From a virus (taxonomy: Duplodnaviria; Caudoviricetes), in the IMG/VR virus record IMGVR_UViG_3300031749_000016, positions 1-38,484 of that record: a DNA stretch of 38,484 nt. One strand, given 5' to 3'. The notes beneath the pieces are model-generated. The model was not told the origin of the DNA. It did no database searches and saw only the letters and a program-made list of their open reading frames with translations. Positions 1 through 38,484 of the stretch are shown here, piece by piece. The translations under genes were made by a program, and so were the position numbers. Each line of letters begins with the position of its first letter. Positions within the stretch are counted from its first letter, which is position 1.

Positions 1-158
1 AATGGTATAAAGGAACACCATTTCTTTATCTATATGCGGGTGGAGCAATATTGATTGAAATTTTTTCTGATACTTTTAGAAAAATATCAATTCAATTCGA
101 AATATTTTCTGATACTAAAAGAAAAATATTTACATTAGAAGAGATTTATTCTGATATT
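1..158. repeat. Terminal direct repeat/assembly overlap, left copy
   Basis: Identical to 38327-38484 except C109 vs T38435. Confidence 0.97.
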
Positions 159-1145
159 AAGAGAGTAATTAACAAGTTTGTAGAAGTTTTATCTGATTTA
201 AAAAGAATCATAATAAAACAAATTCAAGTTTTTTCTGATGTAAAAAGGCACATTAACAAAATCATTATTTTTTATTCTGATACACTAAGAAACATAAGAA
301 AAACAACTGAAATTCTAAATGATACTTTCAGAAAAATTAATTTGGTAAATATTGTTTACTCCGATACTAAAAGGACAATCACCAGATTAGCAGAAATTTT
401 TTCAGATACAAAAAGAAAAATATCTAAATCAATGGAAATATTTTCTGATACCCTTAGAAAAATCAATATAGTTGGAATCATTTATTCTGATAGTAAAAGA
501 ATAATTTATCATATAGCAGAGGTTTTCTCAGATACAAAGAGAACAATATCAAAACAAATTCAGATTCTTTCTGATGCTTTAAGAAAAATTGGGAAAACTT
601 TAACTATTTACTCCGATGTTTTAAGAAAAATAAATATATTAGATGTAGTTTATTCAGATACGAAGAGAATTGTAATAACTTTAGTAAGTGTTTTTTCTGA
701 TACGAAAAGGAGAATATTTAAAACAATAGAAGTATTTTTTGATACTTTAAGGAAAATAAATATATTAGAAATCATCTATTCAGATACTAGAAGAATTTTA
801 AGAAAATTACAAGAAGTATTTTCTGACACCAAAAGAACTATAATTAAACAAATAGAAGTTTTCTCAGATACTCTAAGAAAAATATCTAATGTAATGGAAG
901 TATTATCAGATACTTTAAGAAAAATTAGTTTTAGAGATATCATCTTTTCGGATACTAAAAAAGTAGTATACAAAATAGAAACTATCTATGCCGACACCAA
1001 AAGGAAAATAGCAAAAATATTAGAAGTTCTAAGCGATACTTTAAGAGCATTCTATGTGTCTGGAAAATTGTTTCTTTTAAAATTGAACAAATATTTAAAA
1101 TTAACAGGTAGATATAAACCTTTTAAATGGAGGTATAAGAAATGA
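51..1145 (+). CDS. 14-aa SDTxR repeat protein, probable fibre/appendage (3' part; true start at 38260 across the junction, about 403 aa)
   Basis: 24 uninterrupted 14-aa repeats xE(I/V)(F/Y)SDT(K/L)R(K/I)I; frame is open back through the junction to ATG 38260. Confidence 0.8.
   Translation: MIEIFSDTFRKISIQFEIFSDTKRKIFTLEEIYSDIKRVINKFVEVLSDLKRIIIKQIQVFSDVKRHINKIIIFYSDTLRNIRKTTEILNDTFRKINLVNIVYSDTKRTITRLAEIFSDTKRKISKSMEIFSDTLRKINIVGIIYSDSKRIIYHIAEVFSDTKRTISKQIQILSDALRKIGKTLTIYSDVLRKINILDVVYSDTKRIVITLVSVFSDTKRRIFKTIEVFFDTLRKINILEIIYSDTRRILRKLQEVFSDTKRTIIKQIEVFSDTLRKISNVMEVLSDTLRKISFRDIIFSDTKKVVYKIETIYADTKRKIAKILEVLSDTLRAFYVSGKLFLLKLNKYLKLTGRYKPFKWRYKK
54..1061 (+). repeat. Coding tandem repeat, 24 x 42 bp, degenerate
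   Basis: Recurring TTTTCTGATAC(T)AAAAGA-like core at a 42-bp period, in frame. Confidence 0.9.
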
Positions 1146-1405
1146 TAGAAGTGAAAAAAAGCGATAAAGTTTCTTTAATATTTGAACCGAACATAGCACT
1201 CAGCAATCCAACTATAACTTATGAAATAAAAGATTTAGGTGGTAAAATAATAATCAATGGAAATGGTCTATTCGAAAATGGAGAGATAAAAACTGAAATT
1301 ATTGATTTTTCTAACATAGATGAAGGTTATTATGAGGTCCAAATATATTGTAGCGAGGGATTGGAAACTAAAACTATTTATGAATTTTTGAAAGTGGAAC
1401 AATGA
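1142..1405 (+). CDS. Small beta-rich (Ig/BppU-like) structural protein
   Basis: ATGA overlap with the upstream gene; beta-strand pattern with EGYYEVQI. Confidence 0.45.
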   Translation: MIEVKKSDKVSLIFEPNIALSNPTITYEIKDLGGKIIINGNGLFENGEIKTEIIDFSNIDEGYYEVQIYCSEGLETKTIYEFLKVEQ

Positions 1406-1902
1406 GAAAGAAAAAAGTCAACAGAGATGAAGTTATTGAATTTGCAAGAGAACTTTATCTAACGCCTAATGAAAAAGGATTGCACTATTATTCCCTTCAA
1501 CAGATAGCAGATGAGATTCAACAGAAGTTCAACATCAAGTATACAAGATACAATATTTTTAAGTGGGCTAAGAAATTTAACTGGGATTCTCTCTGGGAAG
1601 AAGCAGTCAAAACAGGAATAACCATTGCAATACAAAAAAAGATAGAAAAGGATAGATCAATCACAGAACAATACAAAGACGCAATCCTCGAAAACAAAAA
1701 AAGGGATGTCGAAATAACGAATGATTTGAAAAATCTTGCTTACGAATTTATAAAAAGCAAAGGTTTCACATCAGTAAGCGAAGCTTTGAAGGCAATTGAA
1801 CTCGCATTAAAATATAGTGGAGAATTCAAAGACGAAGATATTGGTAAAATAACAAGAATTATTTACGAGGTAGTGGATGGAAAAAACAATTCAATTGAGT
1901 AG
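1402..1902 (+). CDS. terS: Terminase small subunit
   Basis: N-terminal HTH (SLQQIADEI...IFKWAKKFNW); directly upstream of and overlapping terL. Confidence 0.75.
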   Translation: MRKKKVNRDEVIEFARELYLTPNEKGLHYYSLQQIADEIQQKFNIKYTRYNIFKWAKKFNWDSLWEEAVKTGITIAIQKKIEKDRSITEQYKDAILENKKRDVEITNDLKNLAYEFIKSKGFTSVSEALKAIELALKYSGEFKDEDIGKITRIIYEVVDGKNNSIE

Positions 1903-3154
1903 ACCTCAGATGGAAGTAATAAGGTCTAATAAAACTATAACGGCATTTATTGGAGGAACAGGTTGCGGTAAAACTTTTATTGGCAGTTTATGGTCCATCA
2001 AAATGCTTAATGAAGGTTCAGGAATGATAGTTACTCCTTCATATCCTATGCTGATAAGATCAACTCTTCCAACATTTCTTAAAAATATAAAAGATACCAT
2101 ACTAAGCGGAATTTATTTAGAGCAAAAAAAGATTTATGAATCAAGAAATGGAAATGTCATTTACTGGGGTAGTGCTGATAATCCTTTAAGTTTAGATGGA
2201 CCTCATTTAGATTGGGCTTGGATAGACGAAGCAGGATTAACAAATATCACTACATTTGATGTAGTGTTATCAAGAATTGCGATGAAAAATGGAAGATTAT
2301 TGATCACAACAACTCCAAATCTAATAAAAACAAGAAATTGGATATTTACCGAACTTTATGAAAAAAGAGATCAAGAATATCTTAAATATATCCACTCAAT
2401 TAGTATTGACAATCCTTTTTATTCAAAAGAAAAATTTGACCTTTTGAAAAAGATATTGGATGAAAGAACTTTTGCAGTTAGACATTTGGCGCAATTTATA
2501 AGAAGTAGTGCATTAGTTTACTATGAACTATTGGACAAGATATTCATTGACCCTTTTGTTTTGGACAATACTTGGGATAGATATGTAGTTATAGACCCAG
2601 GAGTTATTTATGGCATTTTATTCATAGCGAAAAAGGATGAAAAAATAGTTGTATACAACGAATACAAAACTAAAGGAGACAAAGTTTACACTGCTAATGA
2701 AATAGCGAACATTATTCTAAACATTGAAAAAAATATAAAACTTATTATTCACGACCCTGCAAGAATATTGGATGCTGTAAATTTAAAAAAAGAATTGAAA
2801 GATATGGGATATGATGTAAATTTTTATGCTCCTGAAATTAGAGATGTAAGAGAAGGAATAGAAAAAGTTATTGAACTAGGCAAAACAAATACTCTCAAAG
2901 TTTTTAATAATTTGAGAAGATTAAAGGATGAATTTGAAAGTTATCATAGACCAATTGATGAAACAACAGGACAAATTTTAGACGAAAAGCCTGTAAAGGA
3001 AAATGATGATCTTTTAGATTGCTTAAGATATGGTATAATTTTCTTATGTAAGAAAACAATTTTTGCTTCTGCTGTTATAGCTGAAAATCAAAAAATATTA
3101 AGAGGAAGCGAAGGCTTGAAAAACTTTATAAATAGGAGAAAATATGGACAATAA
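1877..3154 (+). CDS. terL: Terminase large subunit
   Basis: Walker A GGTGCGKT, Walker B AWIDEA, coupling motif TTTP, nuclease acidic residues VIDPG and DDLLDCLRY. Confidence 0.95.
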   Translation: MEKTIQLSRPQMEVIRSNKTITAFIGGTGCGKTFIGSLWSIKMLNEGSGMIVTPSYPMLIRSTLPTFLKNIKDTILSGIYLEQKKIYESRNGNVIYWGSADNPLSLDGPHLDWAWIDEAGLTNITTFDVVLSRIAMKNGRLLITTTPNLIKTRNWIFTELYEKRDQEYLKYIHSISIDNPFYSKEKFDLLKKILDERTFAVRHLAQFIRSSALVYYELLDKIFIDPFVLDNTWDRYVVIDPGVIYGILFIAKKDEKIVVYNEYKTKGDKVYTANEIANIILNIEKNIKLIIHDPARILDAVNLKKELKDMGYDVNFYAPEIRDVREGIEKVIELGKTNTLKVFNNLRRLKDEFESYHRPIDETTGQILDEKPVKENDDLLDCLRYGIIFLCKKTIFASAVIAENQKILRGSEGLKNFINRRKYGQ

Positions 3155-4478
3155 TTTAGATGATAGAACTTTTAGAAGATTAACAACAAGTCAAAGGGAT
3201 CTTCCTAGTTATCAATTTGATAGACAAGCAAGAATAGTTTACTATTTATGGCAAAACAATGCGATGGCAAGCAGAATAATTGAATTGATGGTTGATTTCA
3301 TAATGGGAGATGGGATAACTTGGTCTGTACCTTGTAAAAAATTAGATGACATTTTATGGGAGTTTTGGAGTGATCCAGACAATGATTTTGAACTTTTTCA
3401 ATATTCAATGGTTGAGGAACTTTTTTTGTATGGAGAATTCATTTTACCTTTAATGGTCTTAGAACCATCTGGAAAAGTCAAAACAGGATACATAGATCCA
3501 ATAAATGTTATTGAAGTTGTTAAGAATCCTTTCAATTCGAGAATAGCAGAAGAACTTAGAATAAAGGTAGAAAATGAAAGCGGTATTCCTGAAGAAAAGG
3601 TTGTAAAAGTTATTAAAAGAGATAAAGATGTTCTAAGCAAAACATTCGGGAAACTAATAGGAGATGTAATGCTTTTTCAAATTAACAAAGTATCAAATGC
3701 AAGCAGGGGTATAAGTGAATTATATAGACTTGCCGATTGGATAGATGGTTTGGATAATTCATTGTTTTCAAGTTTGGAAAGAATATATCATCTAATGTCC
3801 TATATCTGGGATGTAACGATTAAAGATGTTTACGATAAAAAACAGCTTGAAGAGATAAAACAGGAGATTTTAAAAGAACCATTTACACCAAGTTCAATTC
3901 ATATCCATTCAGATAAACAAACAATCAATACCCTTTCTCCAGATTTAAAGTCAGAACAAATAACAAATTATGTTGAACTGCTTAGAAACTTTGTTTTAGG
4001 TGGAGCAGGAATACCAACTTCCTGGTATGGAGAGGGAGATATAACAAGAGCAACAGCACAAGAACAAGGAACGCCGGTATTAAGAAAGTTGAGAAGAAAA
4101 CAGAAGTATGTTAAAAAAATATTTGAAAAAATATTTGAATTTGTAAAAGAAAAGGCAATTGATTATAAAAGAATTGAAAAAGGAAAAGATTATCAAAACG
4201 AGGATGAATTGAATATAGAAGTTGTTATGTCAGAAATAGCAGGAAAAGATATTGTAAGTTTAATTAATTCAATGGATGGGATTGTGAAAGTTTTAGTAAT
4301 GGCTGAAAATCAAGAGTGGATTAGTAAGGATAGAGCAAGAGAGATTTACAACCAATTTATGAAAAGAATTTTAGATATAGACATTGAACCAGAAAATGAA
4401 ATAGAGGATAAACTCGCTGAAGCAGAGAATAAAAAAATATTAGAGTACTATGAAAGAATTAAACATAAGGAACCTTAA
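3144..4478 (+). CDS. Portal protein
   Basis: 444 aa after terL; LFLYGE, RGISEL and GIPxxWYG-type motifs. Confidence 0.88.
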   Translation: MDNNLDDRTFRRLTTSQRDLPSYQFDRQARIVYYLWQNNAMASRIIELMVDFIMGDGITWSVPCKKLDDILWEFWSDPDNDFELFQYSMVEELFLYGEFILPLMVLEPSGKVKTGYIDPINVIEVVKNPFNSRIAEELRIKVENESGIPEEKVVKVIKRDKDVLSKTFGKLIGDVMLFQINKVSNASRGISELYRLADWIDGLDNSLFSSLERIYHLMSYIWDVTIKDVYDKKQLEEIKQEILKEPFTPSSIHIHSDKQTINTLSPDLKSEQITNYVELLRNFVLGGAGIPTSWYGEGDITRATAQEQGTPVLRKLRRKQKYVKKIFEKIFEFVKEKAIDYKRIEKGKDYQNEDELNIEVVMSEIAGKDIVSLINSMDGIVKVLVMAENQEWISKDRAREIYNQFMKRILDIDIEPENEIEDKLAEAENKKILEYYERIKHKEP

Positions 4479-5961
4479 AGGATACAAAGATGCTTCATCA
4501 AGATTTATTAAAGCACTATCATCCAATATAAAACAAATGAGCGATTATGTGAACAACTTATTAACTAGTCTTCCATCAGATAAATTTAATGTTTTCTACT
4601 ATACTCAAATTAAAAATCAACTTGATGAATATTCTAAAATATTAGGTGATAAAATAGAAAAAGATTATGAAGAAACTTTGAATCAACTTCAAACTGCAGC
4701 TATGGATAAATTAGGTAAAAACATTGATACTGCAGGAATCAAAGGATATATGACTCCATTTTTATCTCCAGAGATGATAAAAGAATTTTCAAGTATATCA
4801 GCAGAGTATGTGAAAAATATTCCTAACGAAATACAAAATGAAATTGAAAAAACATTGCGAATATCAGCATTATCAGGCGACACGGTTTTTGATATTCAAA
4901 AAAAACTTGGTGGAAAACTTGAAGGCTATAAAGGAGTATTCAAAACAGGAGAAAACAGAGCAAAAGCAATAGCAATGAATGAATTGTCAAGGGCTTATTC
5001 AAATATGGATTGGCAACAAATTCAGGAATTAGGCAGTAGATTAGAAGGTGTCGCACAAGTATATAAGGTCTGGCATTCAAACAAAGACGAAAGAGTTAGA
5101 CCAGCACATTTAGAAGCAGATGGGCAGGAAGTATTGTGGAATGAACCTTTCATAGTGAATGGAGAAGAATTGATGTATCCAATGGATCCAAATGGAAGTC
5201 CTGGAAACACAATAAATTGTAGATGTTGGATGACTGTAAAAATTGTCCCGATTGAGGAAGAAAAAGATTCATTCATTGATAAAATGAGCGATGAAGAGAT
5301 AATCACTTCTTTTATGAAAATGGATTTATTCGATTTACTTGATAATTCATACAGAGCCTACCAAAATGACATTATATTCAAAGATCTTCCTAGTAGTTTA
5401 AAATCAATATTTTTCAATCTAAAAACAGAATATCCAAAATTCTTAAGAAAATGTTTGAAAGGGTCAGGTTTTGAAGATGCAAAAGAAGTTAAGTCCTTTT
5501 TGAAAATACTATATCGAACAAGTATGGAAAATGAAAGTGCAAGTAGTTATGGTGATCGGGCTTTTGAAAAATACTTTGATAGTAATACGGATCTTATTAA
5601 AAAACTTAAAAATTTCACCTGGAATGCACTCAAAGAATTAGGTTTGGTACAAAATGAAAAAATTACATTGTATAGAGGAGTAAACAAAGGTGCTTTATAT
5701 GAATCAGGACCGGAAGGAGAAGAACAACTTAAAGCTGAATATACACCATGCAATAAATATTTTGAAAGTTGGAGTATAAGTAAAAAAGTTGCCTCAACTT
5801 ATAGCAGTGGTTACATACTAACAAAACAATTCACCAAAGATGAGATATTGTTAGTCCCTGATTTTGTATCATTTGCGAGCTTTTACAATCAAGAAATAGT
5901 GATTTCAGCAAAAACTATGAAGATAAAAGGGCTAAAAGGTGATATGTTTCATTTAGAATAG
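4450..5961 (+). CDS. MuF/SPP1 gp7-like minor head protein with C-terminal ADP-ribosyltransferase-like domain
   Basis: MuF motifs KVWHS..DERVRPAH..DGQ, YPMDP, INCRC; C-terminal LYRG / ESWS / QEIV triad. Confidence 0.8.
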   Translation: MKELNIRNLKGYKDASSRFIKALSSNIKQMSDYVNNLLTSLPSDKFNVFYYTQIKNQLDEYSKILGDKIEKDYEETLNQLQTAAMDKLGKNIDTAGIKGYMTPFLSPEMIKEFSSISAEYVKNIPNEIQNEIEKTLRISALSGDTVFDIQKKLGGKLEGYKGVFKTGENRAKAIAMNELSRAYSNMDWQQIQELGSRLEGVAQVYKVWHSNKDERVRPAHLEADGQEVLWNEPFIVNGEELMYPMDPNGSPGNTINCRCWMTVKIVPIEEEKDSFIDKMSDEEIITSFMKMDLFDLLDNSYRAYQNDIIFKDLPSSLKSIFFNLKTEYPKFLRKCLKGSGFEDAKEVKSFLKILYRTSMENESASSYGDRAFEKYFDSNTDLIKKLKNFTWNALKELGLVQNEKITLYRGVNKGALYESGPEGEEQLKAEYTPCNKYFESWSISKKVASTYSSGYILTKQFTKDEILLVPDFVSFASFYNQEIVISAKTMKIKGLKGDMFHLE

Positions 5962-5970
5962 GAGGTGAAA

Positions 5971-6207
5971 ATGATTAAGTATAAAAATCTTTTTGGAGAG
6001 TATGAATTCAATGAAAAAACAAAGGAATTAATATTTAGACCAAATTATATGAAGAGAGTTTTTAAATACAAAGGACTTGATGATCTTGTTGAAGGAAAAG
6101 GAAACAATTTGAAATACGATTATCAAATAGTAAGCAAAGCAAGATATGGTTTAGGCGAAATCTATAAAAAGTATAAATTTAATATGGAGGAGTTAAGAAA
6201 TGTATAA
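5971..6207 (+). CDS. Hypothetical protein (possible immunity partner of the MuF toxin)
   Basis: AGGAGG RBS before ATG 5971; lies directly after the toxin-like domain. Confidence 0.5.
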   Translation: MIKYKNLFGEYEFNEKTKELIFRPNYMKRVFKYKGLDDLVEGKGNNLKYDYQIVSKARYGLGEIYKKYKFNMEELRNV

Positions 6208-6538
6208 AAAGATTCATTTAATAACAGACCTTATGGAAGCGGTTGGAGATACACCTTTATATTCTTCCAAATTTGGACTTCCTACTGCTTGCAAAGATCA
6301 TACTTGGCAAACTATAGTATCAGCAAGCGAAGGAAAAGAACCTACTGCATTATCAATAAAATTGGAAGGAAGCATAGATGGTGTAAATTGGTTTACTTTG
6401 GATTCAACAACTAACACATCAGGTGAAACAAAATACATAACAGGTAAAGTTGTAGATTTTATAAGATGTAAAGTTGAAACTTCAACTTTACCTTCAGGTT
6501 CTGATGCTGTTGTGAATGTTTGGTATATAGGAAAATAA
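6200..6538 (+). CDS. Small beta-sandwich protein, probably virion-associated
   Basis: GGAGG RBS; KLEGSIDGVNWFTL...FIRCKV jelly-roll-like pattern. Confidence 0.5.
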   Translation: MYKKIHLITDLMEAVGDTPLYSSKFGLPTACKDHTWQTIVSASEGKEPTALSIKLEGSIDGVNWFTLDSTTNTSGETKYITGKVVDFIRCKVETSTLPSGSDAVVNVWYIGK

Positions 6539-6540
6539 AA

Positions 6541-6711
6541 ATGTCAAATGAATATATTTATCAACACACTTTTGCAGAACCAAATGATTTTTCAACCACT
6601 TTTTTTGATAAGAATTACGATAACACTTTTTTATATGAAAAAATTATTGATAAAATAAATGTGATAATAGAAGAACTTGAAGAACTTAAAAAACTAATAA
6701 ATAGTTTTTAA
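6541..6711 (+). CDS. Hypothetical protein
   Basis: ATG 2 bp after the upstream stop; C-terminal coiled coil. Confidence 0.5.
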   Translation: MSNEYIYQHTFAEPNDFSTTFFDKNYDNTFLYEKIIDKINVIIEELEELKKLINSF

Positions 6712-6723
6712 AGGAGGAAAATT

Positions 6724-6903
6724 ATGACTAAAAAGAAAAAAGAAGAAAAGGAAGAAATTAAAGAGATTAAACCTGTTGAGGCAGATAAATTAGATTTGAA
6801 CACCATAACATTTATAACTAAAAGAAGAATTGACCATAACCATACAGAAATTGTTTACCATTTCAAAGATGGAACATCAAGTAGTAAAATTATAAATAAA
6901 TAA
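6724..6903 (+). CDS. Hypothetical 59-aa protein (not in ORF track)
   Basis: AAGGAGG RBS, ATG 6724, MTKKKKEEKEEIKE...KIINK, TAA 6901-6903. Confidence 0.7.
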   Translation: MTKKKKEEKEEIKEIKPVEADKLDLNTITFITKRRIDHNHTEIVYHFKDGTSSSKIINK

Positions 6904-6925
6904 CTAAAAGAAAGGAGGTGCTCTT

Positions 6926-7438
6926 TTGAAAAAATTTTTCAATGTAAAAACTATTGCTCTATGCGGTGTTATTGCAGGTCTTAACATTGTTCTTACTTTA
7001 TTTTTTCAACCAATTGCTTATGGTCCACTACAATTTAGATTAGGAGAAATAACTGCTTGTTTTGGTATCTATGGAATTCCATACATACTAGCAGGCATAT
7101 TAAGTGGAATACTAGTAAATCTATTTAGTCCTTTCAATCTTCTATGGGAAGTAGTTATAGATACACCAATTTTTTTGATTGCACAAGTTGTTTTGTATAT
7201 TATTCTTAAAAAACTTTCTGCCAGAATTGATAAAAACAAACTTGCTTTATTATATTTACTTGGAGTTGTAATTTTGGTTGGTATTGTAGTTGGAAATATG
7301 CTTCATTTTACTATTGGATTACCTTTTGGCATAACATTTTTAGAAATAGTATTGAGTGAATCTCTTACGCTATTCCCCGGATATTTTTTGATTGTTAGAC
7401 CTGTTGCAAGGATTCTTAAACTAGAAATGTTTGCATGA
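6926..7438 (+). CDS. queT: QueT-family queuosine precursor transporter (ECF S-component type)
   Basis: Strong RBS plus TTG start; about 5 hydrophobic helices; signature PIAYGPLQFRLGE and G.L..NLFSPF. Confidence 0.82.
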   Translation: MKKFFNVKTIALCGVIAGLNIVLTLFFQPIAYGPLQFRLGEITACFGIYGIPYILAGILSGILVNLFSPFNLLWEVVIDTPIFLIAQVVLYIILKKLSARIDKNKLALLYLLGVVILVGIVVGNMLHFTIGLPFGITFLEIVLSESLTLFPGYFLIVRPVARILKLEMFA

Positions 7439-10400
7439 AAAAAAGGAGCTTGAGGGAGAGATTTATTATTTATCTTTCAGTCTCTCCCCCAATGGTCAAA
7501 AAATTATACAACGATTACAATCTAAAACATTTTCTTGTTTCATACAAATATCTTAAAAACCTAAGTAGTAGTAATCTAGAGTTTCTTGATTGGGTAAAAG
7601 AAAGACAAGTAAAGGATCCTCAATTTTATTTAATGATGGACAGCGGAGCTTTTAGTAATTTTGTTGCTGGTAAACAAGTAGTAAAAGATAGTGAATACAT
7701 AGATTTTATAAAGAAGTATGGTGATTGTTTTGATGAAGTTATAATGCTTGATAGACAGAAACCAAAGATAAATGAAGAAATATATGAATCATTGTATAAA
7801 GGTATTTCTTGGTATGTAGATCATACGGGAGGAAAACCAGAAAACTATCCAAAAACATTTAATCTGTGGAAAAAAGAAGAAAAAGTTGGTGTTGCTGGTG
7901 ATAGATCATCTGATTCCAATCCTATAACATATGTAAATATGATAACTAAAGGTAGGAAAACCAAAGAGAGTTTTGACATCAATACAATTGCAAAACTCAG
8001 AAAAATATCAAATGAATTAAAAACAAAAACTCATTATTTCGGCACAATCAATAATAAGATTTTAACAGGAGCACAACCACATTCAACGGATATTAGTTCA
8101 ACAGGGGCAGAAATTGGACAACTTATGTATCTAGTGAAAAACGACGAAGGACAATACATCAAAAAATGGATTCATTACAGGAATCCTGACCTTCCAAAAG
8201 AAGTCAAAGAAATGTTAAACAAATTATCTGAAAAAGAAGCTCCATCTACGGCAAGAAAAATATATAATTTCAAAGTTTTATCAAAACTCGAGGATTTGAT
8301 AAACAAAGGAAAATTCGCTTCTAAAATTGATTGGGATAATCTAAAAGAGGATGTTTTTGAATTTGAAGAAGATTATTACAAAGATTTAAAGGAAGGTATA
8401 GTTTTACCTGACCTACCTTACAAAACAATGTATCAAGTTGAGGGTCTTAAAAATAATATTAGAATAACATTTCTTGGCACAAAAGGAGAGATTGAAGAAG
8501 AAAACAACAATCATAAAAAAAACACATCTATACTAATAGAACATAAACATAAAAATATTTTGATTGATTTCGGATATTCTCATAAAGGAAAATTTTTTGA
8601 CATTGATCCAGATATTCTTTTTATAACTCACGCACATCCAGACCATATTGGTGGACTTCCTGAAACAATAGATATCCCTGTTGTTTTATCAGAGAAGACA
8701 CTAAAACTAATGAATAAATATAGATTTGAAGATCCTCATACGGAAGAAAGGGGTAGTTTTTTTGGTTGGTTAGAATACGAAATGATACCAGTGGAACATT
8801 CAATACTTGCTCCCGCTAATGGATACATTTTAAATGTCGATAACAAAAAAATAGGTATCTTCCCTGATTTTCTTAAAATCAAAGAATTAAGCAAACTAAA
8901 AGATTTGGATTTATTGATTGCTGATGGCAGTTCTATAAAACAAAACATTGAAAGAAAGTACAATATAGGTCATCAATCAATGCAAAATACATTAGATATG
9001 GCAAAGGATTTAAATATCAAAAAGGTAGTTTTTATTCATTTTGGAAAAGAAGTTGTTGAAAAAGGAAACGAGAATACACTGAAGGAATTATCAAGTAGTG
9101 TCCCTTTTATCTTAGCTAATGATGGAGATTCGCTTAAAATTGAAGAGAGTTTAGATTTCAAAACAGATCAAGACCTACAAGAGAGTTTTGAAGAAACCAA
9201 AAAAGAACTACTGAAAAGAGGTATTCTAAACCAAGATGTGAAAGCAATTACATATATACCTCATTTTGTTTGTTTAGTTGGTTCAAAAGCAAAAGGAATT
9301 GATGACGAAAATTCAGATTGGGATATAGTTATAAGAAAACAAAATAGAGATGAAAGTGTAGAATTATTGGTAAGAAATTACTTCGGAAAAGATAAAAACT
9401 ATCATTTCATTTATTCACCAACAGGACCTCACGGAGATTATATACCACTATTCGATTTGAAATTAATACCTAAACCATTTGAATTAATAAAAGTCGAAGA
9501 AGATTTTAAACCTATGAAACTTTATACACCACCAAAAATGGGTAGTGCCTATAGTTTTGAAGAGTTTTACGATATAAATGATTTATACGAGAATTGGGCT
9601 AAACCTTATCTTGATAGAGGAGAAACTTTATTCATAGAAACAAAAATCAATGGTTGGAGAACTACCATTCATAAACTTGGAAACGAAAAAGGTATGTTTT
9701 TTGAAGGCACAGAGAGGAATAGATTAGAATTTTTTCAAAAATTGAAAAAAATCATAGAAAACATTGATGATGACTTTATTTTGGACGGGGAATTAGTTGG
9801 TAGAAGAAAATCAAATAACGAAATTATACCAAGAAAAGATCTTGCACTTTTTAACTCAAATGAAAACATAGATTGCGATAGTTTTACGACAAGTGAGGGA
9901 GAGGAGGGATATATTGATGTTGTATTGTTTGATATCCCTTATTACAACAGGGATATTTCGGAATTACCACTGATAGAAAGAAAAAAATATCTTAAGAACT
10001 TTGATAAATACAAATATTTTTCAATAGTAAAATCAATTGAAGTAAAAGACAAAGAAAGTTTCTTAAAAGCGGTTAAAGAGGTATCAGAAGAACAAGGCAG
10101 TGAAGGAGCGGTTGTTAAAACAGCAAATTCAAAATATACGGAAGAAGAAATTCCTGATTGGGCTAAGTTTAAAAAAATATTAGAATTCAAAGTAAAAGTG
10201 ATCGATAAATTAGAAACAAAAGATAAAAATGCTTTCAATTACATTGTTAGTTATACAAAGGATGGAAAAGAATTGGAACTTTGCAAAACAATGAATACAA
10301 AAATTGATGCAAACAAAGGTGATATTTTAACATTAACTGCAGAAGAAATAATTATTAATGATGACCTAACCATTTCGGCTCAGATTCCGAGAGTTAGAGA

Positions 10401-10929
10401 TTTGGATTTAAGTAGAAAAGAACCTGATAGAATACAAGATATTGTTTACAAAGCATACAAATTTGGACTACTACATTGTAGCGATGATATAAAGAAAAAA
10501 TTCTTTGAAAAATACAAATTAAAAGAAGGATGGATTACATATCAGGGTAGAAGAATACTTATCAATGATATGTCAAATGAAACAACATTTAGTATAAGAA
10601 AATCATATGCAACAGAAAAAAGGAAATTTATTGAATCTAATGTATCAGGAGAAAAACACGCACTAAGACATTGGAAAAGTAAGGAAGAAATGAATAAAGC
10701 AATAGACAATGCAATTAAAGAAGGGATTCTATTTTCTGGAAAAGACCAATCTGGTAGGACAAGAAATCTTTTCTATAATAAAAGCGATAGAACTCTTGTA
10801 ATATGTGGAGAGAAAGGAATTTTTAATTCATATAGAGTGGATGTACCGAATCCTGAAGGTTACATATACAAGATAACCAATAATTTTAAAGTTGGTTTAG
10901 GAGGGAAATTGCAGTATGAACGAGTATGA
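7435..10929 (+). CDS. 1164-aa polyvalent protein: TGT/DpdA-like barrel, MBL-fold hydrolase, Pol-beta-like nucleotidyltransferase, ATP-dependent ligase, toxin-like tip
   Basis: MMDSGAFS (7639), THYFG, STDISS; ITFLGT, IDFG, THAHPDH (8626), VEHS, GH, FIH; LVGS.A.G..SDWD (9274-9324); ligase motifs ETKINGWR, ILDGEL, LFDI, EGAVVK, WAKFK plus OB-like region; WITYQGRRILI then HALRH domain. Confidence 0.8.
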   Translation: MKKRSLRERFIIYLSVSPPMVKKLYNDYNLKHFLVSYKYLKNLSSSNLEFLDWVKERQVKDPQFYLMMDSGAFSNFVAGKQVVKDSEYIDFIKKYGDCFDEVIMLDRQKPKINEEIYESLYKGISWYVDHTGGKPENYPKTFNLWKKEEKVGVAGDRSSDSNPITYVNMITKGRKTKESFDINTIAKLRKISNELKTKTHYFGTINNKILTGAQPHSTDISSTGAEIGQLMYLVKNDEGQYIKKWIHYRNPDLPKEVKEMLNKLSEKEAPSTARKIYNFKVLSKLEDLINKGKFASKIDWDNLKEDVFEFEEDYYKDLKEGIVLPDLPYKTMYQVEGLKNNIRITFLGTKGEIEEENNNHKKNTSILIEHKHKNILIDFGYSHKGKFFDIDPDILFITHAHPDHIGGLPETIDIPVVLSEKTLKLMNKYRFEDPHTEERGSFFGWLEYEMIPVEHSILAPANGYILNVDNKKIGIFPDFLKIKELSKLKDLDLLIADGSSIKQNIERKYNIGHQSMQNTLDMAKDLNIKKVVFIHFGKEVVEKGNENTLKELSSSVPFILANDGDSLKIEESLDFKTDQDLQESFEETKKELLKRGILNQDVKAITYIPHFVCLVGSKAKGIDDENSDWDIVIRKQNRDESVELLVRNYFGKDKNYHFIYSPTGPHGDYIPLFDLKLIPKPFELIKVEEDFKPMKLYTPPKMGSAYSFEEFYDINDLYENWAKPYLDRGETLFIETKINGWRTTIHKLGNEKGMFFEGTERNRLEFFQKLKKIIENIDDDFILDGELVGRRKSNNEIIPRKDLALFNSNENIDCDSFTTSEGEEGYIDVVLFDIPYYNRDISELPLIERKKYLKNFDKYKYFSIVKSIEVKDKESFLKAVKEVSEEQGSEGAVVKTANSKYTEEEIPDWAKFKKILEFKVKVIDKLETKDKNAFNYIVSYTKDGKELELCKTMNTKIDANKGDILTLTAEEIIINDDLTISAQIPRVRDLDLSRKEPDRIQDIVYKAYKFGLLHCSDDIKKKFFEKYKLKEGWITYQGRRILINDMSNETTFSIRKSYATEKRKFIESNVSGEKHALRHWKSKEEMNKAIDNAIKEGILFSGKDQSGRTRNLFYNKSDRTLVICGEKGIFNSYRVDVPNPEGYIYKITNNFKVGLGGKLQYERV

Positions 10930-11782
10930 AACATTTGTAAAAGAACTATTAGAATTCGAAAACAACGATCCTTTATCTATGGCATTGGTTTTGGAAATAT
11001 GGAGCGACGGAAATGTTGATTTAGATGAAGAAACTTTGAAAAAAGTAAAGGAGGTTGCTCTTGATTGGTACGATAGTGAAAAAATAGATAAACTATTCAA
11101 TAAAAGAGAAACAAAAAAAGAAGGGGAAGATGAAGAAGAAGGAAACTGGAAAGATTTTGAACCATATGTAAAAAAAGATGATGAGGGTGAATTTGTTCTT
11201 CAAGAACACGAAAGAGGACTAACAGAAGAGCAGGCAAAATCAGGAAGAAGATTTGAAGGCAAAGAAAATATACATTGTGATTTAAGATTGAAATTCAAAG
11301 ATAATGATTTTTTGATAGGTTTTACTTTAGCAACGCCTGGAACAGCACACGGGATAAACAAAATAGTAGAACCAGATAAAGGAAAGGCATTGCTTGTTGG
11401 AGTAAAAAAAAGACAACCAATTGCTTGGCTTGATGTAGGAAAAGGAAAAGATATGTTCAAATCAGGTGCAGTTGAAATGAATTTGTATGGAAATAAATAC
11501 AAGGCAGATTTATCAAGTTCAGGTCAAGTTGGTTCAACGGCATACACTTGGAGCAGGTTTACAGCAATTGATTATGGAAAAGTAAAGGCAGGTAAACAAG
11601 ATAAACATTACAAAGAATTTTTTTTTGATGGAAAATATGGTATACTGAAAGGTAGATGGATAGTTCAAGGTGTACCATCTGAAAATATGAAAGAAAAAGG
11701 TGCGGAAATAGATAAAAGAATTTGGTTTTTTAGCAAAGGAGGTGATAATGGAACAGATACTAATGGACAAGACAATAAATGA
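10916..11782 (+). CDS. LigD-type 3'-phosphoesterase-domain protein with acidic helical N-terminal extension
   Basis: FVLQEH...HCDLRL, IDYGK and LKGRW match the LigD PE pattern FVxQxH...HxDxRL...DxG...LxGxW. Confidence 0.72.
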   Translation: MNEYETFVKELLEFENNDPLSMALVLEIWSDGNVDLDEETLKKVKEVALDWYDSEKIDKLFNKRETKKEGEDEEEGNWKDFEPYVKKDDEGEFVLQEHERGLTEEQAKSGRRFEGKENIHCDLRLKFKDNDFLIGFTLATPGTAHGINKIVEPDKGKALLVGVKKRQPIAWLDVGKGKDMFKSGAVEMNLYGNKYKADLSSSGQVGSTAYTWSRFTAIDYGKVKAGKQDKHYKEFFFDGKYGILKGRWIVQGVPSENMKEKGAEIDKRIWFFSKGGDNGTDTNGQDNK

Positions 11783-14054
11783 ATATATACCAATAGTTGT
11801 TAAAGAAGCGGATAAAGAAGGCAAAAAATGGAAAGTATTAGTAATCCAAACAGGATTGAGTAAAAACGGAAATCTGTATACACAAGAAGTTCTCCAAAAT
11901 AGTGCTAAAAAATTTAATAATGTAAAAGTTTTTGCTTATGAATTTTCAGGAAAATATTTTGAACACTTACCTGAAAATCTTGAACTTGATAAAGGGTATA
12001 TAAAAAATCTTGTAGGAGATTTAAACGATTGCAGATTTGAAGAGATAGATGAAAATACTTCTGGAATAGTTGCTGATTTGAATGTATATAATGATTTTTA
12101 TAGAAAATTGTTCAAAAATATGTATGATGAAGGTAAAATGGATGTTGTTGGTTTTTCAGCGGTTATGGAAGCAGAAGTAGAACCAGAATATTTTCAAAAT
12201 AAACAAGTAAATGATGTGAAACAAATATATAATGTAAAATCAGTAGATGTTGTATCCTCACCAGCTGCAGGTGGAAGGATACTTAACATAATCGAAAGTC
12301 AAAGGAGGAAAGAAGTGGAAAAAGAAAAGATAATCAAAAACATTGAAGCACTTGCTCCTGAATTACTTGAGGGCAAGAATATTGAAAGTATTGAGGAAAA
12401 TGAGTTAATAGATTTATTAGCAGAAGCAGTCGAGAAAAGTTTAGAATCAAAAAAGAAAAATAATCCAGAAGATAAAAAGAAAGAAGAATCAAAAGAAGGA
12501 GTCCCTGAAGAGATATTAATCCTGAATAAAATTAAAGAACTCTTAAAATCAAAAAACACTGATGAAGCTATGAAAATGATTGATGATTTCATAAAGGTAA
12601 AAGCAAAAGGATATGGTTATCCCTCACCATCCTATGGTTATCCTGCACCAAAAGAGAGTTTAGATGATATCAAAAAAACAATGGAAGAACTAAATAGTTT
12701 TAAAACGATGTATTATCTTGAAAGATACTTGAATGAATCAAATCTACCTGAACCAGTCAAAGAAAAAATAAGAAAAATGTTTGAAGGTAAAACTTCAACT
12801 GAAGAGGAAATAAAAAAGGTGATAGATATGGAAAAAGAAAGTTTAACAAAAATTGTTGAAAGTTTAGGTGTCCCTTATGGATTTACAGGACAGGATAAGG
12901 CTAAAGTTATTCTTGATGAATACGATAAAAAACAAAGAGCAGTAGAGCTTATGGTAGGATATAAACCTGATGAAAGTGAAAAAAGTTTATATCAAGGAAT
13001 AAAACCTTATACTGGATTAAGAGAGGCATATACAGATATAACAAAAGATTATGAAGTTAGTTTTTCTCCAAAACACTTTTTGAAACTTTCAGAGTCATTC
13101 CCTGGAGGATTTGTGTCAACAAACTTCCCCCAAATACTTGGTGATGCAATAAACAAAAGACTTATGAAAGAATATCCTATGGCAACTTTAGATTTATGGA
13201 GAAAGTTTTGTTCTGTTGTCCCTGTTAAAGATTTCAATGAACAAAAGATAATAAGATGGGGAGCGCTTGGAACATTAAGTTCAGTCACAGAATCAAACAA
13301 CTACAATGAATATACAATTGGCACTGGAAGTCTTGAAGAATATGCTACATATTCAGCTGATACAAAGGGAGTTGTGGTATCAATAACAAGACAGATGATA
13401 TTATCGGACAACCTTAAATTTGTTGAGAGAATACCAAAAATGATTATTAGAGCAGCTGTCAGAACAATAAATCAATTTGCTTTTGATCTCTTGCTTTGTT
13501 ATGGAGGAACACCACCTGCAATCAATGGAGCTGACATATATGATAATCATCATTTATATGATGCAACCAATCATAGAAACCTTCTTACTGATGCTTTGGC
13601 CTATGATTCACTTCTAACAGCAATGAAAAAAATGAAACTACAATATGTCGATGCAATGGATAGCTCATCTGAAGTTGATTACATTGGCATCTCTCCAAAA
13701 TTCCTTGTAGTCCCTCCAGATTTAGAACCAACAGCATTGACATTAATCAATAGTGATAGAATACCTGGTAGTGTTGACAATGATGTAAACATTTTAAAAG
13801 GCAAACTTGAAATAATTGTTTCACCTTATCTTAGAGGAGATTCTGACAACTGGTATGTTGTTGCTGACCCAAATGAAACAGATACAATTGAAATAGGTTT
13901 TGTGCAAGGAAAAGAAACTCCTGAAGTTATAGTTCAAGACAATCCTCTTATGGGGTATGTTTTCAATGCTGATAAAATTTCATACAAAGTAAGATATGAA
14001 TTTGGAGGTTGTGTTGCAGATTACAGAGCCTTCATTGGATCAATTGTTTCATAA
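11748..14054 (+). CDS. Prohead protease - scaffold - major capsid protein fusion (Mu gpT-like capsid)
   Basis: Protease motifs GLSKNGNLY, EH, GFS, SVDVVSSPAAGG; charged scaffold; capsid motifs STNFPQIL, PKFLVVPPDLE, WYVVADP, KVRYEFGG..DYR; RBS favours ATG 11748. Confidence 0.9.
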   Translation: MEQILMDKTINEYIPIVVKEADKEGKKWKVLVIQTGLSKNGNLYTQEVLQNSAKKFNNVKVFAYEFSGKYFEHLPENLELDKGYIKNLVGDLNDCRFEEIDENTSGIVADLNVYNDFYRKLFKNMYDEGKMDVVGFSAVMEAEVEPEYFQNKQVNDVKQIYNVKSVDVVSSPAAGGRILNIIESQRRKEVEKEKIIKNIEALAPELLEGKNIESIEENELIDLLAEAVEKSLESKKKNNPEDKKKEESKEGVPEEILILNKIKELLKSKNTDEAMKMIDDFIKVKAKGYGYPSPSYGYPAPKESLDDIKKTMEELNSFKTMYYLERYLNESNLPEPVKEKIRKMFEGKTSTEEEIKKVIDMEKESLTKIVESLGVPYGFTGQDKAKVILDEYDKKQRAVELMVGYKPDESEKSLYQGIKPYTGLREAYTDITKDYEVSFSPKHFLKLSESFPGGFVSTNFPQILGDAINKRLMKEYPMATLDLWRKFCSVVPVKDFNEQKIIRWGALGTLSSVTESNNYNEYTIGTGSLEEYATYSADTKGVVVSITRQMILSDNLKFVERIPKMIIRAAVRTINQFAFDLLLCYGGTPPAINGADIYDNHHLYDATNHRNLLTDALAYDSLLTAMKKMKLQYVDAMDSSSEVDYIGISPKFLVVPPDLEPTALTLINSDRIPGSVDNDVNILKGKLEIIVSPYLRGDSDNWYVVADPNETDTIEIGFVQGKETPEVIVQDNPLMGYVFNADKISYKVRYEFGGCVADYRAFIGSIVS

Positions 14055-14065
14055 AGGAGGATAGT

Positions 14066-14383
14066 ATGGGAACAACTCATTTCAAAAACAATGTGGAGAT
14101 CGGAGGCAGTTTAATAATTAATAGTTTAGCACGCTCAGAAAAAAATCTTGATATAGATTATGGGACCAAAACCCTAACAAATGACACATTAACGGCAGTA
14201 ACAACAGGACTTACAGAGGTTCTTGTTGTAGTAGCAACAGAGAGTGTCGAGGCAGGAACTACTCCAGCTTCCAAAATTCTTGCTTATGCAGGCACAGGAG
14301 AAAACAAAAATAAAATATATCTTAAAGCAAAAGGAGCAACCGGAACAACAACTGTAAATTGGATTGCAATAGGAATACTATGA
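14066..14383 (+). CDS. Probable capsid decoration/cement protein
   Basis: AAGGAGG RBS; follows the capsid gene; Thr/Gly-rich, ends VNWIAIG. Confidence 0.55.
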   Translation: MGTTHFKNNVEIGGSLIINSLARSEKNLDIDYGTKTLTNDTLTAVTTGLTEVLVVVATESVEAGTTPASKILAYAGTGENKNKIYLKAKGATGTTTVNWIAIGIL

Positions 14384-15039
14384 AAGTAGAAATTGATTAC
14401 TTTGTAAACAAGGTAAATATAAACAAAGAAGATTTAGAAAGGCTTAAAGGTCTGGAGATTAGAAAAGCTTTTGAAAAAGCAATTGATATTGCTAAAGGAT
14501 ATGGATTAAGAAAAAGAAAATTTAGTATATACACATTTACAGAACATTCAAGGGAGGTTAATCTCACCTCCCTTGAGCCTAATTTTGAAATTGAAAGTTG
14601 CATTATTAGTAGTATATTTTCTGATGACAAAACGAGGCAATACTACTACGATTTAATCTATGAAAAAGATGAAAATATATATATGATTCTATCAGATTAT
14701 TTCAATAAAGGCGATACGATAACAATAATTTATGAAATACCTTATTCAATTGAGGAAGATAACGATGGAAATAAATACATAGATATCAGTCAATATGATT
14801 TTAATATCTTAGAGCTAATTTTTGAAGGATGTTTGATGGAAAGAATAGGAATGTATTATTCTAAACTTTCAATGAAAGAAATAGGTTCAGACATTACTAC
14901 CAATCTTGACAGAGCAAGATTTTATATAGAACAATCATCAAGGTATCTTTCAGATGCAAGCGGATTAATCAAAAAAAGAATTCCAACCGGTAAAAGCATA
15001 AACTATAGGGTAGGAAAGGAATGGCTGACTCATTTGTAA
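14380..15039 (+). CDS. Putative head-tail adaptor
   Basis: Position and ATGA coupling only. Confidence 0.45.
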   Translation: MKVEIDYFVNKVNINKEDLERLKGLEIRKAFEKAIDIAKGYGLRKRKFSIYTFTEHSREVNLTSLEPNFEIESCIISSIFSDDKTRQYYYDLIYEKDENIYMILSDYFNKGDTITIIYEIPYSIEEDNDGNKYIDISQYDFNILELIFEGCLMERIGMYYSKLSMKEIGSDITTNLDRARFYIEQSSRYLSDASGLIKKRIPTGKSINYRVGKEWLTHL

Positions 15040-15485
15040 TTGAAGTAGATACGAGTAAATACAAAACTTTACCTTCTGAAGTTGAATTGAAATTAAAAAT
15101 TGGCCTAAGTAATATGGCACAAGATATGTATAACGATATTAAATCAGGAACACCATCAGGAGCAACTCACCAATTACAAAAAGGAATAAGAGTTTATCCA
15201 AGCGGTTTGAATTTAACATACTATGTTTCTTCAGGACCTACTTTGTATGCTTTACCAGCTTTTTTAGGCAGTAAGCCTCACTTCCCTCCAGTAGAGCCAT
15301 TAATAAAATGGGTGGAATTAAGAGGTTTTGCAAGTGAACTTGGCAAGAATTTATTCAAAAGGGCTTTTGTTCTTGCAGTATCAATTAGTAAAAGAGGCAC
15401 TATTGGAATAGAGAACAAAACTCACTTATGGGAAAATACTTTTAATAAGTACAAAAATAAAGTAGGTGAATATTTAAAAATATGA
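15021..15485 (+). CDS. HK97 gp10-like neck/tail-completion protein
   Basis: TP..T..L..GI, YA....GSKPHFPP...LIKWV, ISKRGT motifs. Confidence 0.7.
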   Translation: MADSFVIEVDTSKYKTLPSEVELKLKIGLSNMAQDMYNDIKSGTPSGATHQLQKGIRVYPSGLNLTYYVSSGPTLYALPAFLGSKPHFPPVEPLIKWVELRGFASELGKNLFKRAFVLAVSISKRGTIGIENKTHLWENTFNKYKNKVGEYLKI

Positions 15486-15943
15486 ATCCAATTTATGAAT
15501 TTATAGATAGTTTCAAAAAAAATATAAACAACGAACTAAAAGTAAATGTATTTGATTATAGAATTGATTTCAGCGAAAAAAAATTAGATGATTTATTATC
15601 TTTTGGAGAGATAAATTTTGTAATGGTGTATCCAGAAAGAGTTAACTTTGCTCTACAATTCAAAGACACAAATATAAGAAAATTAGTAGGTTTTATAGGG
15701 GTAGATTATTACTTGGTATATAATACTACGAACATAGAAAATTTTCTTGGAAATGTCGAAAAAATAGGCGAAACGATAAACAATATAATATCAGATATTT
15801 TTATTATTACTGAAGACCTTAATTTTGTATGCGATGAAGGTTTTATTGCTGGCATTCTTGTTAGACACGCTCATTGCAGTGTTAAATTAGAAAGTTATAC
15901 AATTGGAGATAAACAATTTTGTAGCATAGGAGAAAAAGAATGA
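15482..15943 (+). CDS. Putative tail terminator
   Basis: Size and synteny. Confidence 0.4.
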   Translation: MNPIYEFIDSFKKNINNELKVNVFDYRIDFSEKKLDDLLSFGEINFVMVYPERVNFALQFKDTNIRKLVGFIGVDYYLVYNTTNIENFLGNVEKIGETINNIISDIFIITEDLNFVCDEGFIAGILVRHAHCSVKLESYTIGDKQFCSIGEKE

Positions 15944-16683
15944 GTTATTTAACAAAAAACGAAACTTTAGAAATACTTGATAGTTTTGCTTTAGCAATAG
16001 ATAGATTAAAAGAAGTATATGGAACTGGAACAGAGACAGGAACTGCTTCTAAATGTTTGAGAACAAATATTTCAAGAATTCTACAATTAACAAACTTCAT
16101 AGATTACTATACAGCAATAAGACCTCTATTGGATTATACAAATGATGTTTACACTAAAGTTTTGAATTCTTATTTATCAGAATTTTTCAGAAATCCTTTA
16201 TCAAGAATCTGGGCTTTGCAAGATAACGATTTGGATAGTTTTTTGACTAGTAATGATGCAAGGATACATCCTAATATCAAAGATGTATATCAAGATAACA
16301 ACAGAATAATATCTCCTTCAAATGTTATGTGTCCTCCAATAACTAATGCAGGAACCTATTCAATTACAGGTGGCTCAGGAACTTTTACAGATGGAGATGC
16401 TGTGGATACGAGTAAGTATGGTAAAACTCTTTTTAAGGTTAAAACCACAACTAATATAGGTTCAAGTGATTTGACTTTAACAATCACTTGTAAAAAAATA
16501 AATAATACAACGGAGGATAAACAAGTTGTGATACCTGGGAATACTGCAAGCGGTGTGGAATTTAATATAGGAAACGGAACTACGGATATGTATATAGATA
16601 TAACAAATATTACCCACACTGGAGGAAACAACGGAGATGCAGTCCAATGTTTCTCTGTGTGGGAGAGAGAATTATCTGAATAA
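15940..16683 (+). CDS. Structural protein of unknown function
   Basis: Helical N-half, Thr/Gly-rich beta C-half; lies in the tail module. Confidence 0.45.
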   Translation: MSYLTKNETLEILDSFALAIDRLKEVYGTGTETGTASKCLRTNISRILQLTNFIDYYTAIRPLLDYTNDVYTKVLNSYLSEFFRNPLSRIWALQDNDLDSFLTSNDARIHPNIKDVYQDNNRIISPSNVMCPPITNAGTYSITGGSGTFTDGDAVDTSKYGKTLFKVKTTTNIGSSDLTLTITCKKINNTTEDKQVVIPGNTASGVEFNIGNGTTDMYIDITNITHTGGNNGDAVQCFSVWERELSE

Positions 16684-16701
16684 AAAGGAGGTGAGTGTAC
16701 T

Positions 16702-17010
16702 ATGGCATATGCATTTGGAACTTGTGGTGTACCAAATCCTATTGGAGGCGGAATAGTAGATACTTATGAAAAATCATCATCTTGCACTTTGAAAACACTT
16801 GAAGATTGTGATGGAAATGTAGTTGAAGTTAAGGCAACAGGAAAGAAAAAAACTTTTAGATGGGATGTAGTTGGTGTTGATGACACAAGTATTGAAGCAG
16901 GACAAGAAGGATTAAATGGAGGAATATACACATCTGTTTCGATTAGATATAGAAGAGGTGATTATACTATTGCAAGCGCAACTGAAGAAGCACCAGTAAT
17001 TTCTCCATAA
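16702..17010 (+). CDS. Putative minimal tail tube protein
   Basis: Strong RBS, beta-rich, upstream of the chaperones and tape measure. Confidence 0.5.
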   Translation: MAYAFGTCGVPNPIGGGIVDTYEKSSSCTLKTLEDCDGNVVEVKATGKKKTFRWDVVGVDDTSIEAGQEGLNGGIYTSVSIRYRRGDYTIASATEEAPVISP

Positions 17011-17011
17011 T

Positions 17012-17401
17012 ATGGAAAAGAAAGATAAAGAAAAAGAATTCTCTATAAAAGATATTCCTGTTACTCCAAATTTTAAATTTGAAAAACGGCCTGTTGATTA
17101 TGTAAAATTCAACAATCTTTTTAACAGACCGCTTGAAAGAGCATCCACCGATTCAGATTGGATACATAATACTTTAGGTGAAGAAACCTGGCTAACATTT
17201 TGGGCTTGGAGAGCTTGGTGTTTAGACCATCAAATGAGTCCTAAAGATGAAATACTCTTTTTGGAATTCTGCTCTATTTTTAGCATAGATGAAATTCACG
17301 AGATCTTTGGAAAATACTTTATAGGAGAACAAGAATTAGAAAAATTGAAAAAAGAGATTGATAAACTAAAAGAAGAAATACCAAAAGAAAACAATAAATA
17401 A
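17012..17401 (+). CDS. Putative tail assembly chaperone
   Basis: Synteny. Confidence 0.45.
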   Translation: MEKKDKEKEFSIKDIPVTPNFKFEKRPVDYVKFNNLFNRPLERASTDSDWIHNTLGEETWLTFWAWRAWCLDHQMSPKDEILFLEFCSIFSIDEIHEIFGKYFIGEQELEKLKKEIDKLKEEIPKENNK

Positions 17402-17402
17402 G

Positions 17403-17747
17403 ATGTTTATCAATATTGATGACGAGATCCAACATTCAAAACTTGCTGAAGAGATTGAAAATGAATGGAAACCGGCATTCATTGATGGATACAGAATAAC
17501 AAGTAGAAGCTTTCAGGGAGTAATGTTGAAATTGTATTGCAGTTTAAAATATTACTATGGATTGACACTTGAAGAATTTTTAACTACTCCAATAGACTTA
17601 TTGGTTGATATGCTTGATTGTGTGAATGATAAATATGAAAGCAGAAAATACGAATTTGATATGGCAATTCTTAAAGTAGAAAAAGAAAAAAGAAAAATGA
17701 AGACAACGAGGTTTGATAAGTATCTAATGCAAAAAGATAAATTATAG
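17403..17747 (+). CDS. Putative tail assembly chaperone 2
   Basis: Directly before the tape measure; GLTLEEFLTTP motif typical of GT-like chaperones. Confidence 0.5.
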   Translation: MFINIDDEIQHSKLAEEIENEWKPAFIDGYRITSRSFQGVMLKLYCSLKYYYGLTLEEFLTTPIDLLVDMLDCVNDKYESRKYEFDMAILKVEKEKRKMKTTRFDKYLMQKDKL

Positions 17748-17757
17748 AGAGGAAGAG

Positions 17758-19599
17758 ATGGCTGACGAAAAAGAAATAAAAATCAAAATAACTGGAGATA
17801 CATCTGGACTTCAACAGGCAACAGATCAATCTTCAAAACAAATAGAAGAAACATACAGAAACGCCGGAGAACAAATTAGAAGTTCTATCTCTTCCTCTCT
17901 ATTGGGAGTTGCATTAACAATCGGCACAGTAGGTAGAATAATCAATGAAAATTTTACTATATACCTACAACAGGGATTAAATGAACTTCAAGAAATAGAT
18001 AGATACGCAGGAGTTATAGAAAAATTAGGTTTCAAAATTTCAGTTGATGATGTTGAAAAATACATTACTGAATTGCAGAAATTAACAAACATTTCAGATA
18101 CAGCATTAAGATCTGCTTTTGAAAGAGCACTTATTATAACAAAAGATCTCAACAAAGCTTTTGAAATAATAAAACTTTCTGCTGATATAGCTGCAACAGG
18201 TCTTGTTGATATGGATACAACAGCAAGGGCACTATCACAAGTAAGCATTGGACTTGACTATGGATTGAGAATGATAGTTAGACAACTTGGACTTGCAGTC
18301 CCTGAAGGTGCAAAAACAGATCAAATTTTCAAAATGTTGCATCAAACTTTTGATGGATTGTCAGAAAATATAAAATCTGGAATCTCGGGATCCTTCATAG
18401 AATCTCAATTAAAATCAGGAGATTTAAGAGAAGCAATTGGAAAATTTGTTGCAGAATCAGAATCAAAATATGTTCCAGGAATTGTGAATATTACAACTGA
18501 ATTGGAAAATATGGCTGACAAACTTAGAAAAAGTGAATCACCTTTTGCTGATTTATTAAAAGATATGGTCGGATTCATAGGAATATCAACAAATGTCGCA
18601 AAAGGATTTGGAAATATAGCAAATGAGGTTATGACTTTAGTTCAAACTTTGGCATTGTTGAAGATGGCTGGCATGGGAGGTATTACAGCTGGAGCAATAG
18701 GAGGGGCAGTAGGAACAGGAGTTTTGGGAGTAATAGGAGGATTAGGAATTGCTGGATTAGTAAAAAAGGGGATGGAATGGTTTTATTCACTTCCATTTAT
18801 GCAAGAATCTTTTTGGAGAATGAATGTACCTGAAAAAGTAGAACGGATAGCGGTTGAAAGAGGAAAAGCAATGGAATACTACTATCCAATAATAAGTTCA
18901 GAAAAACAGGTAACAAATGCACTAATAGAAAGAGGAAAAGCAATGGAAGAACTCTATGGTAAACAAGAAAAAGTAAACGACGCACTATCAGCGGAAGTAG
19001 AAAATTCTCTAAAACTTGTTGGATTAAGAGGTGAAGAGAGAGACAGAATGAGTATAATTCTTGAATACGATGAAAAAATTGCTAAAGCAAAAGAGGAAGG
19101 TAGATTAAAAGATGCAGAAGCACTTGAAAAAATAAAGGCAGACCAACTTGCTATTTATGATGAAAGTGTAGCAAAAAGAAAAGAAGCAGAAAATAAAGCT
19201 TTGGAAGAAAGAGCAAGAACTATAAAAGATGAAGTGACAATGTCTAAAATGTCTGATGAAGAGAGAGTTAGATTTAAAATACAAAGAGAAGTAGAATCAA
19301 ATATGGATCTAGTTAAATCAGGAAAACTTTCATACAATGAATTATATGAATATGCAAAATTGAAATTCCAAGAAACAAAAGAAAAAGAAGTATCTTGGGC
19401 TAAAGCGGAATTGTTAGGACCTACATCTGCTTTTCTAAAAGAATTAACGGGATATTCATTTACAAATGCAATAAAAAGAATTCAAGTTGATATAAATTTA
19501 AATGGAGTTAATTTTACTGGTAATTTGAGCGAAGCACAAGCAAGAGCTATTGGAGCAGAAATAGGATTAAAACTTAAATCATCAGGAGCAATATCTTGA
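17758..19599 (+). CDS. Tail tape measure protein
   Basis: N-terminal IKIKITGDTSGL, long helical Ala/Leu-rich body, Gly-rich hydrophobic segment. Confidence 0.88.
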   Translation: MADEKEIKIKITGDTSGLQQATDQSSKQIEETYRNAGEQIRSSISSSLLGVALTIGTVGRIINENFTIYLQQGLNELQEIDRYAGVIEKLGFKISVDDVEKYITELQKLTNISDTALRSAFERALIITKDLNKAFEIIKLSADIAATGLVDMDTTARALSQVSIGLDYGLRMIVRQLGLAVPEGAKTDQIFKMLHQTFDGLSENIKSGISGSFIESQLKSGDLREAIGKFVAESESKYVPGIVNITTELENMADKLRKSESPFADLLKDMVGFIGISTNVAKGFGNIANEVMTLVQTLALLKMAGMGGITAGAIGGAVGTGVLGVIGGLGIAGLVKKGMEWFYSLPFMQESFWRMNVPEKVERIAVERGKAMEYYYPIISSEKQVTNALIERGKAMEELYGKQEKVNDALSAEVENSLKLVGLRGEERDRMSIILEYDEKIAKAKEEGRLKDAEALEKIKADQLAIYDESVAKRKEAENKALEERARTIKDEVTMSKMSDEERVRFKIQREVESNMDLVKSGKLSYNELYEYAKLKFQETKEKEVSWAKAELLGPTSAFLKELTGYSFTNAIKRIQVDINLNGVNFTGNLSEAQARAIGAEIGLKLKSSGAIS

Positions 19600-19880
19600 G
19601 CTATAAAATCAAATCAGATACCGGTGATTATACTTTAAAATTGCAATCTGTAAGGGATACTCCAAGAGGAAGTTTTGCTTCCCCTGGAGGTTATAGAACA
19701 TACAGACAGGTCACTATTTGTATTGAAAAAGATAATAACGGTCAACCAACAGAACAAATACTGAATATTCTAAATTCCGAATTCCCTGACTATATACTTA
19801 CTCAACAACCATCTGTATCTGCTCCAGAAAATACAAAATGTATATATTTTTCGATGACTTTATTAAAGGTAGAAAAATGA
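19596..19880 (+). CDS. Putative distal tail protein
   Basis: Synteny after the tape measure; TTGA overlap. Confidence 0.35.
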   Translation: MSYKIKSDTGDYTLKLQSVRDTPRGSFASPGGYRTYRQVTICIEKDNNGQPTEQILNILNSEFPDYILTQQPSVSAPENTKCIYFSMTLLKVEK

Positions 19881-20851
19881 CAAAAGTTTATGAAGTCCCT
19901 GGAGCACAACTTGGAATGGTAGGAAAAGATTCAATTGATATAGAACAATTTAACTTAACAATTGGTTATGACTCGCCTGCAAGATTGAATTGCACTATCA
20001 TACCTTTGAATGAAGAAGAAAATATGTCTTTTGCAGGAGAAGGATATAATTTGATATTAGAGACAGGAGAAAATTTAGGCTTATGGTATCCTGAAAGAAT
20101 TACATACACATTTGATAGAATAGAGATTTCTTTATTCACGATAATGCAAGTTTTTGATTTCTATCCAATTATAAACGATGATTCTGATGATGGATGTTAT
20201 CATTTTGATACTAGTAAAACACTTCAGGATGTTGTAAATACAATAGTATCATCTTTACCAGGATTAGGATACTATATCAATCTATCTGATAAGTTAAAAA
20301 CCTTAAAACTACCGAGTGAAAAGAAATATGGAAATGGAGAAAGTTTACTATCAATTTTAAGAGACATTGCTGATTTTTCTGGAGCTGTAATGTATGATAA
20401 TATTTTTTATGCAAGAGTAGACATTGTAACTCCTACAAGCAAATTAACGCCAGGAGCACCTGCTGGTGGAAAATACTATGAAGATTATGTTATGAATGTT
20501 GCAACTTCTTATACAAATGAATTTCTTTACTCTCAAGTGTTTGTAAGAGATACCGATGGTGGATTATTGAGACCAGTGAAAAAATATAGTTATAAACCAT
20601 ACCCCTATAATAAGAGAGCAATCTTTTATACATACAGAGGATTGCTCGACGCAACAAAAGCAAATGTTGTTGCTCAAAGAATAATAGATGCTTTACAAAT
20701 TGGGGACGAACAAGAAACAATTGAATGTTTAGGATTCATCCCTGCTTTACCTTTTGATCCTATGAGATCAGGTTTTGTACTCGATGTTAACTATAGTTAT
20801 GCTTACAACGAAAATCCCTTTTTATACACAACTATAAGAATAGCAAAATGA
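19877..20851 (+). CDS. Putative baseplate hub/Tal protein
   Basis: TLQDVV..IV and GESLLSILRDIADFSG hub-like motifs; synteny. Confidence 0.6.
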   Translation: MTKVYEVPGAQLGMVGKDSIDIEQFNLTIGYDSPARLNCTIIPLNEEENMSFAGEGYNLILETGENLGLWYPERITYTFDRIEISLFTIMQVFDFYPIINDDSDDGCYHFDTSKTLQDVVNTIVSSLPGLGYYINLSDKLKTLKLPSEKKYGNGESLLSILRDIADFSGAVMYDNIFYARVDIVTPTSKLTPGAPAGGKYYEDYVMNVATSYTNEFLYSQVFVRDTDGGLLRPVKKYSYKPYPYNKRAIFYTYRGLLDATKANVVAQRIIDALQIGDEQETIECLGFIPALPFDPMRSGFVLDVNYSYAYNENPFLYTTIRIAK

Positions 20852-21240
20852 TGAAAGAAAAATGGAATGAAGCATATAGAAAAGTAATTAGTTTGTATCA
20901 ATTTCAGCCTAATATTTATGAAGGTTGGATATTCAAAGGAAATTCAGTTTCTGGCGGAGCTGTTGAGATTGATTTATCAATTAGTAAATACAACTATTTC
21001 AAAATGGAAGGAGATGTGACATTAAGTTTAATAAAACCTCAATTAGGACAAATATATATACTTAAAATAGAAATCACAGATAATGGATTTAATCTAACCT
21101 TCCCTGATAATTTCAGATGGGCTACTCAATTTACAAATTCTAAAGGGATAAACTATATTCAATTTTTGTATACTACCGAGGATAACATACATTTCTATTA
21201 TGATGTTTTGTCAACAATAGAGGGTCTTACAAGTGGATAA
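20848..21240 (+). CDS. Tail tip/fibre-associated protein
   Basis: IDLS..NYF, LTFP.NFRW beta-domain common in phage fibres. Confidence 0.5.
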   Translation: MMKEKWNEAYRKVISLYQFQPNIYEGWIFKGNSVSGGAVEIDLSISKYNYFKMEGDVTLSLIKPQLGQIYILKIEITDNGFNLTFPDNFRWATQFTNSKGINYIQFLYTTEDNIHFYYDVLSTIEGLTSG

Positions 21241-23566
21241 AGTTAAACTTGCAAAAAGGATCCTGTTAGATAATTGTTCTTATGGAGATTCTTATTGGTA
21301 TGTTCATAATTGGATTTGTAATGTAGAAGATAAATTTTATATTGTTTGGTGGGATGAAAATTCTAATCAAACTAAATTAATAGGTTATGACTACAAAGGA
21401 AATAAGTTGTTAGAGAAAAATCTTTACAATGGTTATTTCAGTGATTATGAAATGATTTATTTCAATGAAAAAATCCATATTGTAGCAATTATATATGGTG
21501 GTTATGAAGAAGATACTATTCTTAAATACTTCTCATATGATTTATCCACAGGAAATCTATATTCTCAAACTTTGAAAAATATATCCTATTTCAGCGACTT
21601 CGGAGGTCAACATCTTTCTAATTTTACTATTATGAACGGAAAACTCTATATTGTAGTATTGATCCCTGATGTTTATATGCACGGTTCTATATACAATCAG
21701 CGATATAAAACATATATATACGAAATAACAAATGTAATTACAGAACATTTGATTGACTACAAAGACAATAAACTAAAACATCTTGATGTTTATTCTGATA
21801 GTTATTTTGGATATTCTCCATATAGAATTCCAATGCAATTCTATTACTATAATATGCGATTTTATAGTTGTAGGACAATGTATTTACCAAGTTATCATAA
21901 GTTTTTTTTCAATAATTACGACGGATATTTTGGTAATGTATGGAGTGCTAATACAACATATCCATCAAACACTTTTAGAATCTGTCCTAATTGGATTCCT
22001 AATATGGCCTATGAACCATCCGCTGGATACTACAATGGGAATCTACCTCAATTAGAACACGATTACAATCTTGGAGATATCATTAGATATTACGATGGAA
22101 ATTGGCAAAACATCTACTACGATACAAGAAACGACATCATACTAAAATGTGCTTCACCAGGAAAATCAGGATCAGATTATCCTAATTTAAAAACAAAAAT
22201 ATATGGAGATTCTTTTTTTTGGGGAACTGCTATATTTACACTATACTATGCAAGAAGCTATACCATTGCATGTTCAGCATCCAACACGCTAACAACGGGT
22301 TCATCCCAACCAATTTTCTATACTTATGGAACACTGATAGGAGATGGTGTTTACGATGATGGAACATTAAAAATGTCCAATGGGCAAGTTAGACCTCTAC
22401 GATGGATCTCAGAAACAAGATATTATAGATCTGAGTACATAATTGAAAATGGTAAAATATTTTATGTTTACCAAGTACCTTCAACAGATCCTTACAAATC
22501 AGGCATTACAGGAAGTTCTAAACCTCCTTTTGATACTGCTAATCATTACGACGAAATAACAGATGGAACAATAACTTGGAAATGTTTTGATCCTGTTTAT
22601 GCATTTTATTATCCACCTTTAACACAATTTTTACCTAACTACAATGAAGAAGAATATTTAGATGATCTATATTTTTACTACAAATGCAATTACAATGCTG
22701 TTCCATCAAATATGGTTATAAGAGTAGTAAAAGAAAGCGATCTTAATGTGTACTATGATTTAACTCCAGATTCAGAATACAAATTTAAATACAATTCATA
22801 TAATTTCAATGATACTTTTTTTATGGCAGTTTTATCAAATGGGCTTGGAACTTTTGAAAGACCTTTGATATATAGAAAACACCTATACAACATTCCTAAT
22901 TTAACAAAAATATCATCAACCAATAATTATTTGTATATCAATTTTGCGAATAATGCCGATTTCAACAATGATCCAACTTGTCCTGGTAAACCTTACGATA
23001 CTGTGATATTAGATAATAATCTTAATATTTTATTCAAGAAGAATTATTTACCTATGGACGATGAAAATCCTTCTGAAACAAGATGGTATCAAACATTTAG
23101 AATTCCTAAAAGAGTAGATAATTATATTTTTTTCTCGGAAAATGATTGGAACACCTGGGAAGAAAAAATCAGAAGGTTTACAATAAATATCGATGGAACA
23201 TTAACAGAGGATTGGTCTAAATCTTTACCCGAAGAAACAACATATAACGATAATTGGTTTTATATTTTGACCAATACTAATAAATTACAATTCTTTTTTA
23301 ATTACAATACTAAAAGTTTTTTAATAAAAGAAATTGATTTGAATGGAGAAAACGGTAAAACTTGGCAATTGTATGTGCCTAATGCAATGAATATGTATAA
23401 AGATGTTTTTACTTCTACTTTTTTTATAGTCAATAATGATGTAATGATTCCTGCATACTATTCTTTCAAAGGTGAGAGTGGAACATATTTAGTAATATTC
23501 ACAAAAGCAAAGGGAGGATTTTTTGCTGTTCCTTTAAAAATAAGAGAATCAGGAGGTAGGAAATGA
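21233..23566 (+). CDS. Putative receptor-binding protein (Tyr/Asn-rich, propeller-like with inserted repeats)
   Basis: 777 aa, last tail gene; internal WxxxTxY and GxSGxxxP...DGTxxW repeats. Confidence 0.6.
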   Translation: MDKVKLAKRILLDNCSYGDSYWYVHNWICNVEDKFYIVWWDENSNQTKLIGYDYKGNKLLEKNLYNGYFSDYEMIYFNEKIHIVAIIYGGYEEDTILKYFSYDLSTGNLYSQTLKNISYFSDFGGQHLSNFTIMNGKLYIVVLIPDVYMHGSIYNQRYKTYIYEITNVITEHLIDYKDNKLKHLDVYSDSYFGYSPYRIPMQFYYYNMRFYSCRTMYLPSYHKFFFNNYDGYFGNVWSANTTYPSNTFRICPNWIPNMAYEPSAGYYNGNLPQLEHDYNLGDIIRYYDGNWQNIYYDTRNDIILKCASPGKSGSDYPNLKTKIYGDSFFWGTAIFTLYYARSYTIACSASNTLTTGSSQPIFYTYGTLIGDGVYDDGTLKMSNGQVRPLRWISETRYYRSEYIIENGKIFYVYQVPSTDPYKSGITGSSKPPFDTANHYDEITDGTITWKCFDPVYAFYYPPLTQFLPNYNEEEYLDDLYFYYKCNYNAVPSNMVIRVVKESDLNVYYDLTPDSEYKFKYNSYNFNDTFFMAVLSNGLGTFERPLIYRKHLYNIPNLTKISSTNNYLYINFANNADFNNDPTCPGKPYDTVILDNNLNILFKKNYLPMDDENPSETRWYQTFRIPKRVDNYIFFSENDWNTWEEKIRRFTINIDGTLTEDWSKSLPEETTYNDNWFYILTNTNKLQFFFNYNTKSFLIKEIDLNGENGKTWQLYVPNAMNMYKDVFTSTFFIVNNDVMIPAYYSFKGESGTYLVIFTKAKGGFFAVPLKIRESGGRK

Positions 23567-24216
23567 GAGATATTAAATATATTGTTATCCATCATTCCGC
23601 AACATCTCCACCAAATGATATTAATACTGCTAAAAACATAATCAAAAGGCAGATGGAAGATTACAATGCAGGAAAGATTATTTCTCCCTACACCAACACC
23701 TATCATTACATGATAACTGCAAATGGTGAAGTTGTTCCTTGGATCTGTGAATATAAAGTTTCAGGGCATTGTGGAAATGATGATATAAATAAAATATCCA
23801 TTGGTATCTGTCTTTTAGGAAACTTCCAAAAAGAAACACCAACAAAAAATCAATACAAAACACTTTTGAAAATAAGTAAAGAATTGTATAATAAATATAA
23901 ATTCAAAGATATTTTAGGACATAGAGATATAATTGAAACTGAATGTCCTGGAAATAATTTGTATAACTTGATACCTAATATTAGAAAGGAGGTTTTTATG
24001 GCACCAATAGAAAACTGGGAATCAGAAGCGATAAGATTTTTGTATGAGAGAGGCATTATTAGAGACTTAGATATACATCTGCAAAATCACAACCAACCTT
24101 TAACAACTGCGCAAGTATCTGCTATAATAATGAATTTAGTAAATTATTTTGAAAGTAATGTTATCAAAGACGCAGTCAAAACTGCACTAATTGAAATCTT
24201 TAGGAGTATAAAATGA
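23563..24216 (+). CDS. Endolysin, N-acetylmuramoyl-L-alanine amidase (Amidase_2) with SLH-like C-terminal domain
   Basis: IVIHHSA, YHY, GHC, SIGICLLGNF, GHRD..TECPG; C-terminal W...AI..LYERGII...PLTTAQ. Confidence 0.9.
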   Translation: MRDIKYIVIHHSATSPPNDINTAKNIIKRQMEDYNAGKIISPYTNTYHYMITANGEVVPWICEYKVSGHCGNDDINKISIGICLLGNFQKETPTKNQYKTLLKISKELYNKYKFKDILGHRDIIETECPGNNLYNLIPNIRKEVFMAPIENWESEAIRFLYERGIIRDLDIHLQNHNQPLTTAQVSAIIMNLVNYFESNVIKDAVKTALIEIFRSIK

Positions 24217-24509
24217 ACGAATGGATCAAAATTCTTGCAGATTATGGATTAAGCGGAGTTCTTGCAATTTGTATTGTTTACTTGGTTAGAAATATAAAAT
24301 ATTCAAACGGCGATAAAAAGATAGAAAGTTTAACAGATATATCAAAGGATCAACGATACAAATTAGATTCAATTTCTAAATGTCTACAAGATGTTTCTAA
24401 TGATTTAAAACAACTATCCAATGACATAAGAACTTACACAAAAGAAACTTCTAATCTATCATCCAAAATAGAGATTCTAATAAAACTTATGGATGTTAAA
24501 AATGGATAA
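24213..24509 (+). CDS. Putative holin (single TM plus coiled coil, BhlA/UviB-like)
   Basis: N-terminal TM YGLSGVLAICIVYLV; adjacent to the endolysin. Confidence 0.55.
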   Translation: MNEWIKILADYGLSGVLAICIVYLVRNIKYSNGDKKIESLTDISKDQRYKLDSISKCLQDVSNDLKQLSNDIRTYTKETSNLSSKIEILIKLMDVKNG

Positions 24510-24759
24510 GTTTGATATTTTAAAAACAATTCTTGAAAATATTGATCCGATTGTAGATACTATTATTACAGGGATTGAAACATCACCAAAGAGAATAGAA
24601 TATTCTCAAAAGTTATGGAATATACTATTACAAATCTCTCCACCAGAGGAAATTTACTATTTGATTTATCAATTTTATCAATTGCATCCTAAAGAATTTT
24701 TAGCATTAATCGAGAAATTCAAACAAGATGTTATAAAAATATTGGAACAAGGAGGATAA
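24502..24759 (+). CDS. Hypothetical protein
   Basis: Overlap-coupled ORF. Confidence 0.55.
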   Translation: MDKFDILKTILENIDPIVDTIITGIETSPKRIEYSQKLWNILLQISPPEEIYYLIYQFYQLHPKEFLALIEKFKQDVIKILEQGG

Positions 24760-24761
24760 TA

Positions 24762-25775
24762 ATGTTAACAAACAACAAAGAAAAAGCAAAAGAAATTTTA
24801 AAAACTTATAACAGAAAAATGGGTTTGATTTATAAAAAAATTACTTCTTTGAAACCTTTATCATCTTTGAAACTTCCAGAAACTTTACCTTCAAAAGTGG
24901 ACTTAAGAAATCAAATGACACCTATTAAAGACCAAGGACCTTTAGGAACTTGTGCTTCTTTCGCAGGAGCAGGGGCAAAGGAATACTATGATAGCAAAGA
25001 ATACAACAAGATGATGGACTTAAGCGAGTATTATTTATACTACTATGCTAAAAAACTTGATGGTTATCCGAACGAGGAAGGAACTACTCTCGAAGCAATT
25101 GCTTATGCTCTACAACTTTATGGAATCTGTGAAGAAAATTATTATCCATACAATCCTAACCATTATCCGGAAGATCCTCCATCTGATATTGCAAATAAAA
25201 ATGCTAAAAAATACATTATAACCAATTTTTATTCCTTAGATTCTGTTGACGATATTAAAAAAGCACTATATCAGGAAGGTGCAATATATATAGGAGTTTT
25301 GGTAGCAGAAAATTTTATGTCTCCTAAAAATGGTTTTATTCCGATACCAGACGGAAATGTGTTGGGCGGGCACGCCCTTTGTGTTGCAGGATATGATGAC
25401 TCACTTATCTCGCCTTGGGGAAACAAAGGTGCTTTCATAGTCAAGAACTCTTGGGGAACAAGTTGGGGGGACAAGGGTTACTGCTACATTCCTTATGATG
25501 TGATGAATTGGGTAGATAAAGATGGGTACATTCCTTTTTATTGGGGAGGAATTGGAATGATTGATTATATAGAACCACAAAAGATAACGATTGAAATGTG
25601 GATAGGAAAAGATACTGCAAAAGTAAATGGAAAAGATGTTAAGTTAGACCAACCACCAATAATTGACCCGAAATCAAATAGAACTTTAATTCCAGTTAGA
25701 TTTGTAGCAGAAAATTTAGGCTGTCAAGTTGATTGGGATGGAACACATAAAAAAATAACAATAAAACAATTATAA
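24762..25775 (+). CDS. Papain-like (C1) cysteine peptidase with C-terminal copper-amine-oxidase-N-like stalk domain
   Basis: VDLR, DQGPLGTC, GGHALCVAGYDD, KNSWGTSWGDKGY; MWIGK..AKVNG...PPII..RTLIPVRFVAENLG..VDWD. Confidence 0.92.
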   Translation: MLTNNKEKAKEILKTYNRKMGLIYKKITSLKPLSSLKLPETLPSKVDLRNQMTPIKDQGPLGTCASFAGAGAKEYYDSKEYNKMMDLSEYYLYYYAKKLDGYPNEEGTTLEAIAYALQLYGICEENYYPYNPNHYPEDPPSDIANKNAKKYIITNFYSLDSVDDIKKALYQEGAIYIGVLVAENFMSPKNGFIPIPDGNVLGGHALCVAGYDDSLISPWGNKGAFIVKNSWGTSWGDKGYCYIPYDVMNWVDKDGYIPFYWGGIGMIDYIEPQKITIEMWIGKDTAKVNGKDVKLDQPPIIDPKSNRTLIPVRFVAENLGCQVDWDGTHKKITIKQL

Positions 25776-25784
25776 GGAGGTTAA

Positions 25785-26018
25785 ATGGATAAAAATATTA
25801 ACGAAAGATTAAATGAAATTGAAAAGCAATTGAAAGAAATAAATGAAAAAATAGAAAAACTTAAAATTACATTAGATAAACTAAAAATACCTTATTACCC
25901 TTTACCTTATTCACCTTATTGGCCTTATTTACCTTATTGGTGTTCACCTTATCTACCTTGGTGGTTTTTTTATACAACTGCTAATACAGAAGATTTTTAT
26001 ACAAAAGAGGACTTATGA
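25785..26018 (+). CDS. Hypothetical protein, coiled coil plus Pro/Tyr/Trp-rich tail
   Basis: AGGAGG RBS; repeated CCTTAT codon pairs. Confidence 0.6.
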   Translation: MDKNINERLNEIEKQLKEINEKIEKLKITLDKLKIPYYPLPYSPYWPYLPYWCSPYLPWWFFYTTANTEDFYTKEDL

Positions 26019-26245
26019 CTTTAGATGAAACTGATTTAAAAAATGCATCAAATATTTTAAAACTCTTACTTGAGAGTTTAGATTTTATTATTTCTAACAA
26101 ATACGAAGATTTTTCAGAAGAAAAATGGCAAAATCTTTATGGCGAAATAGGAAGTTTTTGGATGAATGTATTTATAGGAACTGCAGAATATTTAAAACAA
26201 CATCCTGATATAAAAAAATATATAGAAAATAAAATAAATGAATGA
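26015..26245 (+). CDS. Hypothetical protein
   Basis: GAGG RBS, ATGA overlap. Confidence 0.6.
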   Translation: MTLDETDLKNASNILKLLLESLDFIISNKYEDFSEEKWQNLYGEIGSFWMNVFIGTAEYLKQHPDIKKYIENKINE

Positions 26246-26304
26246 TATAATTTTTGTAAAAACTTGGCTCATTCAAGGAGCAATTTTTAGAAAGGAGGCG
26301 AATT

Positions 26305-26577
26305 ATGGGAACAATTGAACCAGTATGGCTCAACACTTTGCTTGGTGTAATTTTACCCTTTGTTATCCAATGGTTTAAAAACAACAACTGGAAAAGAGAA
26401 TGGAAATTTTTGTTTGCTTTGATTGTTTCAATTGTAGTTGGCATTATCAGTGCATATTTCACCAATAACCTACTTTTTGATATTGAAAAAATTATGGGAA
26501 CAATTACTTACATTTTTGCTGTTTCTCAAATAATTTACAACTTATTCAAAGATGGTATAGAAAAATTGAGTCCTTAA
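26305..26577 (+). CDS. Putative holin (multi-TM)
   Basis: AAGGAGG RBS; 2-3 hydrophobic helices; end of the lysis module. Confidence 0.65.
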   Translation: MGTIEPVWLNTLLGVILPFVIQWFKNNNWKREWKFLFALIVSIVVGIISAYFTNNLLFDIEKIMGTITYIFAVSQIIYNLFKDGIEKLSP

Positions 26578-26579
26578 AA

Positions 26580-26644
26580 CATACATATAATGTATATTAT
26601 CTGAATTGTTAAGAAATGTATACATAATATATATTTCTTAAGTA
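26580..26644. other. Two oppositely oriented dif-like (Xer) 28-mers
   Basis: CATACATATAA-TGTATA-TTATCTGAATT (26580-26607, +) and TACTTAAGAAA-TATATA-TTATGTATACA (26617-26644, -). Confidence 0.35.
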
Positions 26645-26677
26645 TCAAAAAATGAGAATTTAAATTCTCAAATAATT

Positions 26678-26734
26678 TAATCATAGAGTATATTTGTTCG
26701 ACATACAAGAATTACCCTCTATGATTATTTTTTT
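26678..26734 (+). terminator. Probable late-operon terminator
   Basis: TAATCATAGAG / CTCTATGATTA stem followed by T7; loop is unusually long. Confidence 0.45.
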
Positions 26735-26863
26735 ATGGTGTCATAACAATATAACGGAAATATACTCTAAATGTTACTTCCTTCATATCCATTAATCATA
26801 CTTATTGATTAGTTTTATTATCTATATTCAAGGAATTATCTTTAATAACGAATTTGGAGAATA

Positions 26864-26891
26864 TTGACTTTTTCAATAAATTTATTATAAT
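26864..26891 (+). promoter_or_regulatory. Sigma70-type early promoter
   Basis: TTGACT-N16-TATAAT upstream of the first early gene. Confidence 0.75.
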
Positions 26892-26918
26892 AAAATTAAT
26901 AAAAAAGGAGGTGCGAAG

Positions 26919-27509
26919 ATGCAAAACAATTCAAAAAAAGAGGTTAAGAAGGAAAGAAAAAATATTTTTAAAGGGGATTGGTATATGGGAGTTAAAAAGG
27001 TTTGGGGCAAAAAAGAATATGAGGTTGTTTATACAAATTTAAAAAAATCAAATATTTTCAAGGTTTATGGAAAATACAATAGCAAAAAAGAAGCGCTAAA
27101 AGCAATGGTAGAGTTATCTTTAATGGATGAAAAAATCATAGAAAAAATGTTTAGGGATAAAAATAATCCTTGGATATCCTTTGCGAAACCAATCAAAGTT
27201 ATAGAATGGCAGGGAGATAATAACGAAGAGGAAAATGAGGATAAAAAAATTAAAAAAGCAATTGAAACAAGTTACAAAGACCTAGCAAAAGGTGAGTACA
27301 GCTATCTAGGAATAGCTGTACCAATAAAAGCTTTGATAGAAAAAGTTAAAAAATGGGGTTACAAAGAGGATGACATAATAGGGATAATTAAGTTAATGTA
27401 TTATAACGCTGAGGTTGAATTATTCTATGGCAATGAAAATACTTTAGTTATAGGAAACAAAGGATACTATTATATGGCAATCAAATATTTAGAAGAGGAG
27501 GTGATATAA
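26919..27509 (+). CDS. Early hypothetical protein (family B motif)
   Basis: Strong RBS; YGKYNSKKEA motif. Confidence 0.7.
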   Translation: MQNNSKKEVKKERKNIFKGDWYMGVKKVWGKKEYEVVYTNLKKSNIFKVYGKYNSKKEALKAMVELSLMDEKIIEKMFRDKNNPWISFAKPIKVIEWQGDNNEEENEDKKIKKAIETSYKDLAKGEYSYLGIAVPIKALIEKVKKWGYKEDDIIGIIKLMYYNAEVELFYGNENTLVIGNKGYYYMAIKYLEEEVI

Positions 27510-27510
27510 G

Positions 27511-27900
27511 ATGGAAGTAGTAAAAAAATTAAATCTAAGTAGTAATTGGAAAATGGAAAAAGGATGGAGATTAGATTTAGGATTAAACTCATTTGGAATA
27601 ATGAAGGAGGAAGGAGAAATAGAAAAATATAACGATAGACTTTATCCTATTATCCATTTAGTTGAATACGATATTGGAGGGTGGGTGTTTAGTAATGTGG
27701 ATGTAATAATAATAACTAACAAACAAATAAACCTAGAAGAAATAAACACATTGGATGATATTTTAAATATTTTGGATTTAAATTGGAATTTGGATGACTT
27801 TATAGTTAGTCCTACTGATAAAACGAGGGTGCTAGAAAAGGGTGATCCAGAAGCGATTTTTTTTACAAATTTTCATAAATTTCTAATAGAAGGGGATTAA
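27511..27900 (+). CDS. Early protein, paralog family A copy 1
   Basis: LSxxWKxxKGWxLDLG...GWxF...PTDKTxVL. Confidence 0.8.
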   Translation: MEVVKKLNLSSNWKMEKGWRLDLGLNSFGIMKEEGEIEKYNDRLYPIIHLVEYDIGGWVFSNVDVIIITNKQINLEEINTLDDILNILDLNWNLDDFIVSPTDKTRVLEKGDPEAIFFTNFHKFLIEGD

Positions 27901-27917
27901 AAGCCCCTTTTATCTTT
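27890..27917 (+). terminator. Hairpin/weak intrinsic terminator
   Basis: AAGGGG-N8-CCCCTT followed by a T-rich tract. Confidence 0.5.
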
Positions 27918-27960
27918 CAGTTATTAATTTCAAAAATTTTTTTAAAAGGAGGTTCAAGGA

Positions 27961-28332
27961 ATGGAAGAAACAAAAAAATTAGAGTTAAGTGATGGGTGGA
28001 AGAAAGAAAAAGGTTGGATTTTAGATTTGGGAGATTACGGTACAGCATTAATGGAAGGAACGGGTGAATATTTAGGAGACGGTAAAGCAGTTATTTTTCT
28101 TTATAGGTACGATTACAAAGGTTGGATTTTTAAAAATGTTGAGGTTGAGGTAGATATTTCTAAACCAGATTTAGAACAAATTGGGGAGATTGAAAAATTA
28201 GATGACATTCTAATATGTGGGTGGGATAATTATACAATTTATCCAACCGATAAAACAAAGGTTTTAAAAAGAGGAGATCCAAATTATATTAAAACCACAA
28301 CATTTGACAGATTTATAGAGGAGGTAAAATGA
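27961..28332 (+). CDS. Early protein, paralog family A copy 2
   Basis: Same motifs as 27511. Confidence 0.8.
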   Translation: MEETKKLELSDGWKKEKGWILDLGDYGTALMEGTGEYLGDGKAVIFLYRYDYKGWIFKNVEVEVDISKPDLEQIGEIEKLDDILICGWDNYTIYPTDKTKVLKRGDPNYIKTTTFDRFIEEVK

Positions 28333-28664
28333 TAACTTTAAAGGAATTCAAAAAGGGAGAGATATATTACTACAGCGATTTTTACGATAAAGAATGGATG
28401 TTAATAAAAGGAATAAAAATAACAAAAAGGAAAGGCAATAACTTTTGGTTTCTAGCAGAGGTCATTGAAAACCATACGGACAGGAAATGGAACGATCCAG
28501 GGACAATACATAGTTTTTCAAACTCATTTATTTACAAAACCTGGGATGAATTGGTAGGAGATATAGAAAGGTCAAAACAAAGTCAAATACAATTTCTAAC
28601 TTTACTGCTAAAAGCAATTAAAGCTAAAGAATCTAAAGAAAAACGCAAAACAAAAAATAAATAA
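28329..28664 (+). CDS. Early hypothetical protein
   Basis: GGAGG RBS, ATGA overlap. Confidence 0.7.
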   Translation: MITLKEFKKGEIYYYSDFYDKEWMLIKGIKITKRKGNNFWFLAEVIENHTDRKWNDPGTIHSFSNSFIYKTWDELVGDIERSKQSQIQFLTLLLKAIKAKESKEKRKTKNK

Positions 28665-28719
28665 ATATTTTAATTTTAGTGCTGGGCATCACTTTAAACT
28701 GCCCGAAAAGGAGGTTTTT

Positions 28720-29103
28720 TTGGAAAGAATTTATCTAAGTGATCAATGGAAAATGTCAAGAGGTTGGCTACTAGATCTTGGTGACCAAGGTACAGCAATT
28801 ATGTCAGGTGAAGGCGAGATAATTGAAAAAGGTAGTAATTATGTAGCAATAGGAATTGAACTTGAAAAATACGAATACAAAGGTTGGGTTTTCTCTGATA
28901 TGGAGCTAATTGTCTATATGGATACTACTGATAACATAAATTGTATAGATGGTGCACTTTTAAGACATTGGGATTATTGGAGAATAGATGGAACAAACAA
29001 AACAAAAGTTATTTCAAGAGGATTACCAGAAGACATATTAAACACAATCTTAGCTGATATTGTAATTAAAATTGATGAACAAAAATCTAATCAAGGGTAT
29101 TGA
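28720..29103 (+). CDS. Early protein, paralog family A copy 3
   Basis: AGGAGG RBS plus TTG start; same motifs. Confidence 0.8.
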   Translation: MERIYLSDQWKMSRGWLLDLGDQGTAIMSGEGEIIEKGSNYVAIGIELEKYEYKGWVFSDMELIVYMDTTDNINCIDGALLRHWDYWRIDGTNKTKVISRGLPEDILNTILADIVIKIDEQKSNQGY

Positions 29104-29127
29104 CTTTTTTAATTTTTTCATTATAAT
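29100..29127 (+). promoter_or_regulatory. Sigma70-type early promoter
   Basis: TTGACT-N16-TATAAT, near copy of the 26864 promoter. Confidence 0.75.
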
Positions 29128-29161
29128 TAAAATATAAATAATTTTGAAAGGAGGTCAAAAG

Positions 29162-29386
29162 ATGGCGAAAAAAGAGTTAAAAAGAAAAAACAATGGGTTT
29201 GTTGTAAAAATCAAAATTTTCGAGTATGGTAAAAGAAAATTTTATGGTGTTTTTTTTGGACCAACTGAAAAAGAAATGATTCCTTATGGGAGTTATTTAA
29301 CAAAAAAAGAAGCTGAAGAAATGATAAGGGAACTTGAAAGGTGTGACAATGAACTTATTAACAAAGTTTACAATGATTCAAAATAA
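29162..29386 (+). CDS. Early small protein (family B motif)
   Basis: RBS; YGSYLTKKEAEEM motif. Confidence 0.7.
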   Translation: MAKKELKRKNNGFVVKIKIFEYGKRKFYGVFFGPTEKEMIPYGSYLTKKEAEEMIRELERCDNELINKVYNDSK

Positions 29387-29406
29387 ATTATAGAAGGAGG
29401 TGCAAA

Positions 29407-29613
29407 ATGAAAATTTTTGCTAGTTATCAAGAGGCCGATGAGGCTTTAAAAACCATTAAAGAAATGAAACAAAAAACAGGAAAACTTGACCAAGATTATG
29501 TAAAAATTTTAAAAGAAACACTTAAACATTCCTACAGACCTGTGGTTGTATATTTTACAAAAAAACTTTCGGAATATCCTGATTTATTGGAAGAATTTGT
29601 AACAATCAAATAA
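29407..29613 (+). CDS. Early hypothetical protein
   Basis: AAGGAGG RBS. Confidence 0.7.
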   Translation: MKIFASYQEADEALKTIKEMKQKTGKLDQDYVKILKETLKHSYRPVVVYFTKKLSEYPDLLEEFVTIK

Positions 29614-29624
29614 GGAGGCCAAAA

Positions 29625-30116
29625 ATGGGAGATAGAGCAGGATATCAATTAATAGGAAATGGTAAAAAAACTATGATATACAGGAAACAATGGATGGTTA
29701 GTATTGAAGATGTAACAAATTCTATAGTTAAAAACTTGGCACTTAGTAAAACACTTTATATGTTAGACAGAGATTTTTTTGAACCTGCTGGAAGCGGTTT
29801 AATACCATTAAGAGATGATTTGGATTTTGGAAGGTTAGCAACAGCTTTTATCAATGCACTTTACACATCCAATTTTGATAGTTTAGAATCAGATGTAAAT
29901 TGTGATATAGAAGATAATGGTTTATTTGTTTTAAAACTGGTGAAATGGAACAAATGGGAATGGTGGCACTATGATATAGAAGGAGAAAGAAAATCTAATA
30001 AGCAAAAAATTGCAGAAGTACATATTTTTGAAGGAGAAAAATATCCTAATTGTTATGAATTCATATGGATGAATCAAGAAGAAAAAACTAAGCATTCAGA
30101 AAAGGAGTGGCTATGA
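29625..30116 (+). CDS. Early hypothetical protein
   Basis: AAGGAGG RBS; MGDRA N-terminus. Confidence 0.7.
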   Translation: MGDRAGYQLIGNGKKTMIYRKQWMVSIEDVTNSIVKNLALSKTLYMLDRDFFEPAGSGLIPLRDDLDFGRLATAFINALYTSNFDSLESDVNCDIEDNGLFVLKLVKWNKWEWWHYDIEGERKSNKQKIAEVHIFEGEKYPNCYEFIWMNQEEKTKHSEKEWL

Positions 30117-30499
30117 AAAATAAAGAGATAAAAGAAAAAATAGATCAACTACTAAAAAACTATAGTACCACTCCAGCTGATAAATTTTTTGAAATTTTAA
30201 GAGAACTAAACGATCTACACACAAAAGCAAAACTCAAAAAAGAAACGCTTAAATCAGAATATGAACATAAAAAAGCAATATTCAAAAATTCACTTGCACT
30301 TGAACACACCAAAATATCAGATGCAAGTTTAGAAAGAATTGCTTTATCAATACCAGAATTATACAGATTGAAACTAAAGATAGGAATTTATGATGCGGAG
30401 GAAGATTACTATAGTCAGGAAATTGAGGATTTGATTGAGTTTATAAATTTGATTAAACTTGAAAGGAGAATTGAAGCAAAATTGGGAGGAGAGATATGA
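30113..30499 (+). CDS. Coiled-coil protein, possibly a UvsY-like recombination mediator
   Basis: Helical hairpin pattern; function is a guess. Confidence 0.4.
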   Translation: MKNKEIKEKIDQLLKNYSTTPADKFFEILRELNDLHTKAKLKKETLKSEYEHKKAIFKNSLALEHTKISDASLERIALSIPELYRLKLKIGIYDAEEDYYSQEIEDLIEFINLIKLERRIEAKLGGEI

Positions 30500-30837
30500 C
30501 GAAGGAAGAATTGATAGAAGAGTTAAAGGATGTAAAAACATTATATGTTGTTGGAATACATATTTCTACTTCTAACTGGGATAGAGGTCTATGGAAAAGA
30601 TTCAGTGTTTATTATGTTAAAGATAGTAATTTGAAAAGATTAGTTATTGATGATGATGAAAAAGATCTACCAACTTACTATGTTCCACTCCATAGAACTA
30701 AAAGTGGAAACAGAATTGGAGGATATTTTGAAAACGATACACTGGGTAGCGATAGAATTTTCGATATTGTCTACTCATTAGGAAAATGGTTGTATGGTTA
30801 TGGTTATAAATTTTTATCTGAATTTATAAGTTATTAA
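30496..30837 (+). CDS. Hypothetical protein
   Basis: RBS, ATGA overlap. Confidence 0.7.
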   Translation: MTKEELIEELKDVKTLYVVGIHISTSNWDRGLWKRFSVYYVKDSNLKRLVIDDDEKDLPTYYVPLHRTKSGNRIGGYFENDTLGSDRIFDIVYSLGKWLYGYGYKFLSEFISY

Positions 30838-30849
30838 AAGGAGGAAGTT

Positions 30850-31017
30850 ATGAAAAAAAGATTTAAAAAAGAAGTTGTAGCAACTACATTTCAACTACCA
30901 AAGGATCTTTATGAAAAAATAAGATTAGAGGCTTTTAAAAAAAGGATCTCGATATCTAAGTATTTAAGAGAAATTTTGTATATCTTTTTCAAAGAAGAAG
31001 AAAAAAAATTTGAATAA
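30850..31017 (+). CDS. Ribbon-helix-helix (CopG/Arc-like) regulator, 55 aa (not in ORF track)
   Basis: AGGAGG RBS; VATTFQLPKDLYEKIRLEAFKKRISISKYLREIL fits the RHH pattern. Confidence 0.8.
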   Translation: MKKRFKKEVVATTFQLPKDLYEKIRLEAFKKRISISKYLREILYIFFKEEEKKFE

Positions 31018-31037
31018 TTCAAATTTTATATTATAAT
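31005..31037 (+). promoter_or_regulatory. Promoter with palindromic operator over the -35 box
   Basis: TTGAAT-N16-TATAAT; perfect 11-1-11 palindrome AAAATTTGAAT-A-ATTCAAATTTT (31005-31027). Confidence 0.65.
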
Positions 31038-31057
31038 TTAAAAAAAGGAGGTTTCAA

Positions 31058-31681
31058 ATGGAAAAAACGGACCAGGAGTTAAAGGTTAAAAAGTATGACA
31101 TTGAAAAAGAAGGAAAGGTTATTAGAACGGTTTACTACTATCCAATTTCAGAAATACGAAAAATTTTCAATTTCTATGTTAAAGAAGTTTTAGAAAAAAC
31201 TTATGGAACTCCAATCAAGCAATATTTCAAAGTAGAACCTTTAGTTGTAAATGGGATCACTTATTTACGAGGTGAACTTTGTTTGATGGGAACAAGCGAT
31301 CCATTGGTAGAAATAGTGCTTAGTTTACCTATTGAAGATGCTTTTGCTGTAGATAAGGAAGGTAAATATTCTAAAAGTGTTTCAAACGAAACTGCTAAAG
31401 TTATCACAAGGATAGAGAAAAGGGCAAAAATAATGATTTTAGGTTTAGAAGATCCCGAGGAGGTGGCCGGAGAAATTGAAGATATAGAAAAAAATGTAAA
31501 AGAACAGGATGAAGCACCAATCACAGTAGCACAATTGAAAGCACTTCAAAGAATCAAAGATCCAAGTATTATTGAATTCATAAAATCTACTTTTGGAAAA
31601 GAAAAATTAGAAGACTTAACGAAAATTGAAGCAGGAAAAGTTTTTGATTATTTGAATGAAAAGATTGCAAAGAAGAGCTGA
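31058..31681 (+). CDS. Putative single-strand annealing protein (ERF/Rad52-like)
   Basis: C-terminal PITVAQLKAL...LEDLTKIEA motif typical of phage SSAPs; position. Confidence 0.45.
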   Translation: MEKTDQELKVKKYDIEKEGKVIRTVYYYPISEIRKIFNFYVKEVLEKTYGTPIKQYFKVEPLVVNGITYLRGELCLMGTSDPLVEIVLSLPIEDAFAVDKEGKYSKSVSNETAKVITRIEKRAKIMILGLEDPEEVAGEIEDIEKNVKEQDEAPITVAQLKALQRIKDPSIIEFIKSTFGKEKLEDLTKIEAGKVFDYLNEKIAKKS

Positions 31682-31685
31682 ATTT

Positions 31686-31714
31686 AAAGGAAGGGTTAAC
31701 GCCCTTCCTTTTTT
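31686..31714 (+). terminator. Intrinsic terminator
   Basis: AAAGGAAGGG-TTAACG-CCCTTCCTTT plus T run. Confidence 0.8.
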
Positions 31715-31940
31715 AGAAAGGATTAGTTTAGATTTTTTTCAATTTTTGAAAAAAATAATAAGAAACATACTATTAAATTTATTTCTCTGTGCTGATTCAA
31801 AATCACGATTCAATCTACAAAAGACTTTCTTGAAGGTCAGAAATGCAAAAAAAGGTCGAATCATTATATATAATATATATATATATATTAAAAGCTATAA
31901 AAATAAAAATATAGAAATTATATAAATATAATTTAAGGAT
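31713..31940. other. Candidate replication origin
   Basis: Palindromic repeat plus an (AT)n tract upstream of an initiator-like gene. Confidence 0.45.
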
Positions 31941-31945
31941 CAAAA

Positions 31946-32536
31946 ATGAAAAAACTGACAAGGTTACAATACGAGGAAGCAAAAAAAATGAATGAGGAAG
32001 GTTTGAGTTTAAAAAAGATAGCAAGGAAATTTAAATGGAGATACGACTCTTTTGTTTACTGGTTCAACAAATACAAATTATTTGAAGAAATAGAGTTCTA
32101 CGAAAAAGTTTCAAATATTATCAAAACAAAAAATACTACTAAAGAGCCAGAACTCCTTGATGTAAACGAGATAAACAAAGCTATAGAGGGTTTGAATCTA
32201 AACAGATATGAAAAAGAATTTTATAATTTCTATTGCATTTTTTACAATATTTTACCCGATCCAAACGACGCAAATATTGTTGTAAAAATAATGGCTTATG
32301 CAACACCTCAACAAGCAAAGTCAATGCTATTGACTTATGCAAAGAAAATGAGTGGTGAAAAAGTATCGCTTCAATATTTATATAATGTGATAAGTCACTT
32401 GAATTTAAAAAACAAAATGTTTACCAAAAAAGAACCTAAAGCTAAACAACAAATCATTAAACCATCGGAAAAGAAAGAGGTTATAGTTCAAGACTTAAAA
32501 GATTATATGAAAAAGACCAATGAAAAAAAGAATTAG
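31946..32536 (+). CDS. Putative replication initiator (N-terminal HTH)
   Basis: GLSLKKIARKF HTH; upstream of a DnaC-like ATPase. Confidence 0.55.
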   Translation: MKKLTRLQYEEAKKMNEEGLSLKKIARKFKWRYDSFVYWFNKYKLFEEIEFYEKVSNIIKTKNTTKEPELLDVNEINKAIEGLNLNRYEKEFYNFYCIFYNILPDPNDANIVVKIMAYATPQQAKSMLLTYAKKMSGEKVSLQYLYNVISHLNLKNKMFTKKEPKAKQQIIKPSEKKEVIVQDLKDYMKKTNEKKN

Positions 32537-32589
32537 AAAGGATAAAATGATATTTTTTTCAAATTTTGAAAAAAATATAAAAGAAACAT
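32533..32589. repeat. Second copy of the about 56-bp palindromic repeat (first copy 31713-31768)
   Basis: TTAGAAAGGAT...ATTTTTTTCAA-N3-TTGAAAAAAAT...AGAAACAT in both copies. Confidence 0.85.
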
Positions 32590-32620
32590 TATTTAGAAAG
32601 GAAAGAAAGGAGGTTTTTCA

Positions 32621-33319
32621 ATGGAAAAAATGGGAGATTTTTTAAAAACTTGGATGGACAGGATGTCTAAAGAGAGAGAAAAGTTTTTAGAGAGAAAAAA
32701 ACAATTATGGGAGGTTGTTGAAAAAAATAAATGTTTTAGCTGTGACAATGGAATTATTTTTTATGAAGAGGATGGGATCAGATATGAATGGGTATGTGAT
32801 GATTACTTAAAATTAGTTTCTTGCTTAAGAAGAAAGGGCTTACTATTGTCAGTTTTTGGAGAAGAATTTGTAAATGTTACAACAGAAAAACTGGATGAAA
32901 AAGCACTTGAGGTTTATGAAAAATTTGATTTTGATAAAGATTTAATTATTATAGGACCCTTAGGAACAGGCAAAACTTCATTTTTGGCACTACTTTTAAT
33001 AAAAGCAAAGATCCTTAGTAAAAATGTTATAATCAGGAATCCAAATAAATTACTAAAAGACTATTTTGGTGGAAAAGATGATTTGTTTATGAAAGCAGAT
33101 GTCTTACTGATTGATGACTTGGGGATTGAATACAACACAGATGCTTTTAGAAGTGCTTTTGAAGAAATAATTGACTATAGATGGAGAAATAGAAAATCAA
33201 CTGCTATCACAAGTAATTTTGAAGTAGAGAATTTGTTTGAGAGGTATCCAAGAGCTATGGATAGATTACAACAACGAGGAATACTTGTGGTTTTGAAAGG
33301 AACATCATTAAGGAGGTAA
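32621..33319 (+). CDS. DnaC/IstB-like AAA+ helicase loader
   Basis: GPLGTGKT, LLIDDLG, IIDYR, TAITSN, DRL, GTSLR; N-terminal Cys cluster. Confidence 0.9.
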   Translation: MEKMGDFLKTWMDRMSKEREKFLERKKQLWEVVEKNKCFSCDNGIIFYEEDGIRYEWVCDDYLKLVSCLRRKGLLLSVFGEEFVNVTTEKLDEKALEVYEKFDFDKDLIIIGPLGTGKTSFLALLLIKAKILSKNVIIRNPNKLLKDYFGGKDDLFMKADVLLIDDLGIEYNTDAFRSAFEEIIDYRWRNRKSTAITSNFEVENLFERYPRAMDRLQQRGILVVLKGTSLRR

Positions 33320-33510
33320 TGATGGTTGATTTTTTAAACTTAAAAAAAGGAACTATAATTATTAGTAGATTCTCAGAAATGGAATACTATTTTAAAGATA
33401 TAGTAAAAATAAATAAAAGTTATTATGTAGTTATACAACCTTTGAATGCTGAAAATACTTATAATGTTAGTATTGATATAGCAACGCAAATTTTTAGGGT
33501 AAAGGAGTAA
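33319..33510 (+). CDS. Hypothetical protein
   Basis: AAGGAGG RBS, TAATG overlap. Confidence 0.6.
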   Translation: MMVDFLNLKKGTIIISRFSEMEYYFKDIVKINKSYYVVIQPLNAENTYNVSIDIATQIFRVKE

Positions 33511-33513
33511 ATA

Positions 33514-34335
33514 ATGAAAATATCAAATAAATATAATCTACCGGAAGTTTTTGTGAATATGGCTAACAATATACATCCGATTAAAGAAAATGAAATAAGC
33601 ATTACCGACTTGATTAATCCACCATATATGTATAAACTAAAATTGAAATGCTGGGATCAATTAGAACAGGATGTTTCTGAAACACTATGGATGTTATTAG
33701 GAACAGCAATTCATATGGTGCTTGATAAGCACTCACCCGATGATTCATTGAGTGAAGAAAAAATAGAAGTGGAAATTGATGGAGTAAAAATAAAAGGTAG
33801 ACCAGATCTGTATAAAAACAACAGCATAGAAGATTATAAGGTTACATCTGTTTACTCATTTCTTTTGGGTGAAAAAAAAGAATGGGAAAATCAATTAAAT
33901 TGCTATGCTTGGCTTTACGAAAAAATAGGTTTCAAGGTTGAAAAACTTTTTATAAATGCAATTCTGAGGGATTGGGTAAAAACAAGAACAAAAGAAAATA
34001 ACTATCCAGAGATTCCTTTTTTAAAAAAAGAAATACCACTATGGGATTTTGAAAAGAGAGAAAAATACATCAGAGATAGAATTGTTTTGTTTAAACAAGA
34101 TCCCGAGATTTGTTCTGAAGAAGATAGGTGGAAAAGAGGAGGAGAGATTGCTCTTATGCAAGAAGGTAGAAAAAGTGCTATAAAATTATTCAACAACGAA
34201 GATGAAACAAAGAATATAAAACTAAACAAAAATCAGTATTTTGAAAAAAGACCTGTCAAGTATGTTAGATGTGAAGAGTATTGTTTAGTAAGAAATTTCT
34301 GTGAATTTGGAAAACGGAGGCTTCAAAATGAATAG
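33514..34335 (+). CDS. PD-(D/E)xK exonuclease (Cas4/RecB-like)
   Basis: LGTAIH, E, GRPD, IEDYK, QLNCY; C-terminal RC..YC.V..FC. Confidence 0.85.
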   Translation: MKISNKYNLPEVFVNMANNIHPIKENEISITDLINPPYMYKLKLKCWDQLEQDVSETLWMLLGTAIHMVLDKHSPDDSLSEEKIEVEIDGVKIKGRPDLYKNNSIEDYKVTSVYSFLLGEKKEWENQLNCYAWLYEKIGFKVEKLFINAILRDWVKTRTKENNYPEIPFLKKEIPLWDFEKREKYIRDRIVLFKQDPEICSEEDRWKRGGEIALMQEGRKSAIKLFNNEDETKNIKLNKNQYFEKRPVKYVRCEEYCLVRNFCEFGKRRLQNE

Positions 34336-34528
34336 CATTATATTTTTAATCATTTTTTATTTACTTCAGATTACGAGTTGTTATGAAGGTTTTGATCTTG
34401 GTATTGGATGGAGATTTGGTATCCAGTTGCTTTCTATTATATTTATAATTCTTTTTTTATATAAAATTTATGAAAGGAGGAAAAATGGGATATTGGAACA
34501 AAAACATCCAAGAAAAATACAAAAATAG
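34328..34528 (+). CDS. Small membrane protein
   Basis: GGAGG RBS; two hydrophobic segments. Confidence 0.5.
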   Translation: MNSIIFLIIFYLLQITSCYEGFDLGIGWRFGIQLLSIIFIILFLYKIYERRKNGILEQKHPRKIQK

Positions 34529-34709
34529 AGATACCTATGTTTATTTTAGCGACAACAAAAACAGAGATTTACATAAGGAACTTGCAAGGATAAAAACAAA
34601 GTATGAATTATTGATTCAAAAAGCACCGCCATTTGAAAGGCCCTATTTATTTATGCAAATGTTGATTGCTATGATAGAAAAGGAAAATATGTATAGTAAT
34701 GAAGAATAA
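34485..34709 (+). CDS. Hypothetical protein
   Basis: AAGGAGG RBS. Confidence 0.65.
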   Translation: MGYWNKNIQEKYKNRDTYVYFSDNKNRDLHKELARIKTKYELLIQKAPPFERPYLFMQMLIAMIEKENMYSNEE

Positions 34710-35520
34710 AATGGATTCCGGAAACAAATCTTATGCAGTCAAAAACTTAATATGCAATCAAATTTACAATACGGATTGTATAGAAGGTATGAAATTAATA
34801 CCTTCTCAATCTATTGATTTAGTAATAACAGATCCACCTTTTGCCATTGAATTTAAAGCTAAAAAAAGTAACTATAATAGAACTCAGTCAAGAGTAATTG
34901 AAGGTTATAATGAAATACCCAAAAAGGAATATTTAGATTTTACAATAAAATGGATGAAAGAAGTTTATAGAGTTTTAAAAGAATCAGGCAGTATCTATAT
35001 ATTTTCAGGATGGAATAATTTAAAGGATATTTTAATAGCAATTGATGAACTTAATTTTATCTTAATTAACCATATAATTTGGAAATATCAATTCGGTGTA
35101 GTAACAAACAGAAAATTCATAACATCGCACTATCATATTCTTTATGTCTGTAAAAATGATAAAAAGAGAAAGTTTTATCCATTTTCGAGATTTAATAAAG
35201 ATGAAGTTGATGAAAATGGACGAAAATTACATTATATTGATAAAGAAGATGTTTGGATAATACAAAGAGAGTATTGGACTGGAGTCCAAAAAACCCCAAC
35301 TAAATTACCTTTTGAACTGATTAAAAAAATATTAATGTATTCAAGCGATGAGGGTGATATTGTTTTAGATCCATTTTTAGGTTCAGGTCAAGTTGCGGTT
35401 GTAAGTAAATTATTAAAAAGGCAATACATAGGTTTTGAGATAGTTAAAGAATATTATGAATTTGCAAGGAAGAGGTTGGAAAACAATGTCTACAAAATCA
35501 AGGAAGGAGAATATGTATGA
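34699..35520 (+). CDS. Orphan beta-class N6-adenine/N4-cytosine DNA methyltransferase
   Basis: Motif IV ITDPPF precedes motif I DPFLGSG; no cognate REase. Confidence 0.93.
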   Translation: MKNKMDSGNKSYAVKNLICNQIYNTDCIEGMKLIPSQSIDLVITDPPFAIEFKAKKSNYNRTQSRVIEGYNEIPKKEYLDFTIKWMKEVYRVLKESGSIYIFSGWNNLKDILIAIDELNFILINHIIWKYQFGVVTNRKFITSHYHILYVCKNDKKRKFYPFSRFNKDEVDENGRKLHYIDKEDVWIIQREYWTGVQKTPTKLPFELIKKILMYSSDEGDIVLDPFLGSGQVAVVSKLLKRQYIGFEIVKEYYEFARKRLENNVYKIKEGEYV

Positions 35521-35960
35521 AAAAGAAAAGGAGCACTAACAATAGATGGGAATCTGTAAACGAAGGATGGGATTTTTATAGAACACCATCTAAGATAAAA
35601 AAACTTAAAAAGCAATTAGAAGAGTTATGGAAAAAAGTATGCTTAAAAAGAGATAACTACAAATGTCAATATTGTGGCTCCACAGAGGATTTACAAGTGC
35701 ATCATATAGTATCAAGGAAGAACCTGAATACAAAATTCGATATTGATAACGGCATAACTCTTTGTAAGAAATGTCATACAAGAATATCCTTGAATCCAAC
35801 TGCAAAAATGGAATTCACAATTTGGTTTATAAAAAAGTATGGGATTAAGAGATTAGAGAATTTACAAGAAAAAGCAAGAAAAATTAAGCAATGGAAGGTA
35901 AGTGGATTAGAGAGTGAGATTGAAAAATTAACAAAAATTTTAAAAGGAGGTGAAGAATGA
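35517..35960 (+). CDS. HNH endonuclease (NinG/Rap-like)
   Basis: RD...CQYCG...VHHI...NGITLCKKCH. Confidence 0.88.
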   Translation: MKKKRSTNNRWESVNEGWDFYRTPSKIKKLKKQLEELWKKVCLKRDNYKCQYCGSTEDLQVHHIVSRKNLNTKFDIDNGITLCKKCHTRISLNPTAKMEFTIWFIKKYGIKRLENLQEKARKIKQWKVSGLESEIEKLTKILKGGEE

Positions 35961-36208
35961 ACAATTTTATTTTTAATATTCAAATAGCAAGATATAATCA
36001 TAAAGGTCAGACATACAGGGCATATATTGTTTGTTTTGCTCCTAAAGATAGCAATCAATGTGCTGTTTGGGGAGCATTTGATAGTAGAGAGGAAGCAGAA
36101 GAGGCAATCAAAAAATATTGTAATTGGGACGATAATGCTCTGAAAGCAATGTATGATGATAAATGTAGTAAAATTCTTTGGCATTCGGAAAATTTGAAAA
36201 AGAAATAG
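35957..36208 (+). CDS. Small protein (family B motif)
   Basis: RBS; WGAFDSREEAEEA motif. Confidence 0.7.
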   Translation: MNNFIFNIQIARYNHKGQTYRAYIVCFAPKDSNQCAVWGAFDSREEAEEAIKKYCNWDDNALKAMYDDKCSKILWHSENLKKK

Positions 36209-36227
36209 AAGAAACAAGCGATGAGAA

Positions 36228-36500
36228 ATGTATGAACTACGAAGGAGTATAATTTTACTAATACTTTTTTGGGTCATTCCAATAGTAATTCTATTAATAT
36301 TGAAAATATTGTATAATAGAATAGAAGAAATTGAAGTTGATGAGGCAATGGCTCTTTTGAGTGAAAGAGAACTACCTCATCAACTAAAGAACAAAAGGAG
36401 GAAAAAAGAATGGCATATATTCACCTATATAAAAACAATCCTACTCAAGGTGGAACCGATGGCACTCAAGTTTCAGAACAAACAGAAACGGAACCAGTAG
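36228..36500 (+). CDS. Possible small membrane protein
   Basis: One TM segment; weak RBS and 91-bp overlap with the next gene. Confidence 0.3.
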   Translation: MYELRRSIILLILFWVIPIVILLILKILYNRIEEIEVDEAMALLSERELPHQLKNKRRKKEWHIFTYIKTILLKVEPMALKFQNKQKRNQ

Positions 36501-36826
36501 TATTCGAATTTACATTGTCGGGATCTGATGTAACAGGGGATCCTTATAAATTAGCAATTAGATGTGAAAGTGGATATCAAACAAAATCAGGGGAAAATAC
36601 AACAATACAACCTTATGGAACTAATGCTTCGAAATGGAGATTAGCAGATGACAATAACGGACAACCAGGAACTTGGCAAGATTGGGGAGCATCACTCATA
36701 ATAACTAGTCAAATAGGAAGTACAAACAAAATATTTTGGATACAAGCAAAAGCAACAGCTGATGAAAATCCACAGAATGATACATCAGTTGACATCAAAA
36801 CAACTGCTACAATCGAAGCAGTATAA
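36410..36826 (+). CDS. Beta-rich structural protein (appendage module)
   Basis: Strong RBS; YKNNPTxGGTDGTxVS N-terminus, which I recall from phage proteins found next to DTxR-repeat genes. Confidence 0.6.
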   Translation: MAYIHLYKNNPTQGGTDGTQVSEQTETEPVVFEFTLSGSDVTGDPYKLAIRCESGYQTKSGENTTIQPYGTNASKWRLADDNNGQPGTWQDWGASLIITSQIGSTNKIFWIQAKATADENPQNDTSVDIKTTATIEAV

Positions 36827-36847
36827 AGACTTCCGGGAGGATTATAA

Positions 36848-38260
36848 TTGGCAATCTACTTTGTAGATGGTGATAACGGTTCGGATACCAATAACGGAAC
36901 ATCACCTGAAACTGCTTGGAAAACAATAGGAAAAGCCTGTTCTACTTTAGTAGCAGGGGATAAGGTATATATAAAACCTGGGACTTATAGAGAGCAAATG
37001 AATCCAGCGAATGCAGGTTCCTCTGGAAATGAAATTCAATATGTAGGAGATATAAATGGAGAATATTTTGGAGTAAAAGGATTTGTAAAAGTAACAAACC
37101 TAAATGCAGATACAGATATTTGGTGCACAAGGGATAGGGCTTTATCACATTTATCAAATAGACCATACTATATTTATCGAAATATTCTTTTTGAAGGTGC
37201 TTCTAAAAACGGAGAAAATACTCAGGTTATAGCATTACTATCAAGCTATGTAACATTTGAAAATTGTATTATATACAAAAGAGATGTTGCTCAATCTTCT
37301 TTTTATCTGGCCGGTATTATATTGTCTTGGGAGGGAAATACTACAAATTATACTTTTAAAAATTGTATCTTCATAGGGAATTACCAAAATGAAAATACTT
37401 CTAATACATTTAACGCTTTAGTATATTTCAATAATTCTTCTTCAGGTTCTTTAACTTGGATTTTTGAAAATTGTCTCTTTATGAATAGTTATAAAGCGAT
37501 AGGAATGGATTATCCGATATCTCCACTTTATATCAAAAATTGCATTTTTTGGAATGTATGGTGTGCTATACATTCAACTACTAATTATTTTGGATATTGG
37601 GACCATTTGAATCTTTACAATAATTTGTTTAAAGATGTCTACTACACAACAAACAACTCCAGCAATGTAATAGAGGGACAAGGTGGAAATTATAAAGAAG
37701 GAGTAAGAATGATTTATCCTTCTACCTTAGTTTTAAACCAAATAACTGCTCCAATCTTAAATATTTCAAGTATGTATGAAGTTTTAAAAGATTTTGCAAG
37801 AACATTATCTGGAAAAGGAACAAGCGGTGGAACTACCTATGATTTTATGAATAATCCAAGACCCTTAAATGATGGATATGATGTGGGTTGCGCAGAATGG
37901 AATCCAAGCCCTACAAAAGAAAATTCGATAGTAAGAAGTGGAAATGCTTCATTAAAAATCTCCAAAGCAGGATATGTAGACAAAGTAGTTTGGCTTTCAA
38001 GTGGCTCTCATACAATTTCAGTTTATACAAAATGGAGTGGATATTCTGGAACTAACAAACCACAATTGATAATAAAACAAGATAATTATTGTGGTATATC
38101 TTCAGACCAAGTAGCAACAGCAATAGGTGATGGAAGCAATTGGGAGCAATTAAGTGTGAATATAACCTTGACAAAAGATGCTTTAGTTGAATATAGATTA
38201 TATGCAAGAGATACAGGAAGCTCAGCGGTGACTTATTTTGATGATGATAATGTGACATAA
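36848..38260 (+). CDS. Right-handed beta-helix (pectin lyase-like) protein with C-terminal CBM-like domain
   Basis: YFVDG..GSD.N.GTSP..AWKTI..A...GD.VYIKPGTY, repeated FENC/FKNC coils, DVGCAE, jelly-roll ending YFDD. Confidence 0.8.
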   Translation: MAIYFVDGDNGSDTNNGTSPETAWKTIGKACSTLVAGDKVYIKPGTYREQMNPANAGSSGNEIQYVGDINGEYFGVKGFVKVTNLNADTDIWCTRDRALSHLSNRPYYIYRNILFEGASKNGENTQVIALLSSYVTFENCIIYKRDVAQSSFYLAGIILSWEGNTTNYTFKNCIFIGNYQNENTSNTFNALVYFNNSSSGSLTWIFENCLFMNSYKAIGMDYPISPLYIKNCIFWNVWCAIHSTTNYFGYWDHLNLYNNLFKDVYYTTNNSSNVIEGQGGNYKEGVRMIYPSTLVLNQITAPILNISSMYEVLKDFARTLSGKGTSGGTTYDFMNNPRPLNDGYDVGCAEWNPSPTKENSIVRSGNASLKISKAGYVDKVVWLSSGSHTISVYTKWSGYSGTNKPQLIIKQDNYCGISSDQVATAIGDGSNWEQLSVNITLTKDALVEYRLYARDTGSSAVTYFDDDNVT

Positions 38261-38484
38261 TGGAAAAATGGTATAAGAATCTACCTTATTTAAATTATGA
38301 AAAAGAAGATACAAGTGGATTAGAAAAATGGTATAAAGGAACACCATTTCTTTATCTATATGCGGGTGGAGCAATATTGATTGAAATTTTTTCTGATACT
38401 TTTAGAAAAATATCAATTCAATTCGAAATATTTTTTGATACTAAAAGAAAAATATTTACATTAGAAGAGATTTATTCTGATATT
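38260..38484 (+). CDS. 5' part of the SDTxR repeat gene (continues across the junction to 1145)
   Basis: TAATG overlap; MEKWYKNLPYL...LEKWYKGTPFL...ILIEIFSDT in frame with the ORF at 51. Confidence 0.85.
   Translation, partial: MEKWYKNLPYLNYEKEDTSGLEKWYKGTPFLYLYAGGAILIEIFSDTFRKISIQFEIFFDTKRKIFTLEEIYSDI
38327..38484. repeat. Terminal direct repeat/assembly overlap, right copy
   Basis: Identical to 1-158 except one base. Confidence 0.97.

Follow-up and report, generated by a model that had tools for sequence, protein, structure and literature searches.

An uncultured 38-kb phage genome, which is complete, carries between its MuF gene and its protease-scaffold-capsid gene three overlapping genes for a predicted importer of queuosine precursors (QueT), a 1164-aa multi-enzyme polyprotein that begins with a DpdA-type transglycosylase domain, and a LigD-phosphoesterase (PE)-like protein. 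On balance, we lean towards an explanation in which this head-module polyprotein is cargo of the prohead, its DpdA domain replaces guanines of the phage DNA with imported preQ0 or preQ1 at a late stage of infection, and the other domains travel as independent cargo. The whole 38,484-nt stretch analysed here is referred to as the window, and its relevant features are:

4450..5961, + strand: MuF protein with a variable ADP-ribosyltransferase-like C-terminus (PF04233), given as context
6926..7438, + strand: QueT gene, 170 aa, upstream of and overlapping the 1164-aa gene
7435..10929, + strand: polyprotein gene, 1164 aa, in the order TGT-fold, MBL, Pol-beta NTase, ATP-dependent ligase with OB domain, BECR-like tip
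7435..8319, + strand: DpdA-type DNA-guanine transglycosylase domain, aa 1-295 (D69, S70, D106, H130, G203, D219)
8386..10530, + strand: candidate head-protease cut sites in the linkers (LKE320-G; LQE583-S; VEE688-D, which is LIE-A/S in kin; LKE1031-G)
8458..9147, + strand: MBL-fold class II phosphodiesterase of the YhfI/Apyc1/RNase Z group, HxHxDH intact
9244..9471, + strand: minimal Pol-beta nucleotidyltransferase (G616-S617, D628, D630)
9508..10464, + strand: ATP-dependent DNA-ligase adenylation domain and conserved OB-type C-terminal domain (PF01068, E 2e-21)
10528..10929, + strand: C-terminal tip, a short WITxxGRRI hairpin and BECR-like alpha/beta fold (H1075, H1079)
10916..11782, + strand: LigD-PE-like gene, 288 aa, directly after the polyprotein gene; its divergent LigD-PE-like barrel spans aa 90-275 and keeps H98, H120, D122 and R124
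11742..14054, + strand: head protease-scaffold-major capsid polyprotein (phrog_15531; PF25209; NF045541 below cut-off)

In the explanation we favour, QueT and a host ECF module would raise the precursor level of the infected cell while the late genes are expressed. The polyprotein would co-assemble with the scaffold and then be cleaved after xxE motifs. The freed DpdA would carry out ATP-free guanine exchange on DNA that is about to be, or already is, packaged, and would thereby blunt restriction in the next host. The ligase, NTase and PE-like barrel might, after injection, mend or close ends or cuts in phage DNA. The MBL domain might break down either cyclic-nucleotide alarm signals or RNA ends, and the tip might cut host RNA. 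These five parts are likely independent anti-defence or repair cargo: the modules have a common address, not a common pathway. A narrower form, in which DpdA acts in or at the maturing capsid after release by the prohead protease and modifies only packaged DNA using the imported base, we put forward tentatively and consider rather doubtful; if true, it would constitute packaging-coupled genome modification that spares the host chromosome and replication templates.

The genome is circular, as indicated by a 158-nt terminal repeat, a 38,326-bp unit and a reading frame that continues through the junction, which contradicts a CheckV completeness of 47%. One 38,356-nt contig of run X1 includes bases 1-20,000, begins 2,889 nt earlier and may be the source. 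In runs X2 and X3 there seemed to be a 6819-7870 joint that would remove queT and half of DpdA; it was rejected, because its sides are short, about 18 and 38 nt as estimated from depth, and it is absent from the joint table. The gene layout proposed from the letters alone was borne out, with the QueT and polyprotein ORFs overlapping by 4 nt, the polyprotein and PE ORFs by 14 nt, and 3 or 4 small ORFs following MuF. The motifs noted then were likewise found, namely DSGAFS (aa 69), HYFG (200), STDISS (217), THAHPDH (398), GS..SDWD (616/627) and KING (737). Compared with the sister phage L001, all parts are under purifying selection (uncorrected dN/dS 0.03-0.12; QueT 0.23). One metagenome scan and three viral scans returned only the window's own population, and 8 short NTase-motif matches from a genome scan were set aside as uninformative. 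No RNA dataset was listed as containing the sequence.

The first domain of the polyprotein matches phrog_887 (E 4e-10) and Dp-1 gp7 (E 6e-8), and its profile has a sole match in the PDB, 7UI4, at E 1.6e-6, with no tRNA TGT at E<=10. D69, S70, D106, G203 and D219 are the equivalents of D102/S103/D156/G230/D280, whose roles in the TGT-type barrel have been described (PMC5699537), and we equate H130, by alignment, with the conserved DpdA His named in PMC6884629. These catalytic residues are intact and, H130 included, invariant in 3/3 family sequences, and the base-pocket position holds His, not Gln, as it does in 7UI4. We found no match to PF01702 or to a solved TGT for this domain, and only a single Cys in aa 1-300, which does not fit a C-terminal zinc-binding TGT domain. 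The sequence-only reading had proposed a TGT-type barrel acting on DNA or tRNA; the fold stood, and the matches to 7UI4 and Dp-1 gp7 narrow it to a DNA-type DpdA whose target is most likely DNA rather than tRNA. A single-sequence fold model of the domain had a pLDDT of 40.6 and was not used, and neither the DpdA nor the PE domain found a match by tblastn among GenBank phages.

In a quick tree that used 9/15 proteins of one set, dropped domains of <150 aa, left out L033, L037, L043, L054 (both), L056 and L060 as near-copies and did not include L034, the window DpdA lies on a long branch (1.71) within a 6-row clade (SH-aLRT 95), whose other DNA-known members, L036, L045 and L051, are head-module DpdAs, each with de novo preQ0 genes. 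Dp-1 gp7 falls outside this clade, in a tree drawn without sequences of the 9g, nt-1, phiST and HVTV-1 types.

QueT, which the sequence-only reading had called a queuosine-precursor transporter, matches PF06177 at E 9e-16 (58.9 bits, against a gathering score of 33.7), shows four hydrophobic peaks, has an AGGAGG site and finds Dp-1 QueT by tblastn at E 9e-3. It is predicted to be an ECF S-component-type importer, with both the precursor substrate and transport with a host ECF module predicted from sequence. The proposed link between QueT and the transglycosylase is supported by the queT-dpdA pair in Dp-1 and by the overlap of the two genes here, but among the loci whose neighbours were covered, which do not include P0005 and P0007, queT recurs next to the fusion in no population other than that of the window itself (L001, L033). 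Two other QueT matches, H4 and H5, have the look of bacterial fragments and carry no DpdA match. Because the genome is circular and contains no match to preQ0/Que synthesis genes, precursor supply would be by salvage only; no preQ1 riboswitch or other Rfam match was found in it. Among 28 non-self viral loci recovered with the DpdA profile, FolE/QueC/D/E/F neighbours occur in 26, queT in one and neither in one, and after merging five near-copy pairs the synthesis neighbours stand at 21/23. Precursor supply thus accompanies head-module DpdA by de novo genes in L036, L045 and L051 and by QueT salvage in the window, and its presence beside DpdA in the head operon of 4/4 DNA-known clade members points to a demand for precursor in the producing cell.

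That position of the supply genes weighs against the best-surviving alternative, which we nevertheless judge unlikely: that the packaged enzymes, DpdA included, act only after injection, on the preQ0/preQ1 of the new host, with QueT serving the next round. Polyvalent head proteins and T4 Alt have been described as injected effectors (PMC5512222), and early action makes most sense for the MBL domain and the tip, but modification after entry would have to race restriction. The earlier suggestion that the enzymes act before phage transcription holds up in part, since it fits the ligase, MBL and tip and fits DpdA poorly because the importer would be a membrane protein made from a late operon.

Several observations tie the genes to the head, in keeping with the idea of virion delivery, which is supported as far as probable head cargo is concerned. 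The NTase, ligase and PE domains form a recurrent head-module cassette, and adjacent or fused head genes were confirmed by Pfam in 11/12 cassette loci and by eye only in L024. In L018, L021, L023, L026 and L036 an XkdF protease and the cassette form one fusion, and the position of the cassette is fixed across phages of GC 29-71%. The window polyprotein has no such fusion; its linkers hold candidate cut sites of the form [ILVF]xE[SAG], which in 7 kin proteins occur 18 times in 767 linker residues versus 18 times in 4457 domain residues. Shuffling gave a mean of 3.2 in linkers and 0/2000 shuffles reached 18; these p-values overstate the significance because the motif was picked by visual inspection of the very same 7 proteins, which are related to one another. 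xxE motifs also occur 7 times in the scaffold part of the neighbouring head polyprotein, both borders included (IIE185-S, LSE451-S), versus once in the capsid part, and T4-like head proteases cleave after Glu within short motifs (PMC5694885). This enrichment, common to linkers and scaffold, suggests that the head protease does the cutting, and the polyprotein probably enters the capsid and is separated into its enzymes there. In XkdF loci [ILVF]xE[SAG] was not enriched, the corresponding motif of K type fell short of significance in XkdF/S78 loci (15 vs 10.3, 185/2000), and K- and D-type linker motifs showed no enrichment in other protease groups. The MuF protein is likely a second head cargo; its counterpart in L001 matches DRAT at E 1.6e-6, and the MuF tip of the window itself gave no DRAT match.

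These ties to the head make it improbable, slightly more so than action after injection alone, that the proteins are late cytoplasmic enzymes or hot-spot passengers, with nothing packaged and DpdA modifying cytoplasmic concatemers. In its favour, most relatives of the DpdA are encoded by stand-alone genes, the window protein is without a protease or MuF domain, and the support for packaging is indirect. Against this, fusions to the head protease occur in six loci (the five above and L045), the position holds across the whole GC range, and the linker motifs are common with the scaffold.

The domain calls originally made for the remaining parts hold to differing degrees. The MBL hydrolase call was confirmed by a match to PF12706 (E 1e-10), and its profile matches 1ZKP, 7T28 (Apyc1) and RNase Z at E 1e-6 to 1e-5; since the 7T28 match is tied with BA1088 and RNase Z, with no specific Apyc1 grouping, the domain is assigned no finer than the YhfI/Apyc1/RNase Z group. 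The Pol-beta NTase is supported by a match to the MntA-type NF047752 (E 4e-4) and by its 70% identical homologue in P0005, which matches PF01909 at E 2e-5. For the ATP-dependent ligase, the KxNG motif supplies the adenylation Lys, K737, motifs III-V are present (D784, E786, D833, E890, K911, K913), and 21/21 PDB matches over the region at E<=0.0005 are DNA ligases; the OB label of its C-terminal domain was assigned by position, with no library match. The PE gene alone has no Pfam, NCBIfam or PHROG match, and its family profile matches only the archaeal LigD-PE structures 3P43 (E 7e-5) and 3P4H, with an Atlas feature match to a viral LigD_N cluster (0.90) and a match to PF13298 (E 4e-7) in L017, an aligned relative; in P0006, P0007 and others PE is fused to the ligase. 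The PE-type fold of the proposed 3'-phosphoesterase thus holds but its catalytic set does not, as only 4/6 residues (H, H, D, R, H, Y) are kept and the equivalents of His78 and Tyr82 (MbaPE numbering) are Q167 and W171. MbaPE losing that His makes 2-6% product vs 89% for wild type. Both residues are substituted in 17/17 motifs compared across the PE family (Q 12, E 4, K 1), and this conserved active-site change may mark a new activity. The tip, found only in the window lineage and P0005, was modelled from 3 sequences (pLDDT 67), and structure comparison (VIA) placed RNase toxins of the TA, CDI and colicin D kinds in its five best rows at Z 4.9-5.2, so the toxin-like call stands as a BECR-like resemblance at Z about 5. 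Foldseek returned nothing at E<=0.001 and there was no PBECR Pfam or PHROG match; RNase activity is weakly assigned.

Taken as a set, these domains had been read as one pathway that imports, inserts, heals and seals, and a version in which DpdA acts on DNA, exchange failures or defence nucleases break it, and the breaks are healed and sealed by PE, NTase and ligase as in base-excision repair is, in our estimate, a little less probable still than a purely cytoplasmic role. DpdA, NTase, ligase and PE do occur together in 4 lineages, the distant L036 among them, and the remaining add-ons, too, are enzymes that act on bases: P0006, L023 and L024 carry Dam-like methylases and L026 a UDG-like enzyme. 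The single pathway is nonetheless unsupported: DpdA, MBL, Dam methylase and UDG are swappable additions to the cassette, and DpdA is found in only 3/17 cassette lineages recovered with ligase/NTase/PE queries, the other 14 being without it in available sequence that is in several cases incomplete. Conversely, L045 has DpdA fused to the head protease without ligase, NTase or PE, no cassette domain was found within 6 kb of the L051 DpdA, and L016 retains the cassette although its ligase has Arg where the Lys should be; moreover, base exchange by the TGT fold leaves the backbone uncut (PMC5699537). Finally, a reading on tRNA, with the barrel as a tRNA-guanine transglycosylase and the MBL, NTase, ligase and PE mending tRNAs cut by anticodon nucleases, is highly improbable. 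In its favour, the top NCBIfam models for the MBL domain are RNase Z (E 7e-15, far below cut-off) and the ligase matches PF09414 RNA_ligase (E 5e-6); against it, PF01068 scores far higher, the PDB matches of ligase and barrel are to DNA enzymes, the base pocket holds His, and the genome has no tRNA genes.

The closest known arrangement is that of Dp-1, where queT (gp6) likewise lies directly upstream of and overlaps dpdA (gp7), and the gp7 barrel is homologous with the same catalytic residues. There the pair sits within a FolE/QueC/D/E/F cluster adjoining replication genes, whereas the window DpdA forms the first domain of the 1164-aa protein of the head module, without synthesis genes and on another branch of the quick tree; of the novelty first claimed, the pair itself falls away. 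Phage DpdAs are described in Hutinet 2019 (PMC6884629) and Cui 2023 (PMC10516641); Dp-1 DNA has dPreQ1 on about 1.7% of G, and of the DpdA-only phages Orion is unmodified and 7-11 barely modified (PMC6884629). Phage 7-deazaguanine modification is accepted as post-replicative (PMC10516641). A head-tied DpdA with its precursor supply in the same operon allows a direct test of where modification happens and how host DNA is spared. The small complete genome is the simplest case, with two parts (QueT and DpdA) and predicted cut sites from which the limits of soluble constructs follow. The value of the locus is tempered because queT-dpdA is known from Dp-1 and the polyvalent design was predicted in 2017.

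By analogy to the polyvalent proteins (some with a C-terminal assemblin-like peptidase) and MuF-fused effectors of Iyer 2017 (PMC5512222), the window protein has several effector domains per chain, lies among virion genes, is shuffled between relatives and ends in a BECR-like tip, and head-protease processing of such proteins was predicted there. It differs in being without an MPTase or MuF domain, and the main text of that paper mentions no TGT and no metallo-beta, mentions ligase only in an RNA-ligase passage and confines Pol-beta NTase to conjugative elements. LigD and archaeal PE (3P43, 3P4H; PMC3082917) likewise adjoin or fuse an H-H-D-R PE barrel to an ATP-dependent ligase, but the window PE has its His78 and Tyr82 equivalents replaced, a minimal Pol-beta NTase stands in place of the LigD primase-type polymerase, and no Ku match was found in the window. 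Apyc1, YhfI and RNase Z (PMC9117128) share the MBL fold with HxHxDH, which in the window is fused into a head protein. The genome strongly avoids 4-base palindromes (CATG 0.05, CTAG 0.27 and GTAC 0.32 of expected; ACGT absent), so any DNA modification would not be a full shield. Phage ligases fused to head proteins are reportedly treated by Burroughs and Aravind (2016), so a portion of the cassette may already have been published. The ANMV-1 virus (KP703175) encodes an NTase-ligase-PE protein, AJP62006.1, immediately after its portal gene; this protein is annotated only as 'ATP-dependent DNA ligase' and, unlike the window, comes without DpdA, QueT, MBL or tip.

The first 158 bases of the window recur at its end with 1 mismatch. 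The circular unit is therefore 38,326 bp long, and a reading frame of 404 aa crosses the end-to-end junction. One 38,356-nt contig from run X1, labelled as a hot-spring metagenome (possibly the source), starts 2,889 nt before the window and covers its bases 1-20,000, and we treated the genome as complete. Terminase, portal, MuF and small ORFs are followed, in order, by:

6926-7438, queT
7435-10929, 1164-aa gene (DpdA-type TGT barrel, MBL, Pol-beta NTase, ligase, C-terminal tip)
10916-11782, 288-aa gene (phosphoesterase (PE)-like barrel)
11742-14054, protease-scaffold-capsid gene

All motifs quoted in the sequence-only reading are present, and its domain calls held: QueT, MBL and ligase each score above the Pfam cut-off, the NTase is backed via close homologues, and a family profile and Atlas features both mark the 288-aa protein as LigD-PE-like. 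All parts are under purifying selection relative to the sister phage L001, and the gene set is real and intact. The C-terminal tip is predicted, with modest model confidence, to fold like BECR RNase toxins; BECR is used as the name of its match class, and OB and ASCH-like as provisional labels. MBL profile matches were tied between BA1088, Apyc1 and RNase Z (on this group, PMC9117128).

Profile comparisons identify the barrel as a DpdA-family member, to which we assign no subfamily. Against the PDB, a 17-sequence barrel profile recovered DNA-guanine transglycosylase 7UI4 as the sole entry below E 0.3 and no tRNA TGT at E<=10, and a profile of 3 family members matched gp7 of Streptococcus phage Dp-1 (E 6e-8 in a small database; hhalign probability 72). 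The family shows no variation at the equivalents of D102, S103, D156, G230 and the nucleophile D280 (reference residues from PMC5699537). Genes for FolE, QueC, QueD, QueE or QueF adjoin 26 of the 28 non-self viral loci recovered with the DpdA profile; of the other two, one (L052) lies after a queT and one has neither queT nor synthesis genes. Three loci (L042, L053 and L061) carry two DpdA-like genes, in tandem or near each other, within one preQ0 cluster. Pfam, PHROG and Dp-1-derived profiles detected no preQ0 synthesis genes in the window, whose DpdA would therefore have to rely on salvage or the host pool.

The unit that recurs is, as judged from gene neighborhoods, DpdA with precursor supply at the head module. 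In one related locus (L036), FolE, QueC and a DUF5591 protein precede a 1540-aa DpdA-NTase-PE-PE-ligase-XkdF fusion; in another (L045), QueD/E, FolE and QueC precede a DpdA-XkdF fusion without repair domains; and in a third (L051), QueD/E and FolE lie upstream of DpdA, followed by a protease-like gene (identified by eye), scaffold and capsid. A quick 39-row tree groups these three with the window's trio in one clade (SH-aLRT 95) that excludes Dp-1, and the window is a putative salvage version of this head-linked branch. As in the window, queT overlaps dpdA in Dp-1, in the same order, and dPreQ1 occurs in Dp-1 DNA (PMC6884629). By analogy, the system would work like the queT-dpdA of Dp-1, and it is built like a polyvalent head protein. 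The DUF5591 protein of L036 (5011-5937) stands beside a head-fused DpdA; a 'PF5591' domain is treated as ArcS2 in PMC10516641, so L036 is a possible producer of dG+.

The cassette formed by the NTase, ligase and PE is built in a modular way. Queries with these domains gave 17 lineages: the window's population, four related proteins (P0005-P0008) and 12 loci with DNA (L006, L015-L018 and L020-L026). Head genes are adjacent or fused to the cassette, Pfam-confirmed, in 11/12 loci (in L024 by eye only), and 4/12 fuse it to an XkdF protease. Among the 17 lineages, DpdA occurs in three, MBL in five, a Dam-like methylase in three, a UDG-like domain in one and the C-terminal tip in two; no DpdA or QueT was seen in the 12 loci, 4 of which end in sequence at or inside the cassette. 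The PE has its own gene in the window; P0006 and P0007 carry it as a fused domain in place of the tip. The earlier proposal of one pathway that imports a base, inserts it into DNA or tRNA, and heals and seals breaks is not supported for the set as a whole: the domains shuffle freely, an outcome which that reading had itself named as counting against its claim. Behind the portal in L016 (6155-8473) lies an apparently inactive cassette, with RYDG (Arg for the ligase Lys) and without the NTase motif, and intein or LAGLIDADG insertions interrupt the ligase region of P0008 and L020 (2306-4576). Literature searches among open-access main articles found no published description of DpdA fused with DNA ligase in a capsid or portal context, nor, mostly in titles and abstract starts, of the cassette in LigD/phosphoesterase, XkdF-ligase or MuF/polyvalent combinations; the architecture is a new variation on known kinds of system.

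The linkers between domains are rich in a candidate cut motif, a hint that the polyprotein is head cargo. Seven kin proteins that are not independent have 18 copies of [ILVF]xE[SAG], a motif picked by eye, among 767 linker residues and 18 among 4457 domain residues; shuffled linkers average 3.2, and 0/2000 shuffles reach 18. The motif is present in 3/4 window linkers, the fourth reading VEE-D where kin have LIE-A/S. Within the capsid gene, the scaffold part has 7 copies, some of them at its two borders, the protease part has two and the capsid part one. The motif is not enriched in XkdF loci, and a K-type counterpart showed no significant linker enrichment. The T4, SPN3US and phiKZ head proteases cleave after Glu at short motifs (PMC5694885).

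As a membrane protein in a late operon, QueT would be expected to act in the producing cell, where it would require a host ECF module. In the simplest reading, DpdA would act late, its substrate being DNA close to the prohead or already within it, and the ligase, NTase and PE-like barrel would probably serve DNA ends or cuts. Expressed by itself, the DpdA of phage 9g inserts dPreQ0 in plasmid DNA (PMC6884629). The boldest reading, deazaguanine modification coupled to packaging, we regard as less likely than not. Loss of one catalytic His cripples MbaPE, a LigD-type phosphoesterase (PMC3082917), and this position is Gln, Glu or Lys in 17/17 PE family motifs; with this key His replaced and 4/6 catalytic residues present, the 288-aa protein was not filed as a LigD phosphoesterase. 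Across the window, 4-base palindromes are strongly avoided (ACGT and CGCG absent; CATG 0.05, CTAG 0.27 and GTAC 0.32 of expected), which shows both restriction pressure and incomplete protection.

An N6/N4 methyltransferase lies at 34699-35520. At 24762-25775, adjoining the amidase lysis gene, a papain-like C1 peptidase carries a copper-amine-oxidase N-terminal domain. The MuF C-terminus (5260-5961; L001:3527-4240) is ADP-ribosyltransferase-like, the L001 copy matching DRAT (E 1.6e-6); the N-part is conserved and the C-terminus visibly diverged between the two phages, suggestive of a variable toxin tip. Immediately before queT, a 59-aa ORF (6724-6903) absent from the listing has a good ribosome-binding site and no PHROG match. 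A contig of run X4 (record 18) matching 6847-7152 opens with 29 letters foreign to the window, which resemble a CRISPR repeat, and this start at 6847 may correspond to a host spacer immediately before queT.

Follow-up and report, generated by a model that had tools for sequence, protein, structure and literature searches.

What would a tailed phage do with a predicted importer of queuosine precursors set directly ahead of a transglycosylase-like domain when it lacks the genes to make such a precursor, and into which nucleic acid would an imported base be exchanged? To address these questions, we analyzed the window, the whole 38,484-nucleotide stretch of DNA (features in Table 1), for which an earlier note had proposed a salvage-only 7-deazaguanine module with DNA and host tRNA as equally open targets.

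Table 1. Coordinates of the queT-polyprotein locus and its neighbors in the window.
Feature	Position	Strand	Evidence or remark
Terminase large subunit, portal, and MuF; same head module, upstream of queT	1877..5961	+	Profile matches
Shine-Dalgarno-like AAAGGAGGT before the TTG start of queT	6911..6919	+	Sequence
queT, 170 aa, predicted QueT-family ECF S-component-type importer	6926..7438	+	Pfam PF06177, E 9.3e-16
ATGA stop/start overlap, queT/polyprotein	7435..7438	+	Sequence
Polyprotein ORF, 1164 aa	7435..10929	+	ORF call
DpdA-like transglycosylase domain, aa 1-300; D69, S70, D106, H130, H200, D219; one Cys	7435..8334	+	
Hydrophobic-x-E-[SAG] linker motif, aa 318, candidate prohead-protease site	8386..8397	+	Presumed release of the DpdA domain
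Metallo-beta-lactamase-fold hydrolase (MBL), aa 341-570, HxHxDH intact	8455..9144	+	Pfam Lactamase_B_2, E 9.8e-11
Minimal nucleotidyltransferase (MNT), aa 603-681	9241..9477	+	NCBIfam MntA, E 0.006
ATP-dependent DNA-ligase-type domain, aa 691-1010, motif I lysine K737	9505..10464	+	Pfam DNA_ligase_A_M, E 2.3e-21
C-terminal domain, aa 1030-1164, colicin D/RelE-like (BECR) RNase fold, weak	10522..10926	+	Atlas lead 0.88
LigD phosphoesterase-like ORF, 288 aa (weak label)	10916..11782	+	Homolog fused to ligase in P0003 and P0004
Prohead protease-major capsid fusion	11742..14054	+	Profile matches

The queT locus and the search for synthesis genes

The tailed-phage genome in the window has a G+C content of ~30%, and almost every gene is on the + strand. 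The two ends share 158 bp, with a single mismatch, within one gene, and because of this overlap we consider the genome circularly complete at ~38.3 kb, the record entry itself reading linear and 47% complete. The gene order runs from terminase, portal, and MuF through four small ORFs to queT, the 1164-aa polyprotein, the 288-aa ORF, and the prohead protease-capsid fusion. A scan of genome contigs returned two short NTase matches only, and no host or prophage was found.

Since the genome is circularly complete, the absence of synthesis genes counts. No folE, queC, queD, queE, or queF was detected when 59 ORFs were compared with Pfam, and six-frame searches of the window revealed no FolE, QueC, or QueD. 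When the Que proteins of Dp-1 and 9g were aligned to the window by tblastn, the best E was 0.067, and local FolE, QueC, QueD, QueE, QueF, and ArcS profiles did not match it. Nothing in the window reached the gathering score of an Rfam family. Between positions 5900 and 7500, no riboswitch matched at E ≤ 5, and promoter, terminator, and riboswitch scans stayed at chance level; the genome contains no tRNA. These searches bear out the earlier statement that neither folE, queD, queE, or queC nor a preQ1 riboswitch is present.

QueT scored 58.9 bits in Pfam, above the curated cut-off of 33.7, and its start codon is TTG. Members of the QueT family are ~160 to 170 aa long and hydrophobic all along, with a small-xxx-small motif in helix 1; the QueT of the window has a hydropathy mostly >1, and its G13-x3-G17 aligns with the A-x3-A of relatives. 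In the alignment with the Dp-1 QueT, residues G33, Q36, R38, and E41 are invariant. Measured against the near kin L001, queT had a dN/dS of 0.21 and the N-terminal DpdA-like domain one of 0.089, which amounts to one comparison because L001 and L002 are identical across both; the two are under purifying selection. The sequence confirms the ATGA overlap between the queT stop and the polyprotein start, but 4-bp overlaps are ordinary in this genome (11/21 overlaps among 44 ORFs), and we therefore rejected it as special evidence for queT-polyprotein coupling. Substrates differ between QueT family members, with preQ1 and for some queuine being moved, and the family serves bacterial tRNA-Q salvage, as reported in PMC11130926.

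The polyprotein and the likely target of its first domain

The N-terminal domain matched phrog_887 (E 3.9e-10) and had no match in Pfam or NCBIfam; Pfam PF23859 (DpdA) was set aside as an uninformative family test because 9g was missed too. Its predicted model (pLDDT 78.5) is the TGT-family TIM barrel that the earlier note had expected, with Z scores to five TGT-family chains of 17.5 (arcTGT), 16.5 (bTGT), 16.2 (Cap10), 16.1 (QTRT2), and 15.9 (DpdA), and of 12.0 to the next fold. As modeled, the fold fixes the TGT superfamily and not the substrate, with DNA and tRNA enzymes mostly tied.

A scan of 1.84 billion representatives gave 10 matches. The domain alignment consisted of the query and 9 relatives, with P0001 (near-identical) and P0019 (a short, repeat-like match) excluded and P0002 added, and the domain is divergent, with 21 to 27% identity to its nearest relatives. 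The resulting profile matched the DpdA of CAjan at E 3e-30, of 9g at 1e-24, and of Dp-1 at 2e-17, against 0.77 for E. coli TGT, values that measure family affinity and not direct identity since the profile includes the query's own kin. The tRNA TGTs scored were E. coli TGT, directly, and those of the PDB set, and the sole PDB sequence match of the profile at E ≤ 10 was the bacterial DpdA 7ui4 (E 0.14). Searched by itself, the domain found nothing by direct tblastn in GenBank phages, nothing useful by phmmer in PDB, and nothing at 165 to 525 aa in a word-index search; DUF6610/DpdA4 did not match it.

The DpdA of 9g, CAjan, and Dp-1 has the identical residue at each position aligned with D69, D106, H130, H200, and D219. 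Residue roles were mapped through the alignment to phage DpdA and the motif order, with the roles taken from PMC10164549, which reports the acid/base and nucleophile aspartates of DpdA to be essential. The CxCxxC zinc motif present in E. coli TGT is absent from the domain, which has one Cys, and Pfam PF01702 (TGT) found no candidate in the genome while 14/14 control genomes passed. The phylogeny suggested earlier as a check was answered in part: in a rapid 63-row tree, built without DpdA2 and DpdA3 and with its deep nodes open, 12 head-module domains and 2 unlabelled rows formed one group (SH-aLRT 91), and this head-module clade has an LFVDH-type motif.

By these sequence comparisons, the N-terminal domain groups with phage DpdA and not with E. 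coli TGT. The even choice between DNA and tRNA in the earlier note gives way here, as sequence affinity, the lack of a zinc motif, the genomic setting, and the swap with a Dam methylase described below all favor DNA, and the target of the domain is probably DNA, not tRNA. According to PMC6884629, 9g dpdA did not complement an E. coli Δtgt strain, and CAjan ΔdpdA was without dPreQ0. We also rejected the proposal that the phage tunes the decoding of Asn, Tyr, Asp, and His codons, since their U-ending preference (0.71-0.84) is no higher than that of other U/C pairs (0.72-0.91).

The polyprotein as a whole is a multi-enzyme chain among head genes, and its architecture varies between relatives. NTP_transf_2 matches in the polyprotein relatives P0002 to P0004 had E values of 2e-5 to 8e-4. 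The ligase-type domain has in addition a weaker Pfam RNA_ligase match (E 5e-6), the best NCBIfam label of the MBL domain is RNase Z, far below cut-off, and the model of the C-terminal domain (pLDDT 67) gave Z scores of 5.1 to 5.3 to the CdiA, colicin D, and YxiD toxin domains; the MBL, MNT, and RNase-like C-terminal domains could act on RNA. The 288-aa ORF carries motifs that we take to be like those of the LigD phosphoesterase. Pfam LigD_N found nothing in this ORF and just E 5e-4 in the polyprotein of locus L008, and neither Pfam nor a PDB sequence search confirmed the phosphoesterase label.

The hydrophobic-x-E-[SAG] motif, which resembles the T4 gp21 cleavage rule, occurs in 13 of the 15 linkers between domains in the window's polyprotein and in P0002 to P0004, against 1.9 in shuffles (0/5000), a count obtained with a motif defined post hoc and in four close polyproteins that are related. 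The protease-capsid protein contains 11 against 3.7 expected, and 7 distant polyproteins showed no enrichment. A K-motif was counted 74 times against 43 expected in 10 XkdF-type proteins and the E-motif 97 times against 72 in 12 others, excesses driven by close kin; a protease-specific switch of the linker motif is suggestive only. The fusion of DpdA with nucleotidyltransferase, ligase, and MBL domains, together with protease-like linker motifs, suggests at the sequence level that modification is tied to packaging.

Pairs of queT and dpdA, head-module relatives, and known systems

A scan of viral contigs yielded 29 queT loci, 2 of which are near kin of the window. In 22/27 of the others, a DpdA-type gene lies within ~1.2 kb: 19 loci have a DpdA1-like neighbor, weak in one case (22 bits), and 3 have a gene of DUF6610, a family equated with DpdA4 in PMC10516641. 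No DpdA neighbor was seen at 5/27, one of them at a contig edge, and the queT matches L030 to L033, apparent bacterial chromosome fragments without DpdA, were excluded from the viral count. The queT-dpdA pairing is not chance, and the claim that two queuosine-related families side by side reinforce each other gains from it. Ten viral queT loci hold a full Dp-1-type cassette. Among the 19 records searched whole, 11 carry the pair but lack both folE and queC (4 of the 11 at least 90% complete), and the salvage-only queT-dpdA pair is thus recurrent, not unique. Several pairs are arranged ParB-dpdA-queT-terminase and one methylase-queT-dpdA. Mapped onto a QueT tree, the salvage label must change 7 times, with strong branches forcing at least 4 of these changes; L076 and L090 were then marked as lacking DpdA.

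For relatives of the domain itself, folE is in the locus at 21/21 non-self viral loci (~17 distinct) and at 8/9 metagenome loci of at least 5 kb (29 metagenome loci in all), and queT is at none of these 21 viral and 9 metagenome loci. Loci L016 and L036 contain queD-queE-folE-queC followed by DpdA fused to the XkdF prohead protease, and L008/9 contain folE-queC-DUF5591 (ArcS-like) followed by a 1539-aa polypeptide that joins DpdA, ligase, and XkdF, the L008 polyprotein including MNT-like and ligase parts; L020 combines synthesis genes with radical SAM, PAPS reductase, and glycosyltransferase genes. In these nearest loci, all within head modules, the synthesis genes stand directly upstream of a DpdA that adjoins or is fused to the XkdF prohead protease, and queT therefore occupies their slot in the window. 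Direct DpdA-XkdF protease fusions occur in L016, L036, L008, P0014, P0016, and P0020. Of the polyprotein relatives, P0002 has the same layout as the window and P0004 is without MBL, while P0003 has a D12 DNA adenine methylase (Dam-like) in the DpdA position of P0004, before the shared MNT-ligase core; a D12 methylase is present in 4/11 ligase-bearing relatives (P0002 to P0012). YhhQ was found in 3/22 records with DpdA relatives, folE being present in all 3. The exact queT-polyprotein pairing was seen in one lineage, consisting of the window, L001, and L002.

Streptococcus phage Dp-1 carries a queF-queC-queD-queE-folE-queT-dpdA cassette, with dPreQ1 at ~1.7% of G (PMC6884629). Like the window, it has queT directly upstream of and overlapping the DpdA gene (queT 3306-3803, dpdA 3793-4728) and the same active-site residues, but it makes the base itself and has a stand-alone DpdA before replication genes, and its QueT and DpdA are only distantly related to the window's proteins. 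The same survey reports 76 DpdA-only phages, for which reliance on host or imported precursor has already been proposed; phage YhhQ and host complementation are likewise in print. These phages share with the window a transglycosylase and the lack of preQ0 synthesis genes; in the window, the importer is QueT and not YhhQ, and DpdA forms part of a head-module polyprotein. The DpdA-only phages and the Dp-1 overlap lessen the novelty of a salvage-only module. The word QueT is absent from the main text of PMC6884629. The DpdA1 enzymes of 9g and CAjan are the best-scoring validated profile relatives of the domain and also have no zinc motif, but the domain here falls in a separate clade, is fused, and belongs to a head module instead of the replication module.

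The polyprotein also resembles the polyvalent or MuF-linked head cargo described by Iyer et al. 2017 (PMC5512222), with many unrelated enzyme domains in shuffled order and a BECR-like C-terminal domain, and the DNA methylase cargo reported there recurs in the window's kin. It differs in its core, which is MNT-ligase-phosphoesterase-like, and the words TGT and deazaguanine are absent from the main text of that paper. In titles and abstract openings, we found neither a phage QueT-DpdA pairing nor a DpdA/TGT-head or -ligase fusion in print. The salvage strategy is already known; the apparent placement of DpdA within a head/capsid-assembly polyprotein is the unusual part.

A proposed route to modified progeny DNA and its rivals

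The genome has 5 CATG sites against ~95 expected and no ACGT site, and CTAG, GTAC, GATC, GCNGC, and ACNGT are likewise depleted. This avoidance of G-containing palindromes is a sign of restriction pressure, and the continued avoidance suggests that protection by modification is weak or partial. An ORF search against Pfam revealed a separate N6/N4 methylase gene.

We hypothesize, with somewhat more belief than doubt, that a 7-deazaguanine imported by QueT is swapped by the DpdA of the head polyprotein into progeny phage DNA, giving partial protection from restriction. QueT would bring in the base late in infection via host ECF modules, with transport, ECF dependence, and timing all predicted. 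The earlier proposal that preQ0, preQ1, or queuine is scavenged holds as a salvage reading, given a transglycosylase and an importer without synthesis genes, and less well for its last member: preQ1 would be the first guess, because QueT relatives move preQ1 and Dp-1 DNA holds dPreQ1, preQ0 the second, and queuine the least likely. The DpdA-like domain would exchange the base for some guanines by the double displacement of TGT-type enzymes (PMC10164549). The modification of DNA with 7-deazaguanines is post-replicative. Since importer and enzyme are both in the late head block, the reaction may be placed in the producing cell near packaging. The prohead protease would release the DpdA domain, the modified DNA would be partly shielded from restriction enzymes in the next host, and queT would be a stand-in for the folE/queD/queE/queC block of relatives.

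A bolder version, which we hold to be doubtful, treats the DpdA clade as protease-released prohead cargo that rewrites guanines during packaging or just after ejection, while the chain's ligase, nucleotidyltransferase, and phosphoesterase-like domains seal abasic or nicked intermediates and the base comes only via a phage-encoded ECF importer. It is unlikely that DpdA is instead packaged, freed by the prohead protease, and delivered together with the genome, so as to modify DNA on entry from the preQ pool of the new host with the help of ligase and end-healing domains. The motif in 13/15 linkers and its enrichment in the protease-capsid protein, the direct DpdA-XkdF fusions in relatives, and the head-cargo concept in print (PMC5512222) are consistent with such a route, but the motif was chosen post hoc in four proteins that are kin, and with queT or synthesis genes in the late block the base supply should peak in the producing cell. 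Quite improbable, too, is an intact module that in practice gives little or no modification because the host pool is small. DpdA-only phages may indeed be barely or not modified, with phage 7-11 at ~0.02% of G, or ~50 per million nucleotides, and Orion unmodified (PMC6884629), and the strong continuing site avoidance and the separate methylase gene fit as well; purifying selection on queT and the DpdA-like domain and the repeated independent pairing of queT with both DpdA1-like and DUF6610/DpdA4-type enzymes speak against this reading.

The remaining readings move the target away from DNA. Action of the domain on position 34 of host tRNA, with the MBL, MNT, and ligase domains as its partners in repairing or protecting tRNA, would accord with the TGT fold, the sub-cut-off RNase Z label, the weak RNA_ligase match, the RNase-like C-terminal domain, and the service of bacterial QueT in tRNA-Q salvage (PMC11130926). 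We give this little credence in view of the absent zinc motif, the lack of a Pfam TGT match while all controls pass, the sequence affinity to DNA-acting DpdA, the failure of 9g DpdA to replace tgt (PMC6884629), the lack of a phage tRNA or special NAY bias, and the ArcS-like, glycosyltransferase, and Dam partners in relatives. Cap10 of type IV CBASS (PDB 9ntn) shares with the domain a TGT-family barrel, a D-S pair, and further aspartates, and it ties with TGTs in fold (Z 16.2). A Cap10-like barrel could bind or divert 7-deazaguanine bases or deazaguanylated proteins against type IV CBASS, QatABCD, or Dpd while QueT shifts the precursor pool, and the MNT of the polyprotein recalls the nucleotidyltransferase that partners Cap10 (10.1101/2025.04.06.647259). 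Cap10, however, is a host defense protein that works with Cap9 and a CD-NTase on a modified-protein substrate; the genome encodes neither Cap9/QueC nor a CD-NTase, the MNT spans ~80 aa, the domain's sequence affinity is to DpdA1, and the whole synthesis pathways of relatives fit the writing of a base and not its removal, which makes base capture very improbable.

If only the salvage point holds, the window makes a modest addition to a known system. With recurring queT-dpdA pairs that involve two DpdA subfamilies, QueT would join YhhQ as a phage salvage route, and such pairs would tie phage restriction resistance to the community supply of Q precursors. The head-fused DpdA clade, which in kin extends to fusions with the prohead protease itself, opens packaging-coupled modification to direct test, and if the prohead-cargo reading is true, it would mean virion-coupled DNA base exchange.

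Genome ends and composition of the window

We found that positions 1-158 and 38327-38484 overlap over 158 bp with one mismatch, and because of this overlap the genome is circularly complete, despite the 47% completeness given in its record. The gene spanning the end join encodes many 11-residue repeats of the SDT-R type. Across the whole window, CATG, ACGT, CTAG, GTAC, GATC, AGCT, GCNGC, ACNGT, and CTNAG were strongly avoided, the observed/expected ratio of CG was 0.44, and nearly no CGT or CGC codons were used. Three similar small ORFs (27511, 27961, and 28720), none with a Pfam match, share a W-x-L-D-L-G motif and possibly form a paralog array.

Features of the window.
Feature	Coordinates	Remark
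Polyprotein C-terminal domain	10522-10926	Weak colicin D/RelE-like resemblance
Amidase endolysin and papain-like protease with copper-amine-oxidase N-terminal-type domain	23563-25775	
Region of the three small ORFs	26919-29103	
N6/N4 DNA methylase	34699-35520	

Polyprotein domains and their relatives

The C-terminal domain of the polyprotein, preceded in the window by an EGWITYxGRRILI motif, is shared with the relative P0002 and appears to be an insertion between the ligase and a phosphoesterase-like part; these two parts are joined in one chain in the relatives P0003 and P0004. In the phage collection, the ligase matched only archaeal virus ANMV-1 (23%; L068:3200-5800), whose protein likewise has an MNT-like N-terminus. 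Among relatives of the DpdA-like domain, P0014 carries a tandem DpdA-like pair before an XkdF protease, while P0016 combines DUF6884, DpdA-like, D12 methylase, and XkdF in a single chain.

Neighbors of queT and dpdA in other viral loci

A DUF6610 (DpdA4-type) gene directly adjoins queT in three viral loci (L077:5758-6942, L076, and L090); this type has been described as archaeal-virus specific. In L077 the pair is followed by terminase genes, and neither folE nor queC is present in its 94% complete record. At L095:6673-6975 and L097:5731-6975, dpdA and queT are separated by a 100-aa ORF with only marginal likeness to QueF (E 0.04). L097 has an additional QueC-like gene without folE, and may possess a partial synthesis pathway. 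In L020, a complete 95-kb phage, folE and dpdA flank radical SAM, PAPS-reductase-like, and glycosyltransferase genes (L020:4432-7953), making this phage a candidate for a further-modified deazaguanine.
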